Of a stretch of DNA of 64,000 bases, positions 1 to 64,000 are shown piece by piece. The notes beneath the pieces are model-generated. The model saw only the letters and a list, made by a program, of their open reading frames with translations. It was not told where the DNA came from and searched no databases. The DNA lies in the IMG/VR virus record IMGVR_UViG_3300036401_000412; one strand, given 5' to 3'. Source of the DNA: an uncultured virus (IMG/VR IMGVR_UViG_3300036401_000412) (taxonomy: Duplodnaviria > Heunggongvirae > Uroviricota > Caudoviricetes). Each line of letters starts with the position of its first letter. Within the stretch, counting starts at the first letter, position 1. Position numbers and translations under genes: made by a program.

Positions 1-329
1 AACGCGTCCTCCATGTCGCGGCCGAGCGCGGTGGTGACACCGCCGGTCCTTTTGGCATTCTCGGCCGTGCGTGCGGCGTCGCGCTTCTCCCGCTCCTCGC
101 GGCGTGCGGCGGTCTCTTTCTGGCGCGCCTCGCGCTCGGCGTCGGTCTGGGCTTCCTGCGCGGCGGTGCGCTGGCCGCTCGCCGTCGTCGCCTGCTCGAT
201 CTTCTGCAACGTGGCGAGTATCTGGGTCAGCAGATTGTCGCCGGCTTCCTTCGCCTCGGTGGCACCGTCCTTGAACCCACCCGGGTCCAAGGATAGCGTC
301 ATCGTCAGTTCGTCAATAATGGTGGGCAT
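1..329 (-). CDS. Tape measure protein, N-terminal part (runs off the window start)
   Basis: Not in the ORF track because it is truncated. ATG at 329 overlaps the upstream TGA. It reads MPTIIDELTMTLSLDPGGFKDG... then an Ala/Glu/Arg-rich helical stretch, typical of tape-measure N-termini in this tail type. Confidence 0.65.
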   Translation of the reverse strand, partial: MPTIIDELTMTLSLDPGGFKDGATEAKEAGDNLLTQILATLQKIEQATTASGQRTAAQEAQTDAEREARQKETAARREEREKRDAARTAENAKRTGGVTTALGRDMEDA

Positions 330-1303
330 CAGCCCGGCCCTCGCGCCCGCACGGTGCCGAGAAACGTCGTGAACCACGGACCATTCGGCATCTCGCTCTC
401 CAGCGTATGGGTGATGCCGGACACAAACATCGGTCGCGAGTCGTTATTCCACAGGCTGCTTTGCACCTTCACCTGCTGATTGAATTTCAACGGCCGGAAC
501 GCGCAGGTGATCAGATACCCCATGCTGTTGAACTGCGGATAAGTCTTCATGCCCGACAGTGGCGTGATCAGCGGGATGTTGCTGATGTTACGACCTTGCC
601 CGCGTGGCCAGATCGCCAGCACGCCATCCTCGACGATCGCGCTGATGCCGGCGTGCTCGGCGATCCGCCGCATCTGTTGCAGCGCGGTGCCGGGGTAATA
701 GATATCGCGCAGCTTGGCGGTGACGCCGTTGTTCTCAAATGTCACGCCCATCTGGCTGGCCAGCGTCTTCATCACGGTCGCCACATCGACCGAGCCGGCT
801 TGGCTGATCGGCGGCGCCGGCTTGATCTGGTGGATGAAGCTTTCGAACGCGGTGATCTGGAATGCCACCTGGGGCTGGCTTTCGCCGTCGAGGTAGGCAT
901 CCTGGAGGGTGCCTTCGAACACCATCTGCATGCCGTCGACATCGTTGCCGGCATCGATCCTGACGCCGTTACGGCGCTGCGCGCCATACAGCAGACCGAG
1001 CGTCGAGAGTTTCTGCATCAGGTCGAACTTCATGCCGAAGACGCGGCACGACAGGGTCTTCGGTTGATTGCCGGCGGTCTGCTGCACGGTGACCGAAACG
1101 CGACGCCCGCGCAGTGTCACGGTGTTCTTGCCCTGCTCGCCGAAATTGCCGGTGCCGAGCGTGATGGTCACGTCGAGCTTGCGCTTGATGTAGGGCGCGG
1201 GTGCGCCGGTCACCGTGGTGGCAGGCTTGGTGACCGGTGGATCGGGCGGCAGGCGCGGGGCGGTGACCGTCACCTCCGGCAGCGTGACGGTCGAGCCGCT
1301 CAT
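329..1303 (-). CDS. Baseplate hub protein
   Basis: 324 aa in the tail module next to the spike gene. It has a beta-rich hub-like pattern (FEGTLQDAY, ITHTLES...WFT). Confidence 0.7.
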   Translation of the reverse strand: MSGSTVTLPEVTVTAPRLPPDPPVTKPATTVTGAPAPYIKRKLDVTITLGTGNFGEQGKNTVTLRGRRVSVTVQQTAGNQPKTLSCRVFGMKFDLMQKLSTLGLLYGAQRRNGVRIDAGNDVDGMQMVFEGTLQDAYLDGESQPQVAFQITAFESFIHQIKPAPPISQAGSVDVATVMKTLASQMGVTFENNGVTAKLRDIYYPGTALQQMRRIAEHAGISAIVEDGVLAIWPRGQGRNISNIPLITPLSGMKTYPQFNSMGYLITCAFRPLKFNQQVKVQSSLWNNDSRPMFVSGITHTLESEMPNGPWFTTFLGTVRARGPG

Positions 1304-2004
1304 TAGTTGACCGGTGGACTGGTAGAGGCACCGCCCGGCAGCACGTTGCCGTGGACGTGGCTGCTGTCGATATGCTTGCTGTTCGACGTGATGGTGCCGG
1401 TCTGCGCGATGTCCATGTTGATCGTCATGGTGCCGCGCCCACCAGCCTGATTGCCCACCCAGGTCACGTCGCCCTCGAATACGATCGCGGGCGCGCGGAT
1501 CGTGATGGTGCCGGGCGAGACCAGCGTCAGGCCATCGTCGGTGAACTGCATATACTGGCCGGGCGCCCCCTTGGCGATCACCGTGCCGACATAGAGCGCA
1601 TCCGCCAGATCGTGGCGGCGGAACGATCCCGGCGCCGAGGCGTCGCCCTTGTTGGCCTTCACCGCCGAGATGTCGCGCGAGGCGCAGACGATCACGCCGA
1701 CGTCGCCGGCCTTGGGGTCCATGATGATGCCGTTGAGGCCGTTCTGGTGGCGGTGGTAGGGCACGTTATAGATCGGCCCATGCGGATAGGTGTTGGCGGC
1801 GCCGTCGATCTGGTGCACCAGCAACTCGACATCGATCGTGCCGGGCGGCGCCACCTCGCCGTTGCTGCGCGCGCCGACCACGCGGACCACCGCCGAGGTC
1901 GCGACTTCCGACAACACCGCCTTGACCAGCGAGTGCATCGCGTTGGTCTCTGACCCAAAATCGCTGGTGCCACGGAACCCGAGATAGCCGTCTGACTCAG
2001 ACAT
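1303..2004 (-). CDS. Baseplate spike (gpV/Gp138-like)
   Basis: N-terminal OB-fold-like segment (PKAGDVGVIV...RRHDLAD) and a C-terminal HxH motif (SSHVHGNV) typical of iron-binding spike tips. Confidence 0.8.
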   Translation of the reverse strand: MSESDGYLGFRGTSDFGSETNAMHSLVKAVLSEVATSAVVRVVGARSNGEVAPPGTIDVELLVHQIDGAANTYPHGPIYNVPYHRHQNGLNGIIMDPKAGDVGVIVCASRDISAVKANKGDASAPGSFRRHDLADALYVGTVIAKGAPGQYMQFTDDGLTLVSPGTITIRAPAIVFEGDVTWVGNQAGGRGTMTINMDIAQTGTITSNSKHIDSSHVHGNVLPGGASTSPPVN

Positions 2005-2253
2005 TCACGTCTCCTCGCGAGACGCCCATTTGTTGGCGAGGCGCTGGTTGAAGGTATCGACCCGGATGATCTCCACCAACCGGTAAAGATCAGCCACCCC
2101 ATAGACCGTGCTGAGTTCGCGCAGCGTCGCCTGTCGCGCCGAGATCACCGCGCCGATGCTGCTGGGAACGTTGCGATATTCGGCCCATTCTGGTTGTTCG
2201 TCCCCGACGGTCCCGTCGTCGAGTTCCAATATCGCGCGCGTATAGAAAAACCC
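2005..2253 (-). CDS. Tail assembly chaperone C-terminal extension (gpGT-like), reached by -1 frameshift
   Basis: Open -1 frame (…GFFYTRAILELD…ATLRELSTVYGVADLY…) overlapping the chaperone 3' end and entered at the slippery heptamer GGGTTTT (2247-2253). Confidence 0.7.
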   Translation of the reverse strand, partial: GFFYTRAILELDDGTVGDEQPEWAEYRNVPSSIGAVISARQATLRELSTVYGVADLYRLVEIIRVDTFNQRLANKWASREET

Positions 2254-2630
2254 AGGTGGGTGTCGAACCACGCCTCCCTGAGTGCCATCAGCGTGGTGAT
2301 CTCCTCGATATCCTCGGCGACCAGTTGCCGTGTCAGGTTGCGCGACGGATCGGGCTGGAACGACACGCACGCCAGCATCTCATCCATCAGCGGCTTGCAG
2401 ACCTTCCAGTCGATGCCGCCGATGCCGTGCACCGCGATCCAGGCAGCGGCGCCTTCGAAGCCCATGTTGAAGAACCCGTTCGGCACGTTGGCATTGCCGG
2501 CGGCCAGCATGGTGAGCAATCGTCCGGCCCAGAACTCCGCGTCGGCTGCCGCCATCTCGGTGATCCAGAACACCTTGCCGTGGTCGCGGCCTTCGCGTTC
2601 GATCACCACCCGATCGCGGCGTCGTGCCAT
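2145..2630 (-). CDS. Tail assembly chaperone (gpG-like)
   Basis: Directly follows the tube gene. ATG (MARRRDRV…) abuts the tube stop codon. Confidence 0.75.
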   Translation of the reverse strand: MARRRDRVVIEREGRDHGKVFWITEMAAADAEFWAGRLLTMLAAGNANVPNGFFNMGFEGAAAWIAVHGIGGIDWKVCKPLMDEMLACVSFQPDPSRNLTRQLVAEDIEEITTLMALREAWFDTHLGFSIRARYWNSTTGPSGTNNQNGPNIATFPAASAR

Positions 2631-3061
2631 TACAGCGGCGCGCCGTTGATCGACTGCCACGTGATGGTGAAGCGGCGCGGTTGCAGGATGCGCCGCGCAT
2701 CAGCCATCGGCGGATAGTTGGTTAGGAACCCCTGCACGCAATAGAACCCGCGACCGATCGACTGGAGCGTGATGTGGGCATTGGCGATGTATGCCTCCCG
2801 CTGCTGTTCCTGGGCGTTATACCACGTGTCGAAGATCAGGTTCGACGGGCTGTCGGCTTGCAATGCGATGGTCTGCACCTTGGGCTGCGGTGTCCAACCG
2901 CCGGAGAGGATACCATCGACCCCCATCAGCGTCTCGACCGGTGCCACCAGCGCGTGGCTGAACACGTCGTCGGCGGCGAACCCCTGCAACTGCAAGGGTG
3001 CCGGGAACAGATTGGTCACGCTGATCATGAACACCGCATTCGCGGCAGTGATGGTTGCCAC
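2630..3061 (-). CDS. Tail tube protein
   Basis: 143 aa directly after the sheath gene. GTG start with a GGAGG Shine-Dalgarno sequence. Confidence 0.8.
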   Translation of the reverse strand: MATITAANAVFMISVTNLFPAPLQLQGFAADDVFSHALVAPVETLMGVDGILSGGWTPQPKVQTIALQADSPSNLIFDTWYNAQEQQREAYIANAHITLQSIGRGFYCVQGFLTNYPPMADARRILQPRRFTITWQSINGAPL

Positions 3062-3094
3062 TGAAACCTCCTATCCGTTGCGCTTGCGGGGTGC

Positions 3095-4993
3095 TTACTG
3101 GACCATCACCGAGGCGAGCGTGATGCGCTGGACGGAGCCGCCGTCCATATACCAGAACGTGCACGGCGGGGTGCCGCGATTGGCGCGCACCTGCGGATCG
3201 GCATCCGACACTTGCAGGTAGTAGCCCTGCGAATTGAGGATGCCGTCGATCGCCACACCGGCCATGTTGTTGACTTCGTTGATCTGCGCTTGTGACAGCG
3301 TCACCCCGGTGCGGATCGCACCGAAGTTGAGCGCGCGATTGATCACGTCCTGGCAGGCCGCCTTGATCATCGTGTAGCCGACCTGATTGTAGGGGATCGA
3401 GCCGACCGTGGTGAGCAACTCCATCAGCGCCAGTTGGAAGCCGTTGTTCATCCAAATCTGATTGATGTAGCTGTCGATCCACTTGTAGGGACCGGAGACG
3501 ACGCCGGGATACAGGAAGCGGAACAGATCGTTCGCCGTCGTCCAGATGCCATAGTAGTTGTATTTGTTGGCCTCCAGGTTTTTCGCGATGCCACCGTCGG
3601 TGATGTCAGGGGTGATGCCGGTGGCGCCTCGGAAGGCCAGCGTCTTGCGGCCGTTCAACCGGTTGAAGTCGATCGCCGCGACCACGCCCATCATGAACAT
3701 CGCCAGATTGCGCCCGGTGGTGACGCCGGAGGTGACGCCGTCGGCCGCGAGCAGCGGTGAATAGATCGGCGCGGTGCCGGAGGTGAGCGCGGTGTCGAGG
3801 ATGCGGGCGAGGCTGCCGGAGCCACCCGATGCCGGGCCGGCGGCGGTGGCGTCGTTGTCCCAGCACACATACATATAATTGTTCTGCTGCGCGTTAGTCC
3901 AAGCAGCGAATTGTTGCTTGACAGCATTGTTGCGGAGACCGGTGGCGGGGTTGATTGCGTCGGGTTCGAATGCGGTGGCGAAGCACGCCCAGTTCTGAGT
4001 TTTGCGGACGATGAGGTCCAACCAGCCGGCCGGCGTTACGAACGGGACGCCCAGGCCGGGGACATTGCTCATGCCCAACGGCTGGATGGTGGCGCCGAGT
4101 GCCGGGGTCAGTCGCAACACGGTCGCGGCATTACCCTTCAGCGAGGTGATCGCGCTGATGGTCGAGATCGCCGGGTTTTTGTAGACCCCTGGCGCGGCGG
4201 CGATCTTGAACTGCCAGCTTTGCGCGTCCCAGGTGCACGGGTTGCGGAATATCTGAAGGTTTTGCGGTGAGCCTTGGGTGTGCGGCTTGTTGATCTCAAA
4301 GACGCCGGTGATACCGGTGCCGCTGATCTTGCGCACGATGTAGGTATCCATCGCAAAGCCGGTGCCTTGGATGACATCACCTGCGCCGATGGTCTGTTGC
4401 GTGGTGATGGCGGGCACGCCGATAGGGATGTTGTTGGTGGTGATATTGAGCGTGGTGCCGGAGCAGGTCGCCAGCACGCCGGCCACCGGTGTGAAGGTGC
4501 GCGGATCGGGAAAGACGCCGACGGTTCGATGGATCGCCGCACCGAGCCGCATCGCGGCCTCGGAATAAGAGCCGACATCGGCCATCGAAATAGGTGCGCT
4601 GGTCACGTTCGCGCCGCCACCGATATTCAGTGAGATTTGGCTGGCCGGATCGATCGCCCTGATCTGATCGAGCGTGAGGCCCTGATTGGGCGCGCTCATC
4701 ACCCAGGCCGGCAGCCACGAATTGCCGTAGGTGGAGACCAGCAACGCGCCCGGCCGCTTGGTGGCGTTGGTGTCGGCGAGGAAATAGGTGCCGGCCAGCA
4801 TCGCCATGTAGGACGTCGGGCCATAGAACCGCTGCACCGAGATCAGGTCGGGGAACGAATACACCTCGCCCACCGGGGTATGATTATCGGTGGTGATCAA
4901 CAGACCGAGCAGATCGATGCCGACGCCGCCGGCATTGAGGACGCTCGGCAGCACAGACACGATTTGGGATGCGGGAATCGCTGAACCGCTCAT
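3095..4993 (-). CDS. Tail sheath protein (DUF3383-like)
   Basis: Starts AIPASQIVSVLPSV and ends FWYMDGGSVQRI, characteristic of DUF3383 contractile sheaths. Strong SD (GGAGGAGG). Confidence 0.88.
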   Translation of the reverse strand: MSGSAIPASQIVSVLPSVLNAGGVGIDLLGLLITTDNHTPVGEVYSFPDLISVQRFYGPTSYMAMLAGTYFLADTNATKRPGALLVSTYGNSWLPAWVMSAPNQGLTLDQIRAIDPASQISLNIGGGANVTSAPISMADVGSYSEAAMRLGAAIHRTVGVFPDPRTFTPVAGVLATCSGTTLNITTNNIPIGVPAITTQQTIGAGDVIQGTGFAMDTYIVRKISGTGITGVFEINKPHTQGSPQNLQIFRNPCTWDAQSWQFKIAAAPGVYKNPAISTISAITSLKGNAATVLRLTPALGATIQPLGMSNVPGLGVPFVTPAGWLDLIVRKTQNWACFATAFEPDAINPATGLRNNAVKQQFAAWTNAQQNNYMYVCWDNDATAAGPASGGSGSLARILDTALTSGTAPIYSPLLAADGVTSGVTTGRNLAMFMMGVVAAIDFNRLNGRKTLAFRGATGITPDITDGGIAKNLEANKYNYYGIWTTANDLFRFLYPGVVSGPYKWIDSYINQIWMNNGFQLALMELLTTVGSIPYNQVGYTMIKAACQDVINRALNFGAIRTGVTLSQAQINEVNNMAGVAIDGILNSQGYYLQVSDADPQVRANRGTPPCTFWYMDGGSVQRITLASVMVQ

Positions 4994-5046
4994 CGCGGGC
5001 CTCCTCCAATGAAGTCAGGGATGCGTCGGGCGCGACGCGCGCGGGG

Positions 5047-5784
5047 TCAGTGCGGTGTGATGCTGGGGATCAGGATCAGATCGACCGGATAGAGACCGAT
5101 CACCACGTCATCGGCGAACTCCTGACCGAGCGTGACGATGATGTTGGCTTGCAGGTGCAGATCGACGATCCAGCGATCCTCCCACTGCGACTCGGCATTC
5201 TGGAACGGCACCATGCGCGGATCGTCGGCATAGAGCGGGGCCATCTCCAGCGGCCCCGACACCGCCTTGACCATCTGATAGCCCGCGTCGTCGCGCCACG
5301 TGGTGTGGATCGCGGCGGCGTTCATGCTCGAATTGGGACCATGCACATCGCATTGATAGACAAGGTCCGCCGGTTGCAGCATGACGTGGCGGCCGACATA
5401 GATCGTGCTGCCCGCCGGAACCATCTGCGGCGGCGTCACGGTGTAGCTGTTGGCGACAGACCCGGCGGCGGTGATGACGCTGCCACGCACCACGTGAGGG
5501 CCATACAGCGTATAGCCCGGCAGCAAGGTGATGGCGGGTTGCTGCACCTGCATGGTGTCATCGGTGATCGCGCCGATCACCTTGAGATCGAGATCGGTGT
5601 CGCGGTTGGTGGCCAGCCGCTCGCGCCGCAGCGGTGTCACGACACAGAAGTCATCGCCGATCGGTTCGGGCACCTTGTTGCCGAACGCGCGGATCACCTC
5701 GATCCCGGCGGGCAGCAATTCAAGCAGCACCGCGCGCACCACGGCGAGTGCCTGGGTGTCGCCGAGGTTGACCAGTGCGGGCAT
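5047..5784 (-). CDS. Tail terminator / tail completion protein
   Basis: Located just upstream of the sheath gene. Motifs QCDVHGP, PLYADDP and EDRW...LQAN. Confidence 0.7.
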   Translation of the reverse strand: MPALVNLGDTQALAVVRAVLLELLPAGIEVIRAFGNKVPEPIGDDFCVVTPLRRERLATNRDTDLDLKVIGAITDDTMQVQQPAITLLPGYTLYGPHVVRGSVITAAGSVANSYTVTPPQMVPAGSTIYVGRHVMLQPADLVYQCDVHGPNSSMNAAAIHTTWRDDAGYQMVKAVSGPLEMAPLYADDPRMVPFQNAESQWEDRWIVDLHLQANIIVTLGQEFADDVVIGLYPVDLILIPSITPH

Positions 5785-5787
5785 GGA

Positions 5788-6051
5788 TCAGTCGTCGTCG
5801 TCGTCTTCGTAGAGGATGCCGGCGGGGAACCCGGCATTCGGTTCGGTCACCAGCCCGGGCTGTTGATCGCGGGCGCCATAGAAGATGTCACGGCCACGCT
5901 TGGCACCGTAGAGCGGCCGTGAGGCGGCACTGTCGACGCCCGTGATGGTGCCCTTGTTCTTGGACGCGTAGAACACCTGCTCGCCTTTTTTCTCGCCGTA
6001 TTGGTCGGTCATTGCGCCCTTTATTTCAGCGCCTTTGTCGGTGAGCGGCAT
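5788..6051 (-). CDS. Small phage protein (MPLTDKG…YGEKKGEQVFYASKNKG)
   Basis: ATG at 6051 with a GAGGGG SD; in the late operon. Confidence 0.65.
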   Translation of the reverse strand: MPLTDKGAEIKGAMTDQYGEKKGEQVFYASKNKGTITGVDSAASRPLYGAKRGRDIFYGARDQQPGLVTEPNAGFPAGILYEDDDDD

Positions 6052-6061
6052 CGCGGCCCCC

Positions 6062-6460
6062 TCAGTTGTGCAGTCGGATGCAGCGATGCACGCCATCGCC
6101 CTCGCCGCGCGCGCGGAACGGCGTGACGTTGGCATCCTCCGGCGGTGGCGGTGCGGCGGCGACGATCGAGGACTCGCCGCCGTTGCGCAGCCAGTGATAG
6201 ATCAGCCGCTGCTCGATCTGCGGTGGCACATAGGTGTCCTCCTCCGCCGCGATGAGTTCTGGTGGCGGCGGCGTCACCGCCGGTTCATCCCGTGCAATGA
6301 ACGGGACCGGCAGCAACTCGATCTTGGCGCTGGTCTCGACCGCGACCTTGGTCTCGACCTTGGCCGCCGTCTCGACTGCCGGCCAGTCGATCTTGAGATC
6401 AGGGAAGACGATCGCTTCCCTGGTATCGATCACGCCCACACGATCCTCGCGAATGGGCAT
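6062..6460 (-). CDS. Hypothetical Pro-rich protein
   Basis: ATG at 6460 overlaps the upstream TGA (MPIREDRVG…). Confidence 0.55.
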   Translation of the reverse strand: MPIREDRVGVIDTREAIVFPDLKIDWPAVETAAKVETKVAVETSAKIELLPVPFIARDEPAVTPPPPELIAAEEDTYVPPQIEQRLIYHWLRNGGESSIVAAAPPPPEDANVTPFRARGEGDGVHRCIRLHN

Positions 6461-6771
6461 CAGCCGAGCGGCGTCCAGGTGCTGTCGCCGGCCGAGACAT
6501 AGATCACCGTGCCCGGCTGACCGGCGCTGTCGATATACAGCGAGCCGTTCTGGTCGAACCCGGGCGTGGCACCGCCCGGCGCGCCGGAACCGACCGAGAT
6601 CACCGCCGAGGCCGGCGGTGTGCCGAGCACGATCTGCCCGGTGGTTGCCGGTCCCATAGCGGCGTCCTGCAAGGCGCCGATCTCCGCCGCAGCGGTGGCG
6701 AAATTGTCGCGCACGTCCTGGGTGTAGGCTTCCGTGGTGGAGGGCTTGGTGATGTCGATATTGGAGGCCAT
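6460..6771 (-). CDS. Small putative virion/fibre-like protein
   Basis: 103 aa with a GGAG SD. MASNIDITKP…VRDNFATAAAEI helix followed by a short beta domain (GSGAP…GSLYID). Confidence 0.6.
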   Translation of the reverse strand: MASNIDITKPSTTEAYTQDVRDNFATAAAEIGALQDAAMGPATTGQIVLGTPPASAVISVGSGAPGGATPGFDQNGSLYIDSAGQPGTVIYVSAGDSTWTPLG

Positions 6772-6791
6772 GACTTGTTTCTCCGCCGTTA

Positions 6792-6977
6792 TTAGTAGGG
6801 CCAGATGGTCGCGCCGTCATCCCACACGGTGCCGCCGTCATCCCACACAGTCAGTGTGGTGATGACGCCCCGGTTGGGGCCGAAGGTCTGCCAGTAAGTG
6901 CGCAGTTTCTGTTGGGTGTCCGACGGCACCTTGGTGTCGTCTGCGACGTCGGGCGTGGGCGCGGGTGAATCGCTCAT
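6792..6977 (-). CDS. Hypothetical protein with a TVWDDG repeat
   Basis: ATG overlaps the upstream stop (ATGA). C-terminus is TVWDDGGTVWDDGATIW. Confidence 0.55.
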   Translation of the reverse strand: MSDSPAPTPDVADDTKVPSDTQQKLRTYWQTFGPNRGVITTLTVWDDGGTVWDDGATIWPY

Positions 6978-7423
6978 GACTTGGTTCCTTCGATGAGAGG
7001 CGGCGCGTGATGCCCGGGTGCGGGCGGCGCACCGAGGAACGCCGAAGCCGGTTTCGGCGATTGCATGGTGACGATGACCTTGCACCAGTCGGGCCACGCC
7101 TCGGGCACCATCGTCACCAGCCAGTGCGCGCCATTGAAGTTGAAGATGTCGCCACCGGTCTGCTCGGCACGCACGACCCCGGCCCAACTGCCGTTGAGGT
7201 AGACGTTTTTGCGGATGCCCTGGATGTTGATGCCGGCGTCGGCGAGCAGCTTGAGATCGTCGGTCGACAAATCCTGCACCTGCGCCGGGCCGCTAAGCCG
7301 ATCGAAATTTGGCGTGCGCGAGCCGTCGGGCGCGGTGTCGTAGCCGGTGGAGCGCAGGATTTCCACCTGGATGAACGGATTGACGATACCGATCGCGCCC
7401 GCGACCATGCCGTGCAGGTTCAT
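6974..7423 (-). CDS. Head closure / head-tail joining protein
   Basis: Neck-region synteny. MNLHGMVAGAI…GGD…WLV…E.WPDW pattern. Confidence 0.7.
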   Translation of the reverse strand: MNLHGMVAGAIGIVNPFIQVEILRSTGYDTAPDGSRTPNFDRLSGPAQVQDLSTDDLKLLADAGINIQGIRKNVYLNGSWAGVVRAEQTGGDIFNFNGAHWLVTMVPEAWPDWCKVIVTMQSPKPASAFLGAPPAPGHHAPPLIEGTKS

Positions 7424-7896
7424 CCCCTGACCACCTCAAATGATACCGCGTTGAGCATGATCGCGTGCTCGATCAGCGGTTTGTCGAAGCCCTTTTTGTC
7501 GATCGTCGCCTGCGCCAGCGGCGGTGCCATCAGCGCGTTGATCGACTCCTTGATACGGCCCTGGATTTCCTGCCCGAGCACGTCGAGCGTGGCATCGACG
7601 TCGTTGTTGGCCTTCAGCAGTGCCGCCGCCATCGCCGGCCACTTGGCCGACTGCGCCGCGATCATGATGCGGAAGAACGGACGCGGCGGTTGGCGCCACG
7701 CCACCGGGCCATGCTCGCCTTCGCCCATCGTGCGGTAGACGCCGAACTCATTCCACGCCGCCACCTGCCCGACCGGAATGCCGGTCTCGGGATAGGTGGC
7801 ACCCTTCAGGAACCCTACCTTCAGCGTGCGTGGTTCGTCGAACTGCTTGGCCAAATCCTCGAGTGCGGCGGGGTTGGTCCGGGTCAGCGCCGCCAC
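7420..7896 (-). CDS. Neck protein (HK97 gp10-like)
   Basis: Motifs LKVGFL, AAWNEFG, PPRPFFR and TIDKKGFDKPLI. Probable GTG start at 7896. Confidence 0.75.
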   Translation of the reverse strand: MAALTRTNPAALEDLAKQFDEPRTLKVGFLKGATYPETGIPVGQVAAWNEFGVYRTMGEGEHGPVAWRQPPRPFFRIMIAAQSAKWPAMAAALLKANNDVDATLDVLGQEIQGRIKESINALMAPPLAQATIDKKGFDKPLIEHAIMLNAVSFEVVRG

Positions 7897-8420
7897 GGCG
7901 TCGGCACCAGCGGCGGTATCAGACCGCCGCCATACAGCGGTAGATACACCTCGGGGAACGGCTGCGGCCCGAGGAAGTAGCGGAAGGTGCGATACTGCGC
8001 CGTCGCCACCCAATACATCGCGCCGTAGCGGGTCTGATAATACCACGCGGCATTCGGCCCGTCGCCCGATCCCATGTCGCCGAAGCTGACCGAGACCGAG
8101 CCTTCCGAGGCGGACTGGATACGCCCGACCACACCGGCCCCCTGCCCTGCCGCCACCTGCCCGCACGGATCGAGGCCGCCGTTCAGTGCCGCGATGTGCG
8201 CGGTCAGCATGTCGAGATAGGTGGCGCGCGGCCCGGTCGGCGTCTGCGTCGAATCATACGGCACCGGGGAGCCTGCGGTGTTGTCGCAGAACACGCACGC
8301 GTCGTCGAAGAACCCCTGGGCGCGCGGCTGGGTGACGGCGCCGAACTCAGGGTAGCGCTGCATCCAGTGCTGATAGTCGAAGATGACGACGTGCGGGTCC
8401 GGCGTGACCGTGACGCTCAT
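7884..8420 (-). CDS. Head-tail adaptor (DUF4054-like)
   Basis: Motifs RYPEF, LTAHIAAL, GRIQSASEGSVSVS and QTRYG. Confidence 0.8.
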   Translation of the reverse strand: MSVTVTPDPHVVIFDYQHWMQRYPEFGAVTQPRAQGFFDDACVFCDNTAGSPVPYDSTQTPTGPRATYLDMLTAHIAALNGGLDPCGQVAAGQGAGVVGRIQSASEGSVSVSFGDMGSGDGPNAAWYYQTRYGAMYWVATAQYRTFRYFLGPQPFPEVYLPLYGGGLIPPLVPTPWRR

Positions 8421-8974
8421 GACTGCCGTTGCGGCGCGGGCGGTGATGGTGGCGGCGGTGATGTCGCCGCTTCCTTGGCGGCGAGTGCCGCCATCGCGTC
8501 GCGCTGGAACGTCTCGGCGACATCGCGGTCGGCGGCGGCTGCCTCGGCCATGATCTCGGCCTCTTTGCGCATCTGCTCGGCTTGGCGCAGTGCCATCTCG
8601 GCCTGCCGGCGGCGCTGGGCGCCCGCCTGGAGCGCTGCCTGGGTCTCCGCGAGCGACAGGGCATCGAACATGCCGCCGCCCTCTGGGGGTGTCTCCAGGC
8701 CCAGTTCAAAGCCGTATTGCTGCGATTGATCAGCCAAGTCATCCACCTCCTGCTGCGTGACGATGCGGACATGCGGTGTCAGATCGACGTTGAGCGCGAT
8801 CCACTCGCCGAACGCCGCGTCATCGACGTCGTAGGTGATGCCGGTGCCACTGATCGCGGTCGGATCACGCTCGCCGACGATCTCGACGGAATAGTCCGGG
8901 TGAAACCCAGGAACCGGTGTGCTGGTGCAGAGCACCGCCATCGGCAGGGTGGATGCAACGATCACGAGTGCCAT
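8417..8974 (-). CDS. Putative head-associated protein, paralog 3 (C-terminal coiled coil)
   Basis: The N-terminal ~90 aa align by eye with 8992-9558 and 9571-9996. Confidence 0.7.
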   Translation of the reverse strand: MALVIVASTLPMAVLCTSTPVPGFHPDYSVEIVGERDPTAISGTGITYDVDDAAFGEWIALNVDLTPHVRIVTQQEVDDLADQSQQYGFELGLETPPEGGGMFDALSLAETQAALQAGAQRRRQAEMALRQAEQMRKEAEIMAEAAAADRDVAETFQRDAMAALAAKEAATSPPPPSPPAPQRQS

Positions 8975-8991
8975 CGGGGTGCCCCTTTCAA

Positions 8992-9558
8992 TTATGCGAT
9001 CGTAACGCTGTTGGACGGTGGCGCGGCGGTTGAGCCGAGCGCGTTGGTCGCGGTCACGACACAGACGGCGGACTTACCGACATCGCCGGGCGTGACGGTG
9101 TAATCTGCCGCGTTGGTTCCGACATCATCACCATCGATCTGCCACTGATAGGCATAGCTGTCAGGAACGTTGTTCCAGTTGCCCATCGTGCAATTCAAAA
9201 TGCTGCCACGTTGTTCGGCATACGGCACATCGCGGTTGACCGGCGGTGCCGACGGTGGCTCGGGTGGTGCAGCCGCCTCCAACCCGAGTTCATAGCCGTG
9301 GGTGTTCATGGGATCGGCGTGATGCGCGATCTCATCCTCGGTGGTGATCCTGACGAACGCGGCCATATCCGGGTTGGATGCGAGCCATTCCTCCAGCACC
9401 GTCTGATCGACATCATAGGTGATGCCGTAACCGTTGACCGCGCCGGGATCGCGTTCACCGACGATGACGCACGTGGACTGGCGATCGTCGCTGCGGATTT
9501 GCACCGCCATCGGCAGCTTCGACGCGACGATGACGGAGGGAGGTGCGGTGCCGGACAT
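8992..9558 (-). CDS. Putative head-associated protein, paralog 2 (C-terminal Ig-like domain)
   Basis: Shared N-domain plus APPVN…CTMGNW…YAYQW…YTVTPGDVG…CVVTATN, an Ig-like pattern. Confidence 0.75.
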   Translation of the reverse strand: MSGTAPPSVIVASKLPMAVQIRSDDRQSTCVIVGERDPGAVNGYGITYDVDQTVLEEWLASNPDMAAFVRITTEDEIAHHADPMNTHGYELGLEAAAPPEPPSAPPVNRDVPYAEQRGSILNCTMGNWNNVPDSYAYQWQIDGDDVGTNAADYTVTPGDVGKSAVCVVTATNALGSTAAPPSNSVTIA

Positions 9559-9570
9559 GGGGCTTCCTTT

Positions 9571-9996
9571 TCAGGTGGCGGCAGTCTCGATCTTGCGCTT
9601 GAACTCGGCCGGCAGGTTCTTCGGATCGACCGGCTCCATCCCGCTCAGTTCACTGCGATGGTCCTGCGCCTGGGCGACGGCGCTGGCGTGCTTCTCGTGG
9701 CCGAACACCAGCCCCTTCACCACGTAGTCACTGGTCTTGTTCTGCTCCAGCCAGAGCGCGAACAGATCAGCGTCAACGCCATGCGTGAGGCCGGCGCCGT
9801 GGATGATCTGGTGCGCGGGGTCCTGCCCGAGCTTACGGGCAGGGCCGTTGAGCTTGTGCGACCATTCGGTGGGGCGTGAGCGCGTCACCGTCTTCATGCC
9901 GCCACCCATCACCGGCACCTCGAAACTCTCCGGCACGAACACCCGCAGCACGAGGCCGGTGGGGATTTTGCAGGCGACGGTCATGGTCTCCGGCAT
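9571..9996 (-). CDS. Conserved post-capsid protein, paralog 1
   Basis: Follows the major capsid gene. Motifs VACKIPTGL…GLTHGVDADLFALW…SGMEPVDP. Confidence 0.75.
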   Translation of the reverse strand: MPETMTVACKIPTGLVLRVFVPESFEVPVMGGGMKTVTRSRPTEWSHKLNGPARKLGQDPAHQIIHGAGLTHGVDADLFALWLEQNKTSDYVVKGLVFGHEKHASAVAQAQDHRSELSGMEPVDPKNLPAEFKRKIETAAT

Positions 9997-9998
9997 CG

Positions 9999-11042
9999 TT
10001 ACACTCCCAGCATCTGCGAGAATGCCAGCGGATAGCGGATGATCGCGCCCCAGGTGCCGCCGGTTTTCTTCTGCGCGTAGCTCGACAGGCTGCGCACCAG
10101 CGCGTGGTCACGCGACTTCTCGTTGAAGCCGCAATAGCCGGTTTTCTTGCCATCGAACTCGCTGGCGATCAGTTGGATGACGTTGCCGGACACCGTCGCA
10201 TAGCGCGGGTCGGACACGTATTCGATGTTCGGGAACGACTCCTTGATAAAGGCGCGGATGGTGATGCCGAAGCTGTTGATCGCGGTGAGCGCGCCAGCGA
10301 CGGTGTTTGGGTAGACCAGCTTCATCGGCGTGTCCTGGGTGATGTAGCCCTGTGACACCGTCGCCAGTTGATTGAACAGCGACTGGAAATCCACATAGAT
10401 TTCCTCGGCCGTCGCGTTCACCACACCGGCCGCGACCCACTTCACGCCGCCGGCCTGCTTGGTCGAGGGCGTCAGTGCCGCCGGCAACGACGGATCGTTG
10501 AGGATGCCGTAATTGAGCAGCCCCGAGATGCCGTTGTGATAGGTCAGATCGAGGAACTTATCGAGCGTCTTGGTGGCGCTCTGTTGTTTCTCGGAAACGA
10601 GTTCCAGCTTGGCGGCGCCGGCCCGCTCCACCTCCAGATCACCGTATTCGATGATTGTCTGGAACAGATACGCCTGCCGCTGTTCCCAGTTCTCGTTGAC
10701 GTCCGAACGGCCGACGGTGTTGTAGTCGCCATAGCTGCTGACTTCACCGACATTCTCGACCACCGGGATGAAGATCGTCTGATCGACCCACGTCCCTTTC
10801 TTCTGCTCGCCGAGGATTTCGCTGCCCTTGTTGGGGGCTTGCAGGATGCGCACCACCTCGGGATCGACCAACTGGGTGAAGAACGCCGGGATGCCGGCGT
10901 TCGGGGTGCTGATCAAGGCCGGCTGGGCGTCTTCCGCCAGTTGGAAATCGGGCGGCATCCAATCCATAGCGAACGGCATGACGATGCCCCATTCCCGCTC
11001 CAGGCGGGCGGCGTCGCGAGCGAAAGTGGGACTGCGGACCAT
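9999..11042 (-). CDS. Major capsid protein (DUF2184-like)
   Basis: About 347 aa. ATG at 11042 with a GGAG SD. Motifs YGILNDP and GTWGAIIRYP. Confidence 0.9.
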   Translation of the reverse strand: MVRSPTFARDAARLEREWGIVMPFAMDWMPPDFQLAEDAQPALISTPNAGIPAFFTQLVDPEVVRILQAPNKGSEILGEQKKGTWVDQTIFIPVVENVGEVSSYGDYNTVGRSDVNENWEQRQAYLFQTIIEYGDLEVERAGAAKLELVSEKQQSATKTLDKFLDLTYHNGISGLLNYGILNDPSLPAALTPSTKQAGGVKWVAAGVVNATAEEIYVDFQSLFNQLATVSQGYITQDTPMKLVYPNTVAGALTAINSFGITIRAFIKESFPNIEYVSDPRYATVSGNVIQLIASEFDGKKTGYCGFNEKSRDHALVRSLSSYAQKKTGGTWGAIIRYPLAFSQMLGV

Positions 11043-11085
11043 GACGGTATCTCCTACTCGGTGGGTGGGGTGACGCGCGCGGTGC

Positions 11086-11601
11086 TCAGCCGAGCAGGCC
11101 ACTGCTCATCTTGATCAGTTCATTGGGACCGCCTGCGGTGGCGGCGATGAACTTGGTCTCGGTGAAGTTGGCAATGGTCGCGCCAGCGGCGGCGAATTGC
11201 GTGCCTGCATTGTTGGTGTTGCCGGCGAACGCCTTCATGCCGACCACCACCGCGCCCGCGCCTTTGTTGCGCACCCAGAAATCACCGCTGGTGAACGCAT
11301 TGCCGACCGGGAAGCCGGACGGGATGAAGAACGTCGCGCCACCGGGTGAGCCGGAACCATACATAAGGCCGTTGAATCCGGTCAGCACGTTAGCGATGAA
11401 CGCACTCGGCAGCCCGGCCCCGGTTCCCGACAGCAGTGTGTTGGTCGCGTCGACCCAGGCGAACTGGGCAATGAACACGCCGCCCGCACCGGCCTTGAAG
11501 CCACCCTCCACCGAGAGCAGCGAGCGACGCGGGTTGGTCGACGCAAACTGACCATCGACGGCCAGCGCCTGAGTGATGTTGATAGCGGTTTGAAACGTCA
11601 T
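11086..11601 (-). CDS. Capsid decoration/cement protein
   Basis: Between scaffold and capsid genes. Motifs FQTAIN…GQFASTNP…GDFWV. Confidence 0.75.
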   Translation of the reverse strand: MTFQTAINITQALAVDGQFASTNPRRSLLSVEGGFKAGAGGVFIAQFAWVDATNTLLSGTGAGLPSAFIANVLTGFNGLMYGSGSPGGATFFIPSGFPVGNAFTSGDFWVRNKGAGAVVVGMKAFAGNTNNAGTQFAAAGATIANFTETKFIAATAGGPNELIKMSSGLLG

Positions 11602-11616
11602 CGATGCCTCCTGCTA

Positions 11617-13173
11617 TTAGTGCTTGACCAAGCGGTTGGCATTGGGGAACCGCTCCAGGTAATCCTTGTTGCCACTGGCATCCATCGCGTGATGCGGCAT
11701 GCCGTTGCGCGGTTGCGGTTCACCGGGCTTGGGGATTTTGCCGAGCAACGCCTTGTAGGCGGACGGATGGATGTCTTTGACATCCTCGCCCATCTGCTCC
11801 AGCGCAAACTTGTAAACCTCGGTGGCGCTGTCCATCGCCACCGCGATGTCACCGACCCACGGCCGCACGAAGGTCTTCGCAAGGTCGCGGGCGTTCAATC
11901 GTTCGGTGGTCTTGCTGATCGCATCGGTGACGGCTTTCTGAATGGCCGCGTCCATCGCGACCTTGGTGACCGGCGTCTTGTCCATCGCGGGGGTATCTCC
12001 ATTCCTGGCGGTGTCGGGCTTGGGGATCACGCCATCCTCATCAGCGGCGCCGTCCAGTTTCTTGTCGTCGTTGCCGTCGCCGTTGTCGGCACTGCCGCCG
12101 TTGCTGTTGCCGTTGCCGTTGCCGTTGTCCGGCGGAGCGGCGGGTTTCAGTGCCTTCAGGATGATCGCCAACGTTTCGTCGTCGACCTTGCCGGCAAGCG
12201 CCGCCTGCACGGTCGCAGCGACATCACCGCCGCCACCGCCGGCATTGGGATCGCCGTTGCCGTTGGCTGGATCGCTGCCCTCGGCGGCCGCACCGCCGAC
12301 CGCGAGGCCGCCGCCACCGTTGGGGTCACCGCCGCCATTGGGATCGGCTGCCGGATCATCGGTCGGGGCCGCCGCGCCTGCGCTGCCGAGATGCTCATGG
12401 ATGTGCACCTCGGCGTCGTTCGCCATCTTGCCCTTGAGCGCACGCGTGAGCGCGGCCTCGATCTCGGGCCGCTTCTCGGTCCAGTTCTTCGCCGTGGTGC
12501 CGGCGAGGATTTTCTTGAGGTCGGGCGGCTTCTGATCCTGCGCCATCTTCGGCGCGAGATAGGCGTGGGTCGAGCCGGCAATGAATGCCGCATAGGGCGA
12601 CAGGCGCATCATGATCTCCTTCGGTTTGCTGTCCATCACCACGACGTCGCTGCCGGCGCGCCCGTCCTGCACGAGTGCCACGTGATTGCCGATGATCTCC
12701 GTCATCACGCCGTCGTATTGCTGACCCAGGTAGTTGCCGGGGGTCATCACCGGTGTGTAACGATATGCGCTGCTCAGTTCGCGCATCTGGCCGGTCTCGA
12801 TCAGCGCGATTGCGTGGCTCGACCAGAACACCAGCGAGTTGTCGAGGTAGGGCGCGCGCCATGTCGCGTCGGTGCCGGTGGAGCCGATCACCCGCTCGCG
12901 GTTTTCGTCCTGTGCAGTGACCGGAATGTGCTGGTCGAGGATTTTCAGGTTGTTGAAAGTGGCGGCTGCCTTCTGCAATTCCGCCGGATGGCGCAGCAAC
13001 TGATACATGCGATAGGGATCGAGACCGAGTTGCTGCCAGCCCGGTATTTCCCGGCCGTGGTAACCGTTCACGCATGCCTTGGTGATGTGGCTGACCGCGA
13101 CATGCAGGTGACCGTCGCGGTCGTAGCTGCGCACCGAGCGATCGAGTGCCATCGTGATGGCGTCAAATGGCAT
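11617..13173 (-). CDS. DUF2213 prohead protease/scaffold protein
   Basis: Motifs RSYDRDGHL, RELSSAY and NHVALVQDGRAG, followed by a low-complexity scaffold-like C-terminal half. Confidence 0.88.
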   Translation of the reverse strand: MPFDAITMALDRSVRSYDRDGHLHVAVSHITKACVNGYHGREIPGWQQLGLDPYRMYQLLRHPAELQKAAATFNNLKILDQHIPVTAQDENRERVIGSTGTDATWRAPYLDNSLVFWSSHAIALIETGQMRELSSAYRYTPVMTPGNYLGQQYDGVMTEIIGNHVALVQDGRAGSDVVVMDSKPKEIMMRLSPYAAFIAGSTHAYLAPKMAQDQKPPDLKKILAGTTAKNWTEKRPEIEAALTRALKGKMANDAEVHIHEHLGSAGAAAPTDDPAADPNGGGDPNGGGGLAVGGAAAEGSDPANGNGDPNAGGGGGDVAATVQAALAGKVDDETLAIILKALKPAAPPDNGNGNGNSNGGSADNGDGNDDKKLDGAADEDGVIPKPDTARNGDTPAMDKTPVTKVAMDAAIQKAVTDAISKTTERLNARDLAKTFVRPWVGDIAVAMDSATEVYKFALEQMGEDVKDIHPSAYKALLGKIPKPGEPQPRNGMPHHAMDASGNKDYLERFPNANRLVKH

Positions 13174-13206
13174 GGGAGAACCTCGCGATTCAGCGCATGG
13201 CCGAGA

Positions 13207-13407
13207 TCATTGCCAAAGCTTCGCCCTGACCGCGTTGTCCTTCGCCTCGACCAGCTTGCGCACCATCACGGTGCGTTCCGGGTTGCGCGGCAGCAGATCG
13301 ACCATATCGTTGGCCAGCTTGGCGAACGGCTCGACGATCGACTTGAGATCGTCGCGCAGGTGCGCGGTGGCGAAGAACTGCAACAACGGCTCTTGATCGC
13401 TGGTCAT
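13207..13407 (-). CDS. Small helical-hairpin protein, possibly Acb2/Tad1-like
   Basis: 66 aa: LLQFF..AHL…PF..LA…LPRNPERT…RKLVEAKD.AVRA. Confidence 0.6.
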   Translation of the reverse strand: MTSDQEPLLQFFATAHLRDDLKSIVEPFAKLANDMVDLLPRNPERTVMVRKLVEAKDNAVRAKLWQ

Positions 13408-13410
13408 GGT

Positions 13411-13791
13411 TCACCCCAGAACTGGCGCGACCGTCATGGTGAGGTCACGAATGTATAGACGGCCCTGATAGGTGGTGTTCACCATCAAGGTCACCCAGTA
13501 GGGCACGCCGGCCGAGCCTTGCGGCGCGGTGAAGCCCACCGTGATGCGCAGACCAGACACGTCGAGCGAGTTGGGCCAGTTGGCACCGGCCAGCTTGAGA
13601 TCGCTGGATGTCATCGCTTCGTCGTCGACGCGCGCGATGGCGATGGTCACGGCGGTGATGTCGGGGATGCTGTCACCCACCACGCCGAGATCGGTCGAAA
13701 CGTCGATATAGCGCCCGTCGGTCTCGCCCGCGCGGAGCGGCGGGATCGGCACCGGGTTATAGTTGGGCGCGCTGCACGCATCGAAGCTCAT
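13411..13791 (-). CDS. Fibre adaptor/base-like protein
   Basis: Coupled (ATGA) to the giant repeat gene. Beta-sandwich-like pattern D.RYID…GDSI…G..Y.VT…T..GR…R. Confidence 0.55.
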   Translation of the reverse strand: MSFDACSAPNYNPVPIPPLRAGETDGRYIDVSTDLGVVGDSIPDITAVTIAIARVDDEAMTSSDLKLAGANWPNSLDVSGLRITVGFTAPQGSAGVPYWVTLMVNTTYQGRLYIRDLTMTVAPVLG

Positions 13792-16700
13792 ACCGTGACA
13801 CTCCGTCGGGTGGGCGGCAGCGTCACGTCGCCGCCGGTCTGCGGCGGGATCGCCGCACCGCGTGGCGTCGGTGGCAGATAGACCCCGAGGGCCGCGACCC
13901 GCTCGCGCGGGATATGCGGATCGGTGCGGAGTCTACCGGCGCCATCGATCCGTGCCTCGGCATAGACCAGGGTATGCACCACCACCTGATCGCGGACCTG
14001 CCCGACGCCGGCAATATGGGCGCTGGCCAGCACCAGTCGATGCAGCGCCGCCCGCACCCGACCCAGCCCGATAATCCGCGCGCGGGCCGGGTGAGCGACA
14101 TGGGCGATTGCATGCACGGCACCGTGGCCGCCAATGCGCGCCCGTGCGCTGGCGTGGAACCACCCGGGGATCGGGAACTGCCGCAGCAACCCGTGACCAT
14201 CGATCCGCGCGGCGGCATGGATCGCCTCATGCACATCGCTGTCGGCATGCACTGCGCCGAGACCGTGGATACGCGCCGAGGCATGGACGCTTTGCAGCAC
14301 GTCGCTGACCGCCGCCGCGAGGTGACCGCTGCCGGTGATGCGCGCCGAGGCGTGCACGTAATGACGCACCTGGGCGTTGGCATGAACGCCGCCGTGACCG
14401 GTGAGGATAGCACCGGCCACGCGCGGCGCCTTGACGGCATCGGCCCTAACCAAACCTCTGCCGCCAACCCGGGCATCGGCGGGCGCGTGGATACTCCCAC
14501 GAGCCACAGCGCGGCCGATGCCGGTAAGCACAGCCGCTATTACGGCATGCAGCCGGGCGCGGGTGACGCGGAGCGAGCCGGTGCCGTGGATTACCGCCGC
14601 CGCCGGATGCGTCTGATGCACCTGGGTGGCGTTGGCCTGGACTCTACCGACACCGACGATGGCGGCGCCGTCGCGCACCTCGTGGGTGCCGTTGGCGTCG
14701 ATGTAGCCCCGGCCGAAGATCACCGCGCCTGCCGGGATCACCCGGGCGCCCGTGGCGCGCACACTACCGACGCCGTTGAGCCGGCTGGCCGCCATGCGGG
14801 CCGCCACCGAGGCATGGGCGGCAACCCGCCCGGTGCCCACGATCGCCGCCTCGGCGAACTGCGCCGGACGGCCGTGGGTATCGAGGTCGCCCTCGCCGGC
14901 CAGCAACGCGGCGGCATCCCGCCGGGCCGTCGTGGTGGCCCTGAGTGCACCTGTCCCGTCGATCCGCGCCGCCGCCGGCACGGTGAAATGGCCCGAGGTC
15001 GCGGCGCGCACGCTGCCGGTGCCGGCGATCCGCGCGGTGGCCGCATGGATTTCGGCGCTGACCTTGGCGCGCAGCAGACCGATGCCGTGCAGCGTTGCCC
15101 GGGCGGCGAAGGCGAGGTGTGCGGTCATCCGCACGCGACCGGTGCCAGCGATCCGCGCCGCCGCCGGATGCGATTCCACCGCCGCTAGGCTGACGCCGCC
15201 GACGCCCCGGATACGGGCCGCAGCGGTGGCAATCACGGTGGCGCTCGCCGCGATATGCCCGACCGCGCCGATCGGCGCGACGCGCAGCACCCGGGCGCGC
15301 AGCGCCGGCATGGCGACGAACACCCCGCCGCGTCCCGCGATCAGCCCGGCGGCCGGGGTCTGCCCGAGATACAGCGCCGCCGCCTGCACGCCGCCTATGC
15401 CGTTGATGCGGGCGGCCGCCTCGCGGTTAGCCGTGATGGTGGCGAGCACCGCGCCGACGCCGTCGATCCGCGCGGCGATGAGATTGAGGCCGCCGCCGGC
15501 TGCCGCCACGGCGCCGACGCCGTCGATCCGCGCGCTGGCCGGCACGATGGCGCCGAGCCGGATCGCCTGCGCCGCAAGCGTCCCGACGCCCGCAATGGTG
15601 GCGCTGGCAGGCCGCTGCACCAGGGCATCGACGCGCAGGCTGCCAACCCCCGCCAGTCGCGCCTGGGCGGGCGTGGCGCCCTGCACGGCGGCGCGCACGC
15701 TACCGGCGCCGTCGATCTCGGCAGCGGCCTGGGCGGGCACCGCAGCGGCGGCACGCACCGTCCCGAGACCATCGATCCGGGCGTTGGCCGGGCGTTGCAC
15801 CAAACCGTCGGCGCGCAGCGCGCCGAGGCCGTCGATCCGGGCAGCGCCTTCATCCTCGCCGAGCGTATCGGCGGTGAGCGAACCCTGACCCGCGATGCGG
15901 GCCTGGGCGGGCAACAGAAGCTGGGCGGTGGCAGCGACGCCGGCATCACCGGTTATCCGGGCCACGCCGGCCCTGCGGGGCACGCTGTCGGCCGTGAGGC
16001 TGCCAGTGCCGGCGATCCCAGCCCCGGCCGGGAGCGCCGCCCTGGAGACCGCCGTGACGCCGCCTGTGCCGGCGATCAGCGCGGCCGCCTGCACCACCGC
16101 CGTGGCGACGGTGAGCACGAAGCCCTCGCCGGGAATGACCTGTGAGCCGGACGGATGTTGTGCCAGACCGTCGGCGCGGACCTGACCGAGGCCCGCGATC
16201 AGCGCGGCGCCCAGCATTTGTGCAACAGCCGTTGCACGAATGGTGCCGACGCCGTCGATCTCGGCGAGCGCTTGGCGCAGTTGCGCCACCCGCTGGGCGT
16301 CCCCGGTGGGGAACCCCTCGCCATCGATCTCGGCAGACGCGCGCGCGCGCGCGGATGCCAACGCGACGAACGAACCGAGGCCGTCGATCCGACCGAGCGC
16401 CGGGCGCAGACCCATGCCGGGCGCGGTGATGAACCCCTCGCCGTCGATCTCGGCGAGACCCGCAACGCGCACGGTGGCGGTCGCAGACACCGAGCCGATG
16501 CCCGCGACCGCTGCCGTGGCGCCCCGGGCAGGAACCGCATTGGCCCTGAGACTGCCCTGACCGTCGATCTCTAGCTGAGCAAGCTGCGCCCCGGTAGGCA
16601 GGATGTTGCAACTGCCGACGCCGTTGAGCCGCGCCGCCGCGAGCAGGATGGCGCCACCGATGGCACGCACTGTGCCGACGCCGTCAATCCGGGCCTGGGT

Positions 16701-19700
16701 CGGCCGCAGCGGCGTTGCGGTGGCGAGCACGAAGCCCTCGCCGTCGATCTCCAGCGTGATCAGCGCCCGGGTGGTGAGCGCCGGGATAACGAAGCCCTCG
16801 CCGTCGATCTCGGCGGACGCGGCGCGTGCCGGTCTCGCATCGACCTGTAGCGAACCGAGACCGGCGATCCGCGCCTGGGCAGGCAACAAACGACCGGGCG
16901 AGGTGGTGACGAAGCCCTCGCCGTCGATCTCGCCAGCGGCGGGCAACAGCAGTCGCGCGCCGGCATCGATGCCGCGCATCCACGGCCCGAATATGCCAGC
17001 TGGCGGCAGGATTAGCTGGGTGGCGAGTGCGCCCCATTCCTGTTGCAGCCCACCGATCCGCAACGTGAAATCGATCGCCAGCGAGCCTGCGTTGAAGAAC
17101 GCGTAAATGACCGGAACCATAAAAGCTCCGGTCGCGGATGAGGTCCACGACACCGCGAACCTTTGGGTGCCGAGCGTCACGCCGCCGGGTAAAGTGAACA
17201 GGACAGCGTTGCCACTAATATAGGTCTGGTCGCTGGCGCGATCCTGTTGAGAAAGCTGCACCCGGTTGACGTTGGTGAGGTCGCCTCCCACCAAGCGGCA
17301 ATAGAGCGAGGATGTTGAGGTAAGACCGGGGAAGCTTTGCGGCTGATTGGGGCCGATAGCGCCTTCTGGCAGAATATAAGAATTTGCTGTCGCCGTTGAT
17401 ATACCATGCCAGCGGATATCGACGTAGGACAGCCCGTCCTCGACGCCGATGCTGACAACATCCCACGCCATCGGATCGCCACCAACCACCCAGAAGGTCG
17501 GACGCAAGCCACCCGATCCGACGACACCGACGACCGCGCCTTCCAGACGCGGGTTGCGGATGTAGTTGGTCTTGCCGCCGCCTTGGCCATCGATCTCGGC
17601 GGACGCGGCGACAAAGCGCGATGACACCGTGGCACGCACACCACCAACACCGTTGATCCGCGCGGCGGCCGCGCGCATCGGCTGGCCGTCAGCGGCGACA
17701 CTCCCGACGCCCGCGATGCGGGCCTGCGCCTGGGTGGCGAACGCCGACGGCGTCGCGGTGATAAAGCCCGCGCCGTCGATCTCGGCGGACGCCGGGCGCA
17801 ACGGTGTGACGTTGGCGCGCGGCGTGCCGACGCCGTCGATCTCGGCGGACGCGGCGCGGGTCGAGAACACCGTCGCGGCGAAACTACCAACCCCCGCGAT
17901 CCGCGCGCTGGTCGGCACCCGGCCGAGCGGAGCGGGCACCACGAAGCCCTCGCCGTCGATCTCGGCGAGACCGCGCATGGTTTGCGTGGGCGCCGCCGCC
18001 AGCGTGTCAGGCACCGCTGCCCAGAGCGAGGTGTAAAACGATGTCGCGGTCGGATCGACCGGGCGGCAGACCATGCTGAACGTGCCGGCGCCGACCGGTG
18101 ATGTCGGCAACTGATACGAAACCAGTTGCCACTGATTGGTCAGCGTGAGATCGGCGTATTGATCCGGCGTAAAGGGATAACTGAGGTTTGGATAAGCAAG
18201 CCCCTCGACGGGGAAATGCAGTTCGCTGCCCGCCCAGCCGGCCGGCAGCCACACCCACACGTTGATCGTGTAGGGGATGTTCAGTGGTCCGGTGGTGTTG
18301 CCCAGCGCGCCGCAGTTGGTGGCGTTGGTGCTGTTGAACGCGGTGTGTTTGAACACCAGCGAATTGTCGCCAAATGGCGACGGAATGTCGGTCGAGACGA
18401 CGCACGTATTGGGCGTTTGTGGCCCTGGCGTTCCTCTCGCGTTGAGCCGGTTGCCTTCGCCGCCATTGATGACGGCGCGGGCGAATTGCAGGCCGCCACC
18501 GGTCGCGGAGACGAAGCCTTCGCCGTCGATCTCGGCTTGCGCGCCAGCCCGCACCACGGCGGTCGCCCGCACATTGCCGGCGCCACCGATCTGCCCTTGC
18601 GCGGTGGTGATTTTCGCCGCCGCCGCGCGCAGCGTGCCGACGCCGTTGATCTGGGCGAAATTCGCCACCGTCGGCATCGCCAGCAAGCCGCGTGTAAATG
18701 GGCCGAAATTCGCCGCGCTCGGCACAGCCACCGGGGTGCACACCGAACCGGCTTCCAACTGAATGCCGGCGATGCGCAGGGTGAAATCGACCGCCGCACC
18801 CTGGGTGTAGCCGAACGCAATGACCGGCCAGACATACCGCGTATCCGGATACGCGGTCGGCATCGTTCGATTGGCCAAGAAGAACCGTTGCAGCGACGCG
18901 GTGGGTGTGAAGTTGATCTGCCCGGTGCCGGCGAGATTAACCCCGGTCGCACTGATGGCGTAGAGTATCTGCCCCATCGCCACGTTGCCGGCGGCAAGCG
19001 AGCCACCGACCAGCGCCACATACATCGACATCGACCAGATCGCGCTGGGCTGGGTCGGGATCGCCGTGGTGAGATCGAGCCGAAGGGTATTACCGCTCGA
19101 CGTTGGCGTCGCGTTGAAGCGGATGTCGACGTAGTTCAGCGTCTTGGCGTCGTCATCGGTGACGACGGTGCCGGTGCCGACCACGGTCCAACTGGCTGCC
19201 GTGTTGCCCGCCGACCAGTTGGTCGGCAGCGTGCTGGTGCCGACGACGCCACCGATGCCGTTCGGATTGGTCATCCAATTCGTAAAACCACCGATGCCAT
19301 CGATGCGCGCCTGCGCCGCGACCAGCGTGGTGGGTTGCGCCAGCAACGCGCGCGTCGTTACTCCAGGCGAACCGAGCGGCGGCAGGATCGGCGGCGTGAC
19401 AACCGGGTTGCTTTCGAACTGCGGCGCGGCGATCCGCAACGTGAGATCGATCGCGTTGCCGATGGTAAGTTGGAACCACAGCACCGGACATACGCGGCGG
19501 ATCGTGGCGCCGACCGGGGTCACGCGGTTGCTGATCGAGAACCGCTGCAACGTCGCGGTCGGCGTGAATTGCGTTGAACCCGTGTTGGTAACAAGAGTGC
19601 CGGCCGTGGTGAGGTATAAAACGACCTGACCGACACTCAACAGATTGACGGTGGAACCACCAACCAGCGCCGCATGGACAGATTGCGACCAGCCATCACC

Positions 19701-22628
19701 TGAGAGACCGGGAATTGATGTTGTGGTGGCAAGTCTGAGATAAATTCCGCCCGTCGCGGTGGGCGTGCCGGACAGCCGGATGTCGATGTAGGGCAACCCG
19801 CGATCAGGATCGGCATTACCGGTCGCGACGACCTGCGTCGCGATGCCAAGCGTCGTGCTCCATGACCAGTTGGTGGGCGGCGTGCCCGGGGTGCCGACCA
19901 CCGCGCCCTCGGCGTTCGGATTGTCGATCCAGTTGGTCATGCCGCCCTGACCACCGATGATCACGGAGACCACGGTGCTGTCCGGCGTGATGACGCGATC
20001 GGTGACCCGTGGCGTGCCGGGTGGTGGCAGCAACAGATCGGTGACGTTGGAGCCGTATTCGACCTGCGCGCCCGCGAGGCGGACAGTGAAATCGACCACC
20101 GAGCCGGGTGGATAGACGAACGCGAACACCGGCCAGACGAAGCCGGTCGCCGGATCGTTCGTTATGACATCGGCGTAATCGAAGAACCGCTGCAATGTTC
20201 CGGTGAGGGTGACCGGTATCCAGGGAACCGGCGCCGTGATAATCCCGCCGTTAATATCGTTGACATAGAGGCCATACTGGAACGTCACCTGCCCGCCGTT
20301 GGTCGAGCCACCGACCAGCGCGGCATAGATCGAGGTGGACCACGTATCGCCCGGGCTGGCGACAATACCGTTGTTGAGTTCAAGCCGGATGTTGTTGGAG
20401 TTTGTGGTGGCGGTGCCGAAGTAGCGGAAGTCAACGTAGTTCAGCCCGGTCGCAACATCGGTGCCGGTGCCGACGATCTGCCGCGACAGGCCGCCGACCA
20501 AGGTCGCGGTCCAATAGGTGGGCGCCGTGCCGGGGGTGCCAGGGATGGCGCCCTCGCCGCGCGGGTTGCGCACCAGATTGACCTGCCCGCCGCGCCCGTC
20601 GAGTTGCGCGCGGGCTTGCAGCGCGTAGACCATCGCGGGCGTCAGGACGCGATCGGTTGGCCCCATCGTGCCGTCCGGCGGCATCGACACGTCGGTGACC
20701 AGTCCGGCGAACTCCACCTGCGGCGCCGACAGCCGCAGCGTGTAATCCACCGGCTGGCCGGTGGTCACCAGCATCTGAACCGTCGGCCAGACGTGGCGGA
20801 TGGTCGTTGTCCCAGTGAGCGTGAAGGGCGGCACCGCGAACCGCTGCATCACGTCGTTGATCGCGAGCGGATTGGTGGTGTAGCTGGGCGCGGTGACGAT
20901 GGTGCCGGTCGCGTCGGTGGTATACAGCCCGAGCGTAAAGTTGACGACGTTGGTCAGATCACCGGCCGTGATCGCCGCATAGATCGATTGCGAGAACGTA
21001 TCGCCCGGGTTGCAGTTGATACCAACCGAATTATCCCAGCGGATATTGCCGCCGCTGTTGCCGCCGCCAGTGGTCGCTGTGCCGGTGAAGCGGAACTCGA
21101 CATAGGGCAGCCCGGTGGTGGCATCGACGCCGTAGTTGCAGCTTGATCGCGTCACCCCGGCCGGCGGCGCGGTTGACCAGTAAGTGGGCTGCGTGCCGGG
21201 TGAACCGGTGACGCCACCCAGCATCAGCGGATTGCGGATCAGGTTGACCTGATTGCCGACGCCGTTGATCTGCGCATAGGCCAGCTTGGTGGTCGCCGGA
21301 TACGACATCGGCGTCGCAACCAGCGGTGCGTTGGTCGTAGCGGGTGCGCCGACCGGTGGTAGGATGACAGGCGAGTTTGACGCTGCGCGTTCTAATTGCG
21401 GGGCGGCAATACGGAACGTGACATTGATCGCAACGCCTGTCGTCGCGAATTGGATGTTGAACCTGGACTGCGCGGCGGTCGAGTTGACCAGTGATGCCCC
21501 GGTGAGGAAAAACCGTTGCAGCGCTCCGGTCAGTGACGGTCCAAAATTGACGCTTGCCGCAGACCCGCCACCCACCCATCCTATCTGGAAGTAGGTGCTG
21601 GTGATGTTGGCGAGACTGCCACCGACCAACGCGACAGAGACCGCCTGGGACCATTGATCGAACGGCGCGCTGGGCGCGTTGCCGTTGTCGAACCCCAGGA
21701 TCAGAAACGTCGCACCAACCGCCGTGGTGCCGGAATACTGGATATCGATATAGGGCAGCCCGGTCGCACCGTCGGTGCCGGTGCCGATGATGGTCTTGGT
21801 CAGTCCCGAGGTGTCGCTGACAAACCCCCAGCCCGTGCTCGGGAGCGCGCCGCCCGAACCGATGACACCAACCACCGCGCCTTCCGCGCGCGGGTTGCGG
21901 ATATAGTTGGTCGGGCCACCACGCCCAGCGATGAGCGCCGCGCCGACTTTCCATGCCGCGAGCCATGTCGTGGGTTGCGCCAGCACGGCGCGATTAGAGA
22001 CGCCGGGTGAACCCACGGGCGGCAGCATGATCGGTGTCGGGGCTGTCTCAAGCTCCAGTTGAATGCCCGCAAAACGGATCGTGAAATCCACCGTGCCGGT
22101 CGGGTAGGAATACTGGAACATCGGAAACGCAAAACGGGCATTCGCACTGGCAACGGTGCATGGCCCAGCGGTGAACCGTTGCAGCGTCGAGGTCAGGGTG
22201 ACGTTCTGATGTCCGACACCGCCGTCAGAGATCAGTGTGCCGTTAGCATCGGCGTCATAGAGGAACGGCTGGGTCGTGCTGGGAATCGCGCCAGCGACCA
22301 CCGCCAGATACATCGACAGTGACCACTGATCCCCGGCAATGGTGGGGACAAGGTTTGATGCCATGAAGCGGACGTTGTTGGTGCCAGCCGTGGTCGAACC
22401 GCTTACCCGAATGTCAATGTAAGTCAGTCCGGTCGTGACATCGACGCCGGTCCCAATCACCTCGGTGACACCGCTGGGGCCACCGACAAGGCCCATTACC
22501 CAGCCAGTGGGCAGTGCGCCACCTGAGCCGAGTATCCCGACAACCGCGCCCTCCATGCGCGGGTTGCGAATGTAGTTGGATTGACCACCCGTGCCATCGA
22601 TACGCGCAGTGGCATTGACGATCGCCAT
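13788..22628 (-). CDS. Giant 2946-aa repetitive fibre/adhesin-like virion protein
   Basis: Uninterrupted 8.8-kb ORF. It has seven ~220-aa N-x-x-x-NP domains plus dozens of ~20-aa A-x-A-x-I-x-G-x-G repeats. Confidence 0.85.
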   Translation of the reverse strand: MAIVNATARIDGTGGQSNYIRNPRMEGAVVGILGSGGALPTGWVMGLVGGPSGVTEVIGTGVDVTTGLTYIDIRVSGSTTAGTNNVRFMASNLVPTIAGDQWSLSMYLAVVAGAIPSTTQPFLYDADANGTLISDGGVGHQNVTLTSTLQRFTAGPCTVASANARFAFPMFQYSYPTGTVDFTIRFAGIQLELETAPTPIMLPPVGSPGVSNRAVLAQPTTWLAAWKVGAALIAGRGGPTNYIRNPRAEGAVVGVIGSGGALPSTGWGFVSDTSGLTKTIIGTGTDGATGLPYIDIQYSGTTAVGATFLILGFDNGNAPSAPFDQWSQAVSVALVGGSLANITSTYFQIGWVGGGSAASVNFGPSLTGALQRFFLTGASLVNSTAAQSRFNIQFATTGVAINVTFRIAAPQLERAASNSPVILPPVGAPATTNAPLVATPMSYPATTKLAYAQINGVGNQVNLIRNPLMLGGVTGSPGTQPTYWSTAPPAGVTRSSCNYGVDATTGLPYVEFRFTGTATTGGGNSGGNIRWDNSVGINCNPGDTFSQSIYAAITAGDLTNVVNFTLGLYTTDATGTIVTAPSYTTNPLAINDVMQRFAVPPFTLTGTTTIRHVWPTVQMLVTTGQPVDYTLRLSAPQVEFAGLVTDVSMPPDGTMGPTDRVLTPAMVYALQARAQLDGRGGQVNLVRNPRGEGAIPGTPGTAPTYWTATLVGGLSRQIVGTGTDVATGLNYVDFRYFGTATTNSNNIRLELNNGIVASPGDTWSTSIYAALVGGSTNGGQVTFQYGLYVNDINGGIITAPVPWIPVTLTGTLQRFFDYADVITNDPATGFVWPVFAFVYPPGSVVDFTVRLAGAQVEYGSNVTDLLLPPPGTPRVTDRVITPDSTVVSVIIGGQGGMTNWIDNPNAEGAVVGTPGTPPTNWSWSTTLGIATQVVATGNADPDRGLPYIDIRLSGTPTATGGIYLRLATTTSIPGLSGDGWSQSVHAALVGGSTVNLLSVGQVVLYLTTAGTLVTNTGSTQFTPTATLQRFSISNRVTPVGATIRRVCPVLWFQLTIGNAIDLTLRIAAPQFESNPVVTPPILPPLGSPGVTTRALLAQPTTLVAAQARIDGIGGFTNWMTNPNGIGGVVGTSTLPTNWSAGNTAASWTVVGTGTVVTDDDAKTLNYVDIRFNATPTSSGNTLRLDLTTAIPTQPSAIWSMSMYVALVGGSLAAGNVAMGQILYAISATGVNLAGTGQINFTPTASLQRFFLANRTMPTAYPDTRYVWPVIAFGYTQGAAVDFTLRIAGIQLEAGSVCTPVAVPSAANFGPFTRGLLAMPTVANFAQINGVGTLRAAAAKITTAQGQIGGAGNVRATAVVRAGAQAEIDGEGFVSATGGGLQFARAVINGGEGNRLNARGTPGPQTPNTCVVSTDIPSPFGDNSLVFKHTAFNSTNATNCGALGNTTGPLNIPYTINVWVWLPAGWAGSELHFPVEGLAYPNLSYPFTPDQYADLTLTNQWQLVSYQLPTSPVGAGTFSMVCRPVDPTATSFYTSLWAAVPDTLAAAPTQTMRGLAEIDGEGFVVPAPLGRVPTSARIAGVGSFAATVFSTRAASAEIDGVGTPRANVTPLRPASAEIDGAGFITATPSAFATQAQARIAGVGSVAADGQPMRAAAARINGVGGVRATVSSRFVAASAEIDGQGGGKTNYIRNPRLEGAVVGVVGSGGLRPTFWVVGGDPMAWDVVSIGVEDGLSYVDIRWHGISTATANSYILPEGAIGPNQPQSFPGLTSTSSLYCRLVGGDLTNVNRVQLSQQDRASDQTYISGNAVLFTLPGGVTLGTQRFAVSWTSSATGAFMVPVIYAFFNAGSLAIDFTLRIGGLQQEWGALATQLILPPAGIFGPWMRGIDAGARLLLPAAGEIDGEGFVTTSPGRLLPAQARIAGLGSLQVDARPARAASAEIDGEGFVIPALTTRALITLEIDGEGFVLATATPLRPTQARIDGVGTVRAIGGAILLAAARLNGVGSCNILPTGAQLAQLEIDGQGSLRANAVPARGATAAVAGIGSVSATATVRVAGLAEIDGEGFITAPGMGLRPALGRIDGLGSFVALASARARASAEIDGEGFPTGDAQRVAQLRQALAEIDGVGTIRATAVAQMLGAALIAGLGQVRADGLAQHPSGSQVIPGEGFVLTVATAVVQAAALIAGTGGVTAVSRAALPAGAGIAGTGSLTADSVPRRAGVARITGDAGVAATAQLLLPAQARIAGQGSLTADTLGEDEGAARIDGLGALRADGLVQRPANARIDGLGTVRAAAAVPAQAAAEIDGAGSVRAAVQGATPAQARLAGVGSLRVDALVQRPASATIAGVGTLAAQAIRLGAIVPASARIDGVGAVAAAGGGLNLIAARIDGVGAVLATITANREAAARINGIGGVQAAALYLGQTPAAGLIAGRGGVFVAMPALRARVLRVAPIGAVGHIAASATVIATAAARIRGVGGVSLAAVESHPAAARIAGTGRVRMTAHLAFAARATLHGIGLLRAKVSAEIHAATARIAGTGSVRAATSGHFTVPAAARIDGTGALRATTTARRDAAALLAGEGDLDTHGRPAQFAEAAIVGTGRVAAHASVAARMAASRLNGVGSVRATGARVIPAGAVIFGRGYIDANGTHEVRDGAAIVGVGRVQANATQVHQTHPAAAVIHGTGSLRVTRARLHAVIAAVLTGIGRAVARGSIHAPADARVGGRGLVRADAVKAPRVAGAILTGHGGVHANAQVRHYVHASARITGSGHLAAAVSDVLQSVHASARIHGLGAVHADSDVHEAIHAAARIDGHGLLRQFPIPGWFHASARARIGGHGAVHAIAHVAHPARARIIGLGRVRAALHRLVLASAHIAGVGQVRDQVVVHTLVYAEARIDGAGRLRTDPHIPRERVAALGVYLPPTPRGAAIPPQTGGDVTLPPTRRSVTV

Positions 22629-22650
22629 GTCAGCGACCGTCCCGTGTGGG

Positions 22651-23046
22651 TTATGCCAGGGTGATAATCAAGGCGCCTGCGCTGAACACCAGCGAGTCAC
22701 CCGCATTGAGCGCGCGCGCCGTGGTCAGCGTGCCATACCACAGCATGTTGCCACCCGACGCCGCCACCGTGTCCCACACCTGCAAGCCGGAGATGGTTGC
22801 CGATGAAAGGATCGGACCGAACGTCATCGCGTTGGTGTTGGAGCACGAACCGGCGGGTGACGCCGCCGCCGCCATTTGCAGCGTCTGGCGCGTCATGCCG
22901 GAGCCGGTCGGGAGTTCAGACCCGGAGATCGATGAGGGCACCCCCAAGCTCAGTCCAACGCTCCATGACGTCGGGCGCGTCGCCGCCACCGCGTCTAGGC
23001 TCCAGTCCAGCATCGCCTTTTGCAGATACGCCGAGATGCCCGCCAT
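22651..23046 (-). CDS. Small fibre-associated structural protein
   Basis: SAYLQKAMLD…L.L..P…E…G..RQ…N…FG…WD…GGN.LWYG pattern seen in small phage fibre proteins. GGAG SD. Confidence 0.7.
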   Translation of the reverse strand: MAGISAYLQKAMLDWSLDAVAATRPTSWSVGLSLGVPSSISGSELPTGSGMTRQTLQMAAAASPAGSCSNTNAMTFGPILSSATISGLQVWDTVAASGGNMLWYGTLTTARALNAGDSLVFSAGALIITLA

Positions 23047-24076
23047 GATCCTCTCCTTTCAAAGCGGCCCTCGCCGCGTGAAACACTGCTTCGTGGGTGA
23101 TGTCCGCGATGCACGCGGCCGCCTCGGCGTTCGCCGCCTTGCGGCAGGTGGCCACGGTGTCGTGCAGTTGGTGGCACGGCCAGCAATCGACGCGCACCCG
23201 ATCGGCGTGCATCGTCCGTGTGTTGATCCAGTGCTTGGTGATGTTCTCCGGGCTGGCGTGGGAAAGCAGCATGATCTTGGGCATCGCTTCCATCGCGACC
23301 CCCCACATCAGGCCGGTGTCGGGACCGATCACCAGATCGCATTGTTGCAGCGTCGCGAGTGAGCGCCGGATCGGCCACGACGGCTTGTCCTTATCGGGCG
23401 AGATCGCCGCGTGCATACCACCGTAGCTACCGTTGTATTCGGCCACGAAATCCTGCACGTGCTCGGCGATCTTGCTTTCGGTCTCCGATCCGAACATCAC
23501 CACGGCAACGCGCAACTCGCGGATGAGTTTGACGATGAGCATGGGCATGTAGGGCCAGATTTTGTCGAGGCGCGAGCCGGACAGGCTGATACCGACAACA
23601 TGACGAACGCCGCCAGCACTGCGTATCGTGTCCAGCGTGCGTTTGGCGTGGTCGGTCTCGGCTGGTGTCGGATAGAAGCGCGGCGCGAAGTCATGACGCA
23701 CCTCGGCGATGTCGTGGATGAACTCCAGATAGTTGATGCCGCAATGCGCCCGCCGCCACGACGCCGGCCAGTAGAACGCGGTTTGTCCGGGTAACAGCGC
23801 GAGCGAGGTTTCGCAGCTATGCGAGAGGTTGATCCAGCGTTCGTATTCGCGGCCGCGATGCGCGAACCACGCCTGCCACTGATCGCCCTGCGGCAGATCG
23901 CCCGGCTCGCGCACGGTGAGTTTGCTGATGCTTGGATGGTTTAAAAACGTAACGTGCTGCGGCGACTGCGCCATCATTTCGACGTGGTATTTTTCGGCGA
24001 GCAGCGGCAGCACCGAGGACGCCATGAGATTGTCGCCGATGCCGCCCATGCGGGCTACAAGGCACCAGGGCTTCAC
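22916..24076 (-). CDS. Glycosyltransferase family 9 (heptosyltransferase-like)
   Basis: N-terminal RMGGIGD, C-terminal DLVIGPDTG and a CWPCH…C…C cluster. The 3' end overlaps the next gene by 131 nt. Confidence 0.85.
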   Translation of the reverse strand: MKPWCLVARMGGIGDNLMASSVLPLLAEKYHVEMMAQSPQHVTFLNHPSISKLTVREPGDLPQGDQWQAWFAHRGREYERWINLSHSCETSLALLPGQTAFYWPASWRRAHCGINYLEFIHDIAEVRHDFAPRFYPTPAETDHAKRTLDTIRSAGGVRHVVGISLSGSRLDKIWPYMPMLIVKLIRELRVAVVMFGSETESKIAEHVQDFVAEYNGSYGGMHAAISPDKDKPSWPIRRSLATLQQCDLVIGPDTGLMWGVAMEAMPKIMLLSHASPENITKHWINTRTMHADRVRVDCWPCHQLHDTVATCRKAANAEAAACIADITHEAVFHAARAALKGEDHGGHLGVSAKGDAGLEPRRGGGDAPDVMERWTELGGALIDLRV

Positions 24077-24077
24077 G

Positions 24078-24248
24078 CTACAGGCGGCCCATCAGCAACA
24101 GCACCAGCAGCACCACGATGATGATGCCGACGATGCCGAAGCCGGGGCCGTAATAGGGACTGCTGTGCCAGCCCGAGCGATAGCCGTAGCCGCCGCCGAA
24201 CAACAGTAGGATCACCAACACGATCAGGATCAGCATCAAGGGCGACAT
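24078..24248 (-). CDS. Small two-TM membrane protein (DUF3309-like)
   Basis: LILIVLVILLLFGGG…GIVGIIIVVLLVLLLMGRL; GGAGG SD. Confidence 0.75.
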   Translation of the reverse strand: MSPLMLILIVLVILLLFGGGYGYRSGWHSSPYYGPGFGIVGIIIVVLLVLLLMGRL

Positions 24249-24292
24249 GATCGGCCCTCCATTAAGAACCCGGCGCCAGTCGTCGAGTGTGG

Positions 24293-24478
24293 TCAGGTGG
24301 AATACAGATAGCCGTGGCGCGACAACCCGAGCAGGATGATCGCGAGGCATACCAGCACGATGATGAGCTTCAGGATCGGGTCGATCAGCACCGGGCCACG
24401 CGCGACGATGATGATCAGATCAACCAACCAGCACGCCAGCCACGCAACGACGCCATAGACGATGGCTTTCTCTTGCAT
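24293..24478 (-). CDS. Small two-TM membrane protein
   Basis: Two hydrophobic segments; likely start MQEKAIV. Confidence 0.6.
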   Translation of the reverse strand: MQEKAIVYGVVAWLACWLVDLIIIVARGPVLIDPILKLIIVLVCLAIILLGLSRHGYLYST

Positions 24479-24492
24479 CGGCCACCCCAAAA

Positions 24493-24702
24493 TCAGGCAG
24501 GTTTATGCACCACGTGGCGATACTCGCCGGTCGGTAGTTTTACCCGAAACGGTGGCGGCCCCATCTCAGCGAGCAGCAGCGGGGTCTTCGGCAGCGGGTG
24601 CCACACGCCGTCGTCGGTGATGTGGCCCCAGGGTTTGCCGTCGTCGAAGTCTTCCTGCTTTTTCAGGAACTCAATGACTTCCTCGCTGACACCCTTTGCC
24701 AT
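24493..24702 (-). CDS. Hypothetical protein
   Basis: ATG overlaps the upstream TGA (MAKGVSEEV…). Confidence 0.55.
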   Translation of the reverse strand: MAKGVSEEVIEFLKKQEDFDDGKPWGHITDDGVWHPLPKTPLLLAEMGPPPFRVKLPTGEYRHVVHKPA

Positions 24703-24923
24703 CAGTTCGGTTCCTTCCGCGTCAGGCACGACTCGATGATCTTGGTGATCATCGCATTCCTGAGTTCGGTGTTATGCTGGAATGACCACGCCGCCACGCC
24801 AAGGAACACGATATTCAACAACACCAACAAGAGGAAGGCGGGCGGCAGTGCGCGGATCAGCTTCTCGCTGACGTTGGCGATCAGCCCGGTATTGCTGGTT
24901 GGCGGTCCTGGTGCGTCGCTCAC
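24702..24923 (-). CDS. Single-TM membrane protein (holin-like candidate)
   Basis: Hydrophobic stretch LPPAFLLLVLLNIVFLGVAAW. GTGA-coupled start. Confidence 0.55.
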   Translation of the reverse strand: MSDAPGPPTSNTGLIANVSEKLIRALPPAFLLLVLLNIVFLGVAAWSFQHNTELRNAMITKIIESCLTRKEPN

Positions 24924-25031
24924 ACGCCGCACATGGTTCGCAGATGCCAGTCGAACGACGAGAAGCTGATCTCGCCGCGCCGGAATTTGGCTTCCATCTC
25001 ACGGTTGAGTGCCACGAACTCCGGCGGATAC

Positions 25032-25220
25032 TCAAAACCCGGCGCGACCGTCGATCACCACCTCGCCCGGGCCGATGACGTGCACGCGGCCATGCGCGGC
25101 CGACGATGCCTCATCCTTGGCAGGCTCCGGTGTTGGTGTCGGCGTGGGTGCCGGATTGGGATCGGGCTGCGGCTTCGGGTTGTTGGGATCATCGGCGCCC
25201 TTGTTGGGATCGTCAGACAT
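25032..25220 (-). CDS. Pro-rich hypothetical protein (possible +1 extension to 24920)
   Basis: GGAG SD. Ends GGG TTT TGA with an open +1 frame downstream. Confidence 0.55.
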   Translation of the reverse strand: MSDDPNKGADDPNNPKPQPDPNPAPTPTPTPEPAKDEASSAAHGRVHVIGPGEVVIDGRAGF

Positions 25221-25506
25221 CAGCGGTCTCCTGTGATGGCAGCGGCGGCAGCGTCGAGGTGCCGGGCCGCAGCGGCTGGATCGGCTTCGGCTTGGTGCCG
25301 GGCTTGGTGGCGCCCTTGACGTTGGTCGGGTTGGGCCGCAGCGGCAAGCCCAGCACGCGCACCTGCCGCTGCACAGTCTGCTTCGACACGTGGAACCGGC
25401 GCATGATCTCGCTGATGTATTTGCCCTCGGTCCACATCTTGGCGAACCGCGCGTTTTCGTCGTCGGTCCACACGCGCGGCACGATGTGCTCGCGGCGGAT
25501 GTTCAC
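25213..25506 (-). CDS. GcrA-like HTH transcription regulator (N-terminal domain)
   Basis: WTDDENARFAKMWTEGKYISEI…VSKQTV…RVLGL resembles the GcrA N-terminal HTH. GTG start coupled to the upstream stop. Confidence 0.65.
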   Translation of the reverse strand: MNIRREHIVPRVWTDDENARFAKMWTEGKYISEIMRRFHVSKQTVQRQVRVLGLPLRPNPTNVKGATKPGTKPKPIQPLRPGTSTLPPLPSQETADV

Positions 25507-25856
25507 CAGAACCCCGGCGCGCGATAGCCGGCGACGTGCTGCACCGCCGCCCAGAACGCACGGGCGGCTTCGGTCAGGGGGAGGCCGTCGGGGATCATCA
25601 CCTCGCCGGTCTCCAGGTCGATCTGGATACCGCACGGATGCAGTAGCAGGTGGTCCGGCGTCGGCTTCAATGTCTGGATCGTCACGCCGTCGAGCGGCAT
25701 CACGATGTCAGCGGCCCGGATGGTCGCTGTGATCGCATCGGCGATCGAGCGGTCGACGTAGGCTTTGGCGACGTCACTGCCGCTGGCGGCACCACCAACG
25801 CGCAGCGCGCCTTCGCTCATATCGATATCGCCCAGCAACGGCTCCAGTTTGTCCAT
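25503..25856 (-). CDS. Hypothetical protein
   Basis: TGATG coupling to the MuF gene. Confidence 0.6.
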   Translation of the reverse strand: MDKLEPLLGDIDMSEGALRVGGAASGSDVAKAYVDRSIADAITATIRAADIVMPLDGVTIQTLKPTPDHLLLHPCGIQIDLETGEVMIPDGLPLTEAARAFWAAVQHVAGYRAPGFW

Positions 25857-26659
25857 CAGTCGAACCCCTCGATCACAGGCCGCGAGCTACAGCGACAGTT
25901 GATCTCAAAGCCGGGCCACGTCCAACGGCCCTCAAGATACGCCCCGCGTGCCACCTCGTATATCGGCCCACTCGGGCCTGGGGTATACTTGCCCCTGGAG
26001 AACGCCAGATGCTCGGGGCGGAAATGGCCCGGGGCTGTAATGTTGCTGTGCATCCAGTGGGCGCGCTTGATACCGGCCTGGGTCTGCCGGGTCTTGGTGA
26101 TCACCGAGTTCAGCTTGAAGGTCTGATCCTTGGCGATCAGCGTCGCGCGCTTTTTCGGCAGATCGAATTGCTCGCGCAGTTCCTTTTGCAGCGCGTGGAT
26201 GTCGTTGCCCTTCTGCACGTTGCGCATCACCAGCCCCTCGACGCGCTGGAGGTGCTGGGCCGCGATCGACTTGATCAAGCCGACGTTCTCGGTGACGGCG
26301 GCCCGCATGATCACGTTGATCTCGGGCGATACCTTGAACTCGACCGTCCAGCCGGCCTGATCGAGCAGTTGCTCCATCCGCTGGGTGGTGTGCGCGACCG
26401 CGCGGCCGCCCCACTGGCCGGCGACGTCGGGCGCCAGTTCGTCGAAGTTCGACTGCCAGCGCCGGCCCAATTCCTTCATCGTGGTGATGATACGCTGGGC
26501 GCCGCGCGGGTCTTCCTGCCAGCGGGCCGACAGCCAGTAATCGAGCGAGTTGTTCATCGCGTCGATCGCGCGCCAGAGCCTGGAACGGTAGACCGCGCCG
26601 ACCCCGGCGTTGGGATGCACGGGTGGGAGAACCTGGGGTTTCTTGGGCGGCACCGCCAT
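25856..26659 (-). CDS. MuF-like (SPP1 gp7) minor head protein
   Basis: ENVGLIKSI, RATLIAKDQ, RPEH and PG.EINCRC motifs. Confidence 0.88.
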   Translation of the reverse strand: MAVPPKKPQVLPPVHPNAGVGAVYRSRLWRAIDAMNNSLDYWLSARWQEDPRGAQRIITTMKELGRRWQSNFDELAPDVAGQWGGRAVAHTTQRMEQLLDQAGWTVEFKVSPEINVIMRAAVTENVGLIKSIAAQHLQRVEGLVMRNVQKGNDIHALQKELREQFDLPKKRATLIAKDQTFKLNSVITKTRQTQAGIKRAHWMHSNITAPGHFRPEHLAFSRGKYTPGPSGPIYEVARGAYLEGRWTWPGFEINCRCSSRPVIEGFD

Positions 26660-26682
26660 GCGTCACCCCCAGGTGGGCAGGT

Positions 26683-26910
26683 TTACTCCTCGGCGGGCTG
26701 TGCAGGCCCCACGTCGGCCTCGGCGGCTTCATCGTCGGGATCGGGCGGCGCCGGGTCGACCGAGGTCACGCGCGGCATGGTGGTGGCATGCGGGATGCCG
26801 AGGCTTTCCGCCTCGCCGTCCCAGATCACCTCGCCCTCGGCCGCGTCCTCGCTGTCGTAGGACACGATCGTCATGCCGGTCGTCGAGTTGGGTTGCCGTT
26901 CATCGGCCAT
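26683..26910 (-). CDS. Small acidic protein
   Basis: 75 aa starting 1 nt after the portal-ART stop codon; very Asp/Glu-rich. Confidence 0.55.
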   Translation of the reverse strand: MADERQPNSTTGMTIVSYDSEDAAEGEVIWDGEAESLGIPHATTMPRVTSVDPAPPDPDDEAAEADVGPAQPAEE

Positions 26911-26911
26911 G

Positions 26912-29900
26912 CTACAGCCCGTTGCGCGCCTTCACGATATACTGGTCTTTGCCAGGAACCTTTTGGATTTCATAGACTTCCAAGGCGGTCCCGTGGCGCA
27001 GTATTACTTCGTTTTCGTGTTCAAAGCTAGCACTGGCTGCCCACAGCCCGAGCGCGCGGGTGCCCTTCCGGGCGGTGATCTGCCATTGCACCTTGTTGTC
27101 GCGCCAGCCGGACGGTGGCGCATAGGACGCGGCCGTGGACATGAAGCCCTTCACCTGCGGCCGCACCAGCTTGCCCATCGTGAGGTCGGCGATCATCTTG
27201 TCGACCTTCTGCTGCGGCATATTCTCACCGCGCCAGACAATCAAATCCTGCTGCAACACAGCATCGTCGTGTTCGAACAGTTCCTCGATATGATTGATTT
27301 GCTCCTGATAGTGCGCCGGTATTGGTGCGTCGCTTTCGTCCGCCTCGCGGAGTGAGCCGTTGACGCCGCCGGAGCCGCCCTTGTAGCTCTTGCAGGCTTC
27401 CCGTTGCGCCGCCGGGACTTTCTTCCACCAGTTGCGGTTGAGCGTCTTGGCGGCCGTGAGCACGACCGGATCAGCCGCGCTGTCCACCTTGATCGCCGCC
27501 GCCTCGTGTTTTTTGGCGCGCGCCAACATCGACGCGTTCGGCGTCACGTGCAGCCCGGTGCCGGCAGGTTTCGGTGCGGCGGGAGCCGGTTTCGGTGCCG
27601 CTGCGGGTTTCGGCGCGGCAGCCGGTGTCGCGGCTGGCGCGGCTTTACCGACGAAGCCGACACCCGGGATCGGCTCGCCGCCGAGGTGCTTGATCCAGGA
27701 ATTGGCGAATTTCGCGGTATAGGCGTCGGGATACTCCACCACCGTGGGATACGCCTTCATCGCGGCGATCTTTTCCTCGGTGGTTTTGGTCGGATCGGTG
27801 GCGAGCGCATACACCTTCGGCTGGTGCTTGGAGGCGGTGTTCGGCTCCAGTTCGGCTGGGGTCGGCGCGGGCGCGGCCGGCGCGGCGGCGGGTGCCGGCT
27901 CGGGCGCGGGTTCCGGCTCGGCCGCCGCCATCTGCTCCATCTCGGCCTCGGATGGCGCGCCCTGCGCGGGTGGGCCGCCGTCTTTCTTGGCCTGCGCCTT
28001 GCCCAGCGAGCCTTTGGCGTGGCCGTGGTGCTGCTCCAGGTGGCTGATCAGTTGGTTCAGGTAGCCGGACACGTTGGTGGACTTGAAGTTGCTGGCATGA
28101 CCCTTGATCGTCGCCACCAGTTCGTGCGGCGACTCGGCACCTGACGCCATGTGGTGCTCGACCGCCTGCTTCATCTTGGCGCCGATCGGGCCGGCATACT
28201 TGGTCAGTTCCGGCGCCGGCTTGAACGGCTTCGGTGCGGCCCCACCGCCGCCACCGGTCTCGCCGGCCCCCTTGGTGAACTGGCCGGTCTTGGCGCGCGG
28301 ATGAGCCTCCTCATCCCACTCGCCGATCATCGCATCCATCGCGCGGAGCGGCGCCATCGCCGTGTCCTGTGCCGGATCGTCGGCCGGCAGGTCCGCCACC
28401 CGCTGGGCGATGTCGTCGCGCCGGGCGATCAACCGCTGCGCCAGTGCCGCCTTGGCCGCCGCGTCGCCCGGGCCGTGCTTGGCGACCAGCGCCTCGATCA
28501 CATGGGAGGGGATCGCGGTCACGTTGGCCGCCGAGCGGCGCAACTGGCTGGGCGTCATCTCGCCGAACAACTCGTGCGCCTGGGTGGCATCCGGCAGGCC
28601 GGACACCGAATGGCGCATCGACTCCCATTCACCGACGGTATCGCCGAACGCCGCCCCCTTGGGGCCGCCCTGGGCGCGATACAGCAGGCTGCCGCCGGTA
28701 TCGAGCGTGTGCATCACGCCGTCGATGCGCGCCTGATTGTCGTGCGTCAGACCGGGCGCGTCCCAGTTCGCCAGCCACGCATGGGTGGCGAAGTTGCGCT
28801 GTGCGTCGCGCCGGTCGGTCTTCGATTTCGGGTTGATGTCGGTCTTCGACTGCCATTCGGACGCGGTGCCGAGCTTGCCGCCGACGTCGGCCGGCATGGT
28901 GTGCAGCACAGGCGCGCGGGCCGCCTCATACAGCCGGGTGGCGAGCAGTTCGTTTTTGGCGTGATCCTCGGATTTCGACTGCTTGGCGTAGAATTTCCGG
29001 CCGTGGTCGTCCTCGTATTGGCCGCCCGGGTTGGAGCCAAGCTGACCGCCGATCTTGCTCATCGGCTTGAGATCGAGGGGTGCCTCCTCATCGGCGCCCT
29101 CGATCACGTGCTCGGCGATCTTGCGGTCGATCGGCTTGTTGAGGTGCTGGTGGAGTTCACCCGGCGGCACCAGCGAGACGCCCTCGGTCTCCCAGCCGTG
29201 CCCGTCCGGCGTGCCGCCGATCCGCTTGGCGTAATAGTAGCGCGCCTGGGAGGTGTCGCGCTGGGCGTCGCCGGCAAACCCGGTCAGTTCCACCCGCAGC
29301 CCGGACTCTTCGAACGCTTCCTTGATCGCGGTCGAGCGCAGCGTGTCACCAGAGTCCACACCACCCTTGGGGAACGACCCCTTATAGCCGCCATAGCCGC
29401 CCTTCGGCCGGATCATCCAGACGCGGCCGTCGGGTTCCTGGATGATCACGCCGGCACCCTGCTTGCGGCCGCCCTTCAGCGCCGGCACGTCCGGCTCATC
29501 GAACTCTGGCCCCTTGTCCGCCTCGGCCTGCCAGCCCGCGCTGGTGGTCGGGTGGTCGTGCCAGTGGGCAAACTTCACCCCGTGCAGCGAGCCGCTGGCC
29601 GGCTTGCTCTTGGTGAAGGTCTGCGCGCCGGATGCGACAGCCTTGCTGCCGGAGGTTTCATGGGAAACACCCGACAGTGATGCTGACCCACCGCCGGAGC
29701 CGAACTGGCCGTTATCGGCGCGCTTGACCTTGCTTTCGTCCCATTCGGCGGCGTCGGCGCCGAGCTTGAGCGCCTCATCGGGGTTGTCGTTGGCGCCGAG
29801 TTGGATGTGGCCGCGATCGTCCGGCCCGAGATGCACATGCACCTCGGCGTCGGGGTCTTGGGTGACCACGCGGACGTGGCCCTCGCCCGGCTTGAGGCCG

Positions 29901-31678
29901 TTCTCATCTTCCTGATCGCCGCTGCCCTTGGGGTTGGGCGGCTTCGGCGAGCCGGCCGGGCCGAGATGGCCGGGACCGGACGTCACGGGCGCGGGCGAGC
30001 CGCCGGCAGGCGTCGGGCCACCGCCCGGGGCACCCGGCGCGCCGGGACCGCTGCCGCCACCAGGACCGCCTCCAGGCCCGCCGCTGGGATCGCCCCCAAG
30101 GCCGGCCAGCGGATCGCCTTCCTGCGCGGGCGGCGTCGGCGCGGGTGTGGTGAGATCGAGGCCCTGATACGGGCTGTCGCTTTCGCCCGACAGTTTCTGG
30201 CGGATTTCGTCCGGCGACAGCACGCCCGCGTTGACATAGACCGCGTCGAGGTCGGCGTCGGATTTTCTCGCGGCTGCTTCCTCTTGTTCCGACATCTCGC
30301 GCAGCGGTTCCCAGGCGTGCGTGATGTCGGGATCGATCGCGCCCCACAGGCTCAACTGCATGACGTTGAGCACGGTGGTGAGGTTGGTATCGAAGAACGA
30401 GGTCTGGCTGGCGTGGATGAACTGCGCCCAGACCTGGAGTTCGCCCTCGCTGGTGGCGTTGAGGCCCGACGGCGAGATGCCGAGCAGCACCACCAGCGGG
30501 ATACCGACGGCGGACGCCATGTGCTCCTGCGACTGAGCTTGCAGGTGATCGAGCGAACCGAGCGGCGCCGAGACATTCTTGAAATCCTCGGTGGTCTTGT
30601 CGAGCACCATCAGATTGTTATTGTCTCGGAAGAAATTGAATAGCTGGGCGCGCATCCTCATCTGGTCGGTGGCGCCGGAGTTCAGCACGCTGCCCATGTT
30701 CGTCATCATCACGGGCGTCGAGAAACTATGAATAAGATCGGACACCGACTGACGGGTGCGCAGCCAGTTGTCCACATACGGCTTCGCCATCTGCGACAGT
30801 GACAGACCAGCGAATGAGTAAGCCGGCTTGAGCATGTCCGGCATTTCGCGACCGATGAACGGCAGCACCCGTGTGCGATGGATTTCCTTGCCCATCACCC
30901 ACCACGTCTGCGGCAGGTAGAAACTTTCTTTCAGCGGATCGGATGCGTTATACATATTCGGATAGCACCAGATCGGCTCGACCACGCGGATGCCCTTGAG
31001 GCCGCCTTTCTGGATCATGCGCGGATCGACCGGCAGCGGCAGCTTCATGAGGTCGCGGTCGTCGCCCTGGCCGGTGTCGATGTAGAGATGGCTGCGACCG
31101 AAGAACCCGTCGAGCAGCGCCAACAGCGTGAATTTCTCGCGCAGCTTGTGCGCTTTGATGCAGTCCTCAAGTTCGGCGATCTTGTCGCTCTTGTCGTCCT
31201 TGCCCTTTGCTTGCAAACGAAACCATCTGCGGGTCATGTCCTTCGCGATGGTCTCGCTGATGCGGCGATACTCGGTGCGCTGGGCGAGTTCGGCGAGGTA
31301 GGGAAAGCCGAGCCAGAACATGCCCTCGGTGACGTTGCCGTAGCCGAGATAGCCGCCCTGCTGCATCGGGTTGTTGAAGTCGTCCATCGCCATCGGACGG
31401 ATGCCATCGGGCACCACGCCGCGCGGTGGTTCGGCGGGACGGAACAGCCGCTCCATGTCCGCAGCGGTGGCGGAGCGGGTCGAGTAAAGCTGGAACGGTG
31501 TCACCTGGGCGTCGCGGATCGCCCCCATGCCGACCAGCGCCTGATACATCGCGGTGGCGTCGAATGTGGGCTGCGCTGGCGGCGCCGGAGGCGGATCGGA
31601 CGCGGGTCGAGTCAGCGATGCGGCATCACGCGCGAGGAGGCCAAGCAGGCCGCCAACAAAGGATTGCCACAGCGACAT
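26912..31678 (-). CDS. Portal protein (DUF1073-like) fused to NUDIX, kinase-like and ADP-ribosyltransferase domains
   Basis: Lies between terL and MuF. Residues ~1-505 have portal motifs (IHRTR, IPLVVLLGISPSGLNATSEGE, PLREMSEQE). Also present: Nudix box FPKGGVDSGD…KEAFEESGL, kinase-like NELLA..LY/WLANWD/DTGG, and ART motifs WRG/FMST/ENE. Confidence 0.88.
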   Translation of the reverse strand: MSLWQSFVGGLLGLLARDAASLTRPASDPPPAPPAQPTFDATAMYQALVGMGAIRDAQVTPFQLYSTRSATAADMERLFRPAEPPRGVVPDGIRPMAMDDFNNPMQQGGYLGYGNVTEGMFWLGFPYLAELAQRTEYRRISETIAKDMTRRWFRLQAKGKDDKSDKIAELEDCIKAHKLREKFTLLALLDGFFGRSHLYIDTGQGDDRDLMKLPLPVDPRMIQKGGLKGIRVVEPIWCYPNMYNASDPLKESFYLPQTWWVMGKEIHRTRVLPFIGREMPDMLKPAYSFAGLSLSQMAKPYVDNWLRTRQSVSDLIHSFSTPVMMTNMGSVLNSGATDQMRMRAQLFNFFRDNNNLMVLDKTTEDFKNVSAPLGSLDHLQAQSQEHMASAVGIPLVVLLGISPSGLNATSEGELQVWAQFIHASQTSFFDTNLTTVLNVMQLSLWGAIDPDITHAWEPLREMSEQEEAAARKSDADLDAVYVNAGVLSPDEIRQKLSGESDSPYQGLDLTTPAPTPPAQEGDPLAGLGGDPSGGPGGGPGGGSGPGAPGAPGGGPTPAGGSPAPVTSGPGHLGPAGSPKPPNPKGSGDQEDENGLKPGEGHVRVVTQDPDAEVHVHLGPDDRGHIQLGANDNPDEALKLGADAAEWDESKVKRADNGQFGSGGGSASLSGVSHETSGSKAVASGAQTFTKSKPASGSLHGVKFAHWHDHPTTSAGWQAEADKGPEFDEPDVPALKGGRKQGAGVIIQEPDGRVWMIRPKGGYGGYKGSFPKGGVDSGDTLRSTAIKEAFEESGLRVELTGFAGDAQRDTSQARYYYAKRIGGTPDGHGWETEGVSLVPPGELHQHLNKPIDRKIAEHVIEGADEEAPLDLKPMSKIGGQLGSNPGGQYEDDHGRKFYAKQSKSEDHAKNELLATRLYEAARAPVLHTMPADVGGKLGTASEWQSKTDINPKSKTDRRDAQRNFATHAWLANWDAPGLTHDNQARIDGVMHTLDTGGSLLYRAQGGPKGAAFGDTVGEWESMRHSVSGLPDATQAHELFGEMTPSQLRRSAANVTAIPSHVIEALVAKHGPGDAAAKAALAQRLIARRDDIAQRVADLPADDPAQDTAMAPLRAMDAMIGEWDEEAHPRAKTGQFTKGAGETGGGGGAAPKPFKPAPELTKYAGPIGAKMKQAVEHHMASGAESPHELVATIKGHASNFKSTNVSGYLNQLISHLEQHHGHAKGSLGKAQAKKDGGPPAQGAPSEAEMEQMAAAEPEPAPEPAPAAAPAAPAPTPAELEPNTASKHQPKVYALATDPTKTTEEKIAAMKAYPTVVEYPDAYTAKFANSWIKHLGGEPIPGVGFVGKAAPAATPAAAPKPAAAPKPAPAAPKPAGTGLHVTPNASMLARAKKHEAAAIKVDSAADPVVLTAAKTLNRNWWKKVPAAQREACKSYKGGSGGVNGSLREADESDAPIPAHYQEQINHIEELFEHDDAVLQQDLIVWRGENMPQQKVDKMIADLTMGKLVRPQVKGFMSTAASYAPPSGWRDNKVQWQITARKGTRALGLWAASASFEHENEVILRHGTALEVYEIQKVPGKDQYIVKARNGL

Positions 31679-31684
31679 GCCACC

Positions 31685-33097
31685 TCATCGGCCTGGGGGG
31701 ATGTGGATGCCGAGTGCGCGCAGCGCATCGGGATCGATGTTCATCGGCGGCTGCTCGACGATGGCGTTAAACGCACGCGAGGTGGCGTCCGGGTCATCGT
31801 CGTGGGCACCGTCGGGGAAGTTCTCCAATTCGGTGAACCACCGCTCATTCCAGCGCCCGCGCAGCACCAGCACATTGCCCACCTCGGCCTGCGCCGAGAA
31901 CGGCCCGAACCGCGTCACCTTGTCGCCCGATTCGGGCGAGTTCACCACGATGAAGCCCTGCAACAGATGCGTCATCGCCACCACCTGGGCGACGCCCGAC
32001 TGGCCGGGGTCTTTCGGGATCGAGGTGGTCGCCTCGCGGCCGTCCTGCTGGGCGTAATTCAGCACGCGACGGTTCACCTCGGCCGGGCTGCCACGGAACG
32101 CATCGGCGTGCAGCACGATCCAGCGACCGTCGTGCATCACGCCGATCTTGACGGTCGAGGTCCAGTCAGGATCGTTGTTGTCTTTCTGCTCGGTCGCGGC
32201 GAAATCCCAGCCGCGCACCACGCGCACGCACACGGGCGGGATGTCGACGATCTGGCACCATGAGCGGTTGAAGTAATAACCGGCACTCGGGCGGATTTTC
32301 CAGTTGCCGTTGAGCAGCCGCTCGCGCTCCACCTTGGCGAGCAGCATGAGATTGCCGAGATAGCCCGGATCGTTGCGCATCAGCGCCGGATTGTCGGCCA
32401 GCTTGGCGGCTATGAATGTGAAGGATTTGATCGTTTCCTTCGATTGCCCGGTGGCCGCCATCGCGGCCGCCTTGCTGTCATACCAGACCAGTTGATCGTC
32501 GGCGCCGCGCACGAAGTAGCGCACCACGCCGGAGCGTTCCGCGATCGGATAGCCGGTCGCGGGATTGACCCACCACGCGATCAGGTCGGCGACCCATGAG
32601 CCGGCGTCCGCGTTGCAGGTGGCGCGTATATACGGACGTATGCCGCTGGGCGAGCGGTTGCGGGAGATCAGGTAGAAGAACTGATCCTTGGTGAAGGTGG
32701 TCAGTTCATCGAAGCAGATGCAGCCGATCTGGCTGCCGTGCCAGTCGAACACCGTGTTCGGGTGCTCCAGGTGCGCCAGCTTGACGCTGCCCTTGCCGGG
32801 CCAGCGCCATTCCATCCGGTGCATCACCGGAAAGCCGCGCGCGAAGTAGTAGAGCTTCTCGGTCTCTGACCACAGGCCGCCGGGGCGGCGCAGATCGACC
32901 AGGGTGCGGCGGAAGATCACGGTGTCGAACGCCGTCACCTTCTGCGGGTAGCGCATGCCCTCCAGCAACAGCGCGTAGGACTTGCCGGAGCCGGCGGCGC
33001 CACCGAACACCGCGATATCAGCCTCGGTGTTGAGGAAGACTTCCTGCGGCCCGGCCTGCGGCCCGATGCGGCGCTCGACCCGGCCGCCATCAGGCAT
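31685..33097 (-). CDS. terL: Terminase large subunit
   Basis: Walker A GGAAGSGKS, Walker B ICFDE, and nuclease motifs GWDFA and HDDDPDA. Confidence 0.93.
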   Translation of the reverse strand: MPDGGRVERRIGPQAGPQEVFLNTEADIAVFGGAAGSGKSYALLLEGMRYPQKVTAFDTVIFRRTLVDLRRPGGLWSETEKLYYFARGFPVMHRMEWRWPGKGSVKLAHLEHPNTVFDWHGSQIGCICFDELTTFTKDQFFYLISRNRSPSGIRPYIRATCNADAGSWVADLIAWWVNPATGYPIAERSGVVRYFVRGADDQLVWYDSKAAAMAATGQSKETIKSFTFIAAKLADNPALMRNDPGYLGNLMLLAKVERERLLNGNWKIRPSAGYYFNRSWCQIVDIPPVCVRVVRGWDFAATEQKDNNDPDWTSTVKIGVMHDGRWIVLHADAFRGSPAEVNRRVLNYAQQDGREATTSIPKDPGQSGVAQVVAMTHLLQGFIVVNSPESGDKVTRFGPFSAQAEVGNVLVLRGRWNERWFTELENFPDGAHDDDPDATSRAFNAIVEQPPMNIDPDALRALGIHIPPGR

Positions 33098-33159
33098 CGG
33101 GTGGGCCTGCGTGCAGGCGCCGTGTTGCCCCTACAGGCCCGTCGTCCACGGCTTCTCCG

Positions 33160-33687
33160 TCAGGCATCGTCGGTGCCGGTCTTGTCGGGCGTATCCTCGT
33201 AGGTGCCATCGATCGTCGGCGGCTCAGGCTCCGGTCGGTCGCGGCCGTTCTCCGGCAGGTAGAACCGCACCACCTCCTCGCCGGAGACGTCGTCGCCGAA
33301 CGGCTCGGGGGTCTCCTCGCTGCCCTTCGGTATCTGCCACTCGGAGCCGCCGTGGGTCTGCAACCAGTAGCGCGCCGCCGACATATTGCCGGCCAACGCT
33401 TCCTTCACCACCACGAAGCCGACGCGTTGCACGATGCGCGCCTTGCCGGCCTTGATGTCGGGCTTGAAATACTTGTCGAGCGTGTGGACGTTGATGCGCA
33501 GCGCGTCCGCGATATCCGGGCGCGTCGCACCGTTGGCGGCGAACACCATCGCGATGTGGCGCTGCTCGGGGGTGGGCACGAAGGTCGGGATGCGGTTGCC
33601 GGGGCCGCGCCCTTCGCCACGCTGCATGCGCGCGGCCGGGCTGTCGGGATCGGGCGGGAACAGGCGTCTGATCTTCTGCTTGCTCAT
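33160..33687 (-). CDS. terS: Terminase small subunit
   Basis: HTH (IADALRINVHTLDKYF) and AARYWLQT.GG.EW; directly upstream of terL. Confidence 0.8.
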   Translation of the reverse strand: MSKQKIRRLFPPDPDSPAARMQRGEGRGPGNRIPTFVPTPEQRHIAMVFAANGATRPDIADALRINVHTLDKYFKPDIKAGKARIVQRVGFVVVKEALAGNMSAARYWLQTHGGSEWQIPKGSEETPEPFGDDVSGEEVVRFYLPENGRDRPEPEPPTIDGTYEDTPDKTGTDDA

Positions 33688-35039
33688 TCGGCGGCTGCCA
33701 TCTCAGGGTCGCGGTCACGGATATCGCCGATCGCGGCGAAGGTCTCCCCGGTGCCGTGCAGGATCGCCGGCTGCCCGGTGAAATCCTGCCAGCGTATGAT
33801 TGCTAAGTCGCAATACTTCGGCTCGATCTCGATCGCGTTGCAGGCCCGCCCGGTCATTTCGCAGGCGATGATGGTGGAGCCGGCGCCGACGAACGGATCG
33901 AGCACGATGTCGGCGGGATCGCTGAACGCCTCGATCACCGCCTGGGCGAGCGCCACCGGGAACACCGCCGGGTGATCGGTCGAGCCGTTGAACCGGTTCA
34001 CCCGGAATACGCTGTCGGCGACCTTGTTGGGGTCACGGGTGCTGGCCTCCGGCGCGGCGGGTCTCACCACGCCGTCGGCGCCGCGCAGCACACCGCCTGT
34101 GCGGGTGCGGCCGATGTTCTTCGGCTGCTTGGCGACCGACTTGCGGGCGCGCTGCTCGCCCGTGCGGTTGAAGTGGAAGATGAACTCGTGCGAGGGGCCG
34201 AGCCGGCCGCGCCAGTCGCCCGGCAGGCCGAAGCCTTGGTCCCAGACATACCAGCCGAAGCGGCGCCAGCCGCGCGCCCGCATCCAGGCGATCCAGCCGT
34301 CCCAGTAGGCCGACCACTCGCCGTCGCGGTGCACGAGGCCGAGGTTGACCAGCACCTGGGCGGTCTCGGTCACCGGCAGCGACCGGAACGCGCCCTCCAT
34401 CAGCACGTCCCAGTTGCCGACGCCGGCCTCATAGGTGCGCTGGGTCAGGTAGGGCGGTGAGGTGAAGCAAAGATCGGCGCGGACCATGTCGGCCGTCAGA
34501 CGCGCGTCGGTGGCGTCGCCGCACTTGAGGCGGTGATTGCCCAGCCGCCACACGTCCCCGGCCTGGGCGATCGGCAGGGCGGGCGCGGCGGGCACCTCAT
34601 CGGGGTCGGTCAACCCCACGGTGCGCTCGGCGAACAGGGTGTCGAGTTCCAGGCCGGAAAACCCGGTGAGCGAGAGGTCGAAGCCCTCCAGCTTGAGATC
34701 GCCCAGTTCGGTGCGCAACAGGTCGGCGTCCCAGCCGGCGTTGAGCGCCAGCTTGTTGTCGGCGACGCGGTAGGCGGCGATCTGGGCGGCGCTCCAGCCC
34801 CGCGCCACCATCACCGGCACCGAGGTGAGCTTGAGCTTGCGCGCCGCCAGCACGCGGCCGTGGCCGGCGATCAGGGTGCCCTGCTCATCGACCAGCACCG
34901 GCATCGCGAAGCCGAACGCGGTGATCGAATTGGCAAGCTGCTCGATCTGCTCGGGCGAATGGGTGCGGGAATTGCGGGCGTAGGGGATCAGCGTGTCGAG
35001 GTCGCGGCGTTCCACGCGGTCGGCGGGCCAATCGGGCAT
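33684..35039 (-). CDS. ParB-like domain fused to a DNA N4/N6 methyltransferase
   Basis: N-terminal PYARN.RTH…IAGHGR…ADNK (ParB/Srx). MTase motifs TSPPY, HPAVFP and DPFVGAGS. Confidence 0.9.
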   Translation of the reverse strand: MPDWPADRVERRDLDTLIPYARNSRTHSPEQIEQLANSITAFGFAMPVLVDEQGTLIAGHGRVLAARKLKLTSVPVMVARGWSAAQIAAYRVADNKLALNAGWDADLLRTELGDLKLEGFDLSLTGFSGLELDTLFAERTVGLTDPDEVPAAPALPIAQAGDVWRLGNHRLKCGDATDARLTADMVRADLCFTSPPYLTQRTYEAGVGNWDVLMEGAFRSLPVTETAQVLVNLGLVHRDGEWSAYWDGWIAWMRARGWRRFGWYVWDQGFGLPGDWRGRLGPSHEFIFHFNRTGEQRARKSVAKQPKNIGRTRTGGVLRGADGVVRPAAPEASTRDPNKVADSVFRVNRFNGSTDHPAVFPVALAQAVIEAFSDPADIVLDPFVGAGSTIIACEMTGRACNAIEIEPKYCDLAIIRWQDFTGQPAILHGTGETFAAIGDIRDRDPEMAAAE

Positions 35040-35084
35040 GGCAAATTCTCCCGCAAATAATTCCAGGTCCGCGTGCTTTTCGCC

Positions 35085-35132
35085 TTGCGTTTAGTGGGTC
35101 AAACTGGCATAACAATCAGGCACACACACAAA
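35085..35132 (+). promoter_or_regulatory. Conserved phage promoter, copy 1, with CA box
   Basis: TTGCGT-N17(TAGTGGGTCA)-CATAAC, then GCACACACACAAA upstream of the RBS. Confidence 0.75.
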
Positions 35133-35152
35133 CGACCCCGGAGACCACCGCG

Positions 35153-35371
35153 ATGTATGACCTAGCAGTTGAAAACGTGAAGCCCGGCCCATGCGAGAAG
35201 TGCAAGGGGTCCGGCGTCTATGCCTGGGGCGCCTCGATCAACGGCAAGATGCAATTCTCGGGTTCCTGCCATTCCTGCCGGGGCACCGGTCAGCAGTCGA
35301 ACCGGCAGATCATGATCAACCGCACTTACAACCGGCACAAGATCGCCGCGATCTGCTCGGGCGGCTACTGA
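35153..35371 (+). CDS. Small Zn-finger protein (CxxCxGxG twice)
   Basis: CEKCKGSG…CHSCRGTG; GGAG SD. Confidence 0.75.
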   Translation: MYDLAVENVKPGPCEKCKGSGVYAWGASINGKMQFSGSCHSCRGTGQQSNRQIMINRTYNRHKIAAICSGGY

Positions 35372-35592
35372 TGAGGGCCAGTGCCGCGAAGCGGGGACGC
35401 AATCCCCGCTTTCCCTACATTGCCGTGGTCATTCGCGACGATGGCAGCACCCACAACACCAACACGAAACGCGCGTTCGCGACGCGGCAGGAGGCGCTGT
35501 TCTACGCCGAGCGCTGGATCGCTGCCGCCCAGACGCACGCGGCGAAACAGGCGGCCGCGTATGCCGCCAGACATGCAGGAGCACCACAATGA
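35371..35592 (+). CDS. Hypothetical protein
   Basis: TGATG coupling (MRASAAKRG…). Confidence 0.6.
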   Translation: MRASAAKRGRNPRFPYIAVVIRDDGSTHNTNTKRAFATRQEALFYAERWIAAAQTHAAKQAAAYAARHAGAPQ

Positions 35593-35825
35593 ACGCCGAG
35601 CGCCGCAAGCTGCTCACCGACGCCGAGTCTCTACTCGATCAGGCCCGCACGCTGATCGAGCAGGCGCGCGATGAGGAGCAGGAAGCCTACGACAACATGC
35701 CCGAGGGCCTTCAGAACGGCGACCGTGGCACCGCGATGAGCGACGCGATCGACAACCTGGAGACCGCCGCATCCTCGATCGAGGACGTCGTCTCCAACGT
35801 CGCCGACGCACGCGGGGAGGGTTAG
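35589..35825 (+). CDS. Acidic coiled-coil hypothetical protein
   Basis: AGGAG SD; EEQEAYDNMPEGLQ motif. Confidence 0.7.
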   Translation: MNAERRKLLTDAESLLDQARTLIEQARDEEQEAYDNMPEGLQNGDRGTAMSDAIDNLETAASSIEDVVSNVADARGEG

Positions 35826-36095
35826 ATGGCCGTTGCGTGGCAGAAAGAGTTCAGCGTGCCGCGCGACGATCGCGATGGCGTCGCGGGCGTCAAGGTCGAG
35901 GATGGCGGGCAGGCGATGGTGATGTATGAGCCGGTCGCCAGCATGTATCAGCGCGACGGCGCGACGCTTTACGATCCCGCGTTCTTTGTCCGGTTTCATA
36001 GTTGGACCGAGACCCGGCCCTACTTCAAACAACACGCGCTTTTCAAGAGCCTGATGGGGAGGCGCGTGCGCGTCACGGTCGAGATCATCGACTGA
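35826..36095 (+). CDS. Hypothetical protein
   Basis: GGAGG SD; abuts both neighbours. Confidence 0.6.
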   Translation: MAVAWQKEFSVPRDDRDGVAGVKVEDGGQAMVMYEPVASMYQRDGATLYDPAFFVRFHSWTETRPYFKQHALFKSLMGRRVRVTVEIID

Positions 36096-36382
36096 TGCCA
36101 CGTCGCCGCAAACAGCCGAGCCTCGCCGACAACGGCGGCTTCCTGGTGCAGAGCAAGATGTGCGCGACGTGCATCTATTTGCCGGGCAGTCCGCTCGACA
36201 TCCGCAAGCTGGAGGCCGACGTCGCGGACAAATGGGGTGGCTTTCACGGTCACCGCATTTGCCACCATTCCAAGCGCGGCGCGTGCTGCCGGGGTTTTTG
36301 GAACCGGCACAAGAACAAGTTCGCGCTCGGCCAGATCGCGCAGCGGCTGGGCTTTGTGAAGTTCGTGACCGACAACGACTAA
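36095..36382 (+). CDS. Cys/His-rich hypothetical protein
   Basis: TGATG coupling; CATC…CHH…CCRG. Confidence 0.65.
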   Translation: MPRRRKQPSLADNGGFLVQSKMCATCIYLPGSPLDIRKLEADVADKWGGFHGHRICHHSKRGACCRGFWNRHKNKFALGQIAQRLGFVKFVTDND

Positions 36383-36409
36383 CTGCACACACACAAATGG
36401 AGAATCACA

Positions 36410-36976
36410 ATGACTTCACGTCTCACCGGCATCTGCTTTGCCGCCGTGTTCGCGTTACCGATTGCCGCCATTGGCGGTGTCGTATTCATCACATCACCCA
36501 CCGCCGAGACGACGCGTGTCGTGCCACATCATGACGGCAGCGACAGCGCGCGGATCGACGCCGAGATCGAGCGGTCACACCAGCGCGCAGTGGCGATCAC
36601 CGAGGAAGTGCGACGCGGCATGAAGCCGACCGCGCAGGACTACGCCAAAATGATCGATGCCATTCCGGCCGGCTACACCGAGCGTGATCTCGGCGCCATC
36701 GTCGATGCGGCGCAGCACAACGAGGCGCGCTTCAACCGCGACTACAAAGGGCGAAACTACAGCAGCACCACGGCATTCAAGGCGGTCAGTCAGCAGATAT
36801 ATGGCGGCTATTCGGTGCAGTTCACCGATGGCTCGTTTTGCATGAGTGTCACCGACAGTGCGTTGCTCGGCAAGATTGCCGATTGGCCATACGGCAGACC
36901 GGTCATGTTCGGCGGCACGATCGAGGATACCAGCCTCGGCCATCTCATGATCAAGAACTGCCGGTTTTGGAGCTAG
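36410..36976 (+). CDS. Membrane-anchored protein with possible C-terminal OB-fold
   Basis: N-terminal TM segment and NEARF…YKG…G..V.FGG.I pattern. Preceded by a CA box and GGAG. Confidence 0.6.
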   Translation: MTSRLTGICFAAVFALPIAAIGGVVFITSPTAETTRVVPHHDGSDSARIDAEIERSHQRAVAITEEVRRGMKPTAQDYAKMIDAIPAGYTERDLGAIVDAAQHNEARFNRDYKGRNYSSTTAFKAVSQQIYGGYSVQFTDGSFCMSVTDSALLGKIADWPYGRPVMFGGTIEDTSLGHLMIKNCRFWS

Positions 36977-36980
36977 ACAA

Positions 36981-37265
36981 ATGTGGATACCGAATAACAT
37001 CGTCGCCGACGTGGATCGCGCCGCGCGCATCCATTACGTCGATCGCGCCATGTGCGTCCTCTGGAACGAACACCGCAAGCCCGACGAACTGCGGCTGCTC
37101 ACCGGCTGGGCCTGGACCGCCAAGGATGGCCGGTCGTTCCGGCAGGGCTTCAAGACCCCGACGGTGGCCTACCGCGACGCTTACTATTCGCTGGTCAGGC
37201 GCGAGGAGGCACCGCCGATTGCACGGCCCCGGCTGCGCGTGGTCAGCAACAGGAGCGTGGCATGA
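36981..37265 (+). CDS. Hypothetical protein
   Basis: Fits the tightly packed operon. Confidence 0.6.
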   Translation: MWIPNNIVADVDRAARIHYVDRAMCVLWNEHRKPDELRLLTGWAWTAKDGRSFRQGFKTPTVAYRDAYYSLVRREEAPPIARPRLRVVSNRSVA

Positions 37266-37762
37266 GGGCATCCGCCACCGCAGCGCGGCCGTCGACGCCG
37301 CTGGAGATCGCCAAGTTCGGCCACATCGCGGTGGCGCTGCGCGCGGTGATGGTGGCGCGGGACTGGTCGCCCGGCGCGCTCAATCAGGCGATGGGCCTCG
37401 ATCGCAACAACACCGCGATCTATCTCTACCTGCGCGGCCAGGGGCAGCCCTCGCCGGAGCGCCGCAGGGCACTCAGCGCGGCGACCGGCATCCCCGAGGC
37501 GGACCTGATGGCCCGCGACCCCGAGGCGCCGTCTGCGCCGTTGTCGGCCGCCGCGCTGGCGGCACCGCAGCGCGCCTTGATCGTGCACCGCAAGCCGCCG
37601 CAGCCGCAGCGGCCGCCAGCGGTCGAGCCGCCCGTGCTGCAATTCACCGCCCATCCCGACGGCACCGCGCGGCTCGCGTTCGACGTGACGATGGCGACCG
37701 AGAAAGCCGTGCCGTTGCTGCGGATATTGCTGGACGCCGGGATGATCATCGCGCGGGAGTAA
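37262..37762 (+). CDS. XRE-type HTH protein
   Basis: WSPGALNQAMG…AIYLYLRGQGQPS…LSAATGI. ATGA coupling, AGGAG SD. Confidence 0.65.
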   Translation: MRASATAARPSTPLEIAKFGHIAVALRAVMVARDWSPGALNQAMGLDRNNTAIYLYLRGQGQPSPERRRALSAATGIPEADLMARDPEAPSAPLSAAALAAPQRALIVHRKPPQPQRPPAVEPPVLQFTAHPDGTARLAFDVTMATEKAVPLLRILLDAGMIIARE

Positions 37763-37765
37763 TGG

Positions 37766-38320
37766 ATGCGGCTGATCCATTTCAGCGACGCGCCGGTCAA
37801 GCTGGGCGATCTGGTGGCACGCGGGCAGGATGAGGAAGGCGGCATGAAGCCCAAGGGGCTTTGGCTGTCGGATGAGGCCGCCGAGTGCTCCTGGTCGTGG
37901 TGGTGCCGCAGCGAGAATTTCCGGCTGCAAATGCTGACCCACGTGCACCGCGTGACACTCAGCAACTGCGCCAACGTGCTGATCCTGGAGACGCCCGGGC
38001 TGGTGCGCGACTTCGGCCGCGAGTTCGCGATCCAGCATGGCCCGTTTGCCGGCGGCAGCATGCTGGGCCACCACATCATGATGCTCGACTGGGTGCGGGT
38101 GATCCAGCGCTGGCACGGCCTGATCATCACGCCCTACCAGTGGGACTGCCGGCTGGAGAGCGACACGTTCTGGTATTACGGCTGGGACTGCGCCAGCGGC
38201 GTGATCTGGGAACCGACCGCGATCGGCTCGGTGATCCTGGACGCAATCACCGAGGTGCCGACGCCGTTCTACCCCGACGACGAAGATGAGCCGGCGGGCG
38301 ACAAACCGATTGACGAATAG
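37766..38320 (+). CDS. Trp-rich hypothetical protein (possible ART-like fold)
   Basis: LIHFS…KPKGLWLS…DW..V…GLIITPY…YGWDCAS. Confidence 0.65.
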   Translation: MRLIHFSDAPVKLGDLVARGQDEEGGMKPKGLWLSDEAAECSWSWWCRSENFRLQMLTHVHRVTLSNCANVLILETPGLVRDFGREFAIQHGPFAGGSMLGHHIMMLDWVRVIQRWHGLIITPYQWDCRLESDTFWYYGWDCASGVIWEPTAIGSVILDAITEVPTPFYPDDEDEPAGDKPIDE

Positions 38321-38357
38321 TGGGTCACAGTGGCATAACATCGCGGCACACACACAC
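38310..38357 (+). promoter_or_regulatory. Conserved phage promoter, copy 2, with CA box
   Basis: TTGACG-N18(TAGTGGGTCA)-CATAAC, then GCACACACACAC. Confidence 0.8.
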
Positions 38358-38366
38358 GAGTGACCC

Positions 38367-39482
38367 ATGAAACCATCAGACCCCACCAAGCGCGGCCCGA
38401 CGCTGGCCGATCGCTTCGCCACCCATCGCTACCCCGCGCATGAGCGCTATCTGGCGCCCGGCATCCTGGAGGCGATGCAGCAGAAAACCCGCATGGCGCA
38501 TAAGTTCGTGCTGGACGAACAGGCCACCACCCGTGTCGCCCATGTGGTGCGCGATATCCCTGATCTGATCCTGCGCGAGCATGCCTTCGCCCGGGCGCCG
38601 TTCGAATTGTCCTGGATCGAGTTCCCGCACTGGCTCTACTGGCGCGAGATCGGCAACAACCCGGAATTACAGGACGACAAGGCCGACCACACGATCGGTT
38701 ACCTGATCGATCACGGCGTGGTCACGGTGGTTTCCGGCGGCATCATCGCGCAGCCGACGATGGGGCCGTATCCCACGGTGCTGCGCTACTATCTCAACAC
38801 CGAGTGGGATGAGCGCGATCAGTCACAGTTCCTGCGCGATGCCGGCAGCACCGCGCAAGCCGACTTCATCGACAAGTTCCTCTGGGGATCGAGCTACAGC
38901 AAGATCGATCCGGCGCTGCGCGATCAGTTGCGCAAGCGCAATTCGGTGCGCCCGACGCCCTACTCCACCACGATGGCGGCGGATGCGACGCGGCGCTGGA
39001 TACAGGGTGCGCACCACAGCGGCGCGGGTGAACTGCGCACCGTGATCGCGCTGTTGCTGATGCTCAACCGGCCGATGATCACGCGCTATTCCAACGTCGA
39101 ACCGGGGCGCGGTTTCCACAAGGGCAAGCTGATGCCCTACATGGCGCACACCACGGTGACGATCGATCTCGACGCGGTGCCGACGCTCAAGCTGATGAGC
39201 GCGCCGGAGGGCGATGGCACGCCACGCCGCCGGCACGAGGTGCGCGGGCATTACTGCCACGATCGCGAGGCGCGCGACTATCTGCGCATCGCCGGCTGCA
39301 TGCACGACTGGCGCACCTGCGACGATGAGTGGACGCCCGCGCCCGCCATCCCGGATGCCAAGGCCAACCATTGGCTCTGCGCGGTCTGCGGTGGCAAGCG
39401 CTGGTGGCGCGCCGAGCATGAGCGCGGCGATGCTGGCCTGGGCTTCGTGCAGCACGACAGCTACGCGGTCACCGCGTCATGA
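38367..39482 (+). CDS. HxVRGH-motif protein (paralog A)
   Basis: 371 aa with RAPFELSWIEF, RRRHEVRGHY and a CxxC insert. Confidence 0.75.
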   Translation: MKPSDPTKRGPTLADRFATHRYPAHERYLAPGILEAMQQKTRMAHKFVLDEQATTRVAHVVRDIPDLILREHAFARAPFELSWIEFPHWLYWREIGNNPELQDDKADHTIGYLIDHGVVTVVSGGIIAQPTMGPYPTVLRYYLNTEWDERDQSQFLRDAGSTAQADFIDKFLWGSSYSKIDPALRDQLRKRNSVRPTPYSTTMAADATRRWIQGAHHSGAGELRTVIALLLMLNRPMITRYSNVEPGRGFHKGKLMPYMAHTTVTIDLDAVPTLKLMSAPEGDGTPRRRHEVRGHYCHDREARDYLRIAGCMHDWRTCDDEWTPAPAIPDAKANHWLCAVCGGKRWWRAEHERGDAGLGFVQHDSYAVTAS

Positions 39483-39567
39483 CCGGGCGCGTCCGGCTGC
39501 CGTGGAGTTTCGAGAACGGCAAGAAAGTGCCGCTGCGGTTCCGTAAAGAATGTGAAACAACCCTGGA

Positions 39568-40134
39568 GTGCGTATGATGATCGATACCGCCAAGCTATTC
39601 GAGAACGAAATAGCATTTGCCGAGAGCCGCATCATCGCATCCGGCGAGTTGGCGCCGATGTTCTCGGTGCATTTCGAGAAAGACGGGCAGGACGCCGTCG
39701 CCGCCATCATCGGCGACTTCGCCAACTACGAAGCCAAGATGCAGAGCGTCAATCTGGTCAAGATCATCGCCGTCGCGGTTGACGCCTACGCGGTCAGCCT
39801 GATGACCGAGGCGTGGGTCGCCGGCATCGACAAGAGCACGGACAAGGCCATCGTCAACCTCGCCCCGTCCGATCGGATGGACCGCAAGGAAATCGTCATG
39901 GTGACGATGTCACGGCGCGACGCCGGGCCGCTGTTTTCCTCCCGCGAGATCGAGCGCGACGCCGCCGGCAAGGTCGTGAAGCTGTTGGCTGACACGGCCG
40001 GCGATCACACCGGGTTCGAAGGCCGCATGGCGAATTTGCTGCCGGAGCGCCGGCCGACGGCGCGCGAGCAGCGCAGCGCGGAGGGCCTGCTGCGGATGTT
40101 CGGCATCAGGATGGAGAAGCTGCAACGCCACTGA
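39568..40134 (+). CDS. Hypothetical protein
   Basis: EAWV…PSDRMDRKE motif. The start is probably one of the ATGs near 39574. Confidence 0.65.
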   Translation: MRMMIDTAKLFENEIAFAESRIIASGELAPMFSVHFEKDGQDAVAAIIGDFANYEAKMQSVNLVKIIAVAVDAYAVSLMTEAWVAGIDKSTDKAIVNLAPSDRMDRKEIVMVTMSRRDAGPLFSSREIERDAAGKVVKLLADTAGDHTGFEGRMANLLPERRPTAREQRSAEGLLRMFGIRMEKLQRH

Positions 40135-40137
40135 CGC

Positions 40138-40187
40138 TTGACCTATAGTGGGTCACAATGGCATAATGAATTTGCACACACACAAAA
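40138..40187 (+). promoter_or_regulatory. Conserved phage promoter, copy 3, with CA box
   Basis: TTGACC-N18(TAGTGGGTCA)-CATAAT, then GCACACACACAAAA. Confidence 0.8.
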
Positions 40188-40202
40188 CCTTGGAGACACC
40201 TG

Positions 40203-40478
40203 ATGCCTGATAACATTGTTCTGCCGTTCTCGCGCTCGGCGTTGATCGAGATCGCGATGGCGCTTTCGGACGCCGCCACCAGTGCCTATTACGATGAGCG
40301 CCTCGATACCGCCGCGCGCACCTACGGCCACGCGGCCACGTTCTATGACGCCGCCGGCTATGCCTGCACCGCCAACGACAAGCGCCGACTGGGCAACGTC
40401 GCGCAGACCGAGGCCGCCGAGGCGCGCCTCAAGGTGATCGAGCACGTGATCGAGCACGTCACCCGGGCGGCCGCGTGA
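40203..40478 (+). CDS. Hypothetical protein
   Basis: GGAG SD after the promoter. Confidence 0.65.
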   Translation: MPDNIVLPFSRSALIEIAMALSDAATSAYYDERLDTAARTYGHAATFYDAAGYACTANDKRRLGNVAQTEAAEARLKVIEHVIEHVTRAAA

Positions 40479-40846
40479 TGTGGGTCATGCTGAACGACAG
40501 CTTCCTGTCGATCGTCGCGCACCGCTCCAAGCGCAGCATGCTGGTGATCCGCGCGCGGCGTGCCGAGGATATCTCGCTGGTGTTCCCGCAGGCGCGGCTG
40601 ATCGAGGGCGGCGGCATCGATTACGAGTTCCGCGCGCTGGTCAAGCGCAGCGTGGTGCAGCGCGCGATGGCGCGTGAGGTGGAGCGGATCGACTATCACA
40701 ACTTCAAAGACTCGGTGCGCGATGTGCGCCGCCACGATGTCTACCTGACCGTCTGGGCGACGCTGATGCGGCTCGGGCGCCGGCAGCGACCGTTGCCGGT
40801 GCCGATCCACCCGGTCGATGATTTCACACTGATGCAGGATGAATAA
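40475..40846 (+). CDS. Conserved-looking phage hypothetical protein
   Basis: MW…FLSIV…RAR…DY.FRA…IDY.NFK. Confidence 0.7.
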   Translation: MMWVMLNDSFLSIVAHRSKRSMLVIRARRAEDISLVFPQARLIEGGGIDYEFRALVKRSVVQRAMAREVERIDYHNFKDSVRDVRRHDVYLTVWATLMRLGRRQRPLPVPIHPVDDFTLMQDE

Positions 40847-41158
40847 ATGCCCAGAGCCAAGCCGTCCCTCGATCCTGATGCGATGACGCCCGCGCGGTTC
40901 CGCGCGTGTCTGGAGGAGTTGGGGATTTCCCAGCGCGATCTGGCCAGGGTGATCGGCTCGGCGACGCGCCTGCCGGGCAGTTGGGCCACGGGCGTGCACA
41001 GCGTGCCGCCCGCGATCGGCCGCTGGCTGGAGCGGTGCGTCAAGATCAAGGCCAAGCAGGTGCAGTTGCCGCCGGCACCGAAGGACTGGCGCCGCCGCTA
41101 TCCGCTGGAACTGATCGGACGCGATGCGCTGGAACGACTGGGAGAGAAACTCAAGTAA
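40847..41158 (+). CDS. HTH DNA-binding protein
   Basis: MTPARFRACLEELGISQRDLARVIG…W..G…VP. Confidence 0.7.
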   Translation: MPRAKPSLDPDAMTPARFRACLEELGISQRDLARVIGSATRLPGSWATGVHSVPPAIGRWLERCVKIKAKQVQLPPAPKDWRRRYPLELIGRDALERLGEKLK

Positions 41159-41448
41159 TGGAACATGAAATGAACACGATCAGGAACCTGCGCGCCTGCC
41201 GGCATTACGCGACGCTGCTGTGCGCGGCCAGGATCATCGAGCAGAATGGCACGTTCGGCATTGCCCACTCGGTGCGCGTCCCGGCGCAACGCATCTATGA
41301 CGCCGCCGACCCGGCGATCTGGCCCGCGCTCGACACTATCAAGCGGGTGATGGAGATCGACGACACGGTCGACCAGCCGGGCACGGTGCTGATGCACGCG
41401 GGCATCGCGATGAACCAACAGGCCGACGAACAGGGCGAGCCGAGATGA
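41158..41448 (+). CDS. Hypothetical protein
   Basis: TAATG coupling (MEHEMN…). Confidence 0.55.
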   Translation: MEHEMNTIRNLRACRHYATLLCAARIIEQNGTFGIAHSVRVPAQRIYDAADPAIWPALDTIKRVMEIDDTVDQPGTVLMHAGIAMNQQADEQGEPR

Positions 41449-41864
41449 CCGAGGTGCCGGAGACGCCGCGCGGCAGCTTCGACTGGTTGCTGGCGAAGCC
41501 GGTGGTGCACGAGTTCCAGGTGCCGCTGCCGAATGCCGAGCCGGGCGTCGAGCAGACGCTGAAGGTGGTGATCACCGCGAAAGCCACCGTCACACCGAAC
41601 CGGTCGTGGGGCACCTTCCTCGTGGTGTGGGCCTCGATCGTCGTCGGGCTGATGGCGGCGATTGCGATCAACACCGCGCACGGTGCGACTTGGGAAGATC
41701 AGAACGCCCAGCGCCGCGCCCCCGCCTGGGGGCAGCAAAACTGGGCACAGCCCGAGCCGGGCGTCACCACCACCTATCGCGACACCGTGGCGCCGGACGG
41801 TTCAGCCGGCCGCTGCGCGCTTTACCAGTGGCGTGGTGAGCCGAGGATCGACTGTCGGCACTAA
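41445..41864 (+). CDS. Single-TM hypothetical protein
   Basis: ATGA coupling; hydrophobic FLVVWASIVVGLMAAIAI. Confidence 0.55.
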   Translation: MTEVPETPRGSFDWLLAKPVVHEFQVPLPNAEPGVEQTLKVVITAKATVTPNRSWGTFLVVWASIVVGLMAAIAINTAHGATWEDQNAQRRAPAWGQQNWAQPEPGVTTTYRDTVAPDGSAGRCALYQWRGEPRIDCRH

Positions 41865-42208
41865 CTGGAGCCGGTGGCGTCGCTTGCCCAGCTTGTCGAC
41901 CAGCACCTCGTTGATCGCGATCAGCGCATCCGTGGTCTCAAGCCCATCTACAGCGAGATATACGGCTGAAATGGCGCGCTGGATTTGGTTGGCGCGATGT
42001 CGCACCAAGCGACGCTCACGCGCGGAAGCTTGCTCGGTTTCCTGCATGCGGCATCCTGATTTTGCGGGGGACACGGACGCGACTGGCGCGAGTGTAGAAA
42101 AATTGGTCGCACAGTGAGTCTGGTGTCGTCAAGCATTTGCGAGGCCCAACCGGTAGACGTGCCGGCGAAAAAAATCGGCGTGGCTGGTGAATTTGGCGTC
42201 GATTGCTG

Positions 42209-42283
42209 TTGCAAATGGTGGGTCAGAGTGGCATAACGATTTGGCCGGCCCGGGTGGGTCGGCTGCACACACACAAATGGAGA
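42209..42283 (+). promoter_or_regulatory. Conserved phage promoter, copy 4, with CA box
   Basis: TTGCAA-N17(GTGGGTCA)-CATAAC, a second GTGGGTC at 42254, then TGCACACACACAAATGGAGA. Confidence 0.75.
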
Positions 42284-42289
42284 CAGACC

Positions 42290-43156
42290 ATGCCTTTCGA
42301 TACCGCGATCCTCGGCAACGATTTCATGCCGATGAACCATAAGAACATCCAGCCGATCGGCGCCCAGGCGCTGAAGTGCTTCGACGAAAAGGGCACCGAG
42401 ATCGCCGGCTACCACCACATCGTGCGTGGCGACACCGGCCAGACCATCCGGGTCGCGCCCGAGTCCTACACCGTGATCCAGAACGAAGCCGCGATCGAGA
42501 TGGTCGAGACCGCGCTGGTCAGGTCAAAGCTGGACCTCACCGACGCTCGTTTCGGGGTCGATTACAGTCATGACGGCGCGCGCATGTTCGCCCAGTGGCT
42601 GCTGCCTGCCCACACCGCGCTGGTGCGGCCGGGCGTCGAGGCCAGCCTGCGGGTGATCATGCTGAACGCCTATGACGGCACCACGGCCCTCCAGGGCCGC
42701 GTCGGTTCGTTCAACTGGGCCTGCGCCAATCAGGCGGTCTCGGGCAAGGAATACGCCAGCTTCCGCTTCGCCCACACCGGCAAGATCAACCTGGAGCCGG
42801 CGATCGGCAAGCTGACCAGCGCGGCCGAGAACCACGTCGAGGAGGTGCGGCGCTGGGTGAACTGGCCGACCGTCGCGGTGTCCGACCAGCTTGCCCGCAA
42901 GCTGCTCACCGCGCTGCCCAAGGCCAGCACGTCACAGGTCGACGCGCTGGTGCATGACTGGCTGCGGGCGCGTGACGAAGACCCGATCCAGGGCGGCCCG
43001 AACCTCTGGTGCCTGTTCAACGTGCTGACCCGCTGGGCGACCCACGATGACGCCAAGGGCGAGAACAAGGCGTTCCGCAACTGGGAGCGCCATGAGCGGA
43101 TCGCCGAGGTGATCGAGGGCAAGGTGTGGAAGGAAGTCGAGGTGGCCGGGGCGTGA
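42290..43156 (+). CDS. DUF932/DUF945-like phage/plasmid protein
   Basis: Y.VIQN, NAYDGT, ACANQ, F.HTG and NLW.LFN.LT motifs. Confidence 0.75.
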   Translation: MPFDTAILGNDFMPMNHKNIQPIGAQALKCFDEKGTEIAGYHHIVRGDTGQTIRVAPESYTVIQNEAAIEMVETALVRSKLDLTDARFGVDYSHDGARMFAQWLLPAHTALVRPGVEASLRVIMLNAYDGTTALQGRVGSFNWACANQAVSGKEYASFRFAHTGKINLEPAIGKLTSAAENHVEEVRRWVNWPTVAVSDQLARKLLTALPKASTSQVDALVHDWLRARDEDPIQGGPNLWCLFNVLTRWATHDDAKGENKAFRNWERHERIAEVIEGKVWKEVEVAGA

Positions 43157-43461
43157 GCGGGGCAGCACCCGGGGCAGCGATGCCCCGGGCCATCCGCGTG
43201 CCGACCGGCGACTACATGGCGCGGCTGCACTGGCGGCTGCGCGCGCGGTTGCCGCTATGGGCGGTGTTCGGCCCGGGCACGATCGAGTATCCGCACCACT
43301 GGGTGGCGCGCATGCACGTCGTGCTGCCCGAGGCGCGGGTGACGCGGTTCGTCATCACCCACGATACGCTGGAGGGCCTGCGCGCCATCCTGCCGCCCGC
43401 GTTGACCTATTTCCCGCGCCACCCGCACGACCCACCGTATCTCGTGGAGGTTTGGCTATGA
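43153..43461 (+). CDS. Hypothetical protein
   Basis: GTGA coupling; EYP..WVAR…R.P.DP…VEVW. Confidence 0.6.
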   Translation: MSGAAPGAAMPRAIRVPTGDYMARLHWRLRARLPLWAVFGPGTIEYPHHWVARMHVVLPEARVTRFVITHDTLEGLRAILPPALTYFPRHPHDPPYLVEVWL

Positions 43462-43688
43462 GCGACGCCGATCGCGTGGCCCGCATTGCCGCCGGCATTG
43501 CCATCACCGACAAGCTGATCGATGTGTGCGCGCCGATCGTCGACGGGCAGGAGACCGCGCTGGTGACCGAGGCCCTCGCGGCGGCCTTCATGGCGATGCT
43601 GGTCGCCGGCACACCCAACAAGCGCGACCAGTTCGTGGTGCTGGCGCGTTACGCCGAGCGCATCCTGGAATACGCGCGGGATGCATGA
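43458..43688 (+). CDS. Hypothetical protein
   Basis: GGAGG SD and ATGA coupling. Confidence 0.6.
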   Translation: MSDADRVARIAAGIAITDKLIDVCAPIVDGQETALVTEALAAAFMAMLVAGTPNKRDQFVVLARYAERILEYARDA

Positions 43689-43697
43689 GCGTCGGCT

Positions 43698-43907
43698 GTG
43701 ATGTTCTACGCGGTGCGCGTCGAGTGCGACGGTCCCCGGCCATTCACCGCCGGGCTGGTGATCGAGCGCGACACCGAGATTTGCGTCAGCGCGGCACCGA
43801 TCCTGCGCTGGGCGATCGGCCTGGGCGCTGACGAACTGCGCCGGCAGTTCGCCGCCAAGGGCTTCCGCGCCACACGGCGCCCCTACCACGGAGAGACCCC
43901 GCCATGA
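43698..43907 (+). CDS. Hypothetical protein
   Basis: FTAGLV…AAPILRW.IG motif. Confidence 0.55.
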   Translation: MMFYAVRVECDGPRPFTAGLVIERDTEICVSAAPILRWAIGLGADELRRQFAAKGFRATRRPYHGETPP

Positions 43908-44098
43908 GCGACGGCATCAGCAGGCTGCATATCGTCAACGACGTCATACGACCCGATCCGGACAGTGACTGGACCGCCGAGTTGATGACCGATGACGCGA
44001 TCGACATCTCGGTGCGGATCGGCTTTCAGGCCAGCGAGGAGCGCGCGCGCGGCATCGTGCACGAGATGGTGCGGCCACGGGAGGAACCCGATGGTTGA
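43904..44098 (+). CDS. Hypothetical protein
   Basis: ATGA coupling, GGAG SD. Confidence 0.5.
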   Translation: MSDGISRLHIVNDVIRPDPDSDWTAELMTDDAIDISVRIGFQASEERARGIVHEMVRPREEPDG

Positions 44099-44327
44099 GT
44101 TCGATTGCGAGGGCTGTGGCGCGCATGTGATCGACGTCGGTCGCGACGCGATACCGGCAAGCCATTGGTGCGCCACCTGCGGCTTCATCCACTGGTCGGT
44201 GCGCGATTCGAGTTTCGTCGTGCAGCGCGAATTGCTGGTGCATCTCGGCGCCATGAAACCACTACGGATCAAGGGAGGAACTGATGCGATCACAGATACA
44301 GTTTGCGCTGGCGCACCCGGTGTTTGA
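44091..44327 (+). CDS. Small Zn-finger protein
   Basis: GGAGG SD; CEGC…CATC. Confidence 0.5.
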   Translation: MVEFDCEGCGAHVIDVGRDAIPASHWCATCGFIHWSVRDSSFVVQRELLVHLGAMKPLRIKGGTDAITDTVCAGAPGV

Positions 44328-44445
44328 CCCGGTGACCCAGATCGTCACCGGGCACTACTGGCGCGCGGCGCACACCATCTCGGCGGCCCTGACCGTCAAT
44401 ATCGGCCTGGAGTGAGAGGTTTATGCCGGCGGCCGTCCGCTTTGG

Positions 44446-44715
44446 ATGTTGAGCCTCGCTCAACAGGACTTGGCGCGACGACGGCCGGTGCCCGTGGTCC
44501 GTTGGACTCGGCAAATGATGCGCGAGATCGAGGCGGTGCGCGACCGCATCTTCGCCATGTGCGGCAGCCCCGAGCCGGTGATCGAGGCCGATTTACGTGA
44601 GTTCCCCGCGCTCAATCAGCGGGTGTCGCGGCAGTGGCGCCGCCCGCTGTCGATCGAGGAAGTGGCGCAGTTGGCACCGACGCCGGAAGTGCGCGAACGC
44701 AAGGGGAGACCATGA
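44446..44715 (+). CDS. Hypothetical protein
   Basis: Open frame in the operon. Confidence 0.5.
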   Translation: MLSLAQQDLARRRPVPVVRWTRQMMREIEAVRDRIFAMCGSPEPVIEADLREFPALNQRVSRQWRRPLSIEEVAQLAPTPEVRERKGRP

Positions 44716-44973
44716 ATGTTGAAAGTGACGTTGACCACGGCCAATGGCAAGAAAGTGCTGTTGATCGGCCTATCGTTCGGCAACCTCGACCGGCTGCGCG
44801 AGGAAGTCGGCGATACCTTTATCAAGATCGATCCTGTGCCGCTCGGCCTGTCGCACGAGGTGCTGATCTTTTCCGGGCGCACCGAGGCGGACCTTGCCGA
44901 GATCATCAGCAAGACCGGCGCTGAGTTCACGCCTGACAGCCGCGTCGAGATCAGCGACAAACTGAAAAACTGA
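44716..44973 (+). CDS. Hypothetical protein
   Basis: GGAG SD; IGLSFGNLDRLR. Confidence 0.6.
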   Translation: MLKVTLTTANGKKVLLIGLSFGNLDRLREEVGDTFIKIDPVPLGLSHEVLIFSGRTEADLAEIISKTGAEFTPDSRVEISDKLKN

Positions 44974-45001
44974 TGCACACACACAAATGGAGACGATCGC
45001 C

Positions 45002-45373
45002 GTGAGTGACCACGAAAAGCTGACCCTGTCAGACTCTGAGATCGCCGTGCTGGCGCGCTTGGCGTCGCTGGATTTGACCGGCTTCCTGACCCAGGCGACG
45101 CACAACTGGAAACACATCGAAAACATCGCCGCCACCTCGGTTGCCAGGACGATGGTGTTGCGCGAGCGCGGGGTGGTGCCGGAAAGCCGTGATGAGATCA
45201 AACAATTACTGGTGCTGTCGTTCCGTTGTTCGATGATGGCGAAGCTGACCGAGCACATCCGCGACACGCCGGACCTGCACGCGACCCTCCTGCACGACGA
45301 CGCGATGATCGACGACATACTGCGAAAAGTCGAGACGAAGACCAATGAAATGACGGCGGAGACGCGGCCATGA
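45002..45373 (+). CDS. Hypothetical protein
   Basis: Probable GTG start after a CA box and GGAG (44974-44993). Confidence 0.55.
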   Translation: MSDHEKLTLSDSEIAVLARLASLDLTGFLTQATHNWKHIENIAATSVARTMVLRERGVVPESRDEIKQLLVLSFRCSMMAKLTEHIRDTPDLHATLLHDDAMIDDILRKVETKTNEMTAETRP

Positions 45374-45630
45374 GCGACGATACTGTGAGGGCGCGCGCGG
45401 TGCTGGATACCGTCGCGATCAACGCTGGCGAGGCGGCGTATCTGGCGTTGCTGATGAACAAGAATGCCTCGCTCCGCGATCTCGATCTCGACGCGCTGGC
45501 GGACGGCATTCTGGCGCACCGCGATGGGTTGGGGTTTCACGAGAACCCGCACCGGCCGGACGCGATGACGCGGCGGCGGCTGTCGTGGGCGATCGGCTGG
45601 AACGAACGCGCGTTGCAGGTGCGGCCATGA
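45370..45630 (+). CDS. Hypothetical protein
   Basis: ATGA coupling; NP…W..GW motif. Confidence 0.55.
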   Translation: MSDDTVRARAVLDTVAINAGEAAYLALLMNKNASLRDLDLDALADGILAHRDGLGFHENPHRPDAMTRRRLSWAIGWNERALQVRP

Positions 45631-45833
45631 GTTTCGATCTGGCGTGGATCATGACGCTGCCGAAATTCTTCCGGTGGGGAGAGTTCTGCCACCGCTTGGT
45701 GGCACTCGGCATCGTTGATCCGCCACGCTGGCCGTGGTCGGGCTGGCAGTTCGCGCCTTACATGCACCGCGCCATTGCGGCCGGGCGTATCAGGCGGATC
45801 GGTCGCGGCCGCTATGAAAGGGTAGAGAAATGA
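45627..45833 (+). CDS. Hypothetical protein
   Basis: ATGA coupling (MSFDLAWIM…). Confidence 0.5.
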   Translation: MSFDLAWIMTLPKFFRWGEFCHRLVALGIVDPPRWPWSGWQFAPYMHRAIAAGRIRRIGRGRYERVEK

Positions 45834-46027
45834 GCGCGCCGTTCGACCTGCCGTGGATCATGGCGCGGCTGCGCGACATGGTGGCAAGCTACGAGACCGT
45901 GCCGTTCGTCGGCGACGCCGATCTGACGGCGTGCCTGCGCATCACCTACTGGGACCGCGCCAGCAACACCGGCATCACCCTGGTGGTCGGCGTTGAACCG
46001 GCGACGAGGCCGGATGACGACGGATGA
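45830..46027 (+). CDS. Hypothetical protein
   Basis: ATGA coupling (MSAPFDLPWIM…). Confidence 0.5.
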   Translation: MSAPFDLPWIMARLRDMVASYETVPFVGDADLTACLRITYWDRASNTGITLVVGVEPATRPDDDG

Positions 46028-46143
46028 GCCTGATCGATCCGGCGTTCTGGGATCGGCCACGCCTCTGCATCGTGGCCAGCCTGTTCGCCATGACGTTGGT
46101 CGCGCTGATGCTGATCGGCGCGATCGTCATCCTGGTGTGGTAG

Positions 46144-46404
46144 CTACGGCGCGGCGAACTCGTGGCAGCGCACGCAATAGCGCTCGATCATGTCGTTGCG
46201 GTTGTAACTGACGGCGCCGCATTTGGGGCATTCGTAGCGCGCTGGCGGTGATGGATCGGCGTGGCCGATGCCGACCGCCAGCGCCTCGGCGCGCGCACGC
46301 TCGCGCTGAGCATAGGGCACGTAGCTTTCCATCACCGTCAGCATGTCGCGCACACAGGCCAGCGTGATGTGCGCCGGGCGTGGGATGGTGTGGCGGTGTT
46401 TCAT
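46144..46404 (-). CDS. Small Zn-finger protein
   Basis: CPKC.AVSYN.ND…YCVRCH.F; last gene of the minus-strand block. Confidence 0.6.
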   Translation of the reverse strand: MKHRHTIPRPAHITLACVRDMLTVMESYVPYAQRERARAEALAVGIGHADPSPPARYECPKCGAVSYNRNDMIERYCVRCHEFAAP

Positions 46405-46583
46405 GGGGCTTTCTCCGGCCAGTTGGGACCACCGACGTGACGCTGCATATGCTGGGTGACGTTGCGATCATTCAGCGCGATCTCGGCGCACAGCCACCAG
46501 CATCCGCAGGTGCACGGCGTGTCGACGATCAGCGGCTGTTGCTTGCCGCAGCGGGCGCAGCGCCAGTCGGTGGCGTCGCTCAA
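46401..46583 (-). CDS. Small Cys-rich protein
   Basis: TTG start coupled to the upstream stop; CARC…CTC. Confidence 0.45.
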   Translation of the reverse strand: MSDATDWRCARCGKQQPLIVDTPCTCGCWWLCAEIALNDRNVTQHMQRHVGGPNWPEKAP

Positions 46584-46819
46584 TAGCCTGCCTCCCGCGC
46601 CATCCGTTCGCCTTCGACCTCCGCATCCCAGAACAGCTTGGCGCAACGCTCGCACAACAGCGCGTTCATGCCGGGATGATGGAAATTGCCCGGCAACACC
46701 GTCGCGTCGCGGAAGCTTTCAAGTGGCGTCTGGCATTGCCCGCAGTCGAAGATGTGCTCCGGCAAATACCGCGTGCGACCGTAATCGAATTTGACTGGCT
46801 GGGTGTTCAGGTTTGTCAT
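46580..46819 (-). CDS. Small Zn-finger protein
   Basis: GGAG SD; CGQC…CERC. Confidence 0.55.
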   Translation of the reverse strand: MTNLNTQPVKFDYGRTRYLPEHIFDCGQCQTPLESFRDATVLPGNFHHPGMNALLCERCAKLFWDAEVEGERMAREAGY

Positions 46820-47709
46820 GGTGGTGGCTCCAGCAGATCGATGTCGCTTTCCGATGGCACGATCTGGCACAACAGGCCGTTCCATTGATATGACCAGACG
46901 CCCCGGATATGCGCCTTGACCCAGGCGCGGTCGTTGGCAGTCGGATCGCGCCGCTTGCGCCAGTGCTCGCGCACCCAGTGCAACAGTGCGGCGCGTCGTG
47001 CCTTCCCGGGGGGGATGTCGCGCAGCCGGAATATCTCGCGCATACCGACGATATCGGTGAACAGCCGGGCACGCGGGCCTTTGCCTTCGCCGATGAGCAC
47101 CGACCATAGGTAGCGCTTGCGCAGCATCATGCCGCCGATCATGGCGATGGCACGATGGTCATCGCCCCCGGCGGTATGACCTTGGCGATAACCAAACCAT
47201 GCGGCGTCGATCTGATAGTTGGCGGTTGGTGAGTTCATACCATGACCACCGCCGGTCGCGCGCATCGGACTGATCACGTGACCATCGGCGAGGATGGCAT
47301 AGGGTGTGCGGATCGTCTCGGCCTTGCCGTTCGGCCGCACGAACATCTGCATCTGGTCGACCATACGCGGATAGAACCGCTGCAACACGCCACGCCATTC
47401 CTTCGGCACCAGCGTCTTGAAGCGGGTGAACTGCCACGTCCCCTCCGGCCAGCAGTCGTCAGGTTCGCCGTATTGAGCGGTGGGAAATGCAGCCGCACAG
47501 TCGACTGGCCACATCGGCTGATCGGCGGCGGTCTTGCCGACCAGTATCCAATCATCTTCGCCGGTTCCGGTCATCGGTTCGAAACCATCGAAGCGGGCGG
47601 CGGGGACTTTATGGATCGGCGGCAGATAGTCATCGATCTCGCTGCGCCCACCCTCGGCGCAGATCAGGAACGCCAGCGCTTCTATGATGTGCTCGGTCTT
47701 TTCGGTCAC
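46816..47709 (-). CDS. HxVRxH-motif protein (paralog B, divergent)
   Basis: GTG start with a GGAG SD; LLHWVREHWR…WVKAHIRG. Confidence 0.7.
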   Translation of the reverse strand: MTEKTEHIIEALAFLICAEGGRSEIDDYLPPIHKVPAARFDGFEPMTGTGEDDWILVGKTAADQPMWPVDCAAAFPTAQYGEPDDCWPEGTWQFTRFKTLVPKEWRGVLQRFYPRMVDQMQMFVRPNGKAETIRTPYAILADGHVISPMRATGGGHGMNSPTANYQIDAAWFGYRQGHTAGGDDHRAIAMIGGMMLRKRYLWSVLIGEGKGPRARLFTDIVGMREIFRLRDIPPGKARRAALLHWVREHWRKRRDPTANDRAWVKAHIRGVWSYQWNGLLCQIVPSESDIDLLEPPP

Positions 47710-48215
47710 GGGGGTAATCTCCGGCCCTTGGCCAGATCGTCCATGATCTCGCCGTCGTAGTGCGTCGCGAGTCGGTCGAGCACCACCATCAGGCGTTGCT
47801 TTTCGAGCTTCACCGTCGCCGCCGGCACGCGCGTCTTGGCCCATTGAGTGAGCGTGGTGTTGCGCAGGATGATCACCTCGATCATCAGCAACTGCGGCGG
47901 CTGGAACAGCAGCACGACGCGGCGCAGCGAGCGCACCGCGCGCATCTGCTTGACCGCGTCCGGCCCCAGACCCCAGCGCGGCTGGCTGAACTGCTGCACA
48001 TAGATCAGCGGCCGCGTCACGGCATAGCCGAGCAGCGCCAGATCGACCTGCTCGCGCAGCATGTCGGCGGCGAGGATGTGCATCGGCTCGATCCCCGAGC
48101 GCGGGTGCCCGAGCATGCGGCGCAACGGATCGTAGCTGCGCCAGCCCTGCACCGTGCGGGGCGTGCGGCGGGCGTCGGGGGTGGTGTCGGCCGGGTCGGT
48201 CCATTCGCTCGGCAT
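47706..48215 (-). CDS. Putative late transcription regulator
   Basis: DPLRRM…I…AAD.LR…C-terminal L…LDRLA.HY, a pattern typical of alphaproteobacterial phage late regulators. Function inferred. Confidence 0.55.
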   Translation of the reverse strand: MPSEWTDPADTTPDARRTPRTVQGWRSYDPLRRMLGHPRSGIEPMHILAADMLREQVDLALLGYAVTRPLIYVQQFSQPRWGLGPDAVKQMRAVRSLRRVVLLFQPPQLLMIEVIILRNTTLTQWAKTRVPAATVKLEKQRLMVVLDRLATHYDGEIMDDLAKGRRLPP

Positions 48216-48637
48216 CAGCGCGGCGCGCGAGCCGGGACGTTGGCGGATGCGGCTGGCGGGTGGCGCGTCGAGATCACTGCCCAAGGCGGGCGGTGCGGCG
48301 GTGAGCCGGTGCGGGCGCCGGGCGGACACTCACTGCGCCCAGACGCTGGGCGCCGTCAGGCAGCGCGTGGCGGCCGGCAGGGAGGGGATTGGCAGGGCGC
48401 TGGATGAAGTGGCGGCGGGGCACAACCCCCGCCGCCTGCACATCACACAAATGACCCTGGATCGCCGCGCGGAACCCGCTGCGCCGTCTGGCTCAAATGC
48501 GCAGCGGCCTACATAGCGGCTCGGTGGATAACCTTCAACGACGGTGTGGCCCGGCGGGATAAATCTGGCCCTGCACGCAAGCAGGGGAACTGCGGCCCGC
48601 CGCGTTACGTTCTCCCCGGTCTGGTCACGCCACAGCA

Positions 48638-48853
48638 TCATGATTGCACCTTTGAGGTGCGGCCCTCGCCATATACCAGACCCTTGCGTGCAAGATCGAG
48701 GCAGTCGTGGCAAATCTCCTGCCCGCGATTGGCGGTGGCGAACAGGAACTGGCAGTTGGGGCAGCGTTTCTTGACCTGCCCACGCATCGGCTGCCACGGC
48801 TCCTCGTTGACCGCGTGCGCGTGGGTCAGCGCGGCGTGTCGCTTGCCGGTCAC
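48638..48853 (-). CDS. Small Zn-finger protein
   Basis: CPNC…CHDC; GTGA coupling. Confidence 0.55.
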   Translation of the reverse strand: MTGKRHAALTHAHAVNEEPWQPMRGQVKKRCPNCQFLFATANRGQEICHDCLDLARKGLVYGEGRTSKVQS

Positions 48854-48990
48854 AGGCTCACCGCCGCGATGCCGAGCAGGATGATCGCCAGTGGATACGC
48901 CCAGATGTAGCGCAACGGCCAGAGCAGCCCGATCGCCGTAATCACGATGATGCCGGCGAACGCGCGGCCGGCGAAGGTGGCCTCGATCAT
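48850..48990 (-). CDS. Small two-TM protein
   Basis: Hydrophobic; ATGA coupling. Confidence 0.5.
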   Translation of the reverse strand: MIEATFAGRAFAGIIVITAIGLLWPLRYIWAYPLAIILLGIAAVSL

Positions 48991-49175
48991 GACGGCGTCT
49001 CCGCGAGGTGCTCCAGCACGCGCTTCTGCGCCGCTGTGCATTCCTCTGCCACGACGCGCCATTTCGGCACCGGGATGCCGTTGCGCTTGATCTTGCCGCC
49101 CGCCAGCGCACAGCGGCGCAGGAACTCAAAGTGCTTGGCGCAGGTCTCCAGCAACTCACGGTCGGTCATGGTCAC
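48987..49175 (-). CDS. Hypothetical protein
   Basis: GGAGG SD. Confidence 0.5.
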   Translation of the reverse strand: MTMTDRELLETCAKHFEFLRRCALAGGKIKRNGIPVPKWRVVAEECTAAQKRVLEHLAETPS

Positions 49176-49404
49176 GCGCCGCCTCCTCGCGCGATGGGGT
49201 GACGCGGATTTCGAGCCGGTAGCCGAACACCTCGCCCCACGGTTTCCAGTAGGGCATGTGCTGGTGGACGAACGCGCGCATGCAGAGCAGCCCGAGCAGG
49301 AAGCTGAGCGAGCGCGCGCGGCGTATCTCGACGATCCACCAGACGCACAGCGCCAGATTGGCGACGGCCACGATCGAGGCGATCGTCTCGACGATGATGC
49401 TCAT
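49156..49404 (-). CDS. Small membrane protein
   Basis: ATGA coupling; hydrophobic N-terminus. Confidence 0.5.
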   Translation of the reverse strand: MSIIVETIASIVAVANLALCVWWIVEIRRARSLSFLLGLLCMRAFVHQHMPYWKPWGEVFGYRLEIRVTPSREEAARDHDRP

Positions 49405-49583
49405 CGCGGGCCGCCGCGCGGCTTTTCGGCGGTCAGCGGCACGAACGCCAGCGCCACCGCGAGCGCGCCGGAGCCGATCGGGGTCGAGCCGAACAGGATG
49501 GTTCGATACAGCCAGCCGCCCGGCACGCGGATGCGCTCCAGGCGGTTCGACGCGGTATCGGTGAGCAGTTCCCAATCGCTCAT
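49401..49583 (-). CDS. Hypothetical protein
   Basis: R..VPGGWLYR…FVP motif. Confidence 0.6.
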   Translation of the reverse strand: MSDWELLTDTASNRLERIRVPGGWLYRTILFGSTPIGSGALAVALAFVPLTAEKPRGGPR

Positions 49584-49816
49584 ACCTGAACCCCGAATAC
49601 CGCCAGTTCGGCCTTGGTGAGCAGGCGCCCGATCATGGCGGGCGACGGCGGCTCAACCTCGCAGCCGGCCACCTCGCCCCCAGGGTTGCAGCCCAGCCTC
49701 CAGGCGACCCGGACCGCCTCGACGATGCTCGCCGCCGACACGATGCAGCACCCGAGATGGCGCTGCCCGAGGGGCCGGTTGTTATCCACGAACGACAGCC
49801 ACCAATAGGTCGTCAT
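49580..49816 (-). CDS. Hypothetical protein
   Basis: WWLSFVD…LG…GCNPGGEV; ATGA coupling to the helicase gene. Confidence 0.6.
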   Translation of the reverse strand: MTTYWWLSFVDNNRPLGQRHLGCCIVSAASIVEAVRVAWRLGCNPGGEVAGCEVEPPSPAMIGRLLTKAELAVFGVQV

Positions 49817-51252
49817 CCCGGGAACCGCACGGTCATGGTGCGATAGAGCGGCGCCGGCAACGGCATCGGCGGCACCGGAGCGGTGATATAGCGCTCCGCC
49901 TGCTCGCGGGCGAAGTGCAACTCCCAGCCCCGCTTGTAGCCCTTGGCGCGGGCGTAGGCGGCGATGTCGGCCAGTGAGCGCTTGCGCCCCTTGAACGTGC
50001 CGTAGCTCATCCTGCCCCACTTGGCGGCCCGCGCGGCGGCCTTGTCGCGCTCCACCAGATCACCCGCCACGGTCTCGATCTCGCGCGGCTGACCCATGCC
50101 GATGGTGTCGGGGTTCGGCGCGGCGCGCGGCGGCCGTGGCTTACGGGTGGCGCCGTCCAGCGACCAGTCGATGATGTCATCCCCCGGATCGCCGAGCCGA
50201 TCGACGTTGCCGGCGTGATCCAGCACGATCAGCGGGCTGCCGTCCGGCTTCGGCCGCATCCCCCGGCCGATCTGCTGCCACGCCAGCGGCAGCGAGCCGG
50301 ACGGGCGCAGCAGGATGGTGCAGCCGACCGAGGGGATGTCCACGCCCTCACTGATCACGTCGCACGCGGTCAGCACGTCGAGCCGCTGGCCATCCTCGAT
50401 CCCGGCGATCAGCCAGTCGCGCTGATCCTTCGGCGTGCCACCATGCACACAGGCGGCGCGATAGCCGGCGGCGCGGAATGTGGCGGCCACGTCCATCGCA
50501 TGCTGCACGGTGACACAGAACGCCAGCGCGGTTTTGCCCGGTGCCCGCTTGGTGAACTCGGCGACCGCATCGCCGGTCACCACACTGGCGCGCTTGGCCA
50601 TTTCATCGCCCGCCGCCCAGTCGCCCGCCACCTTGCGCAGCCCAGCCGCATCGATCTGGGCTGCCGGGACGAACACCTTGGTGGGCGCGAGGTAGCCGGT
50701 GGCGATGAGTTGCGGCGTAGCGGGGCCAACGACCATGTGGTCGAAGAACCCGCCGGCCTGGATGCCGAGGCCCTTGCCGTCGTTGCGGGCGGGCGTCGCC
50801 GATACCCCGAGGATTTTCGCCTTGGGCTGGCTGCGCAGGAACGCCGCCCAGGTCTCCGCCACGGCGTGGTGGCATTCGTCCAGCACCAACAGGTCGAACT
50901 GCGGCAGTAGGGCGAGCCGGTTGATCACGGTCTGGATGCTCATCACCTGCACGGGCGCGCCGTGGTCGCGGTCGAGGCCGGCGGCCATGATGCCGTGCGG
51001 CACCCCGCACCAGTCCAGCTTGGCGGACGCCTGCCCGATCAGTTCACGTCGATGCGTTAGGACACCGACCCGCTTTCCTTTCGTCACCGCACCTTTCGTG
51101 ACCGTGGAAAATATCACGGTTTTTCCGCCACCTGTCGCTAATTGATAGCAAACTGCGCGAAATCCAGCGCCGTAGGCGGCGCGGAGTCTTGAGACGTCTT
51201 CGATTTGATACGGCCGAAGTATCAGGTCTTTTGAAGGTATTGTGCCGGACAT
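49813..51252 (-). CDS. SF2 (DEAD/DEAH-like) DNA helicase
   Basis: LRPYQ, LATGGGKT, DECHH, SATP, EGVDIP and QQIGRGMR motifs. Confidence 0.92.
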   Translation of the reverse strand: MSGTIPSKDLILRPYQIEDVSRLRAAYGAGFRAVCYQLATGGGKTVIFSTVTKGAVTKGKRVGVLTHRRELIGQASAKLDWCGVPHGIMAAGLDRDHGAPVQVMSIQTVINRLALLPQFDLLVLDECHHAVAETWAAFLRSQPKAKILGVSATPARNDGKGLGIQAGGFFDHMVVGPATPQLIATGYLAPTKVFVPAAQIDAAGLRKVAGDWAAGDEMAKRASVVTGDAVAEFTKRAPGKTALAFCVTVQHAMDVAATFRAAGYRAACVHGGTPKDQRDWLIAGIEDGQRLDVLTACDVISEGVDIPSVGCTILLRPSGSLPLAWQQIGRGMRPKPDGSPLIVLDHAGNVDRLGDPGDDIIDWSLDGATRKPRPPRAAPNPDTIGMGQPREIETVAGDLVERDKAAARAAKWGRMSYGTFKGRKRSLADIAAYARAKGYKRGWELHFAREQAERYITAPVPPMPLPAPLYRTMTVRFPG

Positions 51253-51275
51253 TTGATGTGATCTCTCAGGTGTCA

Positions 51276-51320
51276 TGTGTGTGTGCAGGCACATACTATC
51301 CAAAGTGACCCACTATTCAA
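51276..51320 (-). promoter_or_regulatory. Conserved phage promoter, copy 5, with CA box
   Basis: The minus strand reads TTGAAT-AGTGGGTCACTTTGGA-TAGTAT, then GCACACACACA upstream of the helicase gene. Confidence 0.7.
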
Positions 51321-51398
51321 GCGGAAATTTTGAATTTCTACTGCGGGTTTTGCAACGAGTATGGAGAAATCTGCGGCAGGTTCTCGCGGTGTTCACCA

Positions 51399-51608
51399 TC
51401 AGAACAACTGGCCCTGCTTCACCTTGTCGCCCGGCCGGCCGCGCACGTTGCCCTTGGTCCGGGGTAGCGGCGCGTAAAGCGACGGCACCCACTCGGCGTC
51501 CAGCTTGGCGCGGTGATACAGGCAGACCCACACCGTCGGGCGCGGCGGCAGCCCGTAGCCGAACCGGGCCGGCGCACCGCAGATCGAGCAGCGGTGCTCA
51601 GCCGGCAT
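51399..51608 (-). CDS. Small Zn-finger protein
   Basis: CSICGAPA.FG…W.C..H. Confidence 0.6.
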   Translation of the reverse strand: MPAEHRCSICGAPARFGYGLPPRPTVWVCLYHRAKLDAEWVPSLYAPLPRTKGNVRGRPGDKVKQGQLF

Positions 51609-51870
51609 CGTCGCCATCCCTGGGGCGGTGCCAGATCGGGCGATAGGGATTGCCCTCGCCGCCGAAATCGTCGTCCCAGCGGTCTTGCAGGAACATTCCA
51701 ACCCGGACGTCGAGCGTCGCGAACGACTTCCACAGCGGGCCGTCGATGCGGCTGGGTAGGCTGTGCTTCACGATACCCCAGAACTCCCGGAAGTCGCGCA
51801 GCATGCGAGCGAGCAGTTCGGCGGCTTTTTGGTGTTCTTCCCGGCTTAGCGGATCACGGCGGCGTCCCAT
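51598..51870 (-). CDS. Hypothetical protein
   Basis: GGAGG upstream of MGRRRDPLS…. Confidence 0.55.
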   Translation of the reverse strand: MGRRRDPLSREEHQKAAELLARMLRDFREFWGIVKHSLPSRIDGPLWKSFATLDVRVGMFLQDRWDDDFGGEGNPYRPIWHRPRDGDDAG

Positions 51871-52040
51871 TTCCCATCCTCCATTCCGACCCATTGTAGT
51901 CGTCCCTTGTCGTCCCTCAACAGAGAATTTCGTTGCAAAGTGACGGCAAGGGACACCGCCAAGGTGACTTTGCATGTGCGGGCGTGTGCACGCGCAGGCA
52001 GACAAACTCACTTAGGGGTCGTCCAAGCCGTCCCTAAGTT
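51861..52040. repeat. GTCCC(T) direct and inverted repeats; candidate replication origin
   Basis: CGTCCCT at 51901, 51911 and 52029, and AGGGAC at 51949, in the gap after the primase-helicase gene. Confidence 0.4.
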
Positions 52041-52052
52041 GCATGATGCAAT

Positions 52053-54515
52053 TCAACCTCCCTCGTTTTCGTAGAGCGCTGGTGGGTTCAGCCGCAGCCC
52101 GACGACCAATCTCTTGCCGTTATTTTTCGTTCTTTTCAGCCGCTTGGCTGGCGGCAGCGGCTCATACTGCTCGATCGCCTCGGCGAACGCGTTGCCGGTC
52201 ATGGTCTCCTCGCCGTTGCGCTGTGCCCAGACGTTGAACGATGCGCGCAGCCGGGCCGGCTCCATTTCCGCCTGGGGATCGAGGATGCACCACTCCTCGA
52301 CCCAGCGAGCGAACGGGTCTTGGCCTTCGAAGTAGGTTTGCCCAGCGACGCGGACGGCCTGCGGCGGGTCCAGCCCGATCTTCTGCCACGCGAGGCAGCC
52401 CTCGATCAGCCAGCGCAGGATGGCCGGCCCCTCGGCGAGCAGTTTGGCCTTCAGATGCCGATCAGGCTCCTCCGGCTTGCGGGTGAACGGCAGGATGCGC
52501 AGCCGGCGTTCCATGCCGGTGGAGCGGCCACGCAGCCTGGGCAGATGGTTGCCCTGGAGCGCCATCTTGTGGCTCGGCTTGAAGCGGAACGGGCGGCCCA
52601 TCGGGTGGCGGCCGGACAGCGTGTCGCCACCGGTCACCTCTTTGATGAACGCCTCGGCCCAGAACGCGTCGCGCTCCGGCTCGTTGGCCACGATCAGGCG
52701 CAACCCGGCCATTGAGGCGCGGTAGTATTCCGTCGGCGACCACGTCTGCCCGGTGAACACCTCCATCGGCGTGCTGCCGGCATAGTCGCCCATGATGTGC
52801 ACGATGGTCTCGATCAGCGTGCCCTTGCCGGCACCCGCCAGCCCGAACAGGAACAGGAAGATTTCCTCGTTGGTCAGCCCGGTGAGCGCGTAGCCGAAAT
52901 AGCGCTGGATGAACCGCACGAGATGCTCATCACCGTGCATGGCGTAGTCGAGGAACCCGATCCAGGTGGGACAATCCGGCGTGACACCGGGGGTCACGTT
53001 GGTGGCGCGCGAGATCATGTCCTCGCGCCGGCCCGGGCGGAGTTCACCGGTCGCGAGATCGACCACACCGCCGGGCGTGCCGAGCAGCATGCGGTTCTCA
53101 TCCCAGTCGCCCTGCGCGGTGGAGATCGGCGGGATGGTGCGGGCACCGAGTTCGACGGCGCCGGAGAACGTGCGCTTCTCGATCACCAGCCGCGCCTTGG
53201 TCGGGTCGCGGCCACGGGTCTCGCCGGCCAGTTGGCGGCACAGGTTGAGCGCCCAATAGAACGCCAGCTTGCGCTCATCCGGGCGCCAGCGGTGCTCACC
53301 CCACACCAGCCACTGGCCCGAGGCGTGATTGAACCGGAGCGCCTCGTGATTGGCGGTGACGAACAGCCGCATGGCAAACTGCTCGGTGATCAGTTCGCCA
53401 GCCGCGATCATCGGTGGCGGGATGCCGTCCCAGTCGTCTGGCGGCTCCTCGCCCGCATCGTCCGGTGGCGGTGGATCATCACCACCCCCGCCATCACCCC
53501 CGTCGCCGGGCGGAGGGGGTTGTGGGGCCTCCGGCGGCTCCCAGGTGGGGGTCTCGCGCACCAGCGCCATCAGCGCCTCCACCGTGCCGCCAGCGGCCAG
53601 CCAGTCGCTGACGTCGCCCTTCGGTCCCAGCCCCGGCAGCATCAGCACCTTGACCGACCACGCCACCCCGGTGAGCGCCTGGGCGACCGCAGCGGCATGG
53701 TCCTGCCCCGGCAGCACCGGCCTGCCGTCGGGATGCCAGAGCGGTTCCTTGGTCTTCTGGTGCCGCGCCTGGGGGTCATTGTCCGGCAGGATCACCACGT
53801 CGCGCCCGGCGAAAAATCCGTTGTAGGCGGCGCGCCATTTGCCGGCGCCACCGATACACGTCGTGGCGGTCAATCCCAGCGCGGCGAGATTGTCGGCATC
53901 TTTCTCCCCTTCGCAGATGAACACGGTGGCGGCGCTGGATTTGAGCAGCGCCGGTAGCAGGTAGAGCGGCCGCGTATCCCTGGGGATGTCGCGCACGCTC
54001 CATTTCCATTTGGTGCCGCCGTCGCGGAGCGTGCCGTCGGGCCGGCGCTGCATGAATTTCGGATTGCCGGTGACGGTGCGGATCACCTCCAGCACCAGAT
54101 GCCCGGCGGCATCGAGGTAGCGGTAGACGCGGCTGATGTTCTCCCACGGCGGAATGCGCGGTGGGTCGGGCTTGCGGTCCTGCGCTAAGTCGGCGCCGGT
54201 TGCCCCGCCAGCCGTTTCACCTGCCCCAGGCGGCGGATGGGCGCCATTCGTCTTGGGCGCCGTCCTGACCCCACCGCGCGGCGGCAGTGGCGTGCTGGTG
54301 CCCCGGGCGAGGTGCCACATCGGCACGTAGCCGCCGCCGGTCCCCGCCTCATGGTCCCGCCAGACCATCTCGACGACGCGCAGGGCCTTGGAGCCGTTGG
54401 CGCCGAATCGCAGTTCAGCCGGCGACGACAGCGCCCGGTTGGGCTGGCCCCACGCCTCGATCGCCAGTTCGGTGATGGTGGGCCACGATGGGTCCGGGAC
54501 AAACGTCCCGGACAC
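52053..54515 (-). CDS. TOPRIM primase fused to D5/P4-type SF3 helicase
   Basis: ICEGEKDAD, ILPDND and GDVSDW (TOPRIM); GVVDLATG (D5_N); Walker A GLAGAGKGT; IKEVTGGD. Confidence 0.92.
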   Translation of the reverse strand: MSGTFVPDPSWPTITELAIEAWGQPNRALSSPAELRFGANGSKALRVVEMVWRDHEAGTGGGYVPMWHLARGTSTPLPPRGGVRTAPKTNGAHPPPGAGETAGGATGADLAQDRKPDPPRIPPWENISRVYRYLDAAGHLVLEVIRTVTGNPKFMQRRPDGTLRDGGTKWKWSVRDIPRDTRPLYLLPALLKSSAATVFICEGEKDADNLAALGLTATTCIGGAGKWRAAYNGFFAGRDVVILPDNDPQARHQKTKEPLWHPDGRPVLPGQDHAAAVAQALTGVAWSVKVLMLPGLGPKGDVSDWLAAGGTVEALMALVRETPTWEPPEAPQPPPPGDGGDGGGGDDPPPPDDAGEEPPDDWDGIPPPMIAAGELITEQFAMRLFVTANHEALRFNHASGQWLVWGEHRWRPDERKLAFYWALNLCRQLAGETRGRDPTKARLVIEKRTFSGAVELGARTIPPISTAQGDWDENRMLLGTPGGVVDLATGELRPGRREDMISRATNVTPGVTPDCPTWIGFLDYAMHGDEHLVRFIQRYFGYALTGLTNEEIFLFLFGLAGAGKGTLIETIVHIMGDYAGSTPMEVFTGQTWSPTEYYRASMAGLRLIVANEPERDAFWAEAFIKEVTGGDTLSGRHPMGRPFRFKPSHKMALQGNHLPRLRGRSTGMERRLRILPFTRKPEEPDRHLKAKLLAEGPAILRWLIEGCLAWQKIGLDPPQAVRVAGQTYFEGQDPFARWVEEWCILDPQAEMEPARLRASFNVWAQRNGEETMTGNAFAEAIEQYEPLPPAKRLKRTKNNGKRLVVGLRLNPPALYENEGG

Positions 54516-54641
54516 CTAACGACGCCCCGTTCGCTCCTCACTGTCGTCACAGGCACGACCCAGCCGCGTGCCACTGGCACGACCACGACCCATACGTCCG
54601 CGTGATCCGGCGACCTCAATCGGTTGTGTTTGAAACGTCAC
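54516..54641 (-). CDS. Putative 41-aa leader peptide
   Basis: AAGGAGG SD and GTG start. Its TAG directly abuts the primase GTG. Confidence 0.4.
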   Translation of the reverse strand: MTFQTQPIEVAGSRGRMGRGRASGTRLGRACDDSEERTGRR

Positions 54642-54908
54642 GCGGAACCTCCTTGCAGAGTGTCCCCGAGCGTGGGATAAATCGGTTCTGTAAGGGAACC
54701 CGATCCATCCCCACCGGGTGAGTTGGAGACCTATTGGACGCCCCTCGGATTGCACCCGGGGGGCGTTCGTCATTTGGGGGTGTCTGGGAACCCGAACCCC
54801 GAGCCTAACCCGACCGGCCCGGATCAGCCACCCGCAATCCTCCGTTACACATGAAATCGCACGATATCCCCGGCTTCCACCGGGTTGTCCCCATCGGGTC
54901 AGCGTCGA

Positions 54909-55181
54909 TCACTGCCGCGTGCCCTCGGTCGAGGTGAACGTGACCAGCCGCACCGAGACCACCGGGTGCGGCGTGCCCAGACTGGCGGCCCGCGCCCGCT
55001 CCGCCAATGCCGCCAGCCGTTCCGCCGTGGCCCGGCGCGACGACATCAGCGGCGTCATCCCCATGCCGAGATTGCCGCCGACGATCCCCTCGGTGCCGTC
55101 GGCGTAGGTCGCAATCCAGAGGTGCAGTTCGCGGATGAACTGGCCCGGCGTCGGCACGGACGCGATCAGCACGTCAACCAT
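54909..55181 (-). CDS. Hypothetical protein
   Basis: TGATG coupling; DGTEGI…PL motif. Confidence 0.6.
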   Translation of the reverse strand: MVDVLIASVPTPGQFIRELHLWIATYADGTEGIVGGNLGMGMTPLMSSRRATAERLAALAERARAASLGTPHPVVSVRLVTFTSTEGTRQ

Positions 55182-56194
55182 CACACCCCCACCTGCCGTG
55201 TCTGGTTGAGCGGCACGACGCCCTGGCCCCGCGCGAACGGCGCCCACCAGAACACCCCGCTCCGCCTGATCTTGAAATGGCCCCGGACCAGATGCAGCCG
55301 TGTGGGATGGCGCGGATCGTGCGCCTCGCCAGCGCGGGCCGCCAGCGCGCGCGTGAGGTGGATGCCGACATGGGTGTAGTCGAGCAGCGGCCGCTTGCCG
55401 CGCGCCACCCGCGCCTTGTTCAGCTTGGCGGGCACCGGCTTCCATTCGGTCACCGCCAGATTGCGCGAGTTGAGCAGCATCACGGCGGCGCGCAGCATCG
55501 GCGCCTCGCCTTCCAGGTCTTTCAAGGCGGCTTTCATCACGATCTCATGGCAGCCGGCATCGACACAGCGGTTGGTGAATTTCTGCATCAGCGGCGACAC
55601 CACCAGACCGAACCGCTGTTGATCGGCGATCACGTCGTCGCGGTCGGACAGCCGCACGCGAGGAAAATCGCGCGCCATCGCGGCCCAGGCCGCGTCATCG
55701 GCCGCCTGGAACTGCTTCACCCCATTGGTGATGTCGGCGACCGGGCGGTTGCCCTCGGCGCGCCAGTCGAACGTCACCAGCAGCGGGCAGATGTTCACCA
55801 GCCCGAAGCCCGGCTCCTCATCGCCGCGCAGGTCGCCGCGTGAGTGGCTCCAGGCGTAGCTGATCGAGCCACGCTGCAACGAGGGATCGGTCATCACCAG
55901 ACAGCCCATTCGTTTCGGCGTCGGCGCATACAAATCCTTCCGCGTCGAGGCGAGGCCGGAGAACCCGGCGGGCCACTCAAACCAGCACGCCGGGAACGGC
56001 AGCCGGCACAGCGTGAGTGCGCGCAACTGCGGCCCGATCGCGCTGTTCGCAATGGTCAGCGCACTGCGCATCACCTCGGCCGCGAAGTCGAACCGCTGCG
56101 CCTGGGCGATCTGCCGCGACAGTGCACTATAAGCGCCGCAATACAGCGCATCGTCATCGGTGCCGATACGGGCGGCGATATCATCAGCCAGCAT
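55181..56194 (-). CDS. HxVRGH-motif protein (paralog C)
   Basis: RLPFPACWFEW, RLHLVRGHFK and WWAPFARG. Confidence 0.75.
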   Translation of the reverse strand: MLADDIAARIGTDDDALYCGAYSALSRQIAQAQRFDFAAEVMRSALTIANSAIGPQLRALTLCRLPFPACWFEWPAGFSGLASTRKDLYAPTPKRMGCLVMTDPSLQRGSISYAWSHSRGDLRGDEEPGFGLVNICPLLVTFDWRAEGNRPVADITNGVKQFQAADDAAWAAMARDFPRVRLSDRDDVIADQQRFGLVVSPLMQKFTNRCVDAGCHEIVMKAALKDLEGEAPMLRAAVMLLNSRNLAVTEWKPVPAKLNKARVARGKRPLLDYTHVGIHLTRALAARAGEAHDPRHPTRLHLVRGHFKIRRSGVFWWAPFARGQGVVPLNQTRQVGV

Positions 56195-56384
56195 CGACCA
56201 GCGCCCATTCGGCGATCTCGCGCGCCTCTTTGGCGCTGCTGACGTGAGCGATGCGATGCAGCGCTACCGCGTAGTCGGCCAGCTTGCGGTGCAGTTCCCG
56301 CTCCTCGCGCTGCTTGCGCACGCGATAGGTGCGGTTGCGCTCGCGGTTGGTCAGCGGCACGTCGCCCTTCGGTTTGCCGGTCAT
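56184..56384 (-). CDS. Small basic protein
   Basis: PLTNRERNRTYRVRK helix. Confidence 0.6.
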   Translation of the reverse strand: MTGKPKGDVPLTNRERNRTYRVRKQREERELHRKLADYAVALHRIAHVSSAKEAREIAEWALVDAG

Positions 56385-56980
56385 GCTTCACCCCGGGGCC
56401 GCTGATGATGGCTGGCACTGCCCTCGGTGGTGAACCGCGTGCCGAAGCCGAAGCCGAAGCGGAATTTCGGATCGGTGCTGCCCCACAGATGATACTGGTT
56501 GGCCGTGTCGACCAGCCGCTCCTCGGCCGGATACAACTCCACCGCCTCACAGTCCGGCCCGAGCAACTGGTTTTTGATGCGTTGCAGATCGCGCCAGTCG
56601 TGCACCGGCTCCTGATCGATCCGCTTGATCGAGAGGTGCCGCCCGCCATCGCCCAGGTCGCGCACCGAGACCTGATAGCTGTCGTTGATCCACAGCGACT
56701 CCTCGGCCACGATCGAGGCGAACGTCGCCCGCACATCGGCCTCGGCGATGCCCGACATCGCCATCGCATCGGCGATCTGTTTCTCGGTCACCTCGCCATG
56801 CGCCACCGGGCGCAGCGGTGTCCAGCCCAGCGGCTTGATATCGCCGCGCAGCGATGAGTTGTAGACGCGGACAGCGTTGTCGCGCACGCCGCTCCGGCGC
56901 AGATCGTCGAGCGAGGCAGCGGCGTCGATCCGGCGCAGCAACGCACCGAGCGCGCCGGCCAGTTCCTTACGCGAACTCAT
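56381..56980 (-). CDS. Conserved-looking phage protein
   Basis: HLSIKR…DW.DLQRIKN..LG…AVELYP…LVD.ANQYHLW. Confidence 0.75.
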   Translation of the reverse strand: MSSRKELAGALGALLRRIDAAASLDDLRRSGVRDNAVRVYNSSLRGDIKPLGWTPLRPVAHGEVTEKQIADAMAMSGIAEADVRATFASIVAEESLWINDSYQVSVRDLGDGGRHLSIKRIDQEPVHDWRDLQRIKNQLLGPDCEAVELYPAEERLVDTANQYHLWGSTDPKFRFGFGFGTRFTTEGSASHHQRPRGEA

Positions 56981-57129
56981 AACAGCCACCCGAGCAGCGC
57001 ACCCGCCGCGAGCGCGACGGTGATCGCCCAGACCGCGACGGTGGCGGTGAGATCGCGGCCCAGCTTGCCGACCACGATGCCGGCGGCCATACAGAGCGTG
57101 ATCCAGACCAGCGGGTTGCGGTTCATCAT
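56977..57129 (-). CDS. Small two-TM protein
   Basis: Below the ORF-track cutoff. MMNRNPLVWITLCMAAG…LLGWLL; coupled on both sides. Confidence 0.55.
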   Translation of the reverse strand: MMNRNPLVWITLCMAAGIVVGKLGRDLTATVAVWAITVALAAGALLGWLL

Positions 57130-57248
57130 AGCAGCCACGCGAGCAGGCCGATCACCATCCAGATCGCGGCGCCGAGCGCGCAGCCGATCATCACCCCGCG
57201 CGAGGCGGTGGCGTCATCGAACAGCGACGGCTTTCGATTATCAGGCAT
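57126..57248 (-). CDS. Small single-TM protein
   Basis: Below the ORF-track cutoff. MPDNRKPSLF…IGLLAWLL, after a CA box and GGAG. Confidence 0.55.
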   Translation of the reverse strand: MPDNRKPSLFDDATASRGVMIGCALGAAIWMVIGLLAWLL

Positions 57249-57263
57249 AAAGGTCTCCGGGCG

Positions 57264-57311
57264 TTTGTGTGTGTGCCGGCAGACCCTATCCCGTCACGTG
57301 ACGGGATGCAA
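57264..57311 (-). promoter_or_regulatory. Promoter with palindromic spacer, plus CA box
   Basis: TTGCAT-N17-TAGGGT overlapping the perfect palindrome ATCCCGTCACGTGACGGGAT (57288-57307), then GGCACACACACAAA. Confidence 0.65.
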
Positions 57312-57315
57312 GTGC

Positions 57316-57543
57316 TTAATGTAGCGCATTGTGGGTTTTTGTAGCGTCATCGTCCTGCTCGCCGCGTTCGATGTCGGTGACGTGCTCGGCGATGGCATGG
57401 GCAATCCGCAGCGAGAACATCGCGAGGCAGTTGGTGCAGGTCTCCAGGTGGCGCGTCGCGGTGATCAGCTTGACCGTGATCGCATCGTCGGTCTCGACCA
57501 CATCGACCCGCATCAGCAGTTTGCCCTGCGGCTTAGCGCTCAT
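57316..57543 (-). CDS. Hypothetical protein
   Basis: ATGA coupling (MSAKPQG…). Confidence 0.5.
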   Translation of the reverse strand: MSAKPQGKLLMRVDVVETDDAITVKLITATRHLETCTNCLAMFSLRIAHAIAEHVTDIERGEQDDDATKTHNALH

Positions 57544-57737
57544 GGCAGCTTGCCGCCGCGCTGCCACAGCGCGAATTGCAGCAGATCGCCATCGTCGCGC
57601 ACCCGGCCAGCCCCGAACAATCGCTCGACATCCTCGGCGTCGATCACCCGCTGGCCGTCCGACAGCACATGGCAGTGCAGCGTGACGCCCCAGACCGTGA
57701 AGGTGCCTTGCCAGATCGACGTCGGCAGATCGGTCAC
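57540..57737 (-). CDS. Hypothetical protein
   Basis: GTGA coupling; L.CHVLSDGQRVI. Confidence 0.55.
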   Translation of the reverse strand: MTDLPTSIWQGTFTVWGVTLHCHVLSDGQRVIDAEDVERLFGAGRVRDDGDLLQFALWQRGGKLP

Positions 57738-58147
57738 CGCAATATACCGAGCACCGCCATCATCCGGCGGTCACCGTCGAGCACCATATTCGCCGCGACG
57801 TGATCGCCGCGATCGCGCATCAAGTGCGCCAGTTGGGCGCCACGCTCGGCGATGAACTCCATCAGGATCGGCACCATGGGATGGCTGCGCGGCAATTTAT
57901 ACACCGCCGCCTTGCGCGCCTCATGCACCGCGACCAGCCGCTCGGTCGCTTCCGCGAAGGTGATGGATCGATCGTCGATGCGCTGGGAGATTTCAGCCCC
58001 GGCACGCTGGGCGTCGAGCATCGCATTGAGCACCGCCGCCTCCAGCGGCTTACCACGCGCCTTGCGTAGCGCCAGAGGCAGCAGAGCCTCCAGCGTGGTC
58101 AGACGCGCCTGGGCCAGTCGGGTTTCCGGCGAAGTCGCCATCATCAT
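57734..58147 (-). CDS. Hypothetical protein
   Basis: ATGA coupling (MMMATSPE…). Confidence 0.55.
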   Translation of the reverse strand: MMMATSPETRLAQARLTTLEALLPLALRKARGKPLEAAVLNAMLDAQRAGAEISQRIDDRSITFAEATERLVAVHEARKAAVYKLPRSHPMVPILMEFIAERGAQLAHLMRDRGDHVAANMVLDGDRRMMAVLGILR

Positions 58148-58419
58148 ACCCCCTGACAAGCCAAGGGCGGCCTGCCTTGCCCGACAGACCGCCCCCGACC
58201 CTCGTTTCGTCCGGGCGGACGATCCAGCGAGCGTAACATCGCCGGCTGCCACGGAACAACCTCACCGGCACACGCAAGGCAGCGGTTGGAGTCAGGCCCG
58301 GGCGGGATGCCGATCACCACCGAGCGCGCGGGCGCACCGCACCACGCGCAATGGCGCAGCGCGAACGCTGCCGCCAGTTCGGCGACGTAGGGCGCGATGT
58401 CAGGCGTCGTGGGTTTCAT
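58144..58419 (-). CDS. Small Zn-finger protein
   Basis: CAWC…CLAC. Confidence 0.45.
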   Translation of the reverse strand: MKPTTPDIAPYVAELAAAFALRHCAWCGAPARSVVIGIPPGPDSNRCLACAGEVVPWQPAMLRSLDRPPGRNEGRGRSVGQGRPPLACQGV

Positions 58420-58681
58420 GGAACGCGGACGACAGCCCATAGTCGGGATTATCCTCCACAAAGGCCGCCGCCCGATCATACCAAGCGAGCATCTCTCGGC
58501 GGGTGATGGCGCCAAGGCCGCCATCATACTCCAGGCCAGCGGAGCCGCCTCGCGCACCGGTATAGGCCAGCGTGTTGCCGATCCACAGGGACTCGCCTGG
58601 ATAACCGCCATCGATCACGCCGGTCAGATGCTCGATGATGGCGTCGAGTTTTTTCTCGACGGTGACGCGCTTTTGTTTCAC
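58400..58681 (-). CDS. Hypothetical protein
   Basis: GTGA coupling (MKQKRV…). Confidence 0.55.
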   Translation of the reverse strand: MKQKRVTVEKKLDAIIEHLTGVIDGGYPGESLWIGNTLAYTGARGGSAGLEYDGGLGAITRREMLAWYDRAAAFVEDNPDYGLSSAFHETHDA

Positions 58682-59226
58682 GACGGCGGCGGCAGCAGAG
58701 CCGACGACGTCAAACCTGACCACTCCAAGGCCCACTCGTAGTGCCGCTCCATACCGCGCGCAGCTTCTGCCGCATCAGCGGCCAACACTTTAAGCAACGA
58801 CTCCAATTTTTCCGGCGACAAATCGAGATGTCCTCCGCCACGCGATACCAGGAATCGCTTCAGGCGGTCACGATCCGCTTTGCTGCGCGTCATGATAAAT
58901 CGAGGCTCATTGCGAACCCTTTCGAGGCTTCCCTGAATACCATCGACCAAACGATGCACAGTCGCCCGGTTTTTTGTGAAGGTTTGATCTGGCTCCAACA
59001 AAAAACCTTCCCGACCGAGTTCTCTTTGCACTTCTTTGCGAAGTTTAGCTAATTCCGCCATATAGGCACGTCTTCCAGGTTCACCGAGCGATGGCGGTGC
59101 GTCGGTCGGCAACAACCCGGCCTGATAGAACAGCAGCGACTGCTCAGAGCCATCGATACGCTCATCGTGATCACGGCACCATGCGATCATTTGCGCCGTC
59201 ACCGTCTTTAGAATTTTCTGGTCCAT
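58678..59226 (-). CDS. Hypothetical protein (partner of the ParB-like gene)
   Basis: GAGGG SD before MDQKILK; visibly more A/T-rich codons. Confidence 0.6.
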   Translation of the reverse strand: MDQKILKTVTAQMIAWCRDHDERIDGSEQSLLFYQAGLLPTDAPPSLGEPGRRAYMAELAKLRKEVQRELGREGFLLEPDQTFTKNRATVHRLVDGIQGSLERVRNEPRFIMTRSKADRDRLKRFLVSRGGGHLDLSPEKLESLLKVLAADAAEAARGMERHYEWALEWSGLTSSALLPPPS

Positions 59227-59239
59227 TGCCGGTTTTCCC

Positions 59240-60463
59240 TCACCCGATCCGCAGAGTTTTTTTGAACACACGACCGCCGAGATACTTTTGAAGTTCCGCC
59301 AGCGTTTTCACCGCGTGCGCGAGATGGTGGCGCGCCGTCACCGTCATGTCGGTTTCCTGAAAGGCACCGACCGCGTCGATGATCTTGATGATTTGCCGAC
59401 ACCCGTTCACCGTGCGCGTCAGCCCGGTATCAAACTCGGCGAGCGCGTGCTCCAGCGTCGTCATTTGCGCGAGCCGCTCCAGTTCCGCCTTGCGCTTCGG
59501 GCTGCGCGTCCGGTCCTGCGCGGCTTCGACCACTTTGGTGCGGATGTTCTTGGAATTGAATCGTTCGTCGGTTGGCGTCTCGGCCTGGAAGGCTTCACGC
59601 CCGGTGCGTGAGCGTTTCGGTGGCGGCGCCAATTCGGCGACGATCTTCTCGGCGACTGCAAGTTGTTCCGCAACCGGTGTGTGGGTTTCCTGCACCGCCT
59701 TGACGAATGTCCGCACGTGGTCGGTCTTGGTGAACACGCGGAGCGCCTCTGGATCGAGCGTCGGCGCGGGGAGTTCTTTTGCTGCCTTGGGGTTGTGCTT
59801 CGCATGCCACGCCGCGAGTTCACCGGTATCGGTGTAGACCTTCAACGCGGCACGGATACCGCCCAGGTTCAACGTGCTTTCGGCTGGCTTGTCATTCACC
59901 ATCAGAACATCGCCATCCGGCCCTTTGGGCGTGTAGAAAAGCGCGATAATTTCCTCACCAGGGCAACCACCGTTGTTGATACCAGCCAACCATTGACCAC
60001 TTCGATCCGGGTTCGGTGAGCCACCCAAAAATTTTTGGGCGGCTACTTTGGGATCAGCCAGCACCGCCGTCATGATCCACTCGGCTGCGTTGACCGTGGC
60101 CTCTTTGTAGGTAGCGAAGCGATCCTTGCCGAACTGGGTTACGTTTTCGTCGGTCTGCATGCGCAGCATGGTTTCGTCGTCGTAGGTTTCGACCACGAAA
60201 TGCGCCGAGCGCAGTCCGGCTAGTTTTGCCGCTTCAAGCCGACCATGCCCGAACGCAAGTTGATAACGATCGCGCTTTTCAGGATGCGGGCGCACCGGCA
60301 GATGCTGCCAGAACGTGGTCGACTTGATCGCGTTGGTGAGGTTGGCTACCTGCTCGGCTTGCAGCGGATTGTTTTCCAAATCGCGGAACGGATTTCGCTC
60401 AACCTTGTCGAAATCAATGAGCGCGATTGCGCTCGCGACCACACTGCGCGACATCATGTTCAT
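59240..60463 (-). CDS. ParB/Srx N-terminal domain protein
   Basis: NPFR…L..AI…LPVR…YQLAFGHGRLEAAK…DEN. Confidence 0.8.
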   Translation of the reverse strand: MNMMSRSVVASAIALIDFDKVERNPFRDLENNPLQAEQVANLTNAIKSTTFWQHLPVRPHPEKRDRYQLAFGHGRLEAAKLAGLRSAHFVVETYDDETMLRMQTDENVTQFGKDRFATYKEATVNAAEWIMTAVLADPKVAAQKFLGGSPNPDRSGQWLAGINNGGCPGEEIIALFYTPKGPDGDVLMVNDKPAESTLNLGGIRAALKVYTDTGELAAWHAKHNPKAAKELPAPTLDPEALRVFTKTDHVRTFVKAVQETHTPVAEQLAVAEKIVAELAPPPKRSRTGREAFQAETPTDERFNSKNIRTKVVEAAQDRTRSPKRKAELERLAQMTTLEHALAEFDTGLTRTVNGCRQIIKIIDAVGAFQETDMTVTARHHLAHAVKTLAELQKYLGGRVFKKTLRIG

Positions 60464-60648
60464 GCGGACTTACCTTCCCTACCCGAACCGAGCACAGCCA
60501 GACCGGCGACCAGGGCCATCTCGATCGTTACGGTGAGTGTGCGCCGGTCCTGCGCGGCACGTTCATGCAGCGCCACCAGCACATTGTCGGGCAACCGGAC
60601 TGCCAGCATGCGCTTGGCAATGGGTTTCTTGCGGGTTTTCTCGACCAT
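60460..60648 (-). CDS. Ribbon-helix-helix (Arc-like) regulator
   Basis: LAVRLPDNVLVALHERAAQDRRTL. Confidence 0.7.
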   Translation of the reverse strand: MVEKTRKKPIAKRMLAVRLPDNVLVALHERAAQDRRTLTVTIEMALVAGLAVLGSGREGKSA

Positions 60649-60680
60649 ATGGCCGATCCTTGATCACTTGCTTTCAGGAG

Positions 60681-61223
60681 TCAACCCATCGTCATATCGC
60701 GGTGCTCGATCCGGTAGTGCTCGGATACCCAGCCGACGAACGCATTGGCGCGGATGCCGGTGGGCGTCAGCCTGCCCGCGAGCGCCTCGGTCAACAGCAT
60801 CTTGGCGTCCAGCGGATACAGATAGATCACCGGGAACTTGCCGATCGACACAATGATGCAGCGATCAAAGCTGCCGATATCTTCGATCAGTTCCTGTTGC
60901 GAGCAGGACCGCCCGGCACCGATGCGATGGTTGCGCTGGAAACGAATTGTGCCGTTGGCGAGCGTGCGGATGGTGACACGCGCTGTGTCGAGTGCACCGA
61001 AGTCGCCATCCAACGCGGTGGTGGCGTGCTCGCGGTTATCTTCATCGATTGGCAGATGGTAAACTTGCGAAGCCCAGAGCGGCGCCCAGAACGACACCGC
61101 ACGTCCGTTGTTTGACATCAGCCGTTGCGTCTCGTTGGCCGACACCTGCATCGCCGACGCAATCGCCGCCACGCTCAATGTGATACGCGTGACCACCATC
61201 AGCGGCTTGTCGCGAAAACTCAT
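60681..61223 (-). CDS. Hypothetical protein
   Basis: GGAGG SD and ATGA coupling (MSFRDKP…). Confidence 0.6.
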   Translation of the reverse strand: MSFRDKPLMVVTRITLSVAAIASAMQVSANETQRLMSNNGRAVSFWAPLWASQVYHLPIDEDNREHATTALDGDFGALDTARVTIRTLANGTIRFQRNHRIGAGRSCSQQELIEDIGSFDRCIIVSIGKFPVIYLYPLDAKMLLTEALAGRLTPTGIRANAFVGWVSEHYRIEHRDMTMG

Positions 61224-61777
61224 GCCGCATCTTCCTCCGGCACCGGGAACATCAGCCGCCGCTTGCGCGGCACACCCCAGGTATCGAGCGCGCGCAGCAC
61301 CTGTTCCATCTTGTCGCACACCGCGACGTCGCAGCCGGCCAGCCGCGCCGCCGCGATCACCGCCTCCTGTTCATCGGTCAGCGCGCCATCCTCGGATTTT
61401 AGTTCGATCAGGTGACACTTGCCGCGATACAGGAAGAACGTGTCCGGCACGCCCGCGATCATGCCGCGACCGACGCGCACGCCCGGGACTTCACCGGCAT
61501 AGTTCGCGTGATCGACGCTGAACCACACCACGCCGAATTTCGACAGCTTGCCGGGTGGCGCGATCTCCAGCGTCAATACTTTTGTCAGGGTGCGCTGGAT
61601 CGAATGCTCCGGCACCACCGGCATCACCAGCTTGAACTGCTTGCGGTTCGCGCGCGCCACCATGATCCTGCTCCACCAGCTTTGCCGGGGACGATCCGGC
61701 GGGCGGTGGGACAGGTCAACCGAACCCTCGCGGGCGACCAGCGCCTCGATATCAGCGAGCATCCGCCCGACGCTCAC
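61220..61777 (-). CDS. VRR-NUC (PD-(D/E)xK) nuclease
   Basis: EHSIQ…GMIAGVPD…IELK..G.L…Q. Confidence 0.8.
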   Translation of the reverse strand: MSVGRMLADIEALVAREGSVDLSHRPPDRPRQSWWSRIMVARANRKQFKLVMPVVPEHSIQRTLTKVLTLEIAPPGKLSKFGVVWFSVDHANYAGEVPGVRVGRGMIAGVPDTFFLYRGKCHLIELKSEDGALTDEQEAVIAAARLAGCDVAVCDKMEQVLRALDTWGVPRKRRLMFPVPEEDAA

Positions 61778-61956
61778 GCCGCCTTGCTTTCGGCGTAGGC
61801 TCGCGCGGCGATCTCCAGCACCTTGGCGCGGGAACGTTCCTCCCGGCGCGCGATCTGGTCGAGCCGCTTCACCAGCGCGGTCGGCAGCCGCAGCGAGATC
61901 ACCACCGACTCACGCTGCGACCTGGGTGGGGTAAGTCTCTTGACGGCACTGGGCAT
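61774..61956 (-). CDS. CopG-like ribbon-helix-helix regulator
   Basis: ISLRLPTALVKRLDQIARREERSRAKVLE; divergent from the Gp157 gene. Confidence 0.75.
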   Translation of the reverse strand: MPSAVKRLTPPRSQRESVVISLRLPTALVKRLDQIARREERSRAKVLEIAARAYAESKAA

Positions 61957-62025
61957 TGAGGGGTCTCCACAAGTCGCTACAAACAGTATTGCACATTCCC
62001 GGCGAATCTGGCAACACATGGCCCC

Positions 62026-62586
62026 ATGAGCAAACCACCCGCCAGACCACTCACCGCCCGTGAGATCGAGCAGGCCGTCTCGCTGTATCAGCAGTTGAAG
62101 GCCGCCGTCCTCCACGACGACGCGGAGGGGGAGCGTTCATTCTTCCACGATGAGGATGAGATCGACACGGTGATCGAGCATGCCGGTCACGTGCCACCGC
62201 GCGAGATGCTGCCCGGTTTGATCGATGCTGCGGTTCTGCTCGATCAAAAAGCCGACCATCTGGACGCGCTGCGCAAACGCTACACCGAGCGGCGCGACCG
62301 CTACCGGGTGCGCTGCGATCGGGTGCGCGCCACCCTTGATCAGTTGATGGCGGTGCTCGGCGAGACCGCCGCCGAGGGCGACCTGGGCAGCGCCAGCTAT
62401 GTGAAGCCACGCAAGCACGTCGTGGTGCCTGACGTGAACAAATTGCCCGAGCAATTCATCAAGCGCACCGATCCCGAGCCACGCAAGGGGGAGATCGCCG
62501 CCGAGTTCAGGGCAGGCCGCACGGTGGAAGGCGCCGAGATGTCCAGCGGCAACGAACCGCCATCGCTCAGAATCACCGCGTATTAG
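62026..62586 (+). CDS. Siphovirus Gp157-like protein
   Basis: Coiled coil followed by LPEQF…EP.K.EI…G..VEGAE…SLRI. Confidence 0.75.
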   Translation: MSKPPARPLTAREIEQAVSLYQQLKAAVLHDDAEGERSFFHDEDEIDTVIEHAGHVPPREMLPGLIDAAVLLDQKADHLDALRKRYTERRDRYRVRCDRVRATLDQLMAVLGETAAEGDLGSASYVKPRKHVVVPDVNKLPEQFIKRTDPEPRKGEIAAEFRAGRTVEGAEMSSGNEPPSLRITAY

Positions 62587-62597
62587 GAGCCGCACCC

Positions 62598-63026
62598 ATG
62601 TCGCTACTCGACTTCGACGACGGCAAGCCCGGCATTCCGGTGACCCGCGTCTACTTCTACTCTGATTTCGTGAACTGGCGCGGCCGCCTGATCCGCTTCA
62701 ACCCGCTGGCGCTGCCCGCGATCCAGGCCGAGATCGACAGCCACTTCACCGCCGCCAGCGGGCATCCCGCGAAGCAGTTGCTGACCATGTCCTGGATACC
62801 GGGCGAGGATTGGACCGGCACGGTGTATCAGGACATCTACCTGAGCAATCTGCCGCGCTTCGGTCGTTGGACCCCCTCTGCTCACGCCTACGCGCACGAT
62901 ACGGCAGCAAAACTTCTCGGCCTGCTGTTCATGGATAACGCGATCACGCGGCCCGACCGATGGGGATCGGGACACTACCTAAAAGACGGCATCCCGATCC
63001 GGGGTCGGACCTATTTCCGTATCTGA
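62598..63026 (+). CDS. Hypothetical protein
   Basis: AGGAG SD; 142 aa. Confidence 0.65.
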   Translation: MSLLDFDDGKPGIPVTRVYFYSDFVNWRGRLIRFNPLALPAIQAEIDSHFTAASGHPAKQLLTMSWIPGEDWTGTVYQDIYLSNLPRFGRWTPSAHAYAHDTAAKLLGLLFMDNAITRPDRWGSGHYLKDGIPIRGRTYFRI

Positions 63027-63048
63027 TCGCACACACAAGGGGATCACC

Positions 63049-64000
63049 ATGTCTGACACCAGCAACCGCACCAACGTCGCCCGCATGCCGACGCAACAGC
63101 CGTCCAAGCTTGAGATCGATTTCCCGGCGCTGATGATGCTGAGCCTCGAAAAGGGCCTCGATCCGCAGGTCATCGTGACGATGATGCAAGGCGAGATCGA
63201 GCGGCGCCAGCGCGAGGCGCTCGATCTGGTCAAGGCGGACATCTACGGCGATATGCTGCCGGTGCTGAAAGACGGCCATAACAAGCACCTGGGCAACCGC
63301 TACAACACCATTCCGAAAATGATGGAGATGCTCCAGCCGATCCTCAAAGGTTACGGCGTGTTCGTGGGCTTCGACGTGGGCGTGCTGCCCGGTGAACCCC
63401 CGGTCGCGGACGGCTACATCCGGATCAGGATCGTGGTCAGTTATCGCGGCTATTCCGATCGCAGCAGTTACATCGATGAGCCGATCAGCCGGGGCGGCGT
63501 GCGCGGCGGCGTCACCCAGATGAACGATCAGCAGGCCATCACCAGCGCCACCACCTATGGCGCCCGCACGCTGTTGAAACTCAAATTCAACATCAGCGGC
63601 GTCGAGGATGACGACGACGCCGAGGGCGCCCGCGAGACCGCCGAGCAGCGGCGAGACCGCGAGGCGGCACAGCGCAAGACCGATGAGGAAAGTCGCCGCG
63701 CGGCCAACGCACCTGATCCCGCCACGCTGTTTCCGAGCGTCGCCAAGAATCTCGCCCGCGCGACCACCGTCGCGAATGTCGACAGCCTCGCCGCGAACGA
63801 ACAGGTGGTAAAGTTCCGCGCCTTGCAGACGCCGGCCAATCAGGCGCTGATCGACAAGATGATGGCCGATCGGCGTGACGCGTTGGTCACCGCGCGGATG
63901 ATGGACAACTATGATCAGGGGAAGGCCGTCGCTGATCTGCCGGACGATATCGACATGGAGGATAAGCAGGGCGAGACGTCGCTGGACGCGGCGGGCGCAC
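63049..64000 (+). CDS. erf: ERF-family single-strand annealing protein (runs off the window end)
   Basis: Not in the ORF track because it is truncated. Translation from 63049 gives N.HLGNRY…QAITSATTYGARTLL..FNISG.EDDDD, the ERF signature. Confidence 0.75.
   Translation, partial: MSDTSNRTNVARMPTQQPSKLEIDFPALMMLSLEKGLDPQVIVTMMQGEIERRQREALDLVKADIYGDMLPVLKDGHNKHLGNRYNTIPKMMEMLQPILKGYGVFVGFDVGVLPGEPPVADGYIRIRIVVSYRGYSDRSSYIDEPISRGGVRGGVTQMNDQQAITSATTYGARTLLKLKFNISGVEDDDDAEGARETAEQRRDREAAQRKTDEESRRAANAPDPATLFPSVAKNLARATTVANVDSLAANEQVVKFRALQTPANQALIDKMMADRRDALVTARMMDNYDQGKAVADLPDDIDMEDKQGETSLDAAGA

Follow-up and report, generated by a model that had tools for sequence, protein, structure and literature searches.

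P0001, encoded as one uninterrupted fusion gene, is best read as the phage's own portal put to use as a loading dock for host-directed enzymes, i.e. as a portal-anchored "polyvalent protein", a reading to which a probability of about 65% is given. The gene lies in the window, the whole 64-kb stretch of DNA analysed here, which is possibly not a whole genome (Table 1). Portal-anchored loading of effectors has already been predicted from genomes in the text of Iyer/Aravind 2017 and 2022, and P0001 is a new example of it.

Table 1. Features of the portal-cargo gene and of neighbouring head genes in the window (aa, amino acids; residue numbers are those of P0001 unless stated otherwise)
Feature	Position	Strand	Basis or remark
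Whole portal-cargo fusion gene P0001	26912-31678	-	1588 aa, one ORF
Portal domain, residues 96-523	30110-31393	-	PF06381 and phrog_146
Gly/Pro-rich linker after the portal, residues 511-645	29744-30148	-	translation
Junction motif copy 1, residues 646-659	29702-29743	-	WDESKVKRADNGQF; degenerate, VKR for HPR
NUDIX domain, residues 738-862	29093-29467	-	PF00293
Protein-kinase-like (PKL) domain, residues 867-1103	28370-29080	-	predicted fold (AF2); no Pfam match
Junction motif copy 2, residues 1121-1134	28277-28318	-	WDEEAHPRAKTGQF, then a Gly run
Small module A, residues 1146-1235	27974-28243	-	no family match
Small module B, residues 1281-1345, between Pro/Ala-rich linkers	27644-27838	-	aligns with P0002 residues 1539-1598
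C-terminal ADP-ribosyltransferase (ART), residues 1376-1588	26915-27553	-	PF03496; R1483, S1514-T1515, E1555-N-E1557
Terminase large subunit, directly upstream of P0001	31685-33097	-	phrog_979, 1.1e-145
Very acidic 75-aa ORF (pI 4.1), starting 2 nt past P0001	26683-26910	-	
Short MuF-like head protein, 267 aa, without a toxin tip	25856-26659	-	phrog_324, 3.2e-55; PF04233
DUF2213 head protease/scaffold, 518 aa	11617-13173	-	phrog_2229 "head maturation protease", 6.8e-125; PF09979, 1.3e-44

The portal gene, its reading frame and its neighbourhood

The frame of P0001 opens with ATG, with GAGG upstream and the stop of the terminase gene 7 nt before the start, and runs without an internal stop at a uniform GC3 (0.78-0.93 across all 100-codon blocks). 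Two IMG/VR loci (L022, L023) carry the full-length frame letter for letter, and three others (L024, L025, L041) hold partial copies. Moreover, contigs of four soil runs (X8, X9, X10, X12), none of which bears a possible-source flag, tile positions 26800-31800 with no other letter and no gap in the pieces listed, including pieces that span the joint between portal and cargo, such as 29132-30251 (X10) and 27379-29944 (X12); the comparison is one of contigs, not raw reads, and rare variants would escape it. The runs carrying P0001 are soil and rhizosphere metagenomes. The single open frame described at the portal locus in the first-pass annotation is thus borne out, and the stop or frameshift after the portal domain that it named as evidence against itself is absent from the contigs of the four runs crossing the joint. 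G001 (27.8 kb), the closest virus record, lacks a match to P0001, which has no bearing either way. As a candidate for a programmed frameshift that would yield a short portal, residues 480-700 contain a single site of the form X XXY YYZ, namely C CCG GGC at codon 551; slipping by -1 at this site would lead to a stop at about codon 591, the slippery sequence is a poor one in GC-rich DNA, and a frameshift is not claimed.

In a PHROGs scan of 47 window ORFs, P0001 is the sole portal match. The gene order comprises the small and large terminase subunits, P0001, the 75-aa ORF and the MuF-like gene (PF04233, 39.8 bits against a cut-off of 29.6), followed further on by the DUF2213 protease, which also matches the Pa193 gp24 scaffolding protein (2.7e-6), the major head protein and the tail sheath; the phage is contractile-tailed. 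The portal domain matches PF06381 (Phage_portal_3, HI1409 family) at residues 127-479 with 284.2 bits against a cut-off of 33.8 (1.5e-84), almost over the full length of the model (positions 3-356 of 357), and phrog_146 at 4.4e-109. The narrower NCBIfam model TIGR01555 scores 89 bits against a cut-off of 196, which makes the P0001 portal a divergent member of that model. Among isolated phages, 885 records match P0001; every match has less than 60% identity and is confined to about residues 68-509, and none covers 80% of the query.

The nearest solved portals by phmmer are two Pbunavirus gp19 proteins, those of E217 (1.2e-37) and Pa193 (5.6e-38), which match over residues 123-508 of P0001 (PDB 8FVH and 9B41). 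According to their descriptions, both proteins have 765 residues; a barrel at the C-terminal side points into the head, and the part beyond it, residues 529-765, is without density. In the accessible text on T4, GFP fused to the C-terminus of the portal gp20 was located within the capsid, with no more than about half the positions of the portal accepting it (PMC3012670). Since the solved barrels project into the head, the P0001 cargo should sit inside the capsid, a placement well supported by analogy with the E217, Pa193 and T4 portals. P0001 belongs to the same portal family as the two gp19 proteins, but their extension comprises about 237 residues, whereas that of P0001 has a length of about 1,080 and holds three enzyme domains. 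In view of the half-tolerance of the T4 fusions, twelve tails of 1,080 residues may prove burdensome if they are neither processed nor flexible.

Enzyme domains and the peptide at their joints

The NUDIX domain matches PF00293 at residues 738-856 (52.5 bits against a cut-off of 21.1). The consensus of the Nudix box is GX5EX7REUXEEXGU, and residues 772-794 read G-x5-D-x7-K-E-A-x-E-E-x-G-L, with exact spacing, with E787, the catalytic glutamates E790 and E791, and G793 kept, and with D778 in place of the first glutamate and K786 in place of the arginine. The nearest solved sequence is the Ap4A hydrolase 3i7u (2.5e-6), followed at lower rank by RppH and MutT-type enzymes, relatives that leave the substrate unfixed.

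The domain after it is predicted to adopt a protein-kinase-like fold. Its motifs (GSNPGG 881-886, FYAK 896-899, NELLA 909-913, WLANWD 968-973, HDNQ 979-982 and DTGG 993-996) follow the kinase order of Gly-rich loop, beta3 lysine, alphaC glutamate, catalytic Asp/Asn loop and Mg-binding aspartate, a match by order only, which agrees with the predicted strands and helices. GSNPxG, YxK, E, NxD...N and DxG are invariant in 27 of 27 PKL sequences, and the invariant residues in the alignment are G881-S-N-P-G886, Y897, K899, E910, N971, D973, N981, D993, G995, K1007 and E1017. The AlphaFold2 model of residues 867-1103 (pLDDT 94.8, pTM 0.92) aligns by VIA-align with CtkA (Z 14.6, rmsd 3.7 A over 205 residues), PI4KIIalpha (12.9), CotH (12.7), MavQ (11.4) and HipA (11.4), with 29 chains at Z of at least 8 and kinases in all top rows, while Foldseek assigns a probability of 1.00 to CtkA, HipA, LepB and PI4KIIIbeta. 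The predicted fold is that of atypical PKL kinases (CtkA, PI4KIIalpha, CotH, MavQ, HipA, Fam20), although sequence identity is only 10-14%. PKL folds are also known to support AMPylation or glutamylation. By sequence, no Pfam kinase model (Pkinase, Kinase-PolyVal, HipA, PI3_PI4_kinase) matches residues 861-1588 at E<=10 or the whole of P0001 at E<=1, the comparison with solved structures gives only a chance-level match to RAD23 (E 0.11), and an atlas search yields leads only (HipA_2 0.92, PI3_PI4 0.91). Among the relatives by fold, Helicobacter pylori CtkA is described in the text available as a Ser/Thr kinase on a mobile element, the tfs3 ICE (PMC5536186). The published "polyvalent kinase", in the text describing it, is devoid of the whole C-terminal subdomain and occurs in (pro)phages from the Verrucomicrobia-Chlamydia group and Bacteroidetes; the P0001 domain, in contrast, keeps a helical C-terminal part and carries NWD...DN where the published kinase has its conserved histidine and aspartate.

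The PKL family has at least 5,000 clusters. An ART accompanies it in 79 of 128 sampled representatives (about 60%), and it is combined with a portal in 30 of the 287 proteins compared. In the phage records and viral proteins checked, its members are named "ADP-ribosyltransferase", "Nudix", "portal" or "hypothetical", never kinase, and the literature searched yielded no account of a kinase coupled to an ART or portal of a phage. This large unnamed family without a Pfam model appears to be a new lead. In Rhodobacter, a cellular gene that fuses a PKL domain to a DSP phosphatase adjoins draT-draG; this holds at seven Rhodobacter-clade loci, which are close kin and thus amount to about one event, and draT-draG is absent from the available flanks of six betaproteobacterial loci (L002, L005, L006, L008, L009, L018), some of them short contigs, so that the link is kept as a lead only.

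The C-terminal ART matches PF03496 (ADPrib_exo_Tox) at residues 1415-1585 with 53.6 bits against a cut-off of 23.4. WRG holds R1483, FMST holds S1514, and ENE spans 1555-1557; among 94 homologous domains, the arginine is kept in 89, the serine in 50 (cysteine in 40) and each of the two glutamates in 93, and the domain is C-terminal in 87. The nearest solved sequence is C3 exoenzyme (E 0.018), and the Alt-like phrog_802 matches P0001 weakly (3.3e-4). Small modules A and B, which lie before the ART, match no Pfam family, and residues 1140-1345 brought up nothing usable in an atlas search. A co-occurring in-frame variant, with 12 nt in place of 27891-28235, is found in all four runs compared. Taken by domain, the DUF1073-type portal (about residues 1-505), NUDIX and R-S-E ART calls of the first-pass annotation are upheld by Pfam scores above the gathering cut-offs, with the ART triad at the residues it gave, and its atypical-kinase-like call by motifs in the places it gave and by the kinase-like model; its suggestion that NUDIX removes alarmones or trims ADP-ribose finds no support, as the solved relatives fix no substrate.

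Module boundaries are marked by a conserved joint peptide, [FW]xExxHPRxxxG[KQ]F, of which 97 sites occur in 71 of the 287 proteins, 96 of them outside recognised domains: 21 directly after a portal, 7 after DUF2213 and 23 in the first 60 residues. The portal-fused homologues have HPRADNGQF at the position that matches the degenerate first copy of P0001. The peptide also opens separate cargo genes (at L077 and L026) and is present in proteins without a PKL domain (8 of 32 frames); no published description of it was found in the literature searched. Its place at module boundaries and at the start of free-standing cargo genes suggests that it may be a processing or packaging signal, apparently a new lead, which could explain how multi-enzyme head cargo is cut or loaded.

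Cargo strings on three procapsid-interior anchors

Cargo strings are carried by three anchors of the procapsid interior, namely the portal, the DUF2213 protease/scaffold and MuF, and their modules are shuffled between them. Among 120 listed cargo relatives, PF06381 is found on 14, PF09979 on 9 and PF04233 on 6. The survey of portals for variable C-terminal cargo that the first-pass annotation had called for turned up such variation, as 13 of 14 Pfam-scanned ORFs from related viral loci have a PF06381 portal and carry differing cargo (NUDIX, ART, GNAT, DUF7178, InPase or unknown); that of locus L043 is a portal-InPase fusion, a type cited from phage BcepF1 in the text of PMC5512222 and PMC9503650. 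The relatives at L026-L031 are 66-71% identical to P0001, match it only to residues 630-658 and continue with other cargo thereafter. P0001 and P0002 are 80% identical in the portal, 85% in NUDIX and 71% in the kinase-like domain, but only 29% in the ART, while the ARTs of P0006 and P0008, both DUF2213-anchored, share 49% identity with that of P0001. Cargo also occurs as free-standing genes in head modules and, in phage Dolphis gp117, far from head genes.

The text of the same two papers (PMC5512222, PMC9503650) already describes ART and Nudix domains fused to portal, MuF and capsid-processing peptidase, and portal fusions to PBECR, 2H and InPase as packaged, injected effectors. P0001 shares with the polyvalent proteins several effectors per polypeptide, a head-gene context and a head-protein anchor; at least two effector domains in a virion-gene context define that class, and P0001 has three enzyme domains. 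The processing of polyvalent proteins is ascribed there to the MPTase domain, and MPTase and LPD domains are frequent among them, although not obligatory, whereas no Pfam peptidase (MPTase) or LPD domain is reported on P0001. The domains and the fusion behind the earlier proposal of a toolkit loaded by the portal are real, but its novelty was overstated, given Iyer/Aravind 2017 and 2022; the comparison is with the text of these papers, and their figures and FTP supplements may list the P0001 architecture.

Proposed loading and release, and competing readings

In the favoured mechanism, the C-terminal cargo of each portal subunit would hang inside the capsid, and by portal topology up to 12 copies could be loaded without a separate packaging signal. 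As the cargo is tethered to the portal, its injection requires cutting: the string would be cut at the linkers during head maturation or at ejection, with the [FW]xExxHPRxxxG[KQ]F joints as the likeliest sites and the DUF2213 head protease as the likeliest enzyme, and the freed enzymes would exit through portal and tail with the DNA and act at the very start of infection. There, arginines of host proteins would be modified by the ART, which is of the ExE type like T4 Alt, while the PKL domain would phosphorylate host targets or work together with the ART, and NUDIX would hydrolyse a nucleoside-diphosphate-linked substrate, be it an RNA 5' end or cap, a dinucleotide or an ADP-ribose-type compound. 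Of the earlier claim that about 12 copies are delivered, the predicted place of the cargo in the head is well supported by portal topology, while delivery depends on a release that, like injection itself, we infer; no bench study of portal-tethered effectors was found in the literature searched. T4 Alt is a free protein whose N-terminal capsid-targeting sequence is removed by the prohead protease, whereas the ART here is the tip of the portal polypeptide itself. Both are ARTs of the R-S-E clade, and Alt, in the text of PMC9503650, is made late, placed in the head and active at the start of infection.

The cargo might, with a much smaller probability, be packaged yet never released, as a tethered internal part of the head, or be active only in the producing cell before prohead assembly. 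The bond to the portal is covalent and cleavage only putative, the 237-residue C-terminal part of the Pa193 and E217 portals is simply unseen, the available descriptions leaving unstated whether it is cleaved or flexible, and late expression alongside the head genes would permit action in the producer. A tethered part could help to pack or eject the DNA, or could act on the phage's DNA or head proteins as a modifying enzyme. Conversely, a DNA-filled head offers neither the NAD+ or ATP nor the targets that ExE-type ARTs and kinases require, and the spread of cargo over scaffold/protease, MuF and free-standing genes, and in Dolphis away from the head genes, is more in keeping with a diffusible effector than with a structural part.

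A reading less probable still takes the ART tip for a polymorphic toxin like those on MuF proteins of temperate phages, employed in bacterial competition or phage exclusion, with the small acidic downstream ORF as its immunity protein. The ART diverges more than any other module (29% identity to P0002, where the other domains have 71-85%) and is mostly C-terminal, the MuF-toxin concept is already published (PMC5576092, in the text available), and, as after P0001, a small acidic ORF follows the ART fusions of L042, L049, L067, L082, L064 and L066 but none of five short portal-region ORFs checked (L043, L047, L054, L077, L083). However, these cases are few and not phylogenetically independent, hardly any sequence is common to the acidic ORFs, and tblastn with the 75-aa ORF returned identical copies only, so that its role in ART immunity is a lead at most; moreover, the window ORFs scanned include no integrase or repressor, leaving a temperate life style without support, and the text of Iyer et al. 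(PMC9503650) reads head-associated ARTs as host-takeover enzymes. In the MuF toxins of Jamet et al. 2017 (PMC5576092), a head protein encoded beside the portal gene ends in a tip that varies and is a toxin or an enzyme, in many cases an ART, whereas the anchor of P0001 is the portal, and the MuF of the window is a separate gene without such a tip.

An artefactual frame, whether from an overlooked stop, a frameshift or a chimera of a portal gene and a separate effector gene, is hardly credible. In its favour, high-GC DNA leaves frames open by chance, the linker is an indel-prone low-complexity Gly/Pro tract and one X8 contig skips 29902-30121; against it, the frame is identical in two further viral contigs, contigs of the four non-source-flagged runs span the joint without gaps, GC3 is uniform, and homologues at 40-72% identity keep the same domain order in one frame.

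The portal as loading dock remains the preferred reading, and a wider proposal, that the joint motif serves head-internal cargo in general as a signal for processing or packaging and that the PKL domain is a very large family of effector partners of ARTs, is offered tentatively, at well below even odds. If it is true, the head protease would free each module at the joint motif, replacing the proposed MPTase route of polyvalent proteins, and portal, scaffold/protease, MuF and free-standing genes would be interchangeable loading docks. A profile for the PKL family is a usable handle on its many clusters, and P0001, with three enzyme domains, catalytic motifs intact but for D778 and K786 of the Nudix box, and a predicted load of up to 12 copies, is a clean and well-supported example for the bench. 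Effectors injected with phage DNA precede phage gene expression, which makes them prime candidates for host takeover or for countering immunity.

The fusion gene and its surroundings

The portal-cargo fusion gene is one frame of 1588 codons with an ATG start and zero internal stops on translation, and its GC3 stays at 0.78-0.93 across all 100-codon blocks. Its start, preceded by GAGG, lies 7 nt past the stop of the terminase gene. Two other IMG/VR contigs (L022 and L023) carry the full-length frame, identical, three further contigs hold partial copies, and the fusion stretch is present (at least half of the sampled words) in 23 soil/rhizosphere metagenome runs. Positions 26800-31800 are tiled by contigs, in which minority variants would be lost, of four runs that bear no possible-source flag, with 0 differing letters and 0 gaps in the listed pieces; single contig pieces span the portal-cargo joint, e.g. 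29132-30251 (run X10) and 27379-29944 (run X12). The portal, NUDIX, kinase-like and ADP-ribosyltransferase (ART) domains also share one frame in homologues at 40-72% identity. The single-frame fusion proposed by the first-pass annotation is therefore upheld by the intact frame, its identical copies and the gap-free tiling, and it is very improbable that an artefact of assembly or frame produced it.

In some contigs of all four runs, the 345 nt at 27891-28235 (about residues 1149-1262, small module A, between the kinase-like and ART domains) are replaced by 12 nt, a net change of -333 nt that is in frame and thus represents a co-occurring variant without one module. Separately, one heptamer of the form X XXY YYZ (C CCG GGC, about 30026, codon 551) is present in the Gly/Pro linker, where a putative -1 shift would lead to a stop near codon 591 and a short portal.

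The window is phage DNA along its full length, with a helicase, a primase and a Gam-like gene on its right side. The scan of 47 window ORFs yielded no other portal, so the fusion must act as the portal of the phage.

Features around the portal-cargo fusion gene
Feature	Position (strand)	Remarks
ParB-methyltransferase fusion	33684-35039 (-)	ParB-like nuclease + DNA methyltransferase; phrog_498 1.3e-101, phrog_620 3e-50; just upstream of TerS
TerS	33160-33687 (-)	
TerL	31685-33097 (-)	
Portal-cargo fusion gene	26912-31678 (-)	
Acidic ORF	26683-26910 (-)	75 aa
Short MuF	25856-26659 (-)	
386-aa ORF	22916-24076 (-)	head module; weak, sub-threshold LPS heptosyltransferase similarity (E 3e-4, 20 bits vs cut-off 185)
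Repeat protein	13788-22628 (-)	2946 aa; between MuF and head protease
DUF2213 head protease/scaffold	11617-13173 (-)	
Minor head protein	11086-11601 (-)	
Major head protein	9999-11102 (-)	
Tail sheath	3095-4993 (-)	
Baseplate hub	329-1303 (-)	

The 2946-aa ORF has zero Pfam, PHROG or NCBIfam matches; it contains about eight repeats, each ~200-230 residues long (...NYIRNPRxEGAVVG...YIDIR...LQRF...FTLRIAG.Q.E), after which come dozens of short A-x-A-x-I-D-G-x-G units, and GC reaches 0.745 in its region (14001-16000). A short ORF with a strongly acidic product (pI about 4.1) lies directly 3' of ART-bearing portal fusions in the window and in six related loci (L042, L049, L064, L066, L067 and L082), and after none of the five short portal-region ORFs checked (L043, L047, L054, L077, L083). 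The acidic sequences are scarcely similar to one another, and the ORF could be an immunity protein, a chaperone or a chance occurrence.

Enzymatic domains and the kinase-like family

Pfam assigns Phage_portal_3 (PF06381) to residues 127-479 of the fusion protein, P0001 (1.5e-84, above the gathering score), NUDIX to 738-856 (52.5 bits against a gathering score of 21.1) and ADPrib_exo_Tox to 1415-1585 (53.6 against 23.4). PHROGs agrees, with portal phrog_146 at residues 96-523, a match to a nudix family and, weakly, one to an Alt-like ART, and every motif quoted by the first-pass annotation was found where it had been placed. The nearest sequence neighbour of the NUDIX domain is an Ap4A hydrolase, and RppH and MutT-type enzymes come lower in the list; this ranking does not discriminate between RNA 5'-end, dinucleotide and ADP-ribose substrates. 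The ExE motif, which specifies an arginine acceptor in VIP2-, iota- and Alt-type enzymes, suggests the same acceptor for the P0001 ART.

Residues 861-1400 have zero Pfam matches, even at E<=10. The AlphaFold2 model of the protein-kinase-like (PKL) domain at 867-1103 has a pLDDT of 94.8 and a pTM of 0.92, and a structure search independent of Foldseek places first CtkA, a Ser/Thr kinase of H. pylori (Z 14.6, rmsd 3.7 A, 205/237 residues), followed by PI4KIIalpha (12.9), CotH (12.7), MavQ and HipA (both 11.4) and, below them, Fam20, RIO kinases and actin-fragmin kinase; Foldseek is concordant. In alignment A1 (26 of 38 collected short homologues plus the window segment), all 27 sequences retain G881-S-N-P-x-G886, Y897-x-K899, E910, N971-x-D973, N981, D993-x-G995, K1007 and E1017, which, mapped onto the predicted secondary structure, run as Gly-rich loop, beta3 lysine, alphaC glutamate, catalytic loop and Mg-binding aspartate. 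By model, structure matches and invariants, the earlier label of atypical kinase-like is right for fold and catalytic motifs. PKL folds are also capable of AMPylation or glutamylation.

Among 1.84 billion proteins, the A1 profile matches 5,658 cluster representatives at E<=0.001, 5,007 at 1e-10 and 3,024 at 1e-30, mostly of 800-7,000 residues and some with several PKL copies. An ART domain is present in 94 of 159 proteins of a first collection, C-terminal in 87 of the 94, and, by jackhmmer profiling, in 79 of 128 further top representatives, a non-random set drawn from the best-scoring 150, which also contains NUDIX (36), portal (15), DUF2213 (8) and MuF (4) domains. The PKL domain occurs in 20 of 50,697 isolated-phage records, under features annotated 'ADP-ribosyltransferase' or 'hypothetical', and in BFVD within viral proteins whose names are portal (HK97 type), ADP-ribosyltransferase, Nudix or head morphogenesis. 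Literature searches for the kinase-ART pairing turned up no paper that describes it. The PKL domain defines a large ART-associated kinase-like family that lacks annotation and for which no description was found in the literature searched.

Short cellular PKL forms also exist, including fusions to a DSP-type phosphatase. In seven Rhodobacter-clade loci (L003, L004, L007 and L010-L013, about 5440-8380 of each locus), the DSP-phosphatase-PKL gene is convergent with draG, which encodes ADP-ribosylglycohydrolase, and draT, which encodes the dinitrogenase reductase ART; six betaproteobacterial loci with a homologous gene, Ideonella, Methyloversatilis and a Bordetella MAG among them, have neither neighbour within the available flanks.

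Module exchange and the joint motif

The cargo (residues 520-1588) has 180 relatives at E<=1e-3 among 8,000 candidates scored, and precomputed Pfam assignments for 120 listed ones place it on three head-interior anchors, namely the PF06381 portal (14), DUF2213 (PF09979, 9), which is also the domain of the window's head protease/scaffold, and MuF (6). In related viral loci, a Pfam scan finds the PF06381 portal in 13 of 14 ORFs, where the cargo is NUDIX, a single or double ART, GNAT, DUF7178, InPase or sequence of unknown kind; some relatives (L047, L077, L083) have short unfused portals. P0001 and its closest homologue, P0002, are 80% identical in the portal, 85% in NUDIX and 71% in the kinase-like domain, and just 29% in the ART, which is 49% identical to the ARTs of the DUF2213-anchored P0006 and P0008. 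Domain order also differs, with NUDIX before kinase in P0001 and after it in P0025 and P0029, and the match to loci L026-L031 (66-71% identical) ends at residues 630-658, adjoining the first joint motif (646-659), and gives way to different cargo. Judged from these sequences, the modules are mosaic. An unusual portal cargo is found in P0030, a metagenome protein of 1698 aa that joins portal, GNAT, kinase-like and NUDIX domains to a type IB topoisomerase catalytic domain (PF01028, PF21338).

A conserved peptide, the joint motif, marks the boundaries between modules; its consensus is D-A-E-[FW]-x-E-x-x-H-P-R-x-x-x-G-[KQ]-F-x-x-G-G-G, and it has 97 strict sites in 71 of 287 proteins. All except one lie outside recognised domains, 21 right after the portal domain, 7 after DUF2213 and 23 in the first 60 residues. 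The P0001 copies, at 646-659 (degenerate) and 1121-1134, are the sole matches in the six frames of the window. Separate genes may begin with it, as do two cargo genes 3' of the unfused portal of L077 and the gene after the fusion in L026, and 8 of 32 motif-bearing frames lack a PKL domain. Of the 97 sites, 84 have F/W at position -5 and 93 have E at position -3. T4 and phiKZ head proteases cleave after Glu at short x-x-E sites, and the conserved [FW]-x-E before HPR would, hypothetically, fit such a site. Full-text searches with the motif written out retrieved no publication. The motif is a candidate processing or packaging signal.

Predicted location of the cargo, its possible route and precedents

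The closest solved portals are gp19 of Pa193 (5.6e-38) and of E217 (1.2e-37), over P0001 residues 123-508. Both have a C-terminal barrel that points into the head; of their 765 residues, the modelled span is 94-528 or 97-528, and 529-765 gave no density. A T4 review describes C-terminal GFP on the portal as located within the capsid, with at most roughly half of the positions accepting it. The 1,080-residue extension of P0001 starts right past the equivalent of the solved barrel and so, by homology, should reach into the interior of the capsid, where up to 12 copies per head would be held. The head protease could then cleave at the joints, and the cargo would exit with the DNA and, as infection begins, act against host targets. 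Of the initial proposal of a toolkit loaded into each head, the domains and the fusion stand, interior loading is drawn from solved homologues, and release and delivery are still proposed steps.

Iyer et al. 2017 (PMC5512222) define polyvalent proteins and report portals fused to PBECR, to 2H and, in BcepF1 gp124, to InPase. Iyer et al. 2022 (PMC9503650) describe T4 NudE-like Nudix domains fused to MuF, portal and capsid-processing serine peptidase and interpret ART and Nudix head-protein fusions as packaged and injected. Since effector fusions to portal, MuF and peptidase are already in print, P0001 is a further example of a known design. It departs from the earlier cases in that it has no reported MPTase or LPD domain and carries the joint motif, and its PKL domain does not fit their description of a 'polyvalent kinase'. 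More valuable than the portal with three enzymes as such are a system well suited to experiment, a large kinase-like family that is associated with ARTs and lacks annotation, and a peptide that may act as a processing/packaging signal.
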